A stretch of DNA of 58,495 bases, the filler included, from Asterionella formosa (Eukaryota), in assembly GCA_002256025.1 (NCBI GenBank). It is 5 parts of 5 records of this genome, joined end to end, with 100 filler letters (N's around TTAATTAATTAA, not from the genome) between each part and the next. Parts side by side here need not be neighbours in the genome. Positions count along the whole stretch, not along the records: positions 35,174 to 46,787 come from NKIB01008302.1; 4 more parts are not named here. The stretch is one strand, 5' to 3'. A program made the translations under genes and the position numbers. Numbering within the stretch: the stretch's first letter is position 1; each line of letters starts with the position of its first letter. Below the pieces are notes generated by a model. The model was not told where the DNA came from, ran no database searches, and worked only from the letters and a program-made list of their open reading frames with translations. Below are positions 1 through 58,495 of this stretch, one piece after another.

Positions 1-100
1 GCTGCTTATTATCGATTTTTATTTTTATTTTGCTACACAACCTATAGTACCATTATTTGCAATTGCAAATGCGTTCATTTTGTGAGCGAGACAGTAAAAC

Positions 101-320
101 CCAGGAAGGTCCCGTAAAACACTTTTTCCACTTAGGAAAAGACTAAGCTAAATGTCTCGATCTCCGGACCTTCCCCCAGGAAAGGTCCGGTAAAACACTT
201 TTATACTTCAGAAAAGATTAAGCTTAATATTTCGATTCCGGACATTCTAATGGAAGGTCCCTTAAAGCAGTCTTTACCTACGAAAAGATTCAGCTAAATA
301 TCTCGATTACGGGACCTTCC
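101..320. repeat. Three tandem ~74-bp units, each bounded by an inverted repeat GGAAGGTCC...GGACCTTCC
   Basis: Units start near 104, 179 and 252 and share ggaaggtcc-gtaaaacac...gaaaagat-aagctaaata-tctcgat...ggaccttcc. Confidence 0.85.
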
Positions 321-599
321 AAGTCCAGAATATGTGTGTAGACCTTGCGTGCAAAAGAAAGCCATATACCGGTAGCCTTTTTACGTATCCACTACGTTGG
401 ATTTTGATATGTGGGAGGAGGCTCAAGTCATATACGGTAGACTACCCGTAAACGTCTAAATTGGTACAGATGACAGACGGAAAATGATTTTTCCGATACA
501 TGTTGATAATATAGCTTTATTCTGTATTTATATGCATCATGGTTCCGTGATTGAACACATGTATGGTATGCTAGGATGGAGAGGCAGGTGGTATTGATA

Positions 600-3260
600 C
601 TCCCTCTGAGCGAAAGTGGTTGCATCGATTCTTGGAACAATCAGATTATGTGGACAACATACCAACCTTCTATGATATGAGGGTTGGCTTACTCGAAAAA
701 ATGAGTTCATACAACCTTTCGTGCTTTAAATGCTTGTTGACAAAATGGGCAATTGAAAATCATTGTAAAAAGAATCCTAATAGTCCTTTGTTTTAATAGA
801 TAAAATAAAATTGTTTCATGATGCCAATCGAGCAATGCAAAATGAGGGGTTGATTGCTGTTGTTGTTTCAATTTTCAACTTGTTCATGCATATCTCAGTG
901 AGGAACGCTGCCAAGATTCGCCATCAGGTGAAGAAGTCGAGAATCACAAAGCGCAGTGATTTCATAATTTGGGAGATTCATATGTAATATATTCCTACCT
1001 AGAAACTTTTGTAGACTTTGTTCTCCCTCTGAGAACAACAGGGTAAAGCTACAGGAGTGTACAATACACCATAAATATAATTGTACCATCACATCTCACA
1101 TGTATTGTCATTCTGGCTAGCATGTTGTCATCTCGTTTGCATTGATGATGTCTCGCTCACAGTGTGCTCAGGAGTGCGCATCACACAGATTGATTGCAGG
1201 GTTTAAATGTTGGCTTGCAGTGGAGCGCGAGAGTTTTACTCATTCAATGATGTGGCATACAAACGGCGGCGATACCTTTCAACAGTACTAAGAAGTGACA
1301 AGCAGCAGACCAGAAATCGTCTCTAGATCATTTTCCACCAGAATCTCACTCAGTTTTCCACTTTCATTCCTTCTCGTCCTCGTGGTCAGAAGCAGCACTA
1401 ACGATGATTTTTGCAAGAAAAGTGGTTTCTTGGAAGTCAAGGAAACAATCTTCAAGGCGGACATTGGCAACCAGCAGACAAGGAGCCAAAAATTGACGAA
1501 GATTTCCTGCAATGCTGCAATCAACGGGTCAGCACGAACAAGGGGAGCAGCAAACAAGGGGTATTAATGACAGCTATAGCAATGCAAGAGTGGCAAATTG
1601 CGATTCATTCGCAGATAAATTCTATGGAGATCAACAATAGGAATGCCATTGCACGCTAATTGCATTCAGATCCATAAGATTGACAAAGTGCCCCAAAACT
1701 TATTATAGTATTTTATATTGAATTCTTATAGTTTGCTATCATTTACCCTGTCTACGAGGTCACCGACACTACCAAAAGCACCACCATTGTCGATCAATTG
1801 ATTGATTTAGCATTGCTAATTATTTTTTCGGGATTGCGCTCAAAGGTTATCTCAGTGGCAATTTTTTCCAAAATTTTCCAAAATTTTCAAGGAGTAAAAC
1901 AAAGTACTATAGGAGTTTGTTCAATAAATCAACAAAAATTTTAGTGAAAGAACTCGAAGGAGAAGTTTCACCTAAATGAAAAAAGGCTACTGAAACAACC
2001 CGGAAAATAGAAACGTTTGACTACAACAACAGGAAAAGCTGAAAGGGTCTAGTGACATAGTCTAAGAGGGCGAGAAGTTTAAATGCCAGTAAAAAGCAAA
2101 TGAAGCCCAGAGTTATTGCAATATGCTCATTTTCTTACGTCTTGTTTACTTGTTCTGTTCGACGGATTCTTACCCTGTTATGGCACAAACAACATCCAAG
2201 AATCAGTTTGATTTATCTTCCAAGGATATTGAAAATTTATTTAGTCAATCTCAATTTTCAAAGAAGAAGCATTGTGGTCGATACAAGAACTGGAACTTTC
2301 CTGGAACATCAAACTACTATTGGCAGAATCGAACAACATGGGAGTAAATGAAGTGGAGATTATGCAGACTCACAGAGTTCCAAAGAACATTGTATGATCA
2401 TGTGAAAAAACGACTGCAGGCTGCCAACTTCAGCAATAAGAAATGGTTGTGGGAATTGCATCCCCAATATAATCGATACTCTCAACTTTCTTAGGGCATT
2501 GAATGCAACAAGTCAAATGGAAATAATGAAAGAGATGAATGATATCATTTCTATTGTTGCTGAGATTTGTGGAGACAATGACAGCAGTGACAGGGCAAGG
2601 GAAGCAGGTTAATTGCAAAGACAATTGAGACCCAGGATAAGGAGAGATAGAAGGTGGCAGCTGTAGCATCATCATTGGAGCCAAAGAAGCTTGCACTTGT
2701 GCCTTATATAACTCCACTGATTGAGGATGCAGCCATACATGATGAGAATACATTTGTTATGTGGACAAACAAGCAGCTCCAGGACATGTTGAGGTATTTC
2801 ATGGACCCTCAACCAGTGAATGTTATGAAATTTGACAAAGAGGGATTGATAAATGCTGTTGAAGCTTCGGTTGGTGTCTTTAGAGAGGCGAGCGAAGTAG
2901 AACCCTCCATAGCAACGGTTTAAACTACTAAACTAGAGTCAAGAAAGATTCAAGCACACTAGACCACATTATAGCACATGATTCTACCGTGTCAGATCTT
3001 TAGCTAGTGCATCTTCTGTTCTTTTATTTGTCTTTATTTCTCCTGTAGTAAGCCCGTAGTGCATGGTACTTGGCAAATTGGTAAACATTCTGGAATCCTT
3101 GGAAATGGACGTTTTCTCGGAAATGACCATAAATTTATAGATGCTGAGAATAGATGGTTAGAAAAAATGGGTGGTCATGCATCTACATTTTGCTCGAGAT
3201 AGCAATGATCAGCGAAAATCGAAAAAGCCGAAGAACGTTTTTTAAGACGTATTTGCCAAT
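600..3260. mobile_element. Degenerate TA-flanked TIR DNA transposon (Tc1/mariner/pogo or Stowaway-like terminus); right end lost
   Basis: TA|CTCCCTCTGAGCGAAAGTGGTTGCATC at 598-626. Segments 640-700 and 3160-3260 are homologous to the two ends of the MITE at 53953-54681. Broken ORF remnants lie at ~2100-2923. Confidence 0.6.
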
Positions 3261-3391
3261 CTATATATATATGGTCAGATGTAGATGAAAGAATACCTAC
3301 CGGTACTCGGAGTACTGGGTACTCATTGTCCAGTCAGGAATATGTATCACTACCAGATTAGTTAGGTATAGAATCCTGCAACGCATCGACC

Positions 3392-4048
3392 ATGACAACA
3401 ATAGGAACATCACGACGAGATTGTACCGCTACAACAAGCAGTACCACCATGAGTGTTGACAACACATCTGTTATAATGATGGAAGATGTTGTTATGGTTG
3501 ATGAGTCCTCCTTAAAAACAACATCTGTTAGTACGGATCATCAACAACAGCATCCTCCTCACAAACGTCCCTGTCAACAATTAGTAGTACCAGTAGGACC
3601 ATCAGGTGAACAAAAAATGGCCACGCCATCATCCTATGAACATTTGGATAAGCGACCACGATGGAACACATTACCTTCATCCTTATCTATTGATTCCAAC
3701 CTGTCAACAAAGACAGAAGCCAGTGTTCAACAAGTTCAACCAATAGTCGATGATGACGAAAATGATAACGACGCGACAACAGCTCCAACGAATATGGATG
3801 CCATGATTTTGGTGGAATCATTAGTAGACCAAATGGAAAATTGGAGTTTAATGAATCTAAAGGAATGGAGACGACAAGAAAGCATGTCAAGTGATGGGAG
3901 TTCATCGACACCATGTCCAACTCTCAAAAAGAAATTTAGAATGGCGAAGAGGGATATGCTACGCATGATGAGAAATCCATACCAAACTACTAATACAGCA
4001 ACAAGCAGTATGAATGGCGAAGATGGGGATAGTCCATTGGGAGTCTAA
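3392..4048 (+). CDS. Hypothetical low-complexity protein, 218 aa
   Basis: Uninterrupted ATG-to-stop ORF, S/T/D/Q-rich, flanked by AT-rich non-coding DNA. No recognisable domain. Confidence 0.6.
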   Translation: MTTIGTSRRDCTATTSSTTMSVDNTSVIMMEDVVMVDESSLKTTSVSTDHQQQHPPHKRPCQQLVVPVGPSGEQKMATPSSYEHLDKRPRWNTLPSSLSIDSNLSTKTEASVQQVQPIVDDDENDNDATTAPTNMDAMILVESLVDQMENWSLMNLKEWRRQESMSSDGSSSTPCPTLKKKFRMAKRDMLRMMRNPYQTTNTATSSMNGEDGDSPLGV

Positions 4049-4827
4049 AATGTATATATTTATACATCATTATTGCTACCCAACAACAAATATAAGAATG
4101 GCTGTATATAATCAAAATTATGAGACACAAGGAGATTGAGTGGTAGAATGTGAGTTTCACAATAAGGGAGCCACACTTCCAAACGATGGTTGAAACTGAT
4201 TTTGATGGCATGTTCACTTTCGATCTGCCGTCAAGATGTGAATGAATTCTGTCTCAACATAATATCTATACTTATATAGTATGGAACTGGGATTTTTCAG
4301 AAGGCCTTATACCGCATATATTCCAGCCATGGTAAACTCTCACAAGGCTAACATATGTACTCTATAAAGAAACGGAGAAGGAACGGATTGTACAATAAGG
4401 GACAAGAACATTAATGCATGCAGCTGCCATTACTTATATCCCGATGTTTGATTTTTTGATTGACTCACCTAACAACCGGTATATAACTACGGAGATGAAG
4501 TGTTTGCGAGTGTGGCGTACATACCGGTAGGACATGATGTACCAACTATGATCCTATGATATGCAGTGCTATAATATAAACTATCAGCACCAACATTTGT
4601 CAAAGCCAGCAATTTTGTAGAAATAATTTTGGACAAATGATAGTGATAACAATTTTTCAACAAAATTTGCTCATCTCTACACATTTATCACATGAATGTC
4701 AAAAATTAGGGATTCCAATGACAAACAGGACTCGCTTAATGTACTGCGGTATGTCGGTTGGAACCTCCTGATGGATGATTCGGCCAAGTGGTAAAATAGG
4801 CTACCACATCGCCACCGAGTTGTTCTG

Positions 4828-7365
4828 TTACTTCTTCCATGCCTTGGGGCTTCCCCAAAATCGCTTCGGTTTAGCTTTGGGCTTCGGTTCAGCTGGTGCT
4901 TCAGGAACAGTTTCTTCCACTTTCTTCGCAGTGGCGTCAATCTTCTTGATTTCGAGCTCCTGGATGAACGAATGAGAGGTAAGCCCACCTCCATCATGAC
5001 CTTGCGTTGTTGGTCGCTTCATTGGAATGGTTGCCACGGGTACAGCTGCACTTCGAGGGGCGTTCATTGCTTTGGCGACAGATTCTCGATTCAAAAGGGT
5101 TGGTTGAATTTGCCCATCTGCTCCATCATCGCATATTTCTACTTTTCCAAAACAGGCGACGCTGTCCTCTACACCAACATCGGCAACATCCATGGAAAAT
5201 ACATTTCGAAATTCGGTGGGAGTCTTCGGTTGATTTGTTAGCAAGAGGTCCACGTCGGATACGATGGGCGCCTTGTTATTAAGCCGTTTCCTGGCTTGGT
5301 CTGCCACATCATCTGTCTCGTCTCCAAATACAGTGTACTTGTCTCCACCTTCTGGCTGCATTAAAGAATCATCAGAAGTAATGGATGGATCGTGGTTAGG
5401 AGCGATCCAACTTGCATTCGAGGCGGATTCTTTTATAGAAGAAACAGGTGACGTTGGCTCTGGGTCGTCAATGGAAATAGCACTTCTGCTCGCCGGCTCA
5501 GCAGGTGGTGTTGAAACTGCAGCCTGTTCTACAGTTACGGATGATGCAACTACAACTTCCTCCTTATTAGTGACACGACCTCCCCTGCGAAGGCGGAACC
5601 AATTCTGTTTTGAATTTATTGATTTAGGAACCACCTTGTCACTCACCACATCTTTTGTCACAGTCACATCAATTTCCTCAAGTGGCTGACCGGAAACTAA
5701 GTGACCCCACGATTTTGCCGTCAATGCCCCGTTGGGAATATCTGGTGCAGTGATGAAGCTGGGACCTGCTACATCACGAGGAGCCGAAGAATCCTTCATG
5801 TCATGCATGGCAAAACCATCCCATGATGCCATGGAAGGCGCTTCCTTGAGAGCTGAATCCATCTGGTTGGCCTGTTCCACGGCCTTGAGACTAATGTCAT
5901 CGTCATCAATGTTATCATCGTCATTAGGTTTAACCATTGTGGCAACAACTTGGTTGTATTTGCCCTTACTTGGGCGAGTAGACGCTTTTGTTGGTGTCCC
6001 AAGTGAACCATTGGACGTGTTCTTCTTCTTATTATTATTATTTCTTTTCAAAAAACTCATAAATCCTGGCTTGTTCTGCTTCTTATTCATCACTTCCTGA
6101 TTCTGTTTCTTTTTCCTAGATTCGTGCATGGGTTTGCTGGCGATGACAGCAGGTACTGATTTTGCTTTTTGTAGTTTCTTTCGTTTCCTTGCCTGTTCGT
6201 CTGCATCTTCTGCATCACCATCCAGAAATTCATTGAGTGAGCTGACACTAATGTCATCACCTTGACGACTAGGTATAAGACTCTCGCCAGCTGTCGTGGG
6301 ACTGACGAGTGTCCTTTCTTCAAAGGTGTTGTCAAATCCGAGTGTAGATATGGTTGTAGAGAGCCCCATCTTAGGAGAATACGGTTCATTCATGTCATCT
6401 TTTGCAAAAGCAGGTAGATTTTGTTGTCCTACCACAACTCTAACAATTTCCGCATCTCTCAAGGTGTTGGCTGACATAGTGGAGGTGGTGTCAGTATCAT
6501 CAACGTGATTTCGACTTTTGGTCTCACGTGCAACTTCCTTCACTCCGTCCCGCCTACTTTGCTCCCCATCCACAGCCGATTCTTTTGCGTCTGTACTAAC
6601 ATTGTCAACAAGAAATGATGGCAACATCCGTTCCAAGTTTCTCCTAGCTGCCTCGGCATGTTCTTGAAATCTTTGCAGTGCATCTTTTGCTGCAATAGTC
6701 AAGTCGTTTGCAAGTGACGCATTTTTAGTATTTTTCTTTTGCACCGGCGTTTTCCCAACTTTCTTTGGCCGTTGCGAAGGAGGAAGTAGAATCCCCCTGT
6801 CTGATGCTGCTGCTGCCTTCCAAGCCTCCCTTGCTTCATGCTCTCCTTGACTGGTCGAGTGTACCAATTGCTGCTCATCTGCCTCTTTCTCCACCAATCG
6901 ATGTGCATCCGCCGCTGCTTGAAATGCATCCTTCAGTAGCGTTTCCTTCGATTTTGCTTGAAACTCAGCGTCCTTGGAGTAGTAGTTGCCGCCATTGAGT
7001 GCCGCATCTAACAACCGCCTTGCGGATTCCGCCTTTTTGGTAGCTTCGGCTCTTTTTTGAAAGCGAGTGGCTTCGTCGTCTTCCACAAGTACAATGGCAT
7101 GTGCCTTCTTCACCTTGATGCTATTCGCTGCTTGCTTCTTGGCAGAACGGAAGGACCGAAAGGAAGCTCCACCTCTGCCCTTTTTAGCATCGTCGTCTTG
7201 CTCTTCGACCCACAGAATTTCTTGACCTTGCATCATCATTGTCGCATCGTCCTTCTTTGCGTGTTTTGATTTCTTCTTGGTCGACGACCGACCTTCCCGT
7301 GCGGATGCTTGTCGTTCCATGGCTGTGGCTGTTGTTGAGCTCATCGTTGCGACTACTGCTTCCAC
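4828..7365 (-). CDS. Large, mostly disordered/coiled-coil hypothetical protein (~840 aa)
   Basis: 2.5-kb open frame. First ATG at 7344. The sequence cacatag|GTGGAA at 7365 could be a splice acceptor, so an upstream exon is possible. Confidence 0.8.
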   Translation of the reverse strand: MEAVVATMSSTTATAMERQASAREGRSSTKKKSKHAKKDDATMMMQGQEILWVEEQDDDAKKGRGGASFRSFRSAKKQAANSIKVKKAHAIVLVEDDEATRFQKRAEATKKAESARRLLDAALNGGNYYSKDAEFQAKSKETLLKDAFQAAADAHRLVEKEADEQQLVHSTSQGEHEAREAWKAAAASDRGILLPPSQRPKKVGKTPVQKKNTKNASLANDLTIAAKDALQRFQEHAEAARRNLERMLPSFLVDNVSTDAKESAVDGEQSRRDGVKEVARETKSRNHVDDTDTTSTMSANTLRDAEIVRVVVGQQNLPAFAKDDMNEPYSPKMGLSTTISTLGFDNTFEERTLVSPTTAGESLIPSRQGDDISVSSLNEFLDGDAEDADEQARKRKKLQKAKSVPAVIASKPMHESRKKKQNQEVMNKKQNKPGFMSFLKRNNNNKKKNTSNGSLGTPTKASTRPSKGKYNQVVATMVKPNDDDNIDDDDISLKAVEQANQMDSALKEAPSMASWDGFAMHDMKDSSAPRDVAGPSFITAPDIPNGALTAKSWGHLVSGQPLEEIDVTVTKDVVSDKVVPKSINSKQNWFRLRRGGRVTNKEEVVVASSVTVEQAAVSTPPAEPASRSAISIDDPEPTSPVSSIKESASNASWIAPNHDPSITSDDSLMQPEGGDKYTVFGDETDDVADQARKRLNNKAPIVSDVDLLLTNQPKTPTEFRNVFSMDVADVGVEDSVACFGKVEICDDGADGQIQPTLLNRESVAKAMNAPRSAAVPVATIPMKRPTTQGHDGGGLTSHSFIQELEIKKIDATAKKVEETVPEAPAEPKPKAKPKRFWGSPKAWKK

Positions 7366-8462
7366 CTATGTGGGAGGCGAGAAACTCACGTGGCAATGAC
7401 GAGAGACGACTATAGATATCGATGTATAGAAATATAGAATGGTCTATCGGCCTGGCTGTTGGTTTTGAGTGATTCTACCACATGAACGGTACCAGGTAGT
7501 CTACGGGTAAGAACACGGTATGCTGATTAAATCTGCTGTACCGGTCGTTGCTGCACCAATAATGATGCTAACTGATTCTTTATGAACTGATACCTGGTAC
7601 CGGTTTCTTTGGTCTGTGCTGTCTTATTTATTCACTTCCTCTTTGTTGCATCATCGAGGCCGGGCGACAAAAAGTCGGTTTAAAAAGTGTGTATACATTA
7701 ATATGGACTATTTTATTGTCAACATGTATTAATAGCCGAATATATATATACAGAATCACAGGTATGATGGATATGGTGCCCGGGGCGGGCTGGGAGGGTA
7801 CAGCACGGCAAGTTCTACAAGAAATGCAACAAGGCAGGTTGCTGAGGAATAATTAACAACTGCTTTGGTGTTTCCTTTATAGTATTATTAACCGTCTTTC
7901 ACCGGACTACTCATGCAGTATTTTGCTGATACATTTATACCGGTACCTGGTACCAGGTGCCGAAGTCAAAAATAACACATCGTTCATAGCTTACCGGTAC
8001 GTGGAGAACCAGGTAGTCTACTATGGGACTACCTGCCGGTATGAACATGCCATACCAGTAATAATGCTACGGTGGTGAGTAGTACCCAGGAAAAGCAAAC
8101 CTCGACCATTACTATCCAGCACGCACTGCGGCCATCATGAATAATTTATACACCATTACTGAGCGTAAAGTAGGTTGGCTATTACCGGTACGTACGTGGC
8201 AGCTCCTACCGGTATGTGGTTTGAACATACATAACGGTAGGTATCGACCAGTATCAACGAGTAGCAGGTATGATACCAAATGATACCACCAGGTAGACTA
8301 CCGAATTGATTTCTGCACCACAAACCTCTCGCATGACGACACACTCTCCAACATCATGATTGATTCATTGACGAGGTATTATTATATATGGTGAATACAT
8401 AAATAGTATTTGCAATCCTGTCTTACATTATATGCATACATACGTTTTTCATTTTATTCATA

Positions 8463-9452
8463 ATGGCATCGATACTTTCCACCATTTCCCGTCGAACGGC
8501 TGGAACAGTTGCAGGTCTCGTTGTTGGTTCAGCAGTGGCGTATGGGGCACACCAGTATAGTAGTAGCACTAGTGGTAAAGCTACTACCTCATCCTCAGAC
8601 CCATACGCAAATCTCCCAGCAACAGATGAACCAACGCATTGTACCATTTGTCGAACCAATCGGAATGGACCATGTAAGAATTTATGGCGTAAATTTGAAT
8701 ACTGCATGAAAGATAATCCACCTAAGCGTCAAGAGGATGACAATGGTAGTGCCAACGAAAATGGCAAGGAACCACCTCCAGCATCGGAGGACGATCGCTG
8801 TAACAAGTACATGATGGATTGGATTCCTTGTGTACGAAGCAACTTCATGTTATATGCCATGTTTGCCAATCAAGTCGATGCTGACTATTATGATAAAATA
8901 GAACAGCGACTTTTGGAAAATAACAACGTCGTGAAAGAATGGAAAGCAGATGATATTGATGTGGATTGGTCTGATTACTTGTCCATGTTGCAAGCCGAGC
9001 ACATGAACATTGTCGATGTGTACACAGCTGACCAACGAGTATCGGAGCCACTGTGGAAAGAGGGGGATACAGATGAGACATTACTAGCCGTGGAAGTGTT
9101 TGTCAGGGTGAATTTGCAAGATGACGACCTCCCTATTGCCATTTGCTATGCGAGAGATGACATTGGATCCATTATTGGTGTCGGCCATTTCAAACAACAG
9201 GATGAGGAGGGCAATCAGATTACTGAAAATGCCATGACTATAACGTTCCGACCAAACAAGACTCGTCGCATACGACTATTCAAGGTATATGAAGAAGAAT
9301 TGGGAGAGGACGAACCGGAGAGGCCGTTGAAGAAGATAGCATATGCGTCCGAGGAAATTGACTTGTTGGAAGTGGCTCGCGCTGCTGGAACCTTTGCTCC
9401 TTATTATGTTTGGGAAGGTGCTGATGGGGAAAAACAGAGTGCAGCGAGCTAA
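8463..9452 (+). CDS. GCK-domain (CHCH/Mia40-like twin-cysteine) protein, probably in the mitochondrial intermembrane space
   Basis: N-terminal S/R-rich presequence followed by a hydrophobic anchor (GTVAGLVVGSAVAYGA). Motif CTICRTNRNGPCKNLWRKFEYC...C(NKYMMDWIP)C has CX2C, GPCK and two CX9C spacings. Confidence 0.7.
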   Translation: MASILSTISRRTAGTVAGLVVGSAVAYGAHQYSSSTSGKATTSSSDPYANLPATDEPTHCTICRTNRNGPCKNLWRKFEYCMKDNPPKRQEDDNGSANENGKEPPPASEDDRCNKYMMDWIPCVRSNFMLYAMFANQVDADYYDKIEQRLLENNNVVKEWKADDIDVDWSDYLSMLQAEHMNIVDVYTADQRVSEPLWKEGDTDETLLAVEVFVRVNLQDDDLPIAICYARDDIGSIIGVGHFKQQDEEGNQITENAMTITFRPNKTRRIRLFKVYEEELGEDEPERPLKKIAYASEEIDLLEVARAAGTFAPYYVWEGADGEKQSAAS

Positions 9453-9908
9453 CAGAACATAGGCAATATATATAGCAGAGGTGATGGGTAAAAGTAGACT
9501 CGCAACTTTGGAACTAGTATCATTTTTAGTCTTGGGCACTTATGCCATGACTGGTAGGACACACCATCCCTTCATCTTCCACAACAAGTGCACGACCAAC
9601 ATTTAACACCATAAAGAAACAAAACAGCTCACTCGTGTCTTGTTAGTTGGTAACTCAGTAGTAGTCATCAGCTTTACCATCAACATAGTCTTAACTGCTA
9701 CTGTCAGTTATCGATGACAAGTCTTTCAGCATTCCTTCAAAGTGTAAGCCCGGCCATGTCCTTTTTATATCATATAGCTAGGCAACGAATCAGTATGACA
9801 ATATAGTTCTTGCCATTTTTTACTTACAAACAAACATGGCAACGGCTTTCACGCTGAAATGTAAATCATCGTATTTATTTCATGCATGTTAACTAAACGA
9901 AAAGTAAA

Positions 9909-11626
9909 TTATTGAAGTCCGTCATAGTCCCCATCTTCGTCGTGGACTCCATCTTGGTTCATGCATAATTGCATCTTTCCTACAGTCACGAGCCGTTCTC
10001 CGCTATCAGCAACGGTCCCAGTCACTTCGAGCAATTCCTGTTTGCCCTTCCCACAGATGCCAGAAATGCAATCGTCATCAGATTTGCATGGCCATCCTTC
10101 CTCCTTCTTGCCCGTGCTGTCGAATTCAGCGGCATCCTTGTTTGTCACAGAAGTGTCGGAAGCATTGGGTGTATAGTATTCGATGATACCATTAAAGACT
10201 CGTCCAAGGAATATTCCACCAAAACGAGGTTGAGCAACGCCAGCACCTTCGTAAACGATGAGGTCGGAAGACTCTGAAAATGGCAGCATAACCGTTCCTG
10301 TCGATTTACCGTTAGTATATCTGATACCTCCTCCAACAATTGTAATATACAAGGCTTGGATGTCCCCATTAGCGATCTTCAGCTCCTTGAATGTACCTGG
10401 TGGCAATTGTGTCGGGTTACCCGATCCCTGGCCTGCAACAGATGCAGATCCAATCAATTGCCATGCACTAGATGTGCCTTGCGTGCCTTGCCATGATGTG
10501 TTCTTTGTTTTGAGCATGTAGATTTCCACATCTACCATTGCTCCAAACTGATGGTACGTGTGGAACCACAAGTTAGAAATGATCAAGTCGGTCTTGGCCT
10601 TGATATCGAACATACTTCCATACGACCCATTCTTGTTCGCCATTGTTGTTGTATGTTTCTTCAAAACACCGTAGTCACCGGTGAGCGGTACAGGAGATCG
10701 TGTGGGTTGAGAACTACTAGCCTGAGACACATAGTATAAAACGCCATTCCAGATGCGATTAGGATACGCATTTCCAAAGGGATATCTGATTCCAGAGGAC
10801 TTCACGAAACTGACAGTGCCATCGTTCGCGGAAACAATACCGTTCGTGTATCGAATATTGGGGTCAGTCATCGTCACGTAGAAAGCTTGAGTCTCTCCAG
10901 CACGGATGGTAACAGAAGTGACAGCTTCCCGGGGGATGCGCGTTGGATTTGGAGAACCCGCACCATAGACTAACGTGTCACAAATTTTGGTCCACGCGGT
11001 TTGAACTTTCTCGAAACCTTCGTATGTTCCTTTCTTGGTAAAGACCAACACCCTCACACTAGTGTCGCTGTAGGTGTGAATATCAAACGACTTGACCTTG
11101 ATTCTCTTGTTGGTGGTCACGTCAAACATGTTGCCAGCCTGACCGTTTCCTCCTACGAATGTTGTTGTGATTGAACTGGTAGTTTTCGCCACAACTGATG
11201 TAGGAGCTACTGGCGAAGGTGTAGCAGGTACAGGTGTCGGCACCTTGGTAGGTAATGGTGTAGCAGGCACGGGCGTTGGGGCTTTGGTAGGCAATGGCGT
11301 AGCAGGCACTGGAGGTTGCGATACAGTACCTACTTCATAAAAGACTTGTCCGTTAAAAACTCGAGGATAATAATCAGGACCAAAGAGATAGCCCTTGGCA
11401 TACCCCTCAAAGATTTGAATGTCATTATTTTCTTTATAGACGCCACCCAATTTAATTCCACTGGAGTATCTGTTGACGTTGGTGCTAGCTTGAAAAGTTA
11501 GATAAAAGGCTTGCACATCGCCACTCTTGACATATACAGGATTGAACGATCCAAGTGGAAGAAGTGAGGGCTGTCCTGCGCCATTGGAAACAAACTCGGC
11601 TTTGCCAAGATATTCCCAATCACCAG
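9909..11626 (-). CDS. Extracellular repeat protein (three copies of a ~150-aa beta-rich domain, PTPVPATP linker, C-terminal Cys motif); 5' end truncated by the contig end
   Basis: Frame stays open past the ORF-track start to the gap (GDWEYLGKAEFV...). Repeated motifs TTT..GNG..G.MFD, QA(F/L)Y.T, IRYTNG, R.(F/W)NG..YY. CKSDDDCISGIC near the C-terminus. Confidence 0.8.
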
Positions 11627-11726
11627 NNNNNNNNNNNNNNNNNNNNNNNNNNNNNNNNNNNNNNNNNNNNTTAATTAATTAANNNNNNNNNNNNNNNNNN
11701 NNNNNNNNNNNNNNNNNNNNNNNNNN
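11627..11726. other. Artificial contig linker N44-TTAATTAATTAA-N44
   Basis: Identical 100-bp spacer with six-frame stops occurs four times in the window. Confidence 0.98.
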
Positions 11727-12768
11727 GTGATCACATAATATAGTGATGATCAGGAATGCATGCATGATACTTTGATCAAATATTTAACGTGATGTATTCA
11801 GATAATATATAGATATATTCAACTACGTATTTTGATGTATTCAACTAATTCATGTGATGCATTCAAAATCAACTAGGCTTATTTATGTGATGGTCACTTC
11901 ACGTAATACGCGGCTTAGATGTAAGATACGTTGTTTCATCACTTTGGCTGGGGGAAAAGGAGAACAATTTTGAGTTTGGAGAGAATAAAGCAAAGTAAGC
12001 AAGACTTCATACTTTTGTTTTTGGCTGCCCCTCTATTGGCCCAGTCATTGTTGTGTATTGCTGTTTTTCTGTTTTGAAGGATAAAATTAGCATAAAATCT
12101 AAATCACAAAGTGGTGATCATACCACAGAAAATTTTAAAGACTTAATTGATGACATTTTCTATGCATTTAAATGCCTGTCCTGGCTGCATCATTCATCAA
12201 TTTCAGCAAAGTGACTGCAACTTGCAGGTATGCTAGTAGAAGCATTGATAGGTAGTTATCCCAATTTCATTCAGATCCAATACTTTTTGGTGGCAGACAA
12301 ACACTCAAATGGATCAGTTTCATTGAACCCATTACTATCTTTGTTGAGGGGAGACCATACGAAAATCTAGAAATGATGGGCAGATGGAATTGAGGCAGGG
12401 TCACTTATGGGAAGATTGCATGTGGAAATGTACATAGAATTTTTTGGTGGGACAAACTTTTGAGAGTTTTATCTGTAGGTACAATGTGTCTGTTACTACA
12501 GTCTCAAATAAGAATCTCCTCCATACCATGAATGACGATAATCATTATGATTTAATGGGGTTTTGAAGGTCAGGAATGACGATAATCAAGATGAGTAAAT
12601 GGGGTTTTGAAGGTCCTGTCGGATGATTTCTTTTCAGTGTATCAACCAATATGAGTCCATTCCTCAGTTGCTGCTGGGATAAGTAGTGGTTCAATGGGTA
12701 TGGGTGCTATATGGCCAGGGAAGAAAGTAATGGCTCCAGAATATCCTGAACTTTTTCCCCATTATAAG

Positions 12769-14205
12769 TTAATGATCATCATGTTGTTGTCTAAAATAAG
12801 CTCTTGGGTCTGGAGGAATGTCCCTTGTGCTTCCATCATAATTTCTTCGACCTTCGTCTCGTTGTCTTGCATAATAATCATCTTGAGTCATTTTTTCTGG
12901 GCCCTGTTCATTATTTGTCCTATCACCATCATTCCGATTTGTTCCACGATCATTCATTATATCCTTCTGGACTTGTTTGGCCATGCCAGAAACTCGTTCA
13001 TACAGGAGTGTGGCTCCTGCTACCACTTTATCTTTAATCTTATGCTTTCGATCCAAAATAAAAATTTTGTCCACAATTTTGGAAGTAACAACCATGGTTT
13101 TGGAAAGCAATTTCAATTCAGCATTAACATCTACAAAAACATGCGCCAATGCCACTAATCTAGCTCCCATGGTACGACACACATCTCCTCGAGCGTCTTG
13201 TAGTGTTGTAGCAGCAGCGAATGTCACAGATCCCAACGTCCCACCAATCCATGTTGGGATAAGAGGAAGTGTTCCACCAATGGTTGTCCCAACCAATGTC
13301 ATGGCAATCATGGTATATAACATGGAGAAATCTGGATCATCACTATTCTCCATTGGTCTATAGGTCCATGGATTAGCACATGGGGGGAATGGAGTTCGTT
13401 TTTGTAAGCCCAAGGATGCCTTCACATAAGGCCAAGTGGGGTACATGCGTCTAATGGCAGACGTTTGCTTCATGGCAAGGATCAATGCCAGTCCCAGTGC
13501 ACGCACAAGTTCCCCATAGCTCGATCGAAAGAAGGAAAGTATAAAGAACAAAGTCGCCATGACAGTCCCTATCATTTTTGCATTGGAGAAGAGCGACTTG
13601 GGTGTTCAAAAAATCAATAATTGTGAGTAACCCCTACTCGGAGAGAGAAGAGATGCACCTAGTCGGATGTGCTTGAAATTCTGAAACACACACAGACTCA
13701 CCTGCCCCACAACGGCACCCAAGACATATCCAACAAGAACACACGAAGACCGAATCGTCATTGCCCCTTTCCTAGTAATCATATAATTAGTAATTGCATC
13801 CTGTCGCGGTGACAATTGTACCGGAATGTGAGTGTCGTCTTGTGTCGCAGTGGCGGAGTTTGACCTCCTTGTCCATGCATCCAGGGTCCTTGGAATGATG
13901 TCGTCCTCGTCTATTGCTCGAGACGACGTTGAGGATGCTTCCCGTCGGAAGGGATAATGGATGGGAGTGTGCTGTGTCCGATGTTGTTGCTGATTAATAG
14001 TCGGATGTTCTTGTTGCTCAAAATACTCGGTTCGCCTCCCAGCAGCTTCTTGCGGTCCTCGATTTGGTGGCGGAGGCGGCGGATAGTAGTGGGACTGGAC
14101 TCCATCAGATGCTGATGGAGTAGATGCTGAACTAGAGGAAGAAGCAGCCGCTATTGACACCAGAACGAATAATACATGAGCTTGATGTTGCAGTCTCATC
14201 GTCAT
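12769..14205 (-). CDS. Two-exon membrane protein with signal peptide (~443 aa); exons 14205-13702 and 13596-12769
   Basis: Donor CAG|gtgagt at 13701, branch-point-like tactcac, acceptor cccaag|TCG at 13597. The 105-nt intron joins the two ORFs in frame. Several hydrophobic segments. Confidence 0.8.
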
Positions 14206-14823
14206 GGTGGTGTCGTCTTGATTTCATGGTTCATAATAAAGATGAAATACTTGAGATAAATTTACCACTCCAATTTATTAAAGCTTTTACCGGTACATTT
14301 CATGATTTGATATTTATCGCAGTAGGTTTATTATCGTACAAAATAGGAACAGCGGCTGGGCGTGCTCTGATATAACAAAATAATACCGTATCCATCTAAA
14401 GGTTGCTGCATTTGAACCCCTAGCTCGAGGTAGGGTTGAGTCAGACTAATCAAACAAGTACTTTCACGTATAAAATAGTTGTGTATAACGTTCAACGGAG
14501 CTTTGACCAATACACACCCTTTCCATATCTTATGCTTACATACAGTCTACTGACAAAGTAGTCTACCGGTAGGGGTGTAGGTCCACTCAATATATCGTCA
14601 GTATATAGGATCAGGTCAGAAACTGCAGAAAGGAACTTCGGTTTTTAAATTATGCTAAAAAGATATATTGGTAAAATATATCTTTATAAGAGCATCGCCA
14701 CCGCATCGACCAAATACCAAGCCAATTGAAGTTGCGGGTCATTACACGTCATGATGCATTGTGTTGGTCGAAAAAGCAAAAATATTTTTTATCACTAATA
14801 TTAATTTTATTCTTGTGTATTTA

Positions 14824-16114
14824 TCAACGTTCGCTTTTTAGTTTTTGGTCCCACCCAATTGATTTGTTCCACAAATGACATGGAGGCATGGCAAAATAAA
14901 AATTATCTTTCCGTATCTGTTCCAAAATTTCTTGCGGTTTCAGAGATTTCCTTGATTCCTGTGGTTTCAAAGCAGGAACAACAAATGCTGCCGAAAGTAT
15001 GTTATGAAATTCAACAACACTCAATTCTGTTGTATCATTGCATAAGGTGTCTCTTCTTGCAAAAAACATACGTTTATGAATTATTTTTCATTTCAGTTGA
15101 ACTTTTAAGGGAATGAATACACGATAGGAGAATGGTTGTTGTGTTGGAGAAAATAACATTTTCCCAAAGAAGTAGTTTTGCCGGAACTCAACTGTGTAGA
15201 AACTTGATCCATCTCCTTTCTCCCAGTTCACTTCAACCAGTCAAACCATTTACGACCAGAGATTCCTGCATTTGAATCTTTATTCCATTTCGGATGGCAT
15301 CTGAGAATAGTAGTTTGGCCGGGAATGTTACTTTCAATTTTAACATGATAAAAAAGTCAATCCTTACAATGGAAATAGGCGCAACCCCATCTTCAAAACT
15401 TTTTATTCTTGCTATTTCTATTGCTGAATTCGCAATGCTCTGTACGTAGTTGGACCCCTTTGGTAAATCAGGATGAACCAATTGAGACAAGGGTGCATCC
15501 TTACTCCATGATACATGCCCAATCTTATTAGGGACACCTGCTATAGTCTATAGACCATTTGATGATGAAGCAGCGAGCGAATTGAACTTTAACAGGAAGG
15601 GATGGTGAATGGATCTTGGTAGGCGATATTCCTAAATTATCAGGCGACATGAAAGGCAACATCCTTGTATCTTGAATCATTCCCTCGAAATCAATTTCTG
15701 TTGAAACACCCTCAGTTACATTCATAGTATCATCAACAAGAGCCATTTTTCTTGTATCAACAACTGAAAAAGAAACGTCATCATCGCTTTCAGTATCAAT
15801 TACTGGAGCCTTTGTACTAGTAGCTGATGGTGTCCCCATCGACAATGGGATAGTACCCCCACTAACTCCCTGTCGCCGATTCGGTTCCTTTGGATAATTG
15901 TCTATTCGCTTTTTCTTTGTTAACTCATTTTGGTACTTGCTTCTTTGTTCCATACCGAAAGTATTTGCCACATCTTGCTAGTTTGTTCCATGAACCTCTT
16001 AATGGTTTTTTGAAGACATTGTACTACTAGATAACTGTTGTCGTTATCTTCCTTAAAGTTCGATGATCTTAAAATCAGGTGTTGCAAGCTATAAGGAAAA
16101 GAATCATCAGCCAC
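14824..16114 (-). pseudogene. Fragmented coding remnant of unknown family, probably transposon-derived
   Basis: Chain of same-strand ORF pieces (15920-16114, 15528-15971, 15233-15490, 14824-15069) separated by stops or frameshifts. A Harbinger/Tourist-like terminus TAA|GAGCATCGCCACC lies near 14690. Confidence 0.35.
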
Positions 16115-16225
16115 TACATATAATATTTTACGCTGTCTAGATATGATACCATAAAACCAACAGTGCTATCTATTTACATTATCATATACAAAATCAGAAC
16201 CGAGTTTGAGTAATAGCATATCTTA

Positions 16226-16690
16226 TTTTCAATTATACGATTATACAATCCTAAAAATTTGATGATTTACTGTCCCGCTGCAGTAGCAGCAGTCATGAAC
16301 ATATGGTGTTCTGTTGCTCGCTTACTACTCCAACTACTCTCTTTCAATTTTACGATTGTACAATCCTAAAACTATGATGATTTACTGTCCCACTGCAGTA
16401 GCAAGAGTCATGAACATATGGTGTTCTATTGCTCACTTACTACTCCGACTATTCTTTTTCAATTTTATGATCATACAATCCTAAAACTATGATGATTTAA
16501 TGTCCCGCTGCAGTAGCAGCAGTCATGAACATATGGTGCTCTGTTGCTTGCTCACTACTCTGACTATCCTTTTTCAATTTTATGATCATGCGATCCTAAA
16601 AATATGATGATTTACTGTCCCACTGCAGTAGCAACAGTCATGAACATATGGTGTTCTGATGCTCGCTTACTACCTGGTACTCTGACTACC
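16226..16690. repeat. Tandem repeat, four copies of ~115 bp
   Basis: Unit tttcaattttatgat...gatgatttactgtcccrctgcagtagcagcagtcatgaacatatggtgttct... starts near 16227, 16342, 16457 and 16571. Confidence 0.92.
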
Positions 16691-18374
16691 TGGTACCCCC
16701 AGTATATCACTTCCTACCTGCTACTGGTACTCTGTATATATATGATAAAATGTTATTGTCGTATGATGTACTGGTACACATGAAGAACTCCCGCCCCAAA
16801 AAGGGGCTTAAACAATTTGCTACCAAAATCCTTGCGTATAAATAATGATACATATGGGTTATGACTTAGTACACAAATTGAATGGTCTAAATAATTAGTT
16901 CCAACGGACGTAGAAAATATTGATGCAAAAAAATTTCAAAAAAATAGTACCGGTACGCGAAGTCGTGGAAAACAATGGACATCGAATTATCTATATGCAA
17001 ATATGATCATCTCAACAATACCAGATGTTCCATATTGAGAGTGCCTTTGATTTTTATAAATGTACGACACTTGATATATTTATATTTTTACAAATTTTAC
17101 ATGGCAAATATATTTGAAATCGTTCTGTCATGTTAACAAACAATGCCTGCTTCATGAAAAGAAATATCGTAGTAAAGCACATGACAAGGAAGGAAAAGTT
17201 TACGCAATAACGAAAAACATTGTGGCTTCGACACATTGCGCCTTCGAAGGATGGAGTATGTTTAAGGTAATGAAGCCATCAATGTGGTACTTGGATGAAA
17301 ATCGTTGGGAGGCAGGACAACAACAAATTGTAAACTAAACGCATATTTCCTTTTTTCTCAGTTGATTCAACAGCTCGTTTCGCTTGTTGGGGAGCACCAA
17401 TGTAAAACAAAACAAAGCAAAATTGGTAAGTGCTCTTGTCATTGGACTTATTCACTTCTGATTGAACATCACTGACGGACATGCCACGTTTAACTTCTCT
17501 CAAAGTTAAGCTAACGAAAATGAATCGGTAAGTTTTATTTGGCAACATTGGAAACCTGAAACTTAATTATTCAAGAATTTACTGACAATTTACTATTACA
17601 GACTTATACATCACTTGCTTTGATTTGGCTGTGGTAATTGAAGTAAGCAAAAGGATACAATGGAATGGCGTGATGTTGTGTCAGTGTAACATGTCTAGCT
17701 AACAAGTTGTTCCTTCTCATTGTTACTGTAACTGCATAGGACAATAAAACCGATCAAACGGAATAGCCGGCGAGTTCAGAATGACACTAACAGCAGGGAG
17801 AGAGACGCAACATTAGTAAGGCATTGCTTGGCACAAGATTCAGAAAAGAAGAAGAAAAGGACGAGACAGGAACAATATACATTGAGCCGAGTAGAGAGAG
17901 AAACGTTGGGTCGCTGGCATGTAGATTAATAGATAGCATTGCTAAATTTGATAGTTAAATTACGATCCATTTCAATCTATTTTGAACAATGCTTGTGATA
18001 GAATTATGATCATGTTTACGGAAGATTTACGATGAAACAATTTAAATGATAGCATAGAGTTGAGCTGATTTTAGGATGCCTTGTAAAAATAATTTACATC
18101 GGGCAATTACAAGAATTGAAAATAATATGAGAAGGTTTATGATGATGATGAGTAATGTTGTTGATCAGTTGATATACATTGTGTGATGATAATGTTCTTA
18201 TTATCATTATACTTCAAGGTCGGTAAAATATTAATAAATTATAATAGTTATGGGATACCTTGATCATAATTTTGATCCAAATATTATCATATATACGAAA
18301 ATCCTGTGCCACTTAGCGTACGATACCCTTGATCCTATATGCATGATACTTTTTTTTTGCAGACAGATATAGGA

Positions 18375-18480
18375 TCTGGCGAGAAACTGCAGAAAGGAAC
18401 TTCGGTTTTTAAACTATGCTATAAAGACTAGACATTTCGGGGGGAAAAACCGAAGTTCCTTTCTGCAGTTTCTTGCCAGA
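18375..18480. repeat. 36-bp near-perfect inverted repeat with a 34-nt spacer (foldback/MITE-like); a solo arm lies at ~14600-14662
   Basis: tctggcgagaaactgcagaaaggaacttcggttttt (18375-18410) pairs with 18445-18480 with one mismatch. Confidence 0.9.
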
Positions 18481-18620
18481 AGTTATATACTGATGCTATT
18501 TGAAGGTTACCTAAATTCGACAAAATCGGCCTTTTCTACGGTCTCCGAAAAATTGGAATCAGAACCACTTAGCGCCGAAACTTCATCATTGGACAGGTAG
18601 TCTTCGTAAAATTACCAGTA

Positions 18621-19703
18621 CCAGTTAAAAACTGTAGGCCACCGCTATGACGACTTTTGAACTGTAAGCCACCGCTAAATGGAGTAAACGCACGGCTTGA
18701 ACTTAGTTTGCAAGATACGTTAATTATTGTCAAGGAGGAGTTGCTCAGATTTATATGCTGCTTTCGAATAAACTATGCGTCAGAAGCATTTGGAGATGAT
18801 GCAAGCGCAAAAAGCATATTGTATCGCGCCTAACAGGTGAAGTAATACGAAAAGAATTTCTGTAGTATAAACGGAGTAAAAATAATCACGGTTTGGGGGG
18901 AAATTTATATTACGGACAAGGACGGACGCGTGAGCAGCGGATATATAAAAACCACGCGATGCGAATCGAAGGAGTCGAAGCTGAGAAATTAATAAAGCGA
19001 CAACGCGACTATTAAGTTCTAGCTTTTTGAGTTGAATCGAACAACCAATAATCGGCAGCTAAGACAACAAGGGAAGAAGACAGCAACCACGTGAGGTTAA
19101 ACAAGTAAAGCAGTACAGGGGTGAAGCATACAATGCTTTGAATAACGATTCAGAGAAGCAGTCTAAAGCATCGCCAAGCCTTTCGCAATTTATAGTCTGA
19201 ATCACCCACCCTACGTCCCTCCCTCGGCAAAGCGCAACTCGATTGCCGCAGAACCCAGAGATTGGATCCGGACATCAAACCCGGATTCAGGAATGGGACA
19301 CGTTTACTTAGCACCGAATTCAAAAACCCAGTTATGCTACTTCTACTTAGTATTCCTGGCTCGTTATTCCATTATTCTATGGATCACTTTCATAGATTCC
19401 AGTGAAGTATCCACGAAGCTATGACACAGACTAAATATGGAGCAAGACGAAACGGACGAGACAGTAATTGTGTCAAAGTTACTTCGATATACACATGTAT
19501 GAATAGAAAAATATGCACTACAAGCCACCGCTATGCAACAATCTTAATAACTTTGAAAAAATTATATCTACATGGCTTTATACACTGAATCGAAACTAAT
19601 TACTTATTCGTTGAGTAGAGTGCATCGTCGAACATACTCTTTGTACTTGCATCAGGTTTCGGAAGATGGAGTAAAATAACGGTGGCTTACAGTTTTTAAC
19701 TGA
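18621..19703. mobile_element. Non-autonomous TA-flanked TIR element (Tc1/mariner/pogo superfamily-like)
   Basis: Left end TA|CCAGTTAAAAACTGTAGGCCACCG; right end CGGTGGCTTACAGTTTTTAACTGA|TA. Internal copies of aagccaccgcta. Confidence 0.8.
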
Positions 19704-19935
19704 TACCAAAAGTTCCATTGTAAGTGTGCACAGTATTATATATGTACTGATAGGCCAAGGCGAAATACTCAACTCTGTTTGATTGTGAGAGAAATTGCAA
19801 ACCCACACCGGCCACATTGGATACACATGTAACATTTCTTTGGATGTACCGGTAGGCCTGTACTATATCCAGTGCGGGTACCAGTAAGTAGATTATCATC
19901 ATTGGACATCATTCGTGTGGTACCTGGTACCAGTA

Positions 19936-21686
19936 CCAGTCTAAAACTGCTTAAGGCCACTACCGTATATTACCCCGTTTTTGGACTAAAATTAGAAAAA
20001 TGTTCAGCGGACCTCAATTAAAACCCTTTGAATAGAGCTCAACTAATGCATGCATAAATATATTTTTTAATGGTAAACGGTTAAAAAATATTACCTCGTT
20101 TTCCATATTTTCTCCAATTTCTTGTGTCAACTGACGTCGATTTATTGTGCAAACAACACATTTATCACTTTTCCATAATCACAACTTCATCTTCGTCATC
20201 CTCTGCAGCTGAGGCCGATGGTGGCAGTATTGCTACGGCAACTGGGACTGGTGCATAGCCACCTCTTATTGTATCAACATACTCGGTAAGCAGTAGTTGT
20301 TACGTTGCAGATAATGCATGGTGCATCGCCAATTCGTTTGTACCACAACACGATTGTTTTTGTTTGCGCCACCGTCCATTTGTGTGCCCGTTTGTTGAGT
20401 GCTCTAATCGCTTGCACCTCGTTCAATGTTGCTTTATAATCCATAGCTTTCTTATTCGCTTTCTCACTCTCTTTCTACTCTGCTCTTCTTTCCTCCTAGT
20501 CATATCGTCCAGTGCTTCCGTTCCCAGTTTAAAGCGTCCAGTCGCCACATGAAGTCCTGCCATATACCTTTTATTTTGCGCGATCGCCAATAGCGTCCAC
20601 TGGCAAGCCATCTGATCAAGATTGATGCCGACCACATGCTTGTGTTGCTGGAGCAAGTTTCATGGTCTCAATGGAACACTTTTTTCGTTTGTATTTGTCC
20701 CCCCCCCCTCTCTCACCAGAAAGTTGTGTTTGTTGAGTCTCATGCTGTTCCGGTCTATTGGCCAGATTATTGTCTCTCACACTGCTGTGTTCATCTGCAT
20801 TACATGTAACTGGTGTCAAAGTGGACGATGCTGTAGTGGTGGCTGGTTCCAAAGGTAAGTTTACTGCTAGTTTTGATTCATTCTGCTGTGGAACAATCCA
20901 AAAGCACTATAGATTTCAAACCCCCTAATACTAGATCTTTGTTGTCATTATTCAATTTCTTCAAAGGGTACTTCACCATGTCCTTTGTTAGCCACGTTAT
21001 TGTGTCAACTTTGTCTGCTACTAATAATCTAGCTAGCAATAGCACCACTTGGTAAAACAACTCCTCCACCATTAGCCTTTCTAGCGTCTACTTCTCTGAC
21101 ATTGTTGTTTAGAACAAGCTTTACTAAATCCATATCTAGAGATTTACAAATAACTCTGTACTTGCTCGAGGTTTGGTACTTCTTCGGTTCATTATAATAA
21201 GTTGTAAGATCCGGAGAAATGAAAATGTGGTATATTGTGATGGTCTCAAGCGCATTTCAGGATGCATCTATGTTGACAGTACAAAATCACTAAATTGCTA
21301 TGGTGCGAACTAGCGTGCATGTTTACATTGGGATGTAGCACACAATCGCGCCGTAATTATAATCCACCTCAAGAAAAGCGTTAAAGGAAGCTATATGAAT
21401 TTGGAGTATTAAAAATTAGTCAATATCGTATATGAATATAAAATGTCGGCCCAGCTAAACGAGGTAATATTTTCTTCTTCCGATGTGCCTCACTCAACAT
21501 TTTCGAAGTTGTTTATCTCACCAACTGGAACACAACATCGATCGGGCGTTCAGACATCCTATATGTAGATGCGTGAAACAAATGACTTGTTCATAGTAAA
21601 TATTGTCGTATTGCTAAAATTGAAAAAGTTTGTAGTACAAAATGTGAGATTACCCCGTTATGGTGGTCTAAGCAGTTTTTAACTGG
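19936..21686 (-). mobile_element. TA-flanked TIR element of the same terminus family, containing decayed transposase-like coding remnants
   Basis: Left end TA|CCAGTCTAAAACTGCTTAAGGCCAC; right end GTGGTCTAAGCAGTTTTTAACTGG|TA. Minus-strand fragments include ATGRFKLGTEALDDM and KWTVAQTKTIVLWYKRIGD. No DDE core seen. Confidence 0.7.
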
Positions 21687-22359
21687 TACCAGGCACCAGG
21701 ACCAGCATCAGTTACCGGTAATAAATATTCCAGTCATTGCCGGTATGTCCTGTACATCTCGACATACCGGTATTCACCGAACGGACTCCTGCCACTGGCT
21801 GACCCACCATGAGTCACAACTTGACCACTAGCAAATTGCGGTAACCCTAACAATTTAATCTGGGATAAAGAAAGCTAAATCTTTGGTTCAGCAAAATTAC
21901 CGGTACGTCAGCCCTTCGATCGTTCGGTCATTGCTACACAGTGCGGAAGTCCATCACGTGAAGTAACCTCAAAAAGAGATGGTCAAGATCGTTCTGTATG
22001 TCATTCGAATACCGGTAAATGAATTAGCAGTATCGTGCTATAATGCGTACTACAGGATGAAACGTACGTAAAAAACCGTTTGAATCTGTGAGTGAATTGC
22101 AGGAATGATTTACGGTATGTCTCAAAAATTCAGTAATAGCCAAAAGTTTTTGTCGTTTCCATATTTTACGCATGGAGTAGTTAAAAGCATACATGTGCAT
22201 GACAATCATCATCATGCATCATGCATCATGCTCATCATCATCATCATACATCATAGATACCGTTAGTTGTATGAACCGGTATGAGGGTGGACAAAATTTC
22301 CGGCATCTTCCATCTATCATGCATGAGCAATGAGTTGCGTAGAATTCTACGACAAGTGG

Positions 22360-22445
22360 TAGATTTCAATTGGTGATGACGGAGACAAGGCCATTGCAGA
22401 GGCTCTCAAGGACAATACTGTCTTGGTCTGACTGAACTTTATGTC
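22360..22445 (+). pseudogene. Fragment of an RNI-like (NLRC3-type) leucine-rich repeat
   Basis: Translates to SIGDDGDKAIAEALKDNTVLV*LNF, matching the IGDEGA.A.AEALK.N..L..L consensus. Confidence 0.6.
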
Positions 22446-22710
22446 GATAGTGTGGGCGCGTTCTGATAATAAAAAATTATTATATCATGTGTGTATTACA
22501 ACACAATTTATTCTGGTGATCTGCTACATAATATCATCCTTGCGCTCTGATAATAGAGATATTTTAGATTACTTCTCTGACATAATATATATTTTTAACT
22601 TTAATTTTCAACAGTTAAATTTTCATATCGATGCATCCTCTTGTATGCTATGCCGCCTCTTTTCATTATATGCATGAGTTCTATATATTCATCATCGTCG
22701 GTCACTGACC

Positions 22711-23352
22711 ATGTCGACTTTTATCTCATCTCCTGATGATGATGATGATGATGACATTATGATCACATTGCTACTGTTAGCAATGTGCTATCCACCAGTA
22801 AATAGGACGCCATCGTTCAGGGAAAGTTTGACTGTTGATGAGGTCAGAAGAAGAAGTGGCAAAATCCGTCGCCACGCACTACAGCATCCATTATCGAGTC
22901 CATTCTGGACTTTGTTCAACAGCAAGCATGATGATGCTCTGATTACCTTGTGTGGGTTTGACCATGCTTCTTTCGAGCTCCTACACCAGCTGTTCAAACC
23001 TTGTTTTTATTCCTTCACTCCCTGTAGGAAAAATACGGATTTCATTGTTAGAAATTCAACAACAAAGAAAGGTCAGCAAAGATACCTCTGTTCCATCAGT
23101 TGTCTAGCGCTTGAGTTAGCATGGACCAGGACTCGTGGTTCCTATATAATTCTTCAGATTATTTTCGGATTAACTCATGGTTCTTTGAGTGTTTGGTTGA
23201 GGTTTTCAAGGCAAATTATTGTAAAAGTACTGCTGACACATGAAGATGCCGTTGTGAGACTGCCTACTGCAGACGAAGCCCCCTTGTTTGCAACCATGAT
23301 CAATCAGAAATACCCACTTATAACAAATTGTTGGGGGGGGGGGAGCAATGGA
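22711..23352 (+). mobile_element. PIF/Harbinger-like transposase, N-terminal half, cut by the contig end
   Basis: Motifs CGFDHASF, CL.L.LAWTRTRGS...LQ.IFG, VRLPT and KYPL..CWG precede the expected first catalytic Asp. Possible TIR GGGCGCGTTCTGATAAT near 22454. Confidence 0.65.
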
Positions 23353-23452
23353 NNNNNNNNNNNNNNNNNNNNNNNNNNNNNNNNNNNNNNNNNNNNTTAA
23401 TTAATTAANNNNNNNNNNNNNNNNNNNNNNNNNNNNNNNNNNNNNNNNNNNN
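23353..23452. other. Artificial contig linker
   Basis: N44-TTAATTAATTAA-N44. Confidence 0.98.
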
Positions 23453-24094
23453 AAACGGATTCGTATCCATGTCTGAGACTAAGCAAGAGTCCGTGTCAAG
23501 GCGCATGACATAGTCTGGAAGAAAATCCAGTTCAAAGAAGTAGTGAAACCAAAAGGCACACATTCGTTTGTAGCTAACGTTGGATTCATTGGCCCACTTT
23601 TCATCTCTTGGTTGAATGAAGAGAATTTCGTGAAAGTATAGAGGAAAAGGACTGGCGTTTGTCAGAGCGAGTCGTGTTGAATTAGAGAGTTCACCGTCAT
23701 AAAGTAGAATGACAGACAAATCCATCAGTGGAAAAGTCTTGCTGCTGTCGTCTGCAGGGATAAAATGCAGCGAGAGCGACTTGAGTGAATCATAAATGCT
23801 GCGACAGCTTTCTCGATCCCGATCGGCTCCGAAGTGTTTCTCATTTCCCAAATAGACGAAGGCAGCACTGATACTGCTGATGGGGACGACAGGATCATAT
23901 TCGCTTCTTTGTTTGGATGTTTTAACAGTTTCTACCTCCAACAATTGAACGTAACAGTAGAAAATCACTACTAGCAGTGCGGAAAAAACTTCTAATTTGG
24001 AGGACCGCCTGCCGCGGAAACTTGCCCTCTCGGCCCATGAGCGCAACAACGAACCTTGCGAAGAGTCGATGATATCAAGGAAAGAACCGAACAT
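23453..24094 (-). CDS. GT15-like (Kre2/Ktr alpha-1,2-mannosyltransferase) type II membrane glycosyltransferase; 3' end truncated
   Basis: N-terminal transmembrane segment, AAFVYL, SLKSL, then YKRMCAFW...DYVMRLDTDS, which resembles the GT15 motif YR.MC.F...YYWR.D. Confidence 0.72.
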
Positions 24095-24496
24095 GATCGC
24101 TCAGCCATGAGGAATATTAGGGGTTTACTAGGTATATAGGTATTCACTTTTTATTCGACAGAGAATGCTACCCGTAGTGGAAGCTATTGCACTAGTAATT
24201 TACTAGTACCGTGTACAAAGCCAGTACCTGATCATGAATGTTTGCATATCATCAGCACGACCATCAGTTACCAGTGTACCTGGTGAGCGGTCCTGTACAT
24301 CGATACAGATGTATATAGGGTTGGGGTTATATCAAATATATCAGAACTCGACTAACACCTATTGTATACTTTGATGTCAACTTGGGAAACAAGTTGTATG
24401 TAAGATTAATTAGCTCATATATTCAACAAATACTACTATTTCTAGTTAGATACTTCACTTTGAATTCAAAAAGAGTCCAATTAGAAGAAAACAAAC

Positions 24497-26570
24497 ATGG
24501 CAATGTATTAAAGGGTTCCTGTCATTCCTTTGATCAAAGATTACAATGTATTGACTATCAAGACTAAAACATTCAGAGTTGCTTTAAGCGGTAGAAGGTT
24601 TGAATTGTTTGATCAAGATATAATCGATGGAAGCTCTGTGGAAGCATTGTTGATTGGAGTGAATCAATTTCGAGACATGGCTAACACATGTGCCTTTAGC
24701 CCTGCAGATACCTTTTCCTACTTTAGAAGGTGTTTGACCGACATTGCCTTATCGGATTGATTGAATGTGGAAGTACATCCAGAAGATCAATCCTGCGATA
24801 GTTTCGATGAAGCAATGTCTTTATGGTTAGACGATCGTTTGCCAAACGAGAGTTTGAAACGTCAATGGATGCTGTGCTACTTGTCTAAACCCTTTTCTAT
24901 GTGGGAATGGATTTCGGAGCTCGTATTAAACTTTGAACAGGCTATTTCAACTAATTCCTCATCCAGAAGATCAAAACGGATTGTCAAAAGAAGATATGCG
25001 GATTATCATCATCCGTTCTATGCCTGATGAGTGGCAACAAGAGTTTGAATTGAATCATGCTAAAACTTCAGATCAATCCATTCGCTCGGTTCTCGCTTTC
25101 TTCGAGAGTCAACAATTGTTTGAGGATCAAAACAAGCACCTTCCCATGAAAATTTTTCAAACAATCACGCAAAATCATCTTTGTATTGCTGAAGGCAATC
25201 GTGTGATGCGTCAAGAAAACGAGTGTGTCAGTCGTCAATTCTACATCGATAATTTTACTCCAAGTGGTCGTGGAAGAGCGCGTGCTATTGTCAATGCAGC
25301 CGGTCGCGCATGGGATCGTCAGGCAACTGTTTGTCATCAAGCTCTACAAGCCAGTCGTACGTACCATGATTATCGTGGCCCTTGCCCGGTACATCCTGAA
25401 GGTACACATACTTGGAGCAATTGTTTTCAGAATCCTCGTACTCAATGTGGTCGAGCAGGTCGCATGGCTGGTCGTCCATAATGGACGTGGCTGTTCCAGT
25501 TTCGGTAGATGAGGACATTTTGGTGGTCGTGGAGGCGGTTCACAGAGTAATCCTACGGAAAGCTACCGTACTGACACTGCTAACCCTGCGCCTGTTCCAC
25601 ATGCTTGTATGTTAAATACATGAGGTCGTAATACTCATCCATCCGATTGGGGTACCGTGCCTTGTGCCGATCCTACCGAGAATACATCGGCCCAGGAAAT
25701 TTCAGTGGTCACAAACCCTCCTGCTGGTCAGATGGTGACTTTTGTCCCTACTACACAACAGCAGATTGCTGATCGCCATTACAGAGGTATGTGCGATAAT
25801 AGCGATGCTTTATATAATGACTCATAGAGTATATCTCATGTTAGTCATCACCTGGATAATATTATTTATTTACAGGTTGAATACACTATGAATACCGCTG
25901 TTGCTGTAACGCAGGACATATATAAATGCATCGATGGACATGACGTTCCACATACTACATATCAGGGCCCAATTCCGGTTTCCTGTTTTACTTCTAAGGA
26001 TATATTAATGATTCCGATGTCTCTTGTAGCGCCACGATTGGTGGATGCTATGCCTATGCCTATGCCTATGCATAAAATACTACAAGTATTATTTGATAGT
26101 GGAGGATCCTTATCCTTAATACAAAAACGGGTTATGCCTCAAGGTATTTCTTTGTCTAATGAGACTTCCCAATTAATACATACCATAGCTGGTACTTATT
26201 CATCTCGTGCGAGAGTTATTTTATATGACCTGATTCTACCTGAATTTAATCGATCTGCTCGTGTTTTAAAACAAAAGTGTCAAGTTTTTAATGGTCTATG
26301 CACATTTGATGCTATTTTAGGACGTGATTTCCTTTGTCAAGTTGGTTTAACCATTGATTTCGTAAATAACACCATGTCCTGTATGGATATGACTGTTCCT
26401 ATGCATTCTCTCACATTCTTTGATGATGGAGAACGTTTACGTGATGTATTATTATGTTTTGATGCACCTATGATTGTGGAATTTTCTTATGCGCTGCAAA
26501 TTAAAGCTGCTGAATATAATTATGTGAATATTGATACAGTGGTGAATAAACAGATGCATTTATGTCCCTG
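24497..26570 (+). mobile_element. Degenerate Ty3/Gypsy-like LTR retrotransposon: gag and aspartic protease remnants
   Basis: Gag-like SMPDEWQQEF and zinc knuckle CPVHPEGTHTWSNC; protease motifs LFDSGGS and DAILGRDFL. Multiple stops and frameshifts. RT absent. Confidence 0.75.
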
Positions 26571-28045
26571 TCCCTGTCGTTTTGCGTGTTTCCTTGGACT
26601 TGGAAAGCTTCATAAAGTAGTGGAGTGTAGTTGAGAAAGCCAAAAGACAGAAACGATTTTGAGGAACCACTAAGAAACGTCAGGACTGCAATGGGGTCAT
26701 TGCAACCTGATAACCATAAATTTGCGAGCGCATGACAAGAAAGTGGGCACTGGATGTGCAGAAATTCGACTGGCGTCTTCGGCTTTAGAAACCGACCTGA
26801 GCTATTGCTGAAGGCAATACACGCCCGAGGTGGTCTCTTGCCTGCGAGTATACATGTGTTCGAGGCTGGAATGGCACTCGTAGGGTGACCTTCTTGCATT
26901 CTGCCAGTACCGGCAGTCATCTAGTCTACATATGTACGTGGTACTGAAAACAACCATGCATGCTTTAAGCTATACTTTCACACTTACTTTGAACACGTTA
27001 TAATATTATCTCTGTAGACTCGGTATTATTTTTACGAGACCTGAATGTTAAATTATATCAGTCACACATTCATTGATTTTACGTACCGTATGTCCGATTT
27101 CGTCCTCACAAATATAGTTCTCACTCTATCTTGCCTGCCTTTGCTCTATTCGGGCTTGCAATAGGCAACATTCGTCTTTCTTTGATCCCATCTTCTGCTG
27201 CTTGTTATGATAGTTGAAGCGGATCGGTGAGTACAACAGTGAAACACTGAATGTTGATTGTAGATCGTATTTATCGACTTTCCAATTTGATTGCTTCTGT
27301 GGTTTATTTTGATCGCTTCCGTCTTTGTTTGTAGTTCCGCACTGTCGTTTTGTTTCGAATTTATGTATCTACATAAGGACCAATGCATTTATCAATGACT
27401 AGTCATTGAAGATGTGGTATTGTGCCGTTGTTGATTGTATTTGTTGATTTGTATAGTCGTTGACAATGATGTCAATATTGCCACCAAGCAATGCTTTTCC
27501 TTTACTAGCGCGCTTTGCTACATTTCTACTACAAGTTTGTATCAGAAGCTACATGACGAATACTCAGCTAGAGGGAGTCGATAGTGCTGAAGAAGCCTGG
27601 CGATTATGCTCAATCAAAATGGATTGGAATGGAATGATGATCAGGGTTGTTTGGTGGGAGGAACGAGGACTGTGGGCGGAAGGACTGCAACTTGTGTCAG
27701 GCTCGCTCCTACAGCGATATGCATGGTTACAGCAAGCAAATCATCTACGCTTCATAACGATGTAGGTCAAGATTGGGTTCAGCTTTTTCCCTTCTTATTT
27801 CGGTCGTTGATTGTGTGGTGATGGAAATTCAATTGCCTGTGTAAGTACTACAACGTCACTATGCATACATCTCCATTGAAACTCTTATTTTTTAATTCAT
27901 TTCTAACCCAAAACAATTTTTTCTATTTCTCATTTGACGCTATTTATTACATTGCATTTCATACTTTGGTTGCTCCAAAAATCATGTTCAATTTTCATTT
28001 ATGTTTCATGTTACAATCATTCTCGTGTGTTTTACGCTTGTAGTA

Positions 28046-28650
28046 CCAGTAAAAAACTGCCATGACCCATTGAGAATATTTTTGAACTGCCGTGACACAT
28101 TGAACGCAGAATAACACGTTTTGCAATCAAAACTTGAAAAAAATATAAATTTTGAGAGTTCTGGATCCTTCCCGAGCATATAGGCTAGTCAGCTATTTAA
28201 ATTTGCTTGAGATTTGGAGCAAGGTTTTCATCTTGATAGATTGCTTGAAATGGTCGATCGACCGAAAAACCATGAAGAACACGGATTAGGGTAAGTTTAG
28301 AAGTCACCGCATCATATAATATACGAGGATCGATATAAAAATTTCGATATTGATTTGAACCTTCACCTCATTTGCGACAATATAGTATATCTTGTCTTGG
28401 TATTGACTTCTATGGAGATGGCAAATTATTTAGGCGCACAGCATCATCATGCAAATGCGTTATGTATGATTACGGGTGTACCAGGTAGGGAGTACATGCC
28501 AGGTTTTCATCGCACCTTTCTAATAAAACTCATGACAAGTGCTTTAACACATGACCTAATCTGTCCTTGAAAATGTATATAAATTTATATACATTTATCA
28601 AGAAAAATGTATATACCTCCGTGACACATTGAAATCACTTTTTAGCTGTT
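28046..28650. mobile_element. Truncated member of the CCAGT.AAAAACTG TIR family
   Basis: Left end TA|CCAGTAAAAAACTGCCATGACCCATTG, with internal repeats ccgtgacacattga near 28090 and 28619. Same architecture as 18621-19703. No right TIR found. Confidence 0.5.
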
Positions 28651-30483
28651 TTAACAATGAGTTGTTAAAAGTCGGTGCACTGCATTGTATGTCTGCGTTG
28701 ATATTGTTCACTGTGCGACAACTGTTGTAAAAATCATCGAAGGCAGGGTAGTTGATATAAATGGGTTGACCACGAAGAATAGCGTGACGGATTTCTGGGT
28801 TGTGGCTGATGTCTGCGACAGCTGCAACCGTGGTTGCAGCTACCTGGAGAATGTAAGGTACAGCTTTGGGTATGGCTTGAAAGCTGGTGCGTCTGGGGGC
28901 ACTGGCGGTAACATGGTAAGTCATATCGACCATGCTAGACAAAAGTTTTGTCAATGCAGACACCTGTGAGTTTGGAATTGTTGAAGGTGTTCTGGAAAGT
29001 GTTCGGAGTAAGATTAAAAAGTTAATCAATGTTTTTACAACTGATTCGATGGAGTCGTCCCCTAAATTTTTGTATTGAATGTTTATAGTTGACTTTGTTT
29101 GGTGGTGATCGGCTTCGTTTGCTTGTTCATCCAAAGTGAGCCTTGTTTGGTGTTCCATTAGTTTTTGGCAACCTGCGGCGTGATCTGCATGAGGGCATGC
29201 CATCATGTGGTGTAGTGTGATTGGACCGTTGAGGACGTCTTTGGGTGATTGTGCTTGTACTAACTCATCTAAAGTTGCAAGTGAGCAGGCTTTCAGTTTC
29301 CCCACCGTGGTGTTGTTTATAGCATGGATTGCGAGTTCGGCAATTCGCCAGGGACTGGTTAGGTCGGCTCCTGCGCTCTGGAGGGACCTTGTTGTTTGAG
29401 AAAGGAGGCGTCGGAATTGTACGACGGCTGCTGTGGTGGAGGTGGTGTTGAGGACCTCCCGAAATTGGGGGTTGAGTGGAGCATATGTTATAAGATACCC
29501 TCGATCGTTTGGGTTACAAGGTTGGTTGTCTACTTGGCGGAATGCGAAAACATTATATGTTGCAAGCCTGTCCAGTTGGTTTTGGATGTTTGTTGGTTGA
29601 TTTTGGTATTGTTGGCCAAGAAGAGCTTCAGTAGGGAAGGGGTTAGTCATGGGGTTGCTGTTGGCATATGGATGTGATTCGGGTGGAATAGTAGTTGTTG
29701 TGGAGTATCTGCCAGCTGGTATGGGACTCCAAACTGGTAGTGGAGGTTTGCCAAGGCTTGCTGGTACGCTATTTTATGGTGGTCATCATGGTTTGCGGTA
29801 TGATAAGCATTGTTGACTTGGGGATTGAGGGGGCTGGGTATTCCAGAGAGCCTTGGGGGTGGTTGGTGGTAGTTGTTGGTGTTGGTCTCGGTGTACTAAT
29901 GTAATGGTTGTGGGTAGTTTCGTTGCTGGGAGACGTGGTTGGAAGGGTGGAGTTGATGTGTTGGAGTGACTGTTGGGGGAGGTGCTGGTGGTGTGTATGT
30001 GTTTGCTGTTGGATTGGATGTTGGGTACGGGAATCCTCTGTTTTGAAAAGGTGGATCTTCATGCACCAATTTTTGGGTTGGGGTTGCTGGTGTTTGGTAG
30101 TAGATCCGTTGGAATTAATACTATGGCTCAACGGGTGCTGGGTTGTGACCAGTGTATTCCACAATATCGTCCTCCGGGTCAGAAATTACGAAATCTGATG
30201 TGTCAGTTTGGAATCTGGACTGGTTGGGGGGTGCGAGATGTTGAAGTGGAGGTAGAATGAGAATCTTCTTTCTTGGGATTGGTGGTGTGAGGAGTGGTAA
30301 CATTGTTGGTGTGGTGGTTGGTGGATGGGGTGTATCCTCTCCAGCTCCTGTTGCATTGAGATTGTCTGGGTTGGTTGTTTTGGTGCTGGGGTAGAATTCC
30401 GCCAAATGGTCGTTAGAAATGTTGTCAAGTGAGCTCTCGTAGATGGCTCGGTTAAGAGCGGATTTGCGGATCCAGTCTGCCAT
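28598..30483 (-). pseudogene. Frameshifted long ORF with an A/C-rich sense strand, possibly a retroelement gag/ORF1
   Basis: ORF pieces 30121-30483, 29769-30164 and 28598-29650 lie on the same strand with a P/T/N/Q-rich N-terminal part. The 3' end runs into the TIR element. No diagnostic motif recognised. Confidence 0.4.
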
Positions 30484-32149
30484 GGTTTGGCAGAGAAGAG
30501 TGAGCTATTTTGTTTTTGCTGTGGTATGAAGGACAGAGGGGCGGTTTGCTTCGTTTGTGTGGAGACTGGAGGTTTGTTGGGGTTTTGTTGCGATGATTGC
30601 GTTTTTTACTCACCATTTCACATACTTGTGTTTTACAGGAAGGATAGGGTTTTCGATGTGCAGGGAGATCTCCTTGGTATGTTCATGGAGGTAACGCCAG
30701 GCTGCCACAAGATAGTGGAGGGGGGGGGGGGAAATCGTCGTCATCTAGCTAGTGTTCCTTCAGGTGGGAATGTATGTGGAGCATCTAAAATGGCTATGGT
30801 TGGAATAGAACCAAAGAAACCTTCAAGATCATGGAGTTCTACTGCATCAGGCGGGGTTTCAGAGGCAGAGTGGTATCCTGGCCAACCATCGGGGTTTGGA
30901 AGGCTGGTTGGTGTTTTCTGTAATTTGAAATGGGCAATGACATTGGAAATGAGGTCAATGACTTGGAAACATGACTGGTGTGTCAACTGCGTCAATGTGG
31001 CCACAAGTTCCCACTCCACTTAGTAACAACATACCAATGAAAACAAGTCGGCAGTGTGTGTACGCACACGCCAAGCAGGTTTGAGGCAACGGACAGTTCC
31101 AACATGCAAATGACGATACGAATATCAAATATTTCCTACAAGTACACAAAAATGAAGAGAGACACTTGCTTTCGCTCTCTTGATGGTATCAAAGATGCGG
31201 ACAAGTTCAATAGTAAATACAAGTACAGCATGCCAAATGCAGAAACGAGCGACATGAAAAAGAAATTGTAATCAGAATCATTCTATAACTATAGCTATGT
31301 GGACAGTAGTCTGTTACGAAAATTTTCGTATCTCCTTCTATGCTGAATCTCAATAGTAGATGTAGTATCATGTGAGAATTGAAAATGTCAACGAGAATAA
31401 GTAGAATGTGTTTGTTTACGGGTTGATTGGCGAGATTGTAATGCTGGTGGTCGACGAAACGGATTCACAATGTGCGCTGTGTGCAGAACCATTACGAGTT
31501 CAAATGATTTCTTCTCTGTAAACTCTTAATTAAATGATTATGAACAAAGGTTCACTGCACATGACGATTACTCAAAGATATAATGATCACATGACCAGCC
31601 AACAATCGAAGACGTCGTTATTGCAAACAATCATTCCACTTGTCATCGCTAGAATTTCGTTGTTGTTGCAAAAATCAGAGTGATGACAGATGAAAATGAC
31701 GAGCCAAATTACATTACTTCAGCTGGTACATTATCCTACCAAGAAATTCGAATACAGGAATCTAATAGAAACAATACTTATAAAAATTAAATAGTATATG
31801 TAGTCAAAAGGGTTACTATTTAAATTACAGTGGCATTTATCAAAATTATTAGATGAAACAACGAAAAATTATGATCAGGTGATCACAATCTTATGATGCA
31901 TCATGGAAATATGATAGTTTTTATTTGCAGACGGATTTATGATGTCAGGCAAAAAGCCAGAGCTTATAAACCTGCCAAGGAGCTGGTTGGGTGTGATCTC
32001 ATAGCAATAATTATCAGCATATTGCCATGCTATGGAAAGACATTGTAATGATGGCAGTGTGCATAATGTATTAAGCTAGCTAGCCTGCTTGGTACAATTG
32101 TTACCCGTCCTCAACCAGATAATCTTGGTGTTCTAAGTTCGGATATGAT

Positions 32150-34090
32150 TTAGAATGAGTTACTATCAATATATCATTCATGCAACCAGAAACATTCTCC
32201 AGATGATGTCAATGTATCAATTCATCACAAAAACAACACCATTTCGTAATGATGGATTCCCAATACTGATTCCCCTATATCTCCACTATCAATATTCAAT
32301 CAACCCAAATTTGGTAATGATTTTTTCCCAATACTGATTCCCCTATAACTTCATCAATATTCAATCAACACACCATGTTGAACGTCTCAGTTAATCGGCA
32401 CGTAGTATAGAACATCCTTCAGATGATGTCACTATATCATAACACACCATTTGGTCATGATGGCTTCCCTATTCTGATTTACCTATAACTTCATCAATAT
32501 TAAATGAATGCATCATGTTGGACCTCTCAATTCATTGACACATATTGTAGAATAAGTTACTACCAATATGTCATTCATACAACAAGGAACATCTTCCAGA
32601 TGAGGTCACTATGTCATTTCATAAGAAAACAGCACACCATTTGGTAATGATGGTTTCCCAATACTGACTCCCCTATAACTTCATCAATATTCAATAAACA
32701 CACCATGTTGAACGTCTCAATTCATTGGCTCATAATATTGAATAAGGTACCATCAATATGTTATTCATACAACAAGGAACATCCTCCAGATTAGGTCACT
32801 ATGTCATTTCATAACGAAACCACACCATGTGGTAATGATGGTTTCCCTATTCTGATTTACCTATAACTCCATCAATATTCAACTTAAGCATCATGTTGAA
32901 CGTCTCAGTTCATTGGCACAAAGTATAGAATAAGGTACTATCAATATATCATTCATACAACAAGGACCATTCTTCAGATGATGTCACTATATCATTTCAT
33001 AGAAAAACCGCACCATTTGGTAATGATTGTTTACCAATACTGATTCACCAATAAATCTATCAGTATTTAGCCAAGGAATCATGGTGAAACGTTCCTTTTT
33101 ACTGACACAAAGTATAGAATAAGGTACTATCAATATATCATTCATGCAGCAAGGATCGTCTTCCAGATGATATCAATATATCATTTCATAACAAAACCAC
33201 ACCATTTGGCTGGTTATGATGGTTTCCCTATTCTGATTTACCTATAAGCAACTTCATCAATATTAAATGAATGCATCATGTTGGACCTCTCAATTCATTG
33301 GTACATATTGTAGAATAAGGCCCTATCAATATGTCATTCATACAACAAGGAAAATCTTCCAGATGAGGTCACTATGTCATTTCATAAGAAAAACAGCACA
33401 CCATTTGGTAATGATGGTTTCCCAATACTGATTCACCTATAGCTAACTCCATCAACATTCAACCAACACATCATGATGAACCGTTACTTTTAACTGGCAC
33501 AAAGTATAGAATAAGGTACTATCAATATATCATTCATACAAAAAGGATCGTCTTCCAGATGATGTCAATATGATATCATTTCATAACGAAACCACACCAT
33601 TTGGTTATGATGGTTTCCCTATACTGATTCCCCTATAACTCCATCAATATTCAAGCAACGCATTATGTTGAACGTCTCGATTCACTGGCACATAGTATAG
33701 AGTAAGTTACTATCAATTTATCATTCATGCAAAAAGTACCATCTTCATGATTAGGTGTGTCGGTATACAATTCTATATCAAGAATGCCGCACACCTAATC
33801 CTTGCTACTGACTCTTCTGTATCTCTATCAATATGCATTCAATGTATGATGTGGAATGATTCAATTTACTGGAAGATATTGTACAATAAGTTACTATCAC
33901 TATGCAAGTCACTGGAAGATGATAGTATACAATAAGTTACTACCAAGCAATAGCTATGTCATTCATGCAATTAGCACAATATTCTATAGCTTTGATGTCA
34001 CCACAACATTTTATATCAAAGCAACACAATTTTGCTAATGATTGTGTCCCACTACTGATTTTCATATAACTTTGTTTATCAATATACCAC
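32150..34090. repeat. Satellite array, ~190-bp monomer, about 9-10 diverged copies
   Basis: Anchor aataaggtactatcaatat recurs near 32155, 32551, 32741, 32929, 33118, 33315, 33510 and 33700. The array decays at the right end. Confidence 0.92.
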
Positions 34091-34546
34091 AAATAGTAGC
34101 CACTTGAGGTTGAAATTAATGTATACCAAATCTTCCTTGATTTCGTACTTTTTAAAACCATGGGAAGGTTTTTGGGATACCGGGTACTCTCACTCATTAA
34201 CATGGCTGGCTCACTCATTAACTACATTGCATTTATCTTAGTCATCACCACTGTCTATCAAATATTTTACATGGTTTCATGTATGTATAACATGTGTACC
34301 AGTATTTATACAAAAATTTTATATGGATGGTGTCTTTTGCTATTTATTTTGGTTTCCGATGACGTCATGAAATCTATCCCTATCCCCAAATTTGGGCAGA
34401 TTAGGGTTGGGGTTTCACAATATCTCCACGACCGGTTTTATTACATCACTAAGCGTGCTCCACAAAACCCGAAAAGTACGTGGAGATATTAAGAGGTTTA
34501 CGGTACAGTAAACCCCTGAGATAGTATTCCTCATGGCTGAGCAATC

Positions 34547-35073
34547 ATGTTCGGCTCTTTCCTTGATATCATCGATTCTTCGCGAGGTTCGTTGTTGCGC
34601 TCATCTTGGGCCGAGAGGGCAAGTATCCGTGGCAGGCGGTCCTCCAAATTAGTAGCTTTTTCCGCACTGCTAGTAGTGATTTCCTTCTGTTATGGTCAAT
34701 TGTTGTTGGAGGTAGAAACTGTTGAAACATCCAAACAAAGAAGCGAATATGAGCCTGTCGTCCCCATCGGCAGTATCAGTGCTGCCTTCGTCTACTTGGG
34801 AAATGAGGAACACTTCGGAGCCTATCGGGGTGGAGAAAGCTGTCGCAGCATTTATGATTCACTCAAGTCGCTCTCGCTGCATTTTATCCCTGCAGACGAC
34901 AGCAGCAAGACTTTTCCATTGATGGATTTGTCTGTCATTCTACTTTATGACGGTGAACTCTCTAATTCAACACGACTCGCTCTGACAAACGCCAGTCCCT
35001 TTCCTCTATACTTTCACGAAATTCTCTTCATTCAACCAAAAGATGAAAAGTGGGCCGATGAATCCATCGTTAG
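34547..35073 (+). CDS. Second GT15-like glycosyltransferase paralogue; 3' end truncated
   Basis: Near-identical translation to 23453-24094 (MFGSFLDIIDSS...FPLYFHEILFIQP) with substitutions and two single-codon insertions. Confidence 0.72.
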
Positions 35074-35173
35074 NNNNNNNNNNNNNNNNNNNNNNNNNNN
35101 NNNNNNNNNNNNNNNNNTTAATTAATTAANNNNNNNNNNNNNNNNNNNNNNNNNNNNNNNNNNNNNNNNNNNN
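35074..35173. other. Artificial contig linker
   Basis: N44-TTAATTAATTAA-N44. Confidence 0.98.
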
Positions 35174-35420
35174 TGCCCTTCAAATGTGGTGGGGTGCTTA
35201 TGTACTTTTCAACTACCAAGGCTTCACATTTAATGACTTTCTAATCTCAAATTTTGCTCTTTTATTCGCCCCTTTGGGTCTTGTTGCTGCCTTTCAAGGA
35301 ATAACTGACAAAAACGAGGCAATGAAGAGTGCTGGACGAATTTTTTACTTGTTGGACAGGAAAAGTGAGATCGATCCATTGAGTGAAAAGGGTAAAAAGT
35401 TGGGTCAAGGTGAGAGTTAG
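35174..35420 (+). CDS. 3' end of an ABCB (MDR/P-glycoprotein-type) transporter transmembrane domain; 5' end truncated
   Basis: WWGAYVL...FALLF...A..SAGRIFYLLDRKSEIDPLSEKG matches ABCB TM5-TM6 and the TMD-NBD linker. Confidence 0.75.
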
Positions 35421-35989
35421 GGTAGGGTTAGGGCAAAGGGACAACGCCACTAGGCGTCCTCCCAATAGATCATCCAGCCCTTCTAGGGCTGGACCTGTAA
35501 CTGTAGCACACAGTATGACTAATCCTACAGATGGAAACTGGTATGAGAATGAATGTGTAAGTACCGGTTGTTTGTTTTTTTGATATGAATTTGTAGAAGG
35601 GCACTGTGTGTACTTACCAGAGTGATGGCTATTTAAAAATGGTATTCATTATTATAATGTTATGCATGTCATATACATATATATATAATTCGCATTCGCA
35701 TTCGCGGGTGCGTCATGAATGACATGGTGGAGTGGCAATATTTGTTATTACTTTTTGGTATGGTTTTGCAATTCCGTGGGCACGGCAACAGTTGCAACAT
35801 GATGATATGGTTTGAAAATTTGAAAAATGTAATTGGTGTCGGTACGAAAAAGATGTTCATGTCATATTTGAAGATGAGTTGGGTTCACTGAATTGAGTAA
35901 AGACGTTGCCATTTGGACAAGAATTGAATGAGAAACAATGGACGGTGTGATCGTCATGGTGTGTTTGTTTTTGATGTCAATGATAATGG

Positions 35990-38085
35990 TTGTACGACAA
36001 TGTTAACGCTTTACTGTACAGTATAATGTACTTGTTAGGGTTACAACTTTTGTCACAATCTGACTTACAACTCAACCTACAGTCAACAATCGTTCAAACA
36101 GTTATCCCAACGTTCAAACAATCGATTCTACATATGTATATCAAATCACGCAACGCATTTGACCAAACAAACGTAACTAACAAGCAGAAACTCTGTATGG
36201 AATCATTTGCCAAAATGACACTTTTTGACAATACTGCTACACTCACTACTATGGAATTCGACAAAGAACACAGCGTAGAGCCCAACCAACTCTCCAAATT
36301 AATTAATGATAAAATAAACAAAGCCACATTATCATTAAGGAAAGAGCTTGCTAAACTCATGGAAGCATCACCATCAAAAAACACATCAAGAGGGGCAACC
36401 AATAGTGTCAACACAACAGTCAAACATGGAAAGAAATCAACAAACAAAACAACCAAGACAACTTCCAGAAAGAAAACAGACCAAAGCGCCTCACAAAAAA
36501 AGAAAAAAACAACCAATCACAACAACATAACCATCAACTCCAAAAACAAAGCCGACGTTATAGACTCAGGTACCTCAACAGAGAACAAAAAACTGACAAA
36601 AAAGAAGAAGACGAAATAGCTAAGAAACATCATCATTGCACGATTTCAATTACAAAACACATCCATTACAACTTTGGATTCATCAGCAACCCAGAAAAAT
36701 CAATATCATACAACACAAAGAAACTTCTTCGAAACCTACCACCCTGGCTATATTTCTCAAGACCACAAAATATTGCATATCACAATCTCTCTACATCCTC
36801 TGAGAAAACCACATTTGGAATTAAATCACTTCTTGGACTTGGCCTCAATTTCTGTATAACGCCAAGATATTCACCCAAAAGTGAAACTATTGACTTCACA
36901 AGATTCAACCAGGACATGTTAATAAAGTTTTACTTCGCAGGTTCTGAACCATTACCTCCAACTAAACTTTTCATTCCCTCCAGTTGGATACCTCCTCATC
37001 ATGAAATCACTTCCGAATTCCGTGTCAGAATCAATACGTTCAAAAAAACACTTCCGACTCTTTTTCGACACAAACACAGTCGACATAACCTCTTACCTGC
37101 CTTCACAACAAAGGGCACTCGAATCACTAACAAACAATGAAAAACTCATTGTTTTCCGTTGCGATAAAAATCTTGGTCCAGCCATTATCGAACGCTCTCG
37201 ATATATTGACATGGCTTTCCGTGACCATCTTCTTAATAAAAATATCTATCGACAACTTTCAGAACAACAACCTGGAGGACGGATCAAGGCAATCACAAAC
37301 CTGATTACGAAGTTTACTCTTATGCACTTTAAACCAAAAGACACAGTATCAACGTTCCTTATCCGATCCCTACAAACAAAAGACCCATTTGCATACTTCT
37401 ACTTATTAGAAAAAATACATAAGACACCACTGACAACCCAGCCAATCATCAGTGTCAGCGGAAGTATTTGCCATGGGCTCAGCAAATGGACTGATGGTTG
37501 TCTCCAAAAAATTACCAAACATCTTCCATTTACCCTCTCAAGCTCCTTCAAGCTTGTCCATGATATTCCTGCCATTAATAATGTTTCAACAACCGCCACC
37601 TTATTTACTATGGACGCATTGGCTATGTACACCAACATAGACACCACACACGCACTTTCCAAGATCAATAAATTTCTACGCACAGACAGACCAGACATCT
37701 GCCTCAACGAAAACATTAATATTGATGCACTCATGAACGCACTCGAAATTATCATACGACACAACATCTTTAAATTTGGTGATACATACTGGCTCCAAAC
37801 ATCCGGCACAGCTATAGGCACACCTCCGGCACCAACATATGCCACTCTTTATTTCGCAATTCACGAAACAAAAATTATCCCTACGTTTCCGCAAATATCC
37901 TTCTACAAACGATATATTGACGATTGCTTTATAATCTGGGTCCCTACATCACCCACCCATATTGAAGATCAACATTCACACAACTTATTCATCAACTCAA
38001 TGAATACTTATGGCACGTTAAAATGGAATGCAGACCCATGAAGTTTATCAACAACCTTCTTGGATCTTACAATCTCTATTGATGG
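35990..38085 (+). mobile_element. Penelope-like retroelement: upstream basic ORF (to 36619) and decayed reverse transcriptase (~36650-38085), truncated by a Copia fragment
   Basis: Motifs LGLGLNFC, DKNLGPAI, KIHKTPLTTQPIIS.SGS, MDALAMYTNI, GTAIGTPPAP, RYIDD, and FLDLTI after an in-frame TGA. GIY-YIG region not present. Confidence 0.85.
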
Positions 38086-40125
38086 TTGTGATGGAATGAG
38101 GGGGATGTTTGCGTAGTGTATTTAAGGTTAGACCTGGAAAATTGACAAGATACCCATGGAGTAATGCGCTTTCCAAAGTGGAGATAACAGGAGAAAAGAG
38201 GGCCGCATGGGCAAAGGCAACAAGGGCTGGTGCATTGGGACTGCCAATGGCGGTAGCAGCGTAGTGGGTAGGTGTAGGCAATGGTGGATCAATAGTGGAG
38301 GTGGTGACATGCCATAATCGAGTGGTGGTGGAGCGATGGCCCTGAAGGATGCAATGACCATTTGATAAGACAGACATGTGTAGTTTGGTGAAGAGTACCT
38401 TGTAGCCAGAATCACATAGTTGTCCAATGCTCAATAAAGAGCAATTGTGTAGACTAGGGACAATGTGTACATGACGAGCAGCAGGTAAGAGCATAGGTAA
38501 AGATAATTTGGCCTCATGTGTAGATTTAACATGGTTGCTGTTAGGAAGTTGAATGGTGATAGGGTTGGTGGTAGGTCGTTTGTTGATGACAGGTAAATCA
38601 ACAGTGGCGTAATTGCCAGAACTACCAGAATCAGCAATGAGTGTGACGGGGGGACAAGTGATGGAAGATAAGTTTGTGTTAATAGTAATATCGACAGCAA
38701 CTTGCTCCCCTCCACATCAAGCAAGTGGTGAAGGTGGCGGTGAAACACGGGGTGGCCAGGTAGGACGGGTACCATCACTGAAAATACGAACGCTGCCACC
38801 CAGATGTCGATCAAGGGTGGCATTGAGTTGATGGCCAGAAGCTGGATGATTGCAAGTTGCACTGGTATGGTCAGGGTTTTTGGTAAGACCATGAGTCCAA
38901 CAATAGCCTAATTGGACATTGTTGTAAGTGTATCCAGAAGGGACAGCACAAGCAGCTGCAGCAATACCTGGCAATGGGGGAGGGCCAGCACTGGTTTGAA
39001 TGGCAGCATGGGCACCATGATAACCGGCAGTGGTGGCGGTGGCAAGGCGCAATCGTTCCTTATCAGCATGCATGAAATGTGGGCAAAAATTAACCCATGT
39101 AGTACGGTCCAGCTCAGCGCGATCACGCCAAGTTTGAATGCTATGAGAATATACACCAGCCTGTTCTAAAGCAGAAAGAGTCAATTGCATGACAGTACTG
39201 TCAGAGAAAGGTTCCCCACCAGCATTGGCAATGGCACAAAGATGTTTGATGTGGATCCATAAATGTTCAATAGGTTCCTCTAGTGTCCAAGCATCAGCCA
39301 AGCGCATGCGATTGAGTTCTAAATCATCCACACTCAATGTTGTATATGTAGATTCTAAGTGAGCAAGCAAGGTCAGAACAGTGATGTCTGCATATCCAAA
39401 TGTAGCATCTTCCAGAACGTTGTAGAAATTTGGGTCAATGGCTGTTAGAATTTGTTGTCGGAGAATTTCACGGATTTGGGAGTAACAGCGGAATGCGTCA
39501 AGGGAGGTCTCAAAGAGACGGTTGGCAGCAGTGATTTGGGAATGTGTTGCAGTAGCACTTTGTGGCGGCTGGATGTCGGGATGTTCGGGCGGTACAAAGG
39601 GTTCACCAGCACGTAAAAGATAAGGAGCAGCAGCCATGACAATACCAAGGAAACCATTGGCACCACCACCACTGGTACAGTGGACAGAGCGAGCGTTGGC
39701 AAAGAGTTCCTTGCGAAGGCGGGTTACAGTGAAGGCTGTAGGTTTGCCCTCGATCGGCATCAAGAGCGGATGAGGGAATGGGAAAACAGCGGAAACGATT
39801 GGAGTCGTCATGGTGGAAGAAGGCCTGAGAGACAGGGACAGCAAACGGGCAAGCGGTGCTGGATGGTTGATTGTTGAGACCAGTGCTGGTTTGCACTGTC
39901 GACAAGAGCCGCAACGTCACAGGTGCGGACAAGAGAGAGAGAACAGATATTGTAGTTCTGTTGAGGGGAACCTTGTCGTGAATAAAGATGAACTACAATA
40001 TTATGACTATTCTGTTGCTGTTCCAAGTACATCATTGTTAGCACTCATGTATGTACCTAATCTGGTGGCTGCGCCAGTATGGTTCGTACGGCGCATGTAT
40101 GGAGCATCATATCTAGATATTAACA
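38085..40125 (-). mobile_element. Ty1/Copia LTR retrotransposon of the diatom CoDi type, 5' portion: LTR 39959-40125, gag 38717-39811, protease and pre-integrase region 38085-38716
   Basis: LTR TGTTAATATC...CCCCTCAACA. Gag GGG.NG.LG and YCWTHG...HTSATC; protease ADSGSSGNY and LLSIGQLCD; HAALFSP...FPGLT. Confidence 0.9.
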
Positions 40126-40233
40126 ACTATGATTCTTTGTGTAGAGACTATGATTCGTCACTTCCACTTATCAATGCTTCTGCAATGGTATCACCTGGTA
40201 CTCGGAGTGCAGCTAGTAATCAGTACCACGTCC

Positions 40234-40440
40234 CTGGTACGGAGTATATAACAGGTACTCTGATAGCTCGGAGCTTCGGAGTACTTGAGGAAGTCTCGAG
40301 TACCAGTACAGCTGGTACGGCGGAATATGTACCTGATAGCTGGTACGGAGTATGTAACAGGTACTCTGATACTTCGGAGCTTCGGAGTACTTGAGGAAGT
40401 CTCGAGTACCGGTACAGCTGGCACAGCGGAATATGTACCG
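40234..40440. repeat. Tandem duplication, two copies of ~106 bp
   Basis: ctggtacggagtat.taacaggtactctgata..tcggagcttcggagtacttgaggaagtctcgagtacc occurs at 40234 and 40340. Confidence 0.9.
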
Positions 40441-41609
40441 GGTACCTGGTACCTTGTACGCAGTGATAATTAAGTAAGTAGTGTAGCCTATGCACTGTAC
40501 GGAAGCTTGGTATGCTTACTGTACGTGGATGGTGCTGTGGATGGGACGATCAGCGATTCGGTTGTACAATGAAGTAGATTGCACTACGTAGGTTTGTACG
40601 GTCGAAATTGCTATGACGAAAACACAAGTGATAACTTGCTCAATATATTTGTCCACTCCGCCCTAATATGTATCAATGAACGTGGATGGTCTATCCAGAT
40701 ACCAAGGATGCCAGTCACAGTGAAATGATTGATTTTCGTATCACAATTTCGCTGTAGCAATAACAGTGAGGAAACGAAAAACGAAAAAGCAAGTACGATG
40801 ATTGTCCTTGGTGCTTCTGGTTCACAAGTGAACCGCACGACACCCAGTTAGATAAACCCCGTAGCCGGCAACTATCGATGTACTGTAGATCAATAGTGCA
40901 ACAAAGTAGTGCGTAGGTTTGCGATTACGAACGACGATCACCACCTAGTGTAATTATTCCGTAGCGGAAGATCTGACTCAACGAGAACGAACTACCGGAG
41001 TAGTGTATTGTGGTAACTGGTAAACAGTACTTATGAAACACTCGTGCACAGATGATCGTTTACAGTACAGTATTTTCGTAGCCAAAATAGTGTGAAGATA
41101 TGAAAACGATTCACGACGAAAAAGAAAAACGCCGTTGACGATGTGTTGCGAATGAAAAGCAGGCAACCTTTGAATGCCAAATAGCACTCTTTTGATAAAG
41201 ATTACTCAATACACTTGTCTACTTCTGCTGTTTAGTGTAGTATATAGATAAACAGATGTAGCAGCCAAATGAATGATGCGACAACAATCGAAAGCGAACG
41301 AGATTTTTCGATCGGCGCCGACAGTGAGATCGAATTAACAATCAACAATTTCGTTTCTTTCAAGGAAACAGCTTGGGCTCATAACCTGCAGTGAAAGAGG
41401 GGACGAGAGAGATCGACGAGGTCGATGAACGAGGAGACGATAGAGGAGGGGAGTCCGATAACTAACCTGACAAGCTCAAAAGGAGATTGGAAGGTGTGTT
41501 TGTTAAAAGAGTGATTAGATTAAGTTGATATAGAAGAACGATGATTTAAATAAGATGCATAGGTACTGTCAGACAAACAGACACAGACATATACTGACAC
41601 GTCATGTAA

Positions 41610-42605
41610 AGAGGTGATTCACAACATCGAACTCTATTGAAGATGGCTCAGCATGCCCTGCTGAATTGGAAGAAGGCCTTAGCATTTGGGTCGCGATCTT
41701 TACTCCCTGATGGGACTTTGCCTTCCGGGAACAATGTTGAAGACTATGACAACCATGTATTAAACCATATGTTTCGATATCTGAAGGGTCGAACCAGCTA
41801 CAGCGACCCAGCTAATGATGAGGATGATGATGATGATGAGGAGGAGGAGGAGGAGGAAATCTTGGGTGCTGCTGTGGCATTGAATGATGATGTTGGGATG
41901 CCTGTGGATTATTATTTTCATGGCTGGATTGGATTCAAATTGTTTGGACCATTTGCTAGAGATAAGTTCAAGTCTATTCTCTTGCTAACAAAAAATTGTG
42001 TCTTTGAGAATGGCAAGAAAGATTCAGCAGGCCGTGCATCAGCTAGAAAATTGGTTGCAGAAGAATGAAGTTTCAGTCGTTCTTCTGATATGTCAATTGA
42101 TTGCTCCATTGGAAGCAGAGGCAAGCTGAAAGTCGAGGACGCAGCAAAACTGGCTTTATCAAAAGATTTGATTCACAATTCAATTGTGGGAAATGCATTG
42201 TTTGGTCTGAGTCAATCTGCTGCATGCACTCGTGATCGGATAAAAGGTCTTCTGCAACAACAAGCTAGATACCCATTGGAACATATAATGTTTGCAAACA
42301 TCCAAACCAAGCTTGATATTTTAGATGGAAAACTGGAATCTATTACAAATCAGATTGACAGTCTGTCTTCTCAGAGAACCAGAAAACGTGAAAACATTGT
42401 GAATGAGTATTACTCAAAGAAGAGTAGATTCATGTCATCATCAAGTCCATTGTCAGATGATATTCCCAGCTCAAGCCCCTTCTCACCTGTGAATGACTTG
42501 GGTATATTAAGTATGACTACTAAAAATCAGCAACTAGGTGACATTATCTCGCCTGTTGCAAGGCGAGATCCAATTGGCAATTTGGATGACTTCGTCTATG
42601 AATGA
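41610..42605 (+). pseudogene. Probable Harbinger ORF1 (Myb/SANT-associated accessory protein), with one internal TGA and the 5' part missing
   Basis: ORFs 41637-42068 and 42090-42605 are in the same frame. LPSG motif, acidic tract and coiled-coil C-terminus. Convergent with the Harbinger transposase. Confidence 0.55.
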
Positions 42606-42720
42606 AAAATGCGTTAGGCCTTCTAACACTTTTGCTTAATTGTCGACTACCCCACTAAATAAATACATATGGAATACAACATTATAAAAAAATTCAATTA
42701 CATAAAATTGTGAAATTAGA

Positions 42721-43995
42721 TTATAAATTAGACCACCCTGTTCCGTCATGTTGCAATAAGAATGACGAAAATTTCTGGTTACGACCGCATATTGATCCAT
42801 CAGTGTGTATGTTGTTATCTTGTCGTTTCAGTTTGGCGACAGTGTGTCCATTTCTTTGTTTTATAGCTGGCGATAAATAGAAATGAATCCGAAGAGCACC
42901 ATTTTTTTACTATTATCCAAAGCTCCTCCATGGACTATATCTCCACGCATGAGAAAGATGAATTTGAATGGTGTGGACAAATGTATTGCATGTTTCTCAT
43001 CTGCACAGTTATCCCATATATTTAATCAATTCGCTCCTAAAGACAACGACATTATCATTCCCCAAGGCATAGGTGTTTCCCTTTCGCATTCTGTTGGTGT
43101 ATAATCTTGATGTGGTTTCTGAGGTTTTGGGTAGCCATTCTTTCCAGAATTGGTGAACAACACAGTGGCAGTGTGCGGTATAACTCTGTCATTATTGCTG
43201 GAGACATCATTGGAACCTGGTAGTAACAATGACTTTATCATATGCCAAAATGGTTTTACATTTGGCAGATCCAGCTTTGAATATTTTAAGCTGTCAGTAT
43301 AATTCTTGAAAGGAAACACTGACTTGCATGGCTTTTCCTTCCATAGTATTTGCAAGTTCTTTGTATTATGCAGTTGTTTTGAATGTTTGTTTCAACAAAT
43401 GAAGAGGAGGGTTATAGATTTTCTCAGAAGTACAAAAAGATTTTGCCACATGTAAAAATGGATCGTCTTTTTCTTCTGTTCCAAAAAACTCATCTGGAAG
43501 GAAAGATAGATTGAGGAAAAACACGCGTTCTTGTTCATTTCCGTCGATAACATAAAGGAAGTTATCTGTTCTCAGAACTGTTTTGATTAGCCGTAATGAA
43601 TCAGTGATGAAACATAGGAAGTCTTTTATCTCTGCTGCATTTGGCGGCATATTTTTGTCTTTCTTCCATAAAATCATCGCTGGTCCTATATGATTCCGAA
43701 ATTTCCTTGAAGTTCCAAATGATGTTTTGTTAAACAAGCCAGACTCTAGGACTATATAGAACTGGTTGAGAACAAAATCCAGGACATTGTCATCTAGCCT
43801 CGTCTCCTTGCCTTTGTCATCATGATCAAAGTATCTAACCAGTAAGAGTCGTTCCTTACTTTTCCGTTGTCTCTTGAACAGACATGAAATGCGCCATAGT
43901 AGAAACACGTTTTTCCTGATTGAACAATCTGCAATCGATACCCCCTTCACAACCATTATCTTTCCATTCCTTGTAGCACTCGGAACATTTGACAT
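42721..43995 (-). pseudogene. 2OG-Fe(II) dioxygenase (PhyH-like double-stranded beta-helix) gene with two frameshifts and one TGA
   Basis: Manual translation beyond the ORF track: PQKPHQDY (HxD)...GAN*LNIWD...LMRGDIVHGG (distal His)...[frameshift in A-run]NGALRIHFYL (2OG-binding Arg)...stop at 42721-42723. Confidence 0.72.
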
Positions 43996-44177
43996 TCCGC
44001 CCAGATAACAAAAGATATATTGCACTATCGATAGCGTGCGAAAGTCAAGAGAAACAAGGAAGCAGAAAGGGATAATGGTCTGTCAACAAAGGATGCATTA
44101 AACAGTGGGCGAGTGCTGGATCAGAAGCAATGCAGCACCGACATACTCAGTAATATACATTAGATTGGTAGCGCAAA

Positions 44178-44402
44178 GCTACAGTTTCATAGTACCAGTG
44201 TAGTAATAGGTATAGTTTCTTAGTACATGTGTCATGTTCTGACCGGGTATTGAAACAAGGGGAAGAAGGGAATGCTGGTAGGGCAAACCTACAGTCTCAT
44301 AGTACTAACGTAGCAATAGGTACAGTTTCACAGTTTCACAGTTTCACAGTAGCCACATCATGTTCTGACCGGGTATTGAAACAAGGGGATGATAGGAATG
44401 CG
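44178..44402. repeat. Two diverged ~110-bp tandem copies between the transposase and the dioxygenase gene
   Basis: tcatgttctgaccgggtattgaaacaagggga occurs twice, together with cagtttca mini-repeats. Confidence 0.85.
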
Positions 44403-44496
44403 GAAATTTTATTCGCAGATGTTGGTGCCCAGTAATCTAATTTAGTTCATGCTCATACTAATTTTCTTTTAGTTTCTAAATAGATAATTGTATAGT

Positions 44497-46558
44497 TTAG
44501 GGATGATCATTTACATTACGACGTGATGGCCAAACAATCTTGTTTTGTTTCCATAAAATATCAAAATGTTCAATGAGTTTACTCTTGAAGAACTGTAAAC
44601 TTAAATGCTGGACCACTTGAACTGTATCAACATTCTTTGTTAGCACTTCAATATTGAAGTTGTCCTTTGGATCTGGCACTAAATTGCGAATTGCATCAGG
44701 AATTTGTCCATCACCATCATTACCAGGACCCATTCCAGAGGTATCAATTGTTCGCAAACTGACTAATCCAAGTACTGTCGGTCTTGCAACTGCATTTAGC
44801 CTTTGAATAGCAAAAGGTGCTTCAGCTCCGTTTAATTGGCCTAATGGTCCTCTCCAGTCACTTAAAACACCATTTTGCCATTGCAGGTCTAAGCCATCAA
44901 TATCAAGTAACATGTTATGAAATGCACATTATGTTAGCTAGACCTTGTCAGGTTCTGTTACTCCATGTATTCGGATGCCTGATTTTAAAATCCGCCAGCA
45001 TCCCTTGAGTATTCCAAAGGTACATTCCACATCTTTTCTAAAAGACTCCAGCCATTCAGACCATCTAAGTTCTTGTTCAGTTTCTGGGTTTTTGGTTGGA
45101 GGCACTGTTGTAGACCATTTTAGATATCCATCGTCAACTATCAAAAAGCATCCACTATACTTTATGGATAGAACTGCTCCATTTCGATCTTTTTCTTTAA
45201 GCTCAAACTCCACATCTTTTAAGGCATCTGCACCATTCTGGATGCCTCGAGCAAAAGTATCAAAGTTGATTAATGTTTTATCATTCCATCGACAAGGATG
45301 CCCTGTGGTACTAGACAGGATTCTCCGGCGATGATTCACAGTAGCATTATAAGTCCTGGCTGTACAAGGAATTTTTGATGATAAATGCTGGTTCCAAAGC
45401 TGATTGAAGCATCACTCTTTTGACACATGTGTAGCATCTGTGGACCCAAGACATCCAGGGAAACCTGCCTGTGTCATTTCAAACATGTGATGCTCTGCTT
45501 CCAATGGGTTTGTTGGAGTTCTAACATATTTTTTGTAAAAGGATGGTACTTCCAACTTCAATAAAGGCATGGAAGAATTGCCTGTGGATCTCTTGACTGA
45601 TACCAGTATTCTCCTCAATGTCATCAAAAGTCCATCCTCTCCCTAGGTACCTGAATGCTCCTAAAACCATAAGTTCAAGGGGTGATGATGCCCTTCCTGT
45701 TGCATTAGGTCGAGTCCAGCGAGGAAACCAATTTGAATCTCTAGCATCAACAACAAATTGGAGGAACTGGTTGTGTGGTAGTCGAAATCTGCGGCGGAAT
45801 TTCTTTTGAAATGACAATGATTCAACTGCTGGTCTGGAAATGTATAGTATATACCAGTTTAACATCATCACAGGAGTTATCATTTGAATTAGCCCTTTGT
45901 CATTGACGTATTCACAGACCTTGTTCTTTCCTTTCACTCTAACTCTTGGAGGTAGAGGCACATTGTTAAGATTTTGTATTTCTGGAGTGGGCATGAGTAG
46001 AGTTCTTCCGAAATCAGACAAAAACTAAAGATACTGGAAGTATTTCTCTGGTTCTACCTCACCATTAGCATCTAGACATTGTACAATGTTATGTGGGCGA
46101 TGGTCACATGAATCCATGAGTGCCATGTTGGTGAAATGTGGGTTTGATGACATGTTGATTGTGGAGAAATCCGAGATGATTTGTTGTTCTTGCTGTTGTT
46201 GTTCTCGACAGTGTGGTCCCCTGGTACCTGGTACCAGAGTACCGTATAGCTATTGTTGTATCTATGTATGCTATACTGGTAAATGATGCGTCCTATATGT
46301 ACTGATTCTACGATGATAATAATTGGGTTTCTAGTGAATACATTCAAAGTAGTCAATATGGAATCCTACGTTTGGGTAACTTTGGGAAAAAAAACCTAAA
46401 CGTAATGCGTTTGGGTAAATTATTGGGATATGGGCACGGAATCTCCTAAACGTAATGCGTTTGCGTTGGGGTTTTCACTCCCGTTAGCATCGTTTTTTAG
46501 GGTTACCGAAACCAAAACACTGTTTGGTTTGCGTTTTGGTCCACCGTTAGCAACGGCC
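44497..46558 (-). mobile_element. PIF/Harbinger transposase pseudogene (44497-46153) with subterminal repeats and a TIR ending at 46558
   Basis: Motifs KFRRRFRLP, GFPGCLGSTDATHV, LIVDDGY and ESFRKDVECTFGILK (DDE). Terminus CCACCGTTAGCAACGGCC|TAA. cctaaacgtaatgcgtttg is repeated nearby. Confidence 0.9.
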
Positions 46559-46561
46559 TAA

Positions 46562-46787
46562 CTCCGTAACTAAAAGAAGTCCCGATGACATGTTCTACGG
46601 CGAAATGAATCCAAGAAGGCCCTACAAGTTATACAAGCAATTTGGGCGCGTAGGCTGGGATACTACAAGACACGGCATTAAGAAATTAGACGCACGTTCT
46701 TTCAAGTGTGTCTTTTTGGGTTATTCGGAGGACCACTCCCAAGATACGTATCGTATGTATAATCATGAGACTAACACTGTAATCAAT
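46562..46787 (+). mobile_element. Copia integrase C-terminal (SH3-like) fragment; target of the Harbinger insertion
   Basis: KKLDARSFKCVFLGYS..H..DTYRMYN is the canonical Copia post-integrase motif. Confidence 0.85.
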
Positions 46788-46887
46788 NNNNNNNNNNNNN
46801 NNNNNNNNNNNNNNNNNNNNNNNNNNNNNNNTTAATTAATTAANNNNNNNNNNNNNNNNNNNNNNNNNNNNNNNNNNNNNNNNNNNN
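46788..46887. other. Artificial contig linker
   Basis: N44-TTAATTAATTAA-N44. Confidence 0.98.
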
Positions 46888-48072
46888 CTGAAAGGAGCCA
46901 AATGTCAACGTCAGCCAGTGGTGCTTGTGTGCGGTGTGCCAGTAGTTCCATCAGCTGTTGTCCCAATTGATTCCAATCCATCTGGAGCTTGAATCTGGAG
47001 GCCACACAGCAGGCAAATCTCACAAACACATCATGCTTGGATGCATCTAACAAGGACATGAAGTGACACAGGTGATCATGACGATCGAAAATATCGTGGA
47101 GCAATTCGTCAGATTCCAATCTCGTCAGAAGCACAACTTGAGGGAAACCGACGAATATCCATGAGAATAAACGTAATTTGTTATTATCAATATAAGACAA
47201 TAAAAACAGGTGAATAAGTCTAGTTTCAATTCAATGATTGTTAAAAGCACATTTGTCTACCTCATCTAGAATAACCCCAGCCATGCAAGTGCTCGCCAAT
47301 AAAGTGGCAAAAAGCGAAGACCCACAAGCAAGCAGATATGCATGAATGATGTGCACATACATAGCGCAAAAGCCCATCAAAGAAGACTCAAGTCATATCG
47401 CCATCAGATCACCTAGAAGGAGGGCCACAGATTGACATCATTTGTCCATCAAACTGATTAATACGGGAACGAGATTGCTCGGGTTCTCCGGTAAATTGGT
47501 GACAGACTTACTGCTTACAGCAACTGATGAATCAGATATTCATAGTATTTGATTGCTACTGGTACAATCGTGGTTGTACCATCTATGTTGATAAATACTA
47601 ACCTTCTAAAAAGTACTGCTGGAATTGCCTCAAGTCACAACTTTTATTGGACCTACCATTAGAGCAGGGCAATAACAGGCCAATTTGTCTTTAGATAGCA
47701 TCTTATCAGATTATGAGACCAAGTCTAATTTTGGAATTGAGTGGAATGGCTCAACATTTAAAGAATCGTAGATATCAATGAAATCATTTTCAGTAAGCTC
47801 AGCTGAGACAGTAAGCCTTCAATGAAGATTGGTATAACATAGAAGAAGACATGGAGGAGCGACATGTTGCTCGTCCAACTGAGCTGCAACAACAGCAAAA
47901 GCCGAAGGGAACAAAGCAAGTCGGAAATTGGGAATTTTTTCACTTTTTTATCTGGCTGTTGTGTCTGATGCAACAACTGTTGCGCTGTTTCACAGCATGA
48001 ATTGATCAGCCAGAACAATATTCCTTTTGTACAGCCATCCTGTTTATAATTCAAATCAGTTGTGTTGTTCAT
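46888..48072 (-). pseudogene. Possible multi-exon gene or pseudogene of unknown product; 3' end truncated
   Basis: Leu-rich coding-like blocks separated by AT-rich GT..AG segments (~47140-47260 and ~47515-47602). Some stops are unresolved. Confidence 0.35.
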
Positions 48073-49296
48073 ACAAGTGACAAGACAATGAGATTTGAAC
48101 AGGCGATGTCATCCTTGTTGATGAAGACCTCGCATAGCAATCACTTCAAGTTCTCATCTGTCCGGTGCTCCTCCTCTTGTTTCAATTCATTTCACGGATG
48201 ATTTTGTGATTTCATGACAAATCCTCTTATGTAGTGTTTCAGGTAGTAGTCACGCCGAGAGGTCGCAGCTGATGTTCTCCATTTAGGTAGAGGAGAATGC
48301 AAAATGACGTCATTATATATTTTACCGTTAAAAAAATCTATTCAAACACTAAATGAATCTACCAACGGAAATACTTTCAAATACCTGTATACATATATAA
48401 AAGGTAATGCCAGCTGAATGTGGAGTAAAAATTACGTCTGCAAATAAATAATATCGTACTTATAAGATCAGGGGTATCATACGATAACTGTCACAGAATT
48501 TTTCTGTGCATGATACATATTTTGTTATATGTATGATAAATGCATACTATGAAAGTGAACAGGCTAAGCTTACTCATGTAATCAAACCACCATTTAATTA
48601 TCAAAACTATATCCTATGATATATAAACAAAGATGTGTCAGTGGTGTTCTGACAGTGGCTTTTTGATCCAACAAGAGCATTTACAAGTTTTTGGTCGACA
48701 TTGGTGGTATCCTGCTGAATGCAAAATGTGCTTTTGAATTGCTAGGGAAGGAGGCAATCATTTAGTCTTTGTGAACCCAACAATTGCTCACCTTGGCATG
48801 TACTCTTGACATACCATAGCTAGATTCCATTCACTCTTCCATTTTCAATCCTTCTAAGCCGCAAGGTTTATCATCATTGTGTGCGTTGAAGCGTCGTTCT
48901 TTCAGTTTTCCTTGTCACAGAAGGGCAGAGATTATCTTTCATTTCAGGATCATGTGGTACCGGTAGGCATAACAAGGAACCTCTAAACATGATTTCAAAT
49001 GTATAGGCTATGTCTACATTTATAAAAATTTGAAAACGTATAAATATATACACATAATGTTTATACTATTATCAATTAAGCTTATACATATTCAAATATA
49101 TACAATGAATGTGGATATCATTGTTTCCATGACCTGATGTACTGTCTTTGAATTTTTCCGCATCAATTCTTGTGCCTACAAGTAAGTAATTTAATTAAGC
49201 CCCTCAATTAGCGGGAGTCATATGAAATTTTTCATATGGTACAAATCATTACATATTTACCGGTAGATCAATCGCTCGAATCAATCTTTATGATTT

Positions 49297-49605
49297 ACAG
49301 ATCATACCTCCTGATTAGAAATGATTGCCAATAAATAAGATCACAGATGACAATTTTTAGCTTTTTTGATCTTACTTTAAACATGAATATATCTTACTAC
49401 TAAAAATTACAGATCATACTTTCCAATTAGATATGATTGCCAATAAATAAGATCACAGATAACAATTTATAGCTTTTTTGATCTTACTTTCAACATGAAT
49501 ATATCTTACTACTAAAAAATTACAGATCATACTTTCTGGTTAGATATGATTGCCTATAAATAAGATCACAGATAACAACTTTTAGCTCGTTTGATCTTAC
49601 TTTTA
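49297..49605. repeat. Tandem repeat, three copies of ~112 bp
   Basis: tacagatcatac...atgattgccaataaataagatcacagat...gatcttacttt occurs near 49297, 49408 and 49522. Confidence 0.92.
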
Positions 49606-49609
49606 ACCT

Positions 49610-49880
49610 AAGTACGAGGTGACAATAGATATCAATGTCACCTTGTTTGTACGAGAACAATGTGTTTTTCTTGCGTCCCCTCCATCACCAATAGACAATA
49701 CAATTGTCGTCACCTGGTCTGTACAAGAACGTGTTGTAGCCTGAGTACGAGGTGACAATAGATACCAATGTCACCTTGTTTGTACGAGAAAGTGTTATTG
49801 CGTCCCCTTCATCACCAACAGATACCAATGCCACATTGTTGTACGACTGCGTGATATTGCGTACCCTCAATCACCTTTAG
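49610..49880 (-). pseudogene. Decayed RNI-like LRR coding repeats
   Basis: Repeated nucleotide blocks translate to (V/I)GD(E/G)GDA...RTNKVTL.SI. Confidence 0.45.
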
Positions 49881-49988
49881 ATACCGGTATACCAAAGTCA
49901 CTCCCTAACCCTATTCCTATCATGGGCATGATTCAAATTCAAATCAATCATACAAGTAGTATGTTTACATACAAATATCTGTGCAACA

Positions 49989-51380
49989 TGTTAATATCTA
50001 CGTATGGTATTCCGTATCTGCAATGTATGATACCTACCGGCGTAACCACCAGGTTAGATACATGCGTGAGTGCTAATATAATAACAATGCACTCATGACA
50101 GCAATAGAATAGTCTTAATATTGTAACTCACCTTTATTCACGATAAGATTCCCCTCAACAGAGTTACAATATCTGTTCTCTCCCCATTGTCTGCAGCACT
50201 CGTGCCATTGCGGCCTACGTTGGCGGAGTCATCACTGCTTTTCACGCGCCTATGCCCCACCGATTGCCCGCGTTTTTTCTCGATTCTCTCCTTTGCCCCT
50301 CTTTCCAACCTTCATACATCATGGCGACTCCCCTTGTTTCTGCCGTTTTCCCTTTCCCTCATCCGCTCCTAACGCTGATTGATGGTAAACCTACAGCCCT
50401 CACTGTGACCCGTCTTCAAAAGGAAATCTTCGCCAATGTGCGCTCTGTAAATTGTACAAGCGGCGGTGGCGTTAACGGTTTTCTTGGCATCGTCATGACT
50501 GCTGCGCCTTATCTCCTACGTGCCGGTGAACCCTTTTTACCAGCCATGCATCCTGGCACTGGCACACAACCGCCGCACAGTGCCACTGCTACACAGTCAC
50601 AGATCACTGCGGCCAACCGTCTCTGTGCGTGACACCTCCATTGATGGATTCCGCCGATATTCTCAAATCCGCGAAGCCCTTTGTCAACAAATATTAACAG
50701 CCATCGACCCTACTTACTACAACGTTCTCAAAGATGCTACTTTTGGATATGCCGACCTCACTGTGGTGTCTTTACTCTCTCATTTAGAGATTACTTATGC
50801 CACATTAAGTGCTGATGATCTCGAATTTAACCACATGCGTTTAGCTGATGCTTGGACACCTGATGAACCATTGGAACAGGCCAATGTTTACGCACATAGT
50901 CTTCGAACTTGGCATGACCGCGCCTCAAATGACCATACATGGGCGAATTTCTGTTCACATTTCATCCACGGGGATAAGGAACACTTACCCATGTTAACTG
51001 CCACCACTGCAGGATATCATGGTGCTCATGAGCTGCTATTCAGACCAGTGGTCATACCCCCCAGCCAGGCTTTCACCACCAGTGGTACTGCCCCTATGCC
51101 CAGTATTGCCACAGCACAGCCCGAGCTGTCCCAACTGGATATATATACAACAATTTACAATTAGGATATTGTTGGACTCAAGGTCTCACCAAGCACCCCG
51201 ACCACACCAGTGCCACCTGTTACCATCCCTCTTCTGGACATCAGCTTAATGCCACACTTGATTGATGCATGGGCGGCTGCATCTGTATCTTTGGCGATGG
51301 TACCCGTACCAACTGCACACCACATGTCCCCCCACTTTTCATGCCACCTGCTTGATATCAAGGGGAGCAAGTTAACATCG
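49989..51380 (+). mobile_element. Second, more decayed copy of the CoDi-type Copia family: LTR 49989-50160 and frameshifted gag from 50281-50323 region (MATPLVSAVFPFPHP) to 51355
   Basis: LTR and gag are colinear with 38717-40125 (MATPLVSAVFPFPHP vs MTTPIVSAVFPFPHP; GYCWT.GLTK). Confidence 0.9.
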
Positions 51381-51539
51381 TTAATACTAAGCTTTTCTAT
51401 GCACAGCTCTGATGTTCAGGAACTAATTAGGTAACATAAATACTCATGAATATATTTCACTAATATATATATATATATATTTACATAATATATATTAAGC
51501 TATCTTGCTAACTTGCTTCTTGTTACATCTTTTATGAAA

Positions 51540-53417
51540 TTCGTCATGGTGATCAACAAGTAGTTGAACTCTATTCTACCATTGACTTTGTTTACCCACA
51601 GCCACTGTTTCATTCAAGAAGTTGCAGTGTGAAGTAACATGCAAATCCATGCAGTCACCTCGCACAGTATGCGCAATATGCTGTGTCAGAACTTTCACAG
51701 TCAAGGTAACCATCGCTTTCTAATAGAATGTTATGAAGCATACAGCATAATGTGAACGCATTTTTGATATGCTCAGGTCAAGACAAGTTGTTCCAGTTCT
51801 TAAGAAATAACCATCAACTTTTCAATATACCAAAAGTACATTCAATATCTTTTCGAACAGACTCCACCATCATAACCCATGCCCTTTTTTTCCATGTTCA
51901 TTGCCATATTTAATTGGACAAATCAACACTGGCCATCGTAGGTACCCTCCATCACAAATGAAATATTAGCCTTTACAAGTTATAGAAGACTCAACAGTGA
52001 GCACATTCCACTCTTGCCTGCCAAGAAACGAATTTCTATCATGTAGATTGGAAACAGCAGCATCAAACTTGACTATGTGTTTGTCATTTCTTGTTCCAGG
52101 GTTTAAGTAGCTGATTGATAAAATCTTTCTTCTGTGATCAGAAACCACCTCAAAAACAACTGAAAGATACCCCATGGAACCTTTAAATATATTCTTCTGG
52201 TAGGCAGGACATCGATTCCATCCAATGTGCACACAATCGACTGAGCCTATACAACCTGGAAGCCCAATGGAACTGTAATCATTTAGAATTTGTTGCAGTT
52301 GGTCATCATCTTCCTCTTCCTCTTCCTCTCTCAGTATGTATACATATTCATCCTTCTTTTCTGCAAACTTTGAAGTCCAGTGAATGAAAAAAATTTCGGT
52401 GTACCTCTTTAGAGATGTCAGTTTGAATGTACACATACAAATCGGAAGCACCGGTTGCTAGAGTGTAGAGAACACCCAGGAAGAGCAACTCAAGGTCCTT
52501 GCACAGAAGGTTGGTGCAATCTTTCCTGTGCGGATCATACCAACCATTTGATATTGTCATATCATACATTTTCAAGAATATGTCGAATGGAAGACGAATA
52601 GTTTGCAAAAGAGTCTTACTTCCCATGTGTTCATGTCCAAATGTAAGATGCGCTTTTCGTTTGTTAGGAACTTCTTCCACCAACATGACTCTTCCCTTGA
52701 CACCAGAGAGGTCGTTTCTAAAAGATGCGCTTTTTGTTTGTTAGGAACTTCTTCCACCAACATGACCCTTCCTTTGACACCAGAGGTCGTTTCTTTTTTT
52801 TGGCTTAGCAGATGTTGTTGGATGGCGATTGCTGTTTGATGGCAATTGCTGATTCTCTCTTTCAGATTGAGCTTCCAAATGGAACTGAGAAACCAGCTCA
52901 TTTCGCAACGCAGCTGGCAAGGCTGCTGGTAGTTGCCATGACAACCATTGTTGCTGCCATGGCTGAACACACTGTTGATAATGTGCCAGGAAGGTTGACG
53001 ATGGCGTTGGTGGAGTCGTCATGTTACAAATTATTATCATAACAAAAACATTAAAAGTATCAATTATTATATTAATAATGACAATAATACTACAATAAAA
53101 GTACCGAAGCATCGAATACTATATCATCAGTATATGTGATGACGATTATATATTGTTTCCGCCATTCTGATTGGTGGAGACAATCTTCGTTTGCCCGAAG
53201 ATTAATCTTTGGGAAACGAAGATTGTTCAAGAAAATACTAAGATTGGTTCAATATCGGGGATAACCCTCGAAATATTCAGGCGAACGAAGATTAATCTTC
53301 GTAATCGGGGGGATTTACGAGTTATTTAGCCCGTAAGGGACGAAAACACGAAGATTATACGCCCAACAGGTATCCGGGCGACTGAATCTTCGTAATTCGG
53401 CCACTGTAAGATGGGCC
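51540..53417 (-). mobile_element. PIF/Harbinger transposase pseudogene (start near 53022) with a TIR ending at 53417
   Basis: Motifs GLPGCIGSVDCVHI, ICDGGY, ESVRKDIECTFGILK and CCMLHN. Terminus CCACTGTAAGATGGGCC|TAA. Subterminal palindromes cgaagattaatcttcg. Confidence 0.88.
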
Positions 53418-53952
53418 TAAGATGCATCACACAAATTAGATGTCTTCTATTTGCAGACGTTATTTAGCCTTTTTATTCCATTTCTCGTCGACAGCAACCT
53501 TTGGGACCAAATACGGAAGTAACGCTAGCTAATTGACGACTTCAAAGCACGATCATTATTGGTTAGTACATAAATCGCTGGTTCGAATTGTATCATTTAA
53601 GAAACTTTGATAATTTTAGTCGAAAGAAGGAGTACTGAAACGTTGACTCTCAGTTTTTAAGTGGTACCAGTACCCGGTACCCTGGTACTCCGGTACCAGT
53701 ACCAGTGTAAAATGCTACTGTTTGCATCTTGAAACATTTGGTAGCCACGCAGTTTGCAGGTACTGCAACCTGATGCGGTCATTTTGCTTAAATCAACAAT
53801 TTAATATAGGATAAAGACAGCTATATCGTTAGCTCAGAAAAATTACCACAACTTGCAGGTACTTGGAACACAAATAGTCAGTCACACTTCGTAATTTAGG
53901 TACGCTTATTACCAAATTCTACAAGTTTATTATTAGATGAAGTTGTTTAGTA

Positions 53953-54681
53953 CTCCTCTGTCCCAAAATAATTGCAGTGTCTTGACTGTTAGAATCTGAA
54001 AGATTATGTGGCCAACATACTATCTTTCTTACATGAGGATTGGCTTACTCGAAAAAATACGTTTTTAATAAGTTATATAGACGTGAACATAAATTCGCAT
54101 CTCAATAAATTAATCAAAACCAATTTAACAATTTAGCATACATATATAAATTACATACATGTGGATATTGCCAAATGCTGCTTTATACTATTGGTCAGCC
54201 ACTCAAATATTTGCGGGAAACCTAATACAACAAGCCACTATCATAATTATAACATGAATAGAATAATTGTTGTTCTGTATAATTTCTACGGTTGTTGCAC
54301 CAACATGGAACATACTGCCATATATTTTATGGTTATTATCCTCAAAACAAGCATATAGCATTGTATTCTTCCTTCCCATGATTGCCACTATTGGGGTTGT
54401 GCATTCCATAATTGAATGCAAGTTGGCGTTGTTCTACTTTTATATTGTACTTGGTATGTTTGTTGAAAATAGATGTTTTGAAGAAAAATGGGTCCTCATG
54501 TACCTGCATTTTGCTCAGGATAGACATAAAGTGAAAATCGAGAAGTCGAAAAATGTTTTTTCAAATGTTGTTGCCAATTTTAAAATTTCTACAGGGCGAT
54601 TGAGCTAGAGAAAATTGTAGGAGCAAAAATCGCCCTGGAGAGACGTGAAAAATTGATGCAACTATTTTCGGACAGAGAAGG
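53953..54681. mobile_element. Stowaway-like MITE with TA target duplication
   Basis: Left end TA|CTCCTCTGTCCCAAAATAATTGCA; right end TGCAACTATTTTCGGACAGAGAAGG|TA. AT-rich non-coding interior. Confidence 0.75.
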
Positions 54682-54779
54682 TACTAGGTACCATGCTATC
54701 CATGTTTTACTCTCATGTGGAAAGGGGCCTTATAGTCATAGTGAATCAATCATAATGATGTTGAACAGGGGGGGGGGGG

Positions 54780-55240
54780 GCTCCAAAGACTATTTCCTTC
54801 CTCAAGTCAAGGTTTCTCAGATTGTGAACTGATTGCATTTATTTCTAAACTATCAATCTTGCTAATGGTCCTGCTAAACTTAATCCTGCCAAATACAATT
54901 CAAGACTTCCACTCCAACTTGTTTCAATCCCACTTTCGATCCCATAAGTCATTTCACGACTTGACTAATTAGACTGTAAAGGTAACCCGGAGTCTCTGTA
55001 ACCTCCAACAAACGAGAAAACAGGAAATTTATCTGTGTACACAGCAGATCATTTGTTGAAGGGCTCCAAAAGACTTCTTTACTCAAATCAAGGTTTCTCA
55101 TAGTGTGTTTACTAAATGTAAATTTTTCTAAATTATCAATCTTGCCAAATCGGTACTGCCAAACTTAGCTTATCCTTCGGAACTCAATCTTTACCAGTTC
55201 AAGCCTTCTATTGGGTACTCGATCCCACTTTCAATCCCAG
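54780..55240 (-). repeat. Diverged direct duplication (~283-bp spacing), possibly decayed LRR-coding DNA
   Basis: ctccaaagac...tcaaggtttctca...tttctaaa.tatcaatcttgc...atcccacttt occurs at 54781 and 55064. The minus strand gives LYLAGLSLAGP and LRNLDL. Confidence 0.55.
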
Positions 55241-55624
55241 AACATCACATATCATTATTGTTTTAAGAAGACCATATCAAGTACCGGAAAGTAATCTATC
55301 GGTAGATATTGATCAACGGAACGGCCAAGAATGGTTTTATTTTCTATCGCGGTCATAAGCAATGGCCTAAAGTAAGAGCTATGCATTTCTGAGTATATTG
55401 CTGTTTCGCGCCCTGTTTATGATTTTGCGCTCACAATAAATAAAAAAGATCAGACTCTGTTCGCAAACAAGGTATAGCTATTGTCTCGATTTACTCAAGC
55501 CTCGACTAGCTGAAGTGAATTCCCTCACATATCGTTATTGTTTTACCAGAAGACTTTATACCACGTAAGTACTCTATTGTTCGAATATTGATTGAAGGAA
55601 GGGTTCGAATCTGAATCTGAGACT

Positions 55625-57265
55625 ATGATGTTGTTGAGCAGTTCATACGCAGAGACGACTTCTGCAACCGGTAGGCATCTCATTCCAAATGATGAAAACC
55701 TTCTATGGCTGCTGCTGCTATCCTTTTACATGACGCAGATAAAGCAGTTGTCGGTGACGAATGTCATAACCATCTTTTTATTATTCGGAAACTTATGGTT
55801 ATTGCACTTTTCAATGTTTCAAAGAAACTCAACAATTAAAGCTACTTGGAGGTCCCCAAGCAGCGCATCTGAAGGAGATGCTCAGGGAATCATCATGAGT
55901 GCTGTTTTGCCACCACTGGTCATGTTGGTCATGCAGGAACCCGCACATTTCTTGGCATCATCAGCCTTTGATTTCCCCGCCAATGTAGCAGTCATGGCTG
56001 TTTCAGCAGCCTACAATGCCGAAATGCAGTCACTCGAGACACTGTGTTACGCCATTTATTCAATTGTTCTGCACTACTATCCCCTAGCAGGATGCCCCAG
56101 TTTGCAAGGCGTCTTTACAAAGGGAGAATTCAAGCTTGTGTCGACGATTGGAGGAATTACCTTAATACGAGGACTTATATGGATTCCAACTGACCCGAAG
56201 GATGTTTATCTACTCGTGGCCGTTGCTGGAGTGACAGGGACTCTACTGGGATGCAAGGTGGCTTCTTTGCTATCAAACTCGTTAATCACTAGGCTACCGT
56301 TTCTAATGGGAATGCCACTACTGCTCGTCGAATTAAATTTATACAAAATGGACAGTCAACGGCTTCCAAAACCACTCTGTCTTTACTGGTTGGTGGATTT
56401 CCTGTTACAGGTCGAAGGGACCTGTCCTCGATACTATTTTCTCATCTATTGGGCCCTCGTGCTGGCTGTCCTCCTTCCCTTATCTCCGTCAAAATTCGAG
56501 TTTCCCGTCATTGCTCGCAAGTGGTTCCACGGGATAGCTATTCTCCTATTTCTTCCCCCCACCTACGACGACCCAATTTTCATGTCACTGATATATGCCA
56601 TTGCCATGTGTGTGCTTATGGTCGTAGAACACGTGCGGAAAATTACATCCTTCAACCATGTATACATACGTTATCTCGACGTGGATAAGGATGCAGCAGA
56701 CAAAGTGGTGATTTCACCCATTACATTGATTGCTGGGTGTGCGATACCATGTTGGATGTCTGCTATTATGGGGATTGACCGTACTAATGGCCTTGCCCTC
56801 TTCGGCATTCTAGTTTTGGGGGTGGGCGATAGCATGGCGGCCATTGTGGGAACACATTACGGAAAAACAAAATGGGGGAGAAAACGAAGTGTTGAAGGTA
56901 GCTTCGCCATGGGGATGAGCATGTTTGCGATTTGTTGGGCGTGTGGAAGGGAGGATTGGACTATTGCTGTGATAGTATCCACCGTCCTAGAAGCATTAAC
57001 TTGTCAAATAGATAATTTGGTCTTGCCGTTGACTGGAGCGACTGTCGTGATGATACAATCTGGATGGGCTGCTTCATACAACCAAATGGATAACTTGGTC
57101 GTACCGTTGGCAACAGTTTGCATTGCCAATGTAATTCACATGTTACGGAGCAATCATCGAAATGCTTCCATTCATCTGACCAAAAGAACTGAGCAGAACC
57201 ATCCATCGAAAAAAAGTATTCTTAATCCTGAGAGAGTGGGAAAACCGAATTGCCAGTCAGGTTAG
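55625..57265 (+). CDS. DOLK: Dolichol kinase (SEC59/DOLK family) polytopic membrane protein
   Basis: Motifs RKWFH, GILVLGVGDSMAAIVG..YG..KW...RSVEGS and QIDNLVLP. Many TM helices. First ATG at 55625. Confidence 0.9.
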   Translation: MMLLSSSYAETTSATGRHLIPNDENLLWLLLLSFYMTQIKQLSVTNVITIFLLFGNLWLLHFSMFQRNSTIKATWRSPSSASEGDAQGIIMSAVLPPLVMLVMQEPAHFLASSAFDFPANVAVMAVSAAYNAEMQSLETLCYAIYSIVLHYYPLAGCPSLQGVFTKGEFKLVSTIGGITLIRGLIWIPTDPKDVYLLVAVAGVTGTLLGCKVASLLSNSLITRLPFLMGMPLLLVELNLYKMDSQRLPKPLCLYWLVDFLLQVEGTCPRYYFLIYWALVLAVLLPLSPSKFEFPVIARKWFHGIAILLFLPPTYDDPIFMSLIYAIAMCVLMVVEHVRKITSFNHVYIRYLDVDKDAADKVVISPITLIAGCAIPCWMSAIMGIDRTNGLALFGILVLGVGDSMAAIVGTHYGKTKWGRKRSVEGSFAMGMSMFAICWACGREDWTIAVIVSTVLEALTCQIDNLVLPLTGATVVMIQSGWAASYNQMDNLVVPLATVCIANVIHMLRSNHRNASIHLTKRTEQNHPSKKSILNPERVGKPNCQSG

Positions 57266-57507
57266 GTTGAAATACTTTCTTCTGATAGCTCGGACATTCA
57301 CAATAATAACGAGTTCACATGCGGGGAAATGTTCATGTCCAATGTTGAAATGGTTAATAACTGACGTGTCCATTGATTTGAACCTGCGCCGCACGGGACA
57401 AAGTTAATACAACACAAAAGAGAACTTTGTCATGATGGGAAAGGTGTCGAACACCCACATAGCGGGTACAACTCCCGCAGAATATACATGAGGGTTTTCT
57501 TGATGCT

Positions 57508-58495
57508 TCATATTTGCGAGATAGAGGTGCGTTCTGCACATATCTTCAGTGCCTGTTTAATTATTGAGCTATCTTGCTCTGATGGAATGCTGTCGCCCAT
57601 CAAGACTACATATGATCCCACTGCTGATGAAAGAGCCATGGTGAATGTTTCATTGGTTGATGCGTCATTTCCCACTGCTGATCGAATCCACCGCAGAACT
57701 AGCTTTGCCAATTTGAGGGATATTATTGTTGGAGGGGCTGAAATCGAATACAATAAGTCACTGGTCTGGCATGCCCAAGAAATTCCATTCAAATCGTGTG
57801 GCTCAACTGTTGTCCAGAAATGTGTCAAACATCCAATCAGCGGATCTCCAAGGATGCCACTTTTGATCAGAGAATTCATGGTCCTATCCTTCTCGTCTGC
57901 CGAATCCATAATGGAAACTATGCACATGAGCATCTCAGGTACATGCGTTTCCAATGCCAATCCAGTCGCCTGCAGGACATCGTCAGTTGTCAAATCTTCG
58001 TAGAGGCAGTCCCAGACCGAAAACTCTGTTAGCATGCATCCCAATACCCGTGCCGTCGTCTCAGTACCTTTCTTCACTATGGACAAAAATGACACGGTTG
58101 AGTGATGAACATCCTGGAATGAGTGTCGCAGGTGGAGCAAACCATCAGGAGATAAGGTTGTTGCATCCGACACCAGCAATGCATGGAATGCCGCCATGAC
58201 AACGCGGCCACAATGAATTAAACAAGGTGATTCCTCAACCTCCTCGAAACAAGCTCGGCCCAATTGAATTCTCCATTCACCCGATGCCAGTCGCGTCAAC
58301 GTGCACATTTGCTTATTTGCCCCTACTGGGACATGCTGGTTTGCTCCTTCATCCAACATCCATCCTGATGTCTCCACAACATGGGCTGCAGTTGCCCATG
58401 CTAGCACTCGACTTGCATGTTCGTTGGAATTGGATCCAATGTGAGCCATGATCAAACTCCAAATAATATTTATAGTCTCATGATTTTTCTTCTTT
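57508..58495 (-). CDS. Hypothetical helical protein; 5' end truncated by the contig/window end
   Basis: Frame is open from the window end to the stop at 57508 (>315 aa). Convergent with DOLK. Confidence 0.65.
   Translation of the reverse strand, partial: KKKNHETINIIWSLIMAHIGSNSNEHASRVLAWATAAHVVETSGWMLDEGANQHVPVGANKQMCTLTRLASGEWRIQLGRACFEEVEESPCLIHCGRVVMAAFHALLVSDATTLSPDGLLHLRHSFQDVHHSTVSFLSIVKKGTETTARVLGCMLTEFSVWDCLYEDLTTDDVLQATGLALETHVPEMLMCIVSIMDSADEKDRTMNSLIKSGILGDPLIGCLTHFWTTVEPHDLNGISWACQTSDLLYSISAPPTIISLKLAKLVLRWIRSAVGNDASTNETFTMALSSAVGSYVVLMGDSIPSEQDSSIIKQALKICAERTSISQI

Follow-up and report, generated by a model that had tools for sequence, protein, structure and literature searches.

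The closest described system is the Tf1 retrotransposon of Schizosaccharomyces pombe, in which the RNA's initial 11 bases pair with the primer-binding site (PBS) and cleavage by RNase H falls between bases 11 and 12 (Maxwell 2020, PMC7175516). Self-priming has been proven in the case of Tf1. For the Tf1/sushi and Tcn1 groups it has been predicted, as it has been in silico for the plant Ty1/copia lineage TAR, following an earlier proposal for the elements Houba and Osr-1 (Neumann et al. 2019, PMC6317226). An earlier note on the DNA analysed here had assumed that self-priming belongs to the Tf1/sushi group and that Copia elements use tRNA; this view is out of date, since the prediction for TAR makes the premise that Copia uses tRNA too strong (PMC6317226).

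Here we describe a Ty1/Copia family of diatoms that very probably uses its own RNA to prime minus-strand DNA synthesis, in the manner of Tf1 and without a tRNA. As described for Tf1 and Tf2 of S. pombe and the Tf1/sushi group, the predicted PBS immediately behind the long terminal repeat (LTR) finds its complement in a short stretch of that LTR at or near the predicted 5′ end of the RNA (11 nt in Tf1, 12 nt here), the PBS is not tRNA-like, and the duplex is closed by the R-U5 loop. Unlike Tf1, a Gypsy element whose self-priming was shown by experiment, the diatom family has the Copia order, with integrase before reverse transcriptase (RT), and is known here from sequence alone. With TAR, compared by description only, it shares Copia membership and predicted self-priming, although TAR is a green-plant lineage whereas the present family comes from diatoms (PMC6317226). 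The fungal GalEa elements are likewise Copia elements that lack a tRNA-type PBS and carry a conserved hairpin in its place, but there the palindrome that forms the first arm straddles the LTR end and has its partner downstream, whereas the diatom family, like Tf1, has one arm within the LTR; the GalEa authors detected no complement in U5 or R and stated that the Tf1 model did not fit (PMC5445492). Compared by description, the family also resembles the CoDi elements of Maumus et al. 2009, which are diatom Ty1/copia elements with the organization PR-IN-RT-RH, some of them with a single gag-pol stop; the main text of that paper uses none of the terms "primer binding", "tRNA", and "self-prim" (PMC2806351).

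The window, a 58,495-nt stretch of Asterionella formosa DNA, is made up of five contigs of ~11.6 kb with runs of N between them. It holds two copies of the element, copy 1 on the fourth contig and copy 2 on the fifth, in agreement with their reported placement on different contigs. Their features, with positions counted along the window, were as follows.

39959..40125, minus strand: 5′ LTR of copy 1, 167 bp, TGTT...AACA; homology to copy 2 begins at 40125, and both borders are set by contigs departing from the related metagenome locus L001 at places 5307 and 55.
40003..40006, minus strand: TCAT initiator-like motif of copy 1, with the start of transcription predicted at 40004-40003; conserved directly 5′ of the arm and fitting the diatom Inr-like consensus.
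39990..40001, minus strand: arm 1 of copy 1, the putative self-primer segment, ATATTGTAGTTC, within the predicted R region; perfectly reverse-complementary to 39958-39947 and covarying with the PBS family-wide.
39959..39989, minus strand: 31-nt loop of copy 1, the remaining R-U5 to the LTR end.
39947..39958, minus strand: arm 2 of copy 1, the predicted PBS, GAACTACAATAT, starting at the first post-LTR base; exact reverse complement of arm 1.
38717..39811, minus strand: gag ORF of copy 1 (P0001), 364 aa, with a TGA stop at 38719-38717; 94% identity to the gag of L001.
38078..38716, minus strand: start of pol of copy 1 (protease region, 212 aa), in frame with gag and then cut off; 95% identity to residues 1-212 of L001 pol by tblastn.
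49989..50160, plus strand: 5′ LTR of copy 2, 172 bp, 76% identity to the LTR of copy 1.
50118..50129, plus strand: arm 1 of copy 2, ATATTGTAACTC; the preceding motif is TCTT (50113-50116), not TCAT.
50161..50172, plus strand: predicted PBS of copy 2, GAGTTACAATAT.
50321..51334, plus strand: gag remnant of copy 2, spread over frames, with tblastn pieces in different frames; homology to copy 1 stops at 51389.

The two copies have ~1.4 kb in common (LTR, leader, and gag), with an identity of 70-73%. Copy 1 retains an intact gag and the first 212 residues of pol before it is broken off, copy 2 has only a frameshifted gag, and both are dead fragments. Beyond residues 1-212, L001 pol gave no further tblastn match in the window, the copies stopping before integrase, and no 3′ LTR was found within the window for either copy. 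A Pfam search with the window's own gag and protease ORFs returned no domain, and an Rfam search of 39700-40300 returned a single chance-level match, to a snoRNA (E 0.45). The 12-mer after the LTR of copy 1 is indeed the exact reverse complement of a 12-mer within that LTR, and the differences between the arms of copies 1 and 2 are compensatory (G-C to A-T and T-A to C-G), both as originally described.

The gag sequence was used to collect relatives. The protein collection held 64 gag homologues, none of them with a Pfam domain, and a 12-sequence gag alignment yielded 78 loci from metagenome contigs, with gag identity ranging from 94% down to ~30%, in marine, estuarine, lake, and sediment samples. 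Three loci (L001, L002, and L003) showed 96-97% identity to copy 1, and the assemblies of L001 and L002 each represent the whole element in circularly permuted form with collapsed LTRs, a period of ~5.4 kb, and intact ORFs. In L001, pol follows the TGA in the same frame as gag and contains an integrase-associated SH3_retrovirus domain at residues 440-496 and an RVT_2 domain at residues 913-1029, both weak matches, with RVT_2 below the Pfam cut-off. Most homologues of L001 pol carry PF07727, and homologues annotated as Ty1/copia-type RT or integrase were found in Cylindrotheca closterium, Fragilaria crotonensis, and Fistulifera solaris. The domain order of L001 and the annotation of these diatom homologues thus identify the family as diatom Ty1/Copia, and the Copia placement first suggested for the window copies holds on the same grounds (SH3 before RVT_2, and Ty1/copia-annotated homologues in diatoms). 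Across L001, L050, and the window LTR, we found integrase before RT, TG...CA ends, a polypurine tract (PPT), and a 5-bp target duplication, as in the Ty1/Copia elements or Pseudoviridae. Membership of Tf1/sushi (Ty3/Gypsy chromoviruses) was rejected, as the family has the Copia order and RVT_2, not RT before integrase with a chromodomain. The family would be Tf1-like in its working, yet Copia by class. Contigs in four RNA libraries, which may contain DNA, covered the element end to end (shares 0.29-0.42) and revealed no position at which molecule starts or ends accumulate.

Because the 3′ LTR is absent from both window copies, the LTR end in the earlier note was a guess from the TG...CA ends, and the relatives confirmed it to the base. 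Four contigs of RNA-library run X1 depart from L001 exactly behind place 55, the last LTR base, and five contigs of the same run depart exactly before place 5307, the first LTR base, with differing flanks in each case. A second LTR copy was present in L009, L040, L050, and L063, and in all four of these informative loci the similarity stops at the predicted last LTR base, with unrelated DNA beyond; in L001 and L035 it runs on because the copies are collapsed or adjacent, and L003 and L065 are uninformative on this point, their contigs stopping first. L050 is a complete element with LTRs at 292-436 and 5751-5898 and the 5-bp target duplication CATCC/CATCC, and the PPT GGTGAGGGTG precedes the 3′ LTR in both L001 and L050. 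Taken together, the second LTR copies, the L050 duplication, and the X1 contigs place the beginning of the PBS at the first post-LTR base.

To follow the pairing through the family, we scanned 69 regions for hairpins, each reaching at most 450 nt upstream of gag; 67 of them came from loci offering 120 nt or more of upstream sequence and 2 from the window copies. The longest perfect hairpin reached 10 bp or more in 49/69 real upstream regions versus 0/69 mononucleotide shuffles, in which the maximum was 9 bp. The canonical layout, which places the first arm within the LTR and the second immediately behind it at a spacing of ~31 nt, was found in 58 of the 69 regions: 54 were detected by the scan, L071 and L076 lay just beyond the scanned stretch, and L007 and L030 carried one mismatch each, while their close relatives L017 and L078 had perfect stems. 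Among the 11 regions without this layout, eight come from contigs whose first base falls within the expected site or downstream of it, and three (L008, L019, and L048) lack the hairpin despite having upstream sequence; these three loci look truncated or chimeric.

Covariation between the LTR 12-mer and the PBS, proposed in the earlier note as a family-wide check, was analysed in the metagenome loci together with the window copies, using an alignment of 50 distinct sequences that remained after duplicate removal, in which the eight inner pairs gave 400 cells. Watson-Crick pairing was present in 99.5% of these cells versus 69.5% in shuffles, with 0/500 shuffles reaching the real value. All eight inner pairs (8/8) showed double changes, doubly changed cells numbered 120 versus 30.5 in shuffles, and the covariation score of the inner pairs was 0.79 versus 0.17. 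When the partner was slid by 1-3 columns, pairing fell to 26-37%. None of the 400 inner-pair cells in the 50 sequences held G-U, the product of a one-sided change. RNAalifold predicted the same helix unprompted, and the hairpin stem formed in the minimum-energy fold of 8/8 leader RNAs that were folded (z -2.9 to -6.5). The perfect stem anchored at the LTR end measured 9-16 bp in 48/50 sequences (exactly 12 bp in 26), the other two having one mismatch each, and the loop ranged from 19 to 55 nt, with 31 nt being the commonest length. The 50 sequences contained 36 distinct PBS 12-mers and 28 distinct 8-mers, which on any tree requires ~26 or more changes in one arm to have been answered by a change in its partner. 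This pattern indicates that the pairing between the LTR arm and the PBS is, as judged from the alignment, under selection. An additional pairing of the LTR-terminal AACA with TGTT just after the PBS, which had been noted in both window copies, was confirmed there (W1 and W2) but did not hold as a general feature, being limited to W1, W2, L001, L002, L018, and L075 (6/50 distinct sequences).

Covariation demonstrates pairing, not priming, and the hairpin could instead be a structural RNA serving, for example, in packaging, dimerisation, translation, or the regulation of polyadenylation within the 5′ LTR, with priming left to another, unseen primer. The conserved hairpin of GalEa at the PBS position is described as having no known role (PMC5445492), and the start site in the diatom family is known here by prediction only. 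Set against this reading, the 3′ arm starts at the first post-LTR base in 50/50 distinct sequences, which is where the 3′ end of a primer must sit and is predicted by no other role. Moreover, the sequence past the arm is unconserved throughout the alignment, and no alternative PBS is visible there, TGG occurring within 22 nt of the LTR end in only 1/50 sequences. On balance, we regard a purely structural role as improbable.

We also considered that the PBS might bind a host tRNA or a fragment of one, either a 3′ end or an internal half as in copia or Bianca, with the LTR stretch merely similar to it, since half-tRNA priming is described for several Copia lineages (PMC6317226). None of the 50 distinct PBS sequences begins with TGG, which bears out the earlier observation that the site is unlike a tRNA 3′ end, and ARAGORN detected 0 tRNA genes in the window and in the 48 loci scanned out of 78. 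The variety of the PBS is more telling: the 36 different 12-mers among the 50 relatives each fit their own LTR, a diversity that conserved tRNAs cannot track, and both arms change jointly, which a third partner would forbid. Priming by a host tRNA is therefore very unlikely in this family.

The position of arm 1 relative to the start of the RNA was assessed from the sequence directly 5′ of it, which reads TCAT in 39, CCAT in 7, and GCAT in 2 of the 50 sequences. Pairing begins 2-8 nt past the A of this motif, most commonly at 4 nt, and CAT is never part of it. The diatom initiator-like consensus has been proposed as TCAH+1W (Kadono et al. 2015, PMC4686930), which TCAT|A fits. This suggests that transcription of copy 1 starts at ~40004-40003 rather than at 40001, the position favoured previously. 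Since the arm lies just past a conserved TCAT that fits the diatom consensus, it is probably located at the 5′ end of the RNA, and with a start at TCAT the paired segment would lie 2-5 nt from that end. The CATAAT/TATAAT stretch at this position is, however, A/T-rich, reads TATAAT in L049, and could be taken for a TATA box, given that the start site is predicted from sequence; transcription would then start ~30 nt further on, and arm 1 would be present only in the U3 at the 3′ end of the RNA, pairing in trans or over a long range. Such a start would shrink R plus U5 to ~15 nt or less. The invariant part of the motif is CAT and not TATA, it matches the diatom Inr-like consensus, and pairing halts exactly at the motif, as expected for an RNA that begins there. 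We thus give little credence to the TATA-box reading. One X3 contig ends 11 nt past arm 1 (place 5453); a single contig end is no evidence.

Chance complementarity or a misplaced LTR end, a concern when two copies alone offered two compensatory changes and a guessed LTR end, is refuted with near certainty by shuffles that never reach 10 bp and by an LTR end confirmed to the base.

The proposal that the family self-primes is thus supported by a PBS that abuts the LTR end, by its complement in the LTR, and by many compensatory changes. Under self-priming, transcription would start at the TCAT motif of the LTR, ~40004-40003 in copy 1, giving a leader in which 2-5 unpaired bases precede the 12-nt segment, which would fold over the ~31-nt loop onto the 12 post-LTR nt in the pairing shown by covariation. 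By analogy with Tf1, the RNase H of the element would cut behind the 5′ segment's final paired base, where a C|A step is nearly invariant across the 50-sequence alignment. The new 3′-OH would lie opposite the first post-U5 base, at the boundary established above, and RT would presumably extend it to copy U5 and R. A cut behind the LTR arm, with U5 and R copied from there, would explain why the LTR ends exactly at this point.

Retroviruses restore the PBS during plus-strand strong-stop synthesis by copying the tRNA 3′ end. In the diatom family, plus-strand strong-stop synthesis may copy the primer into the PBS, which would then be rewritten from the leader in each cycle. Rewriting of this kind would explain both the strict Watson-Crick pairing and the free drift between sublineages, and the absence of G-U together with this drift fits templated copying of the PBS. 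Rewriting of the PBS from the primer is also reportedly in keeping with the study of Atwood-Moore et al. 2006. If the PBS is re-copied from its own leader in each cycle, leader and PBS would drift together, as the 36 variants among 50 sequences without G-U suggest. We hold it possible, somewhat short of probable, that a whole widespread clade of diatom Copia elements dropped tRNA priming independently of Tf1/sushi and plant TAR, with the leader and PBS co-drifting as a private address. This would amount to a natural, built-in form of compensatory evolution, and possibly to a barrier against cross-priming between co-resident sublineages.

Several features count against self-priming. With a start at TCAT, the paired segment would begin at ~+2 to +5 (probably 2-5 nt past the predicted start), whereas in Tf1 it begins at +1. 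Only ~46 nt would make up R plus U5, leaving 31 nt or less for the first strand transfer, and the loop, unlike that of Tf1, is only ~31 nt long. A U5-IR stem-loop inside the loop is reportedly required in Tf1, whereas the comparable inner stem of the diatom family is unconserved: it forms in some members (e.g., L006 and L026) and not in others (W2 and L027), and RNAalifold predicted no conserved inner helix or U5-IR-like stem across the alignment. The absence of the hairpin from L008, L019, and L048 also belongs on this side, as does the dead, fragmentary state of both window copies; neither a transcription start nor a polyadenylation site or cDNA intermediate was visible in the RNA-library contigs.

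Diatom genomes are rich in stress-responsive Copia elements. A full-text literature search found no report of a self-priming Copia element in diatoms, and the searched literature gave no description of how reverse transcription starts in diatom Copia; self-priming in this group is therefore apparently unreported so far. The mechanism itself is known and was already predicted in another Copia lineage, TAR, while the comparative evidence here is unusually clean. A self-priming diatom clade would be a third, distant branch beyond fission-yeast Gypsy (proven) and plant TAR (predicted), and it would bear on whether, as has been proposed, LTR elements acquired hairpin self-priming long ago or readily evolve it anew (PMC3601003).

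The natural variants of leader and PBS offer a ready series of compensatory mutants for work on the mechanism. For annotation, PBS finders based on tRNA will miss diatom elements of this type, and a suitable rule for diatom LTR elements would be to seek the reverse complement of the post-LTR bases just past the TCAT of the LTR. The LTRs of some family members end in TTA or GTA, not CA.

In copy 1, the minus-strand Ty1/Copia fragment, gag ends at a single stop codon (38717-38719, minus strand) and pol carries on in the same frame. This in-frame, single-stop layout was found in 33 of the 36 loci that have a long open frame past the stop, among 57 loci examined; the intervening codon was TGA in 30 and TAG in the remaining 3. 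A GAGGG motif is conserved approximately 6 nt 3' of the gag stop, as in TGA TGT GGA GGG. Judged from sequence, the gag-pol arrangement of this diatom family is one of stop-codon read-through, not of frameshifting, a layout like that of the gammaretroviruses. In L001, the full-length relative of copy 1 with intact ORFs, the pol frame crosses the polypurine tract and enters the 3' LTR by about 120 nt before its stop. The two features of L001 are as follows:

L001 1289-1300, gag-pol junction
L001 5307-5425, overlap of the pol frame with the 3' LTR

Among the other relatives, the metagenome locus L009 carries an additional LTR copy (575-760), directly downstream of which lie a short polypurine-tract-like stretch and the element's 5' LTR; the arrangement is suggestive of tandem or recombined LTRs. 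A pol homologue with 55% identity (protein match P0146) lies on a 5.4-kb contig filed as bacterial (Marinobacter shengliensis); the most likely source is contamination of that assembly with DNA from a diatom.

The window also contains transposase fragments and probable traces of other retroelements:

36926-38041, plus strand, open frame of 371 codons (translation P0186), opposite in strand to copy 1 and adjoining its break-off point
44938-45411, minus strand, PIF/Harbinger-type DDE transposase fragment (DDE_Tnp_4, Plant_tran)
51966-52457, minus strand, PIF/Harbinger-type DDE transposase fragment (DDE_Tnp_4, Plant_tran)
25828-26634, plus strand, third contig, ORF weakly matching retroviral aspartyl protease (RVP, E 2e-4)

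P0186 gave no Pfam match at E 0.01 and contains the reverse-transcriptase-like motifs SGTAIGTPPAP... and FYKRYIDDCF; its ORF probably represents another retroelement, the insertion of which would have truncated copy 1. The two transposase fragments, one near the Copia copy on each of the two contigs, showed weak mutual similarity by tblastx. The ORF on the third contig probably derives from the remains of a different LTR element.

Four tandem-repeat arrays were present in the window:

16226-16788, period of about 115 nt
32151-33785, period of about 190 nt
40218-40429, period of about 106 nt, 93 nt upstream of the copy 1 LTR
49295-49631, period of about 112 nt, some 360 nt 5' of copy 2, the diverged plus-strand fragment

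Follow-up and report, generated by a model that had tools for sequence, protein, structure and literature searches.

A decayed, left-truncated PIF/Harbinger transposon, probably of a microalga, with a probable oxygenase-like cargo gene

Does a gene bearing the motifs of an Fe(II)/2-oxoglutarate oxygenase, found beside a Harbinger-type transposase, belong to the transposon, and what kind of protein might it encode? The question arose from a stretch of 58,495 nucleotides (the window) of the Asterionella formosa assembly GCA_002256025.1, made of five parts joined by filler, in which positions 35,174 to 46,787 come from NKIB01008302.1 (the 11.6-kb piece). Our favoured explanation, which we hold to be likely, is that 41628-46558 represents the decayed remains, cut off on the left, of one copy of an abundant (high-copy) three-gene PIF/Harbinger transposon of a eukaryotic microalga, whose cargo, a probable oxygenase nearest to PhyH, is mobile between transposon lineages.

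Three genes of the element

The gene content of the element was established as follows.

41628..42605, plus strand: third gene of the element, running towards the oxygenase-like gene (convergent); 5'-truncated, its frame interrupted by a TGA at 42066-42068
42721..43995, minus strand: oxygenase-like pseudogene of ~425 codons, from ATG at 43995 to TAA at 42721-42723
44088..44496, no strand: spacer from the transposase 3' end to the oxygenase-like gene 5' end; 44166-44401 is a tandem pair of ~110-126-base units
44497..46153, minus strand: PIF/Harbinger DDE transposase pseudogene with DDE_Tnp_4 and Plant_tran matches, frames broken
46154..46558, no strand: right subterminal region and terminus, with direct subterminal repeats, ending ...CAACGGCC
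46559..46561, no strand: TAA target site at the right end, from X7 and X15 contigs
46562..46787, plus strand: copia-type integrase fragment (SH3-like domain), the flank that holds the insertion

The minus-strand transposase that the original prediction had placed next to the oxygenase-like gene is indeed of PIF/Harbinger type, since 44938-45411 matched DDE_Tnp_4 (PF13359; 5.1e-11, 42.9 bits against a cut-off of 24.8); Plant_tran (PF04827) matched the same interval at 2.3e-8, both matches coming from one of the ten fragments scanned. Its reading is broken by a TAG at 46027-46025, a 1-base insertion near 45537, a TGA at 45414-45412 and stops at 44940-44929. The base at 45537 is missing from most other copies, and other letters stand there at 44929, 44930 and 44939. 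A second, distant Harbinger fragment was seen elsewhere in the window, at 51796-52620, on a piece with no oxygenase-like gene.

The predicted minus-strand gene of about 420 codons at 43995-42721 was likewise found, with its motifs QKPHQDY at 43121-43101, RGDIVHGG at 42947-42924 and LRIHFY at 42894-42877, and it is broken by a TAA at 43368-43366, a 4-base insertion (frameshift) near 43318, a TGA at 43028-43026 and a frameshift near 42905. Locus L001 encodes an intact 457-aa homologue of the whole reading (tblastn E 6e-37, residues 34-487), which is therefore no chance pattern. The 4 bases at 43318 are missing from other copies and from RNA contigs, the latter having the frame-restoring form, and other copies have ~36 additional bases near 43662. 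Every close genomic copy recovered (window, L003 and L008) carries lesions, and no intact copy of the window's subfamily was found among them. The dN/dS of the close copies was 0.5-0.7, a value from only 11-19 substitutions that is indistinguishable from neutral decay.

As described, the third gene and the oxygenase-like gene are convergent, and the transposase lies on the far side of the latter. What remains of the third gene corresponds, at 91% identity (tblastn), to residues 171-442 of P0020, a conserved protein of 448 aa; residues 1-170 of P0020 had no tblastn match in the window. P0025 (508 aa, 42%) and P0026 are relatives of P0020, with invariant blocks common to them. The third gene had been called ORF1-like, a label that cannot be upheld in the sense of Myb/SANT-like: the protein is conserved, yet the intact 448-aa form gave no Pfam match better than E 0.22 and no Myb/SANT domain, and its four relatives carry no precomputed Pfam domain. 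Its dN/dS was 2.2 on 18 substitutions. The three genes had also been thought to carry similar numbers of lesions, which is correct for the transposase and the oxygenase-like gene (~4-5 each) and incorrect for the third gene, with one stop plus the truncation.

RNA contigs of 97-98% identity from two studies covered all three genes and left out the 44098-44485 spacer. In this spacer bin the depth was 966,602 in X1 against 5.4 in X15 and 3.5 in X16, so that the spacer is present in DNA runs and nearly absent from two RNA runs. The element family probably comprises three separately transcribed genes, for a DDE_Tnp_4 transposase, a third protein, and an oxygenase-like protein between them; the third protein, conserved and with no recognisable domain, stands where the usual Myb/SANT partner would be.

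The oxygenase-like protein family

Fe(II)/2-oxoglutarate oxygenases are marked by a metal triad, HxD/E ... H, followed by an R or K that binds 2-oxoglutarate (2OG). Our alignment shows this pattern in the family of the oxygenase-like protein: H-x-D-[YF] occurs in 17 of the 18 rows that cover the column, all 15 covering rows keep the distal H in RGDxVHGG, and all 13 keep R-x-H. The family is rare, with 18 phmmer matches among 1,835,955,588 representative proteins, none of them tied to a known family. Intact relatives are those of L001, P0018, P0015 and P0008, and a conserved ~250-residue N-terminal region lies ahead of the C-terminal ~230 residues that bear the motifs.

The original prediction had considered the motifs to be PhyH-like rather than TET/JBP-like, and PhyH is indeed the better lead for the nearest family. 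In a protein-language-model search, PhyH-bearing clusters made up 13 of the 30 nearest Atlas clusters of P0018 (top score 0.95) and 25 of the 30 named nearest clusters of P0008 (top score 0.94); these matches are leads only, because they share 150-163 features against the 170 typical of true family members, and their scores are at a level that shuffled proteins attain ~1 in 100 to 10 in 100 times. The best match to Pfam PhyH (PF05721) was found in one of 22 members, P0013, at E 0.023 and 15.4 bits, under the cut-off of 22, and it spans a stretch that ends at the HxD motif. Pfam scans of family members gave no match to Tet_JBP (PF12851) at E<=10, and no family in Pfam, NCBIfam or PHROGs exceeded its cut-off for the oxygenase-like proteins. 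AlphaFold2 models of two runs, strand-rich after HxD, had a mean pLDDT of 44.2 and 43.1 and were unusable; Foldseek of a low-pLDDT model against the PDB returned 0 matches at E<=0.001, and PDB sequence searches with family proteins returned no match.

The failure of every family model to reach threshold, the two unusable structure models, and Atlas matches under 170 features with scores within reach of shuffled proteins would all fit a protein that is no oxygenase, but carries HxD, H and RxH in another beta-rich fold or as a derivative without catalysis, and serves transposition as a structural or DNA-binding factor. We regard this as doubtful, because all three motifs persist among sequences of 20-45% identity, ordered and spaced as expected of a facial triad plus a 2OG-binding arginine. 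Furthermore, two members with ~30% mutual identity are independently nearest to PhyH, their ten best named matches forming one family or clan, the weak Pfam match covers the stretch up to HxD, and even the low-confidence models are rich in strands past it. The oxygenase reading, which we prefer, shares with PhyH the HxD ... H ... R ligand order and, for two members, proximity in protein-language-model features; it differs in that no member reaches the Pfam cut-off (15.4 bits vs 22) and in the N-terminal region attached here. We know of no PhyH members that act on DNA or chromatin, or that ride transposons.

Ends, copies and the probable internal position of the gene

PIF/Harbinger elements duplicate 3 bases at the target site, usually TAA/TTA. 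The right end predicted for the transposase side, ...CAACGGCC followed by TAA at 46558/46559, was established by 22 X1 contigs that match to this point and beyond it no longer resemble one another (agreement 0.42). The right flank without the element is represented by one X7 contig, which matches from 46559 on with different letters before, and 3 X15 contigs match through 46561 and then diverge. Direct repeats occupy the subterminal region (46395-46416/46445-46466 at 95%, 46459-46492/46522-46555 and 46369-46382/46408-46421), and the two units of the spacer, 44166-44275 and 44276-44401, match each other at 75% identity. In the flank, SH3_retrovirus (PF25597) matched 46551-46787 at 7.8e-10; the assembled piece ends at 46787, and an N44-TTAATTAATTAA-N44 linker follows from 46788.

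On the other side, the element showed neither a left terminus nor a pair of TIRs, and no target-site duplication was visible. The search for a TIR partner of the right terminus in 35174-46400 found none, the best being 14/16 bases with two gaps at 42614. A left TIR suggested at 42617 had to be rejected on account of this poor match, and because other copies continue straight through the site: colinearity with L003, with L009 and with an RNA contig (42156-42691) extends across it. The piece consists of a mosaic of repeats, and the copy is truncated at 41627, where the homology of L009 stops; the third protein thereby lacks its first 170 residues. Hence the left end is absent from the window, and a second copy of the TAA duplication is not visible.

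Repetitiveness was evident from the 57,202 X1 contigs on the 11.6-kb piece, run matches coming mainly from freshwater and 'algae' samples. Distinct X1 contigs per single site numbered 45-76 in the oxygenase-like gene (64 at 43163 and 76 at 43938, for example), against 46-69 for the transposase and 26-37 for the third gene, and summed depth was 293k-780k over 42546-44097 against 350k-494k over 44486-46037. Internally deleted contigs, each joint being a single contig aligned at 80% likeness in a possibly mixed sample, had joints 42500->45989 (side 42), 42590->44511 (side 49) and 42316->46339 (side 20). Since such contigs connect the side of the third gene with that of the transposase, they support an internal position of the oxygenase-like gene in the element; the joint 42590->44511 implies an element form without it. 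L003, L008 and L009 (96%, 87% and 93% identity; from other metagenomes) share the order third gene, oxygenase-like gene, spacer, L008 being colinear with the window from 42854 to 44505. Beyond the window, the link from spacer to transposase is given by one X7 contig (44396-44767), possibly the same locus in another strain. With dozens of distinct X1 contigs per site, as for the transposase, together with the deletion joints and colinear copies, the claim that a repeated unit of Harbinger type carries the gene as cargo, and that it is no single-copy host gene, was supported.

Could two separate repeats nevertheless lie side by side, the oxygenase-like and third genes forming a mobile or repeated unit of their own, or a multi-copy host pair, next to which a Harbinger landed or was misjoined from short reads? 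The gene would then be no Harbinger cargo, as might be argued from the missing left TIR and second target-site copy, from the repeat mosaic truncated at 41627, from other subfamilies whose neighbours are Plavaka or a coiled-coil ORF and no Harbinger, and from the joint 42590->44511 and the stop of L008 at 44505, which give the gene segment a cassette-like appearance. We find this unlikely. The joints 42500->45989 and 42316->46339 delete across both genes with both sides kept, as in internal-deletion derivatives, depth is similar across both genes, and the X7 contig spans 44396-44767. Moreover, the listed loose ends of the stretch 42605-46558 include no diverse-flank boundary; agreement is 0.75-0.96 at 43664, 43998 and 44087, as shared variants would give.

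The family also recurs beside an unrelated transposase, which is new here: on a marine contig, L001, an intact 967-aa Plavaka ORF (PF18759, 1.2e-10) lies 385 bases upstream of the intact 457-aa relative on the same strand. L002 has the gene of L001 at 98% identity with a different 5' flank. Equally new is a third subfamily in decayed repeats, with L004, L005 and L006 as diverged, decayed, repeated copies, two of them frameshifted, in which L004-L006 homology ends abruptly. Family members in this sample were found only in repeat or transposon contexts. As part of the explanation favoured above, and with the same good likelihood, the oxygenase-like gene would be a passenger that moves between transposon lineages.

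Relation to known transposons and possible role

Plavaka and KDZ transposons were reportedly associated with TET/JBP genes in Basidiomycota by Iyer et al. in 2014. The original prediction further assumed that Harbingers encode only a transposase and a Myb/SANT-like protein, which is outdated: Kojima 2025 (PMC12730594) describes fungal Harbingers with a transposase, a TET/JBP dioxygenase and a non-Myb third protein. Fungal TET/JBP-carrying transposons, including these three-gene Harbingers, are the closest precedent, and descriptions of dioxygenase-carrying transposons have so far been confined to fungi and to TET/JBP enzymes (PMC12730594). As here, the PHISTA Harbingers of rust fungi add a dioxygenase gene to their Harbinger-type DDE transposase and encode a third protein without Myb/SANT, and families with and without the dioxygenase coexist (PMC12730594). 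They differ in their fungal hosts, against an alga-like host from water samples here, in TA duplications against the 3-base TAA target (PMC12730594), and in the enzyme, which here is no recognisable TET/JBP and has PhyH as its nearest lead. Plavaka/KDZ elements of Basidiomycota resemble L001 in the dioxygenase gene beside a Plavaka transposase, and our family as a whole in the spread of one enzyme family over unrelated transposon lineages (PMC12730594), whereas the oxygenase family is different here and the contigs come from marine or freshwater, non-fungal samples. Canonical PIF/Harbinger elements have the DDE_Tnp_4 transposase, TAA target, subterminal repeats and convergent second gene in common with ours, but two genes instead of three, and the non-transposase partner here is without Myb/SANT. 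HarbingerS and MuDR elements of Phytophthora, cited in the same paper, carry SET methyltransferase genes, and so likewise join a Harbinger-group DNA transposon to an enzyme possibly acting on epigenetic marks, the enzyme class being different here (PMC12730594).

A very divergent TET/JBP-type enzyme, which would make this a non-fungal case of the known TET-carrying transposons, is very unlikely: the genomic habit is the same (beside Plavaka in one case, in the other within a Harbinger whose third protein is non-Myb), and 'PE-type' proteins of Agaricus transposons, missed by ordinary sequence searches, were linked to TET only via HHpred or structure comparison (PMC12730594), but here the Pfam scans had no Tet_JBP match, both members tried were nearest to PhyH in the Atlas, and phmmer over 1.84e9 representatives returned no more than the 18 proteins, none tied to a known family.

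For the PhyH-nearest reading, a role can be proposed by analogy. In the ~425-residue protein, the C-terminal ~230 residues retain the HxD ... H ... RxH of Fe(II)/2OG oxygenases, and the N-terminal ~250 conserved residues might give targeting. An active oxygenase would oxidatively remove or alter a silencing mark on DNA or chromatin, which would help the element; we infer this anti-silencing role from the one proposed for the TET/JBP genes of fungal transposons (PMC12730594). More tentatively, we may be dealing with an undescribed PhyH-like, non-TET/JBP Fe(II)/2OG oxygenase family that, in algae or protists, was repeatedly captured by unrelated DNA transposon lineages, namely Harbinger, Plavaka and one or more further repeated units, and that would counter silencing by oxidizing a methyl mark on DNA, RNA or chromatin. 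In this case the elements would be a convergent non-fungal, non-TET counterpart of the fungal TET-carrying transposons.

Its small size, the lack of a Pfam model and its occurrence in this sample in repeat or transposon contexts only make the family a clean candidate for a new substrate, be it a DNA, RNA or chromatin mark, and its members can serve as a marker to annotate such elements in algal genomes. Should the family prove to be an active oxygenase, the capture of enzymes by transposons would be wider than described, extending to other eukaryotic lineages and to a second, unrelated oxygenase family. Such captures would then point to a selective advantage of a general kind, the simplest being that the element escapes epigenetic silencing.

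A high-copy three-gene Harbinger-type element

Our analysis revealed that the three-gene Harbinger-type element at 41628-46558 belongs to a high-copy family; this copy is decayed and truncated at the left, and the oxygenase-like gene lies inside it. The features are as follows.

Features of the element and its right flank
41628-42605 (+): third gene, one in-frame TGA at 42066-42068
42721-43995 (-): oxygenase-like pseudogene, ATG at 43995, TAA at 42723-42721
44166-44401: two tandem units of ~110-126 bases, 75% alike, in the spacer, conserved in the copy L008
46153-44497 (-): transposase pseudogene, upstream of the oxygenase-like gene on the same strand
46551-46787 (+): flank, copia-type integrase SH3-like domain (PF25597, 7.8e-10)

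The linkers at 11627-11726, 23353-23452, 35074-35173 and 46788-46887 (N44-TTAATTAATTAA-N44) join five pieces of ~11.6 kb, so features on different pieces are not genomic neighbours; as the element sits on piece 35174-46787, sequence left of 35174 or right of 46787 is no context for it. On the same piece, 37890-40217 is a further very high-copy repeat (summed depth of 250k-730k in X1, a DNA sequencing run) with long minus-strand ORFs, for example one of 399 aa at 38720-39916 (minus strand), and without any Pfam match. On other pieces, an ORF at 25828-26631 (+) with a weak match to retroviral aspartyl protease (RVP, 2e-4) is probably part of an LTR retroelement; an open frame of 845 residues at 4831-7365 (-) has no Pfam match; and 51796-52620 (-) is a further PIF/Harbinger transposase fragment (Plant_tran 1.7e-10), distant from the first at 28-33% identity, and no homologues of the oxygenase-like or third protein were detected on its piece.

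The minus-strand reading of the oxygenase-like gene is real, and the claimed motifs QKPHQDY (43121-43101), RGDIVHGG (42947-42924) and LRIHFY (42894-42877) are all present. It is split, as had been said, here into four frame segments, with breaks at TAA 43368-43366, a frameshift at ~43318, TGA 43028-43026 and an A-run frameshift at ~42905. The transposase carries TAG 46027-46025, a frameshift at ~45537, TGA 45414-45412 and two stops in 44940-44929; only its fragment 44938-45411 matched Pfam among the 10 fragments scanned (DDE_Tnp_4 5.1e-11, Plant_tran 2.3e-8). Other copies lack some of this damage. At 43318 the window has 4 bases, and at 45537 one, that are absent from most X1 depth and from RNA contigs, both of which have sense letters at 44929, 44930 and 44939. 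In the copy L003 the catalytic domain is unbroken, without the TGA and the second frameshift seen in the window. Several lesions are thus private to the window copy. This copy also carries an in-frame deletion in the N-terminal region: other copies (17 + 13 X1 loose ends and one contig of the DNA run X7) hold ~36 extra bases, or 12 in-frame codons, at 43662-43664. Every close genomic copy examined showed some damage, and no fully intact member of the window subfamily was recovered.

The run search found part of the stretch in 20 runs, which belong to 12 studies; most are lake or freshwater samples, and one is an 'algae metagenome'. Contigs of four runs were aligned to the whole piece at 80% likeness. 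X1 alone placed 57,202 contigs on the 11.6 kb piece. Distinct X1 contigs per site numbered 45-76 in the oxygenase-like gene, 46-69 in the transposase and 26-37 in the third gene, and summed X1 depth was of the same order over 42546-44097 (293k-780k) and 44486-46037 (350k-494k). The oxygenase-like gene is therefore repeated as much as the transposase is; it is no single-copy host gene. Metagenome contigs were further scanned with the two most conserved peptide patterns, giving 158 pattern matches, of which nine encode relatives (the L-numbered loci below); viral contigs gave 6 matches and prokaryote genome contigs 16, with no relatives in either. Three of the nine loci are close copies in which the order third gene, oxygenase-like gene, spacer is preserved.

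Close copies of the element in metagenome contigs
L003: 96.2% identity to 42406-43659
L008: 87% identity to 42854-44505
L009: 92.8% identity to 41627-43101

The right terminus at TAA was confirmed. There, 22 X1 contigs match to 46558/46559 and continue into mutually unlike sequence (agreement 0.42), and three contigs of the RNA run X15 diverge likewise after 46561; just within this end there are direct subterminal repeats. From 46559 onward one X7 contig matches the window, with other letters ahead of that point, and represents the target site without the element; we infer that the 30 letters before 46559 continue the flank frame without a stop, if they adjoin the junction. Because the flank encodes a copia-type integrase domain and the element ends at 46558/46559, the element was inserted at a TAA within a copia-like integrase. 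The pre-target letters of the X7 contig occur nowhere in the window, which means that this piece lacks the other half of the interrupted copia element.

At the left, the proposed TIR at 42617 proved untenable. It agrees with the right terminus in 14 of 16 bases with two gaps, and L003, L009 and an RNA contig (42156-42691) run straight across it, so 42617 is not an end. No partner of the right terminus was found in 35174-46400. The window copy is truncated at 41627, where it adjoins a simple repeat, and the window has no left terminus. Inside the unit, loose ends at 43664, 43998 and 44087 have agreement of 0.75-0.96, which marks them, among the loose ends listed, as shared sequence variants and not element ends; other boundaries may lie among 1,129 further loose ends. 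X1 joints at 42500->45989 (side 42), 42590->44511 (side 49) and 42316->46339 (side 20), each a single contig from a sample that may contain more than one organism, look like internal-deletion derivatives of one element. The joint 42590->44511 implies an element form without the oxygenase-like gene, a parallel to the TET-plus/TET-minus families of fungi.

The third gene had been called 'ORF1-like'; if that label stands for a Myb/SANT protein of the Harbinger kind, it found no support: the third protein has no Pfam domain (best match E 0.22), and its relatives carry no precomputed domains. L009 encodes an uninterrupted third protein of 448 residues. The window matches it at 91% over residues 171-442 and has no counterpart of residues 1-170 or of the DNA before them in L009. 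The protein is conserved: long invariant blocks, such as NWKKALA and PDGTLPSG, are common to it and its relatives P0025, of 508 aa and 42% identity, and P0026, which is 49% identical along part of its length.

The oxygenase-like protein family

The gene belongs to a genuine but rare protein family. We ran phmmer with the central 176 residues, reading the stop as X, against 1,835,955,588 representative proteins, and obtained 18 proteins at E<=0.001, seven at <=1e-10 and two at <=1e-30. Nine of the 18, at 62-85% identity, are short fragments that resemble further decayed copies, and several of them show frame damage of the same sort; another five are longer, with 284-404 residues and 29-45% identity. 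In a 22-row alignment, H-x-D-[YF] was kept in 17 of 18 covering rows, the exception being a frame-damaged stretch of L008, while the H of RGDxVHGG was kept in 15/15 and R-x-H in 13/13. A search with the profile of family alignment A1 returned only three proteins, all in the alignment already.

The N-terminal half had been called unrecognised. The intact 457-residue L001 protein aligns to residues 34-487 of the window reading in all three frames (27-41% identity, E 6e-37), and since this alignment spans the whole reading, the N-terminal half is also conserved, including the common block FLLNLSFLPD.FFG. The N-terminal fragment, searched among longer proteins, gave 382 candidates and none significant. 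Among close copies, dN/dS came out at 0.5-0.7 in the oxygenase-like gene, with 11-19 substitutions in each pair, and at 2.2 in the third gene, with 18 substitutions; with so few, neither value can be distinguished from neutral decay. Only the conservation of the motifs and both protein halves, across 20-45% identity, shows constraint.

The weakest part of the case is the oxygenase identity. Pfam scans of eight family proteins gave no meaningful match, and NCBIfam and PHROGs scans of 21 members gave none; PDB searches by sequence, with profiles A2 and A6 and the single family proteins P0013 and P0008, returned nothing relevant. The check by AlphaFold and Foldseek ran without support for a DSBH fold. 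AlphaFold2 models were of low confidence, with pLDDT 44.2 for the family protein P0018 (13-row alignment) and 43.1 for the L001 catalytic domain (21 rows; nearly all residues under 60). For the latter, Foldseek against PDB gave no match at E<=0.001, and its top rows (T-cell receptors, capsids) are meaningless.

Other evidence points to PhyH. In the ESM Atlas feature search, whose PhyH matches are leads and not proof by the tool's own calibration, the top cluster for P0018 had PhyH on 51% of its members (score 0.95, 163 common features) and the PhyH set made up 13 of 30 matches; for P0008, ~30% identical to P0018, it made up 25 of 30 among named clusters only (top score 0.94, 150 features). The fragment P0013 matched Pfam PhyH at E 0.023 and 15.4 bits, below the cut-off of 22, over a stretch that ends at HxD. 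A look for PhyH itself (PF05721) in E. coli K-12 and 14 control genomes gave no match. The spacing after the distal histidine of the family presumably resembles that of PhyH enzymes. No Tet_JBP match appeared in the Pfam scans of the family, and these leads favour the original preference for PhyH over TET/JBP. The protein is probably an Fe(II)/2OG oxygenase nearest PhyH.

Relatives beside other transposases

The marine contig L001 (8.5 kb) places a relative next to a different transposase.

Features of L001
529-3432: Plavaka-type ORF, intact, 967 residues
3817-5190: oxygenase-like relative, intact, 457 residues, same strand, 385 bases after the Plavaka-type ORF
5145-5213 and 8471-8539: 69-base direct repeat, the first copy overlapping the oxygenase-like 3' end, the second 3.3 kb downstream near the contig end

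The first ORF matches the Plavaka transposase model PF18759 at 1.2e-10 and 41.6 bits (cut-off 26.3) over positions 34-320 of 325. The 69-base repeat might signal the boundary of a unit or a further, partial copy. In L002, which stems from a different data set, the same gene is present at 98% identity, with a 5' flank that differs from 23 bases before the ATG.

L004, L005 and L006 form a third subfamily. L004, which shares its sample of origin with L005, has a 562-residue ORF with a convergent coiled-coil ORF; the copies in L005 and L006 are frameshifted. L004 1603-5509 and L006 4-3940 contain a ~4-kb unit, 83% alike, with the oxygenase-like gene, the convergent coiled-coil ORF and two ORFs of 211 and 372 aa that have no Pfam match, and homology stops sharply after ...ATGAACA(A/C)GGGC. 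The unit may be an element of unassigned type, and the three loci appear repeat-like in behaviour; no transposase was recognised at any of them. The partner or third proteins of the three subfamilies are unrelated to one another (BLASTP E 6, hhalign probability <1%).

Transcription and comparison with known systems

Transcripts of related copies exist. Contigs of two RNA studies, a polyA library made from the X1 sample and a lake metatranscriptome, cover all three genes at ~97-98% identity. RNA depth over 44098-44485 was 3.5 and 5.4, in contigs that cannot rank expression or give strand, at the place where DNA run depth is highest, and this gap speaks against plain DNA carry-over. The tandem units, present in DNA runs, are nearly absent from RNA runs; lying upstream of the oxygenase-like gene, they may be its promoter region. 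The RNA coverage fits one transcript for the transposase and another for the oxygenase-like gene, with a start of the second between about 44097 and 43995.

TET/JBP genes lie inside eleven lineages of fungal DNA transposons, Plavaka families among them; in the Harbinger-type 'PHISTA' families, also included, the dioxygenase is combined with a transposase and a third protein that has no Myb/SANT domain (Kojima 2025, PMC12730594). The three-gene architecture here thus has a close published precedent. In that text, passive gene transfer between transposon lineages and escape from methylation-based silencing are inferred; diatoms, stramenopiles, non-fungal hosts and PhyH are unmentioned in it, and the sole 'alga' match is a CMD1 reference (PMC12730594). 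A shallow full-text search of the open literature found no report of eukaryotic transposons that carry a PhyH-like oxygenase or another one outside the TET group. The enzyme family and the host group appear new.

Collectively, the gene, its motifs and its place as Harbinger cargo in the original prediction have stood, but the TIR at 42617 and the Myb-like third gene have not. An anti-silencing role of the oxygenase-like protein is possible, though we rate it less likely than not. The gene family recurs next to a Plavaka transposase as well as in a further repeated unit, and since only the oxygenase-like gene is common to the three subfamilies, it looks like a passenger moving between elements.
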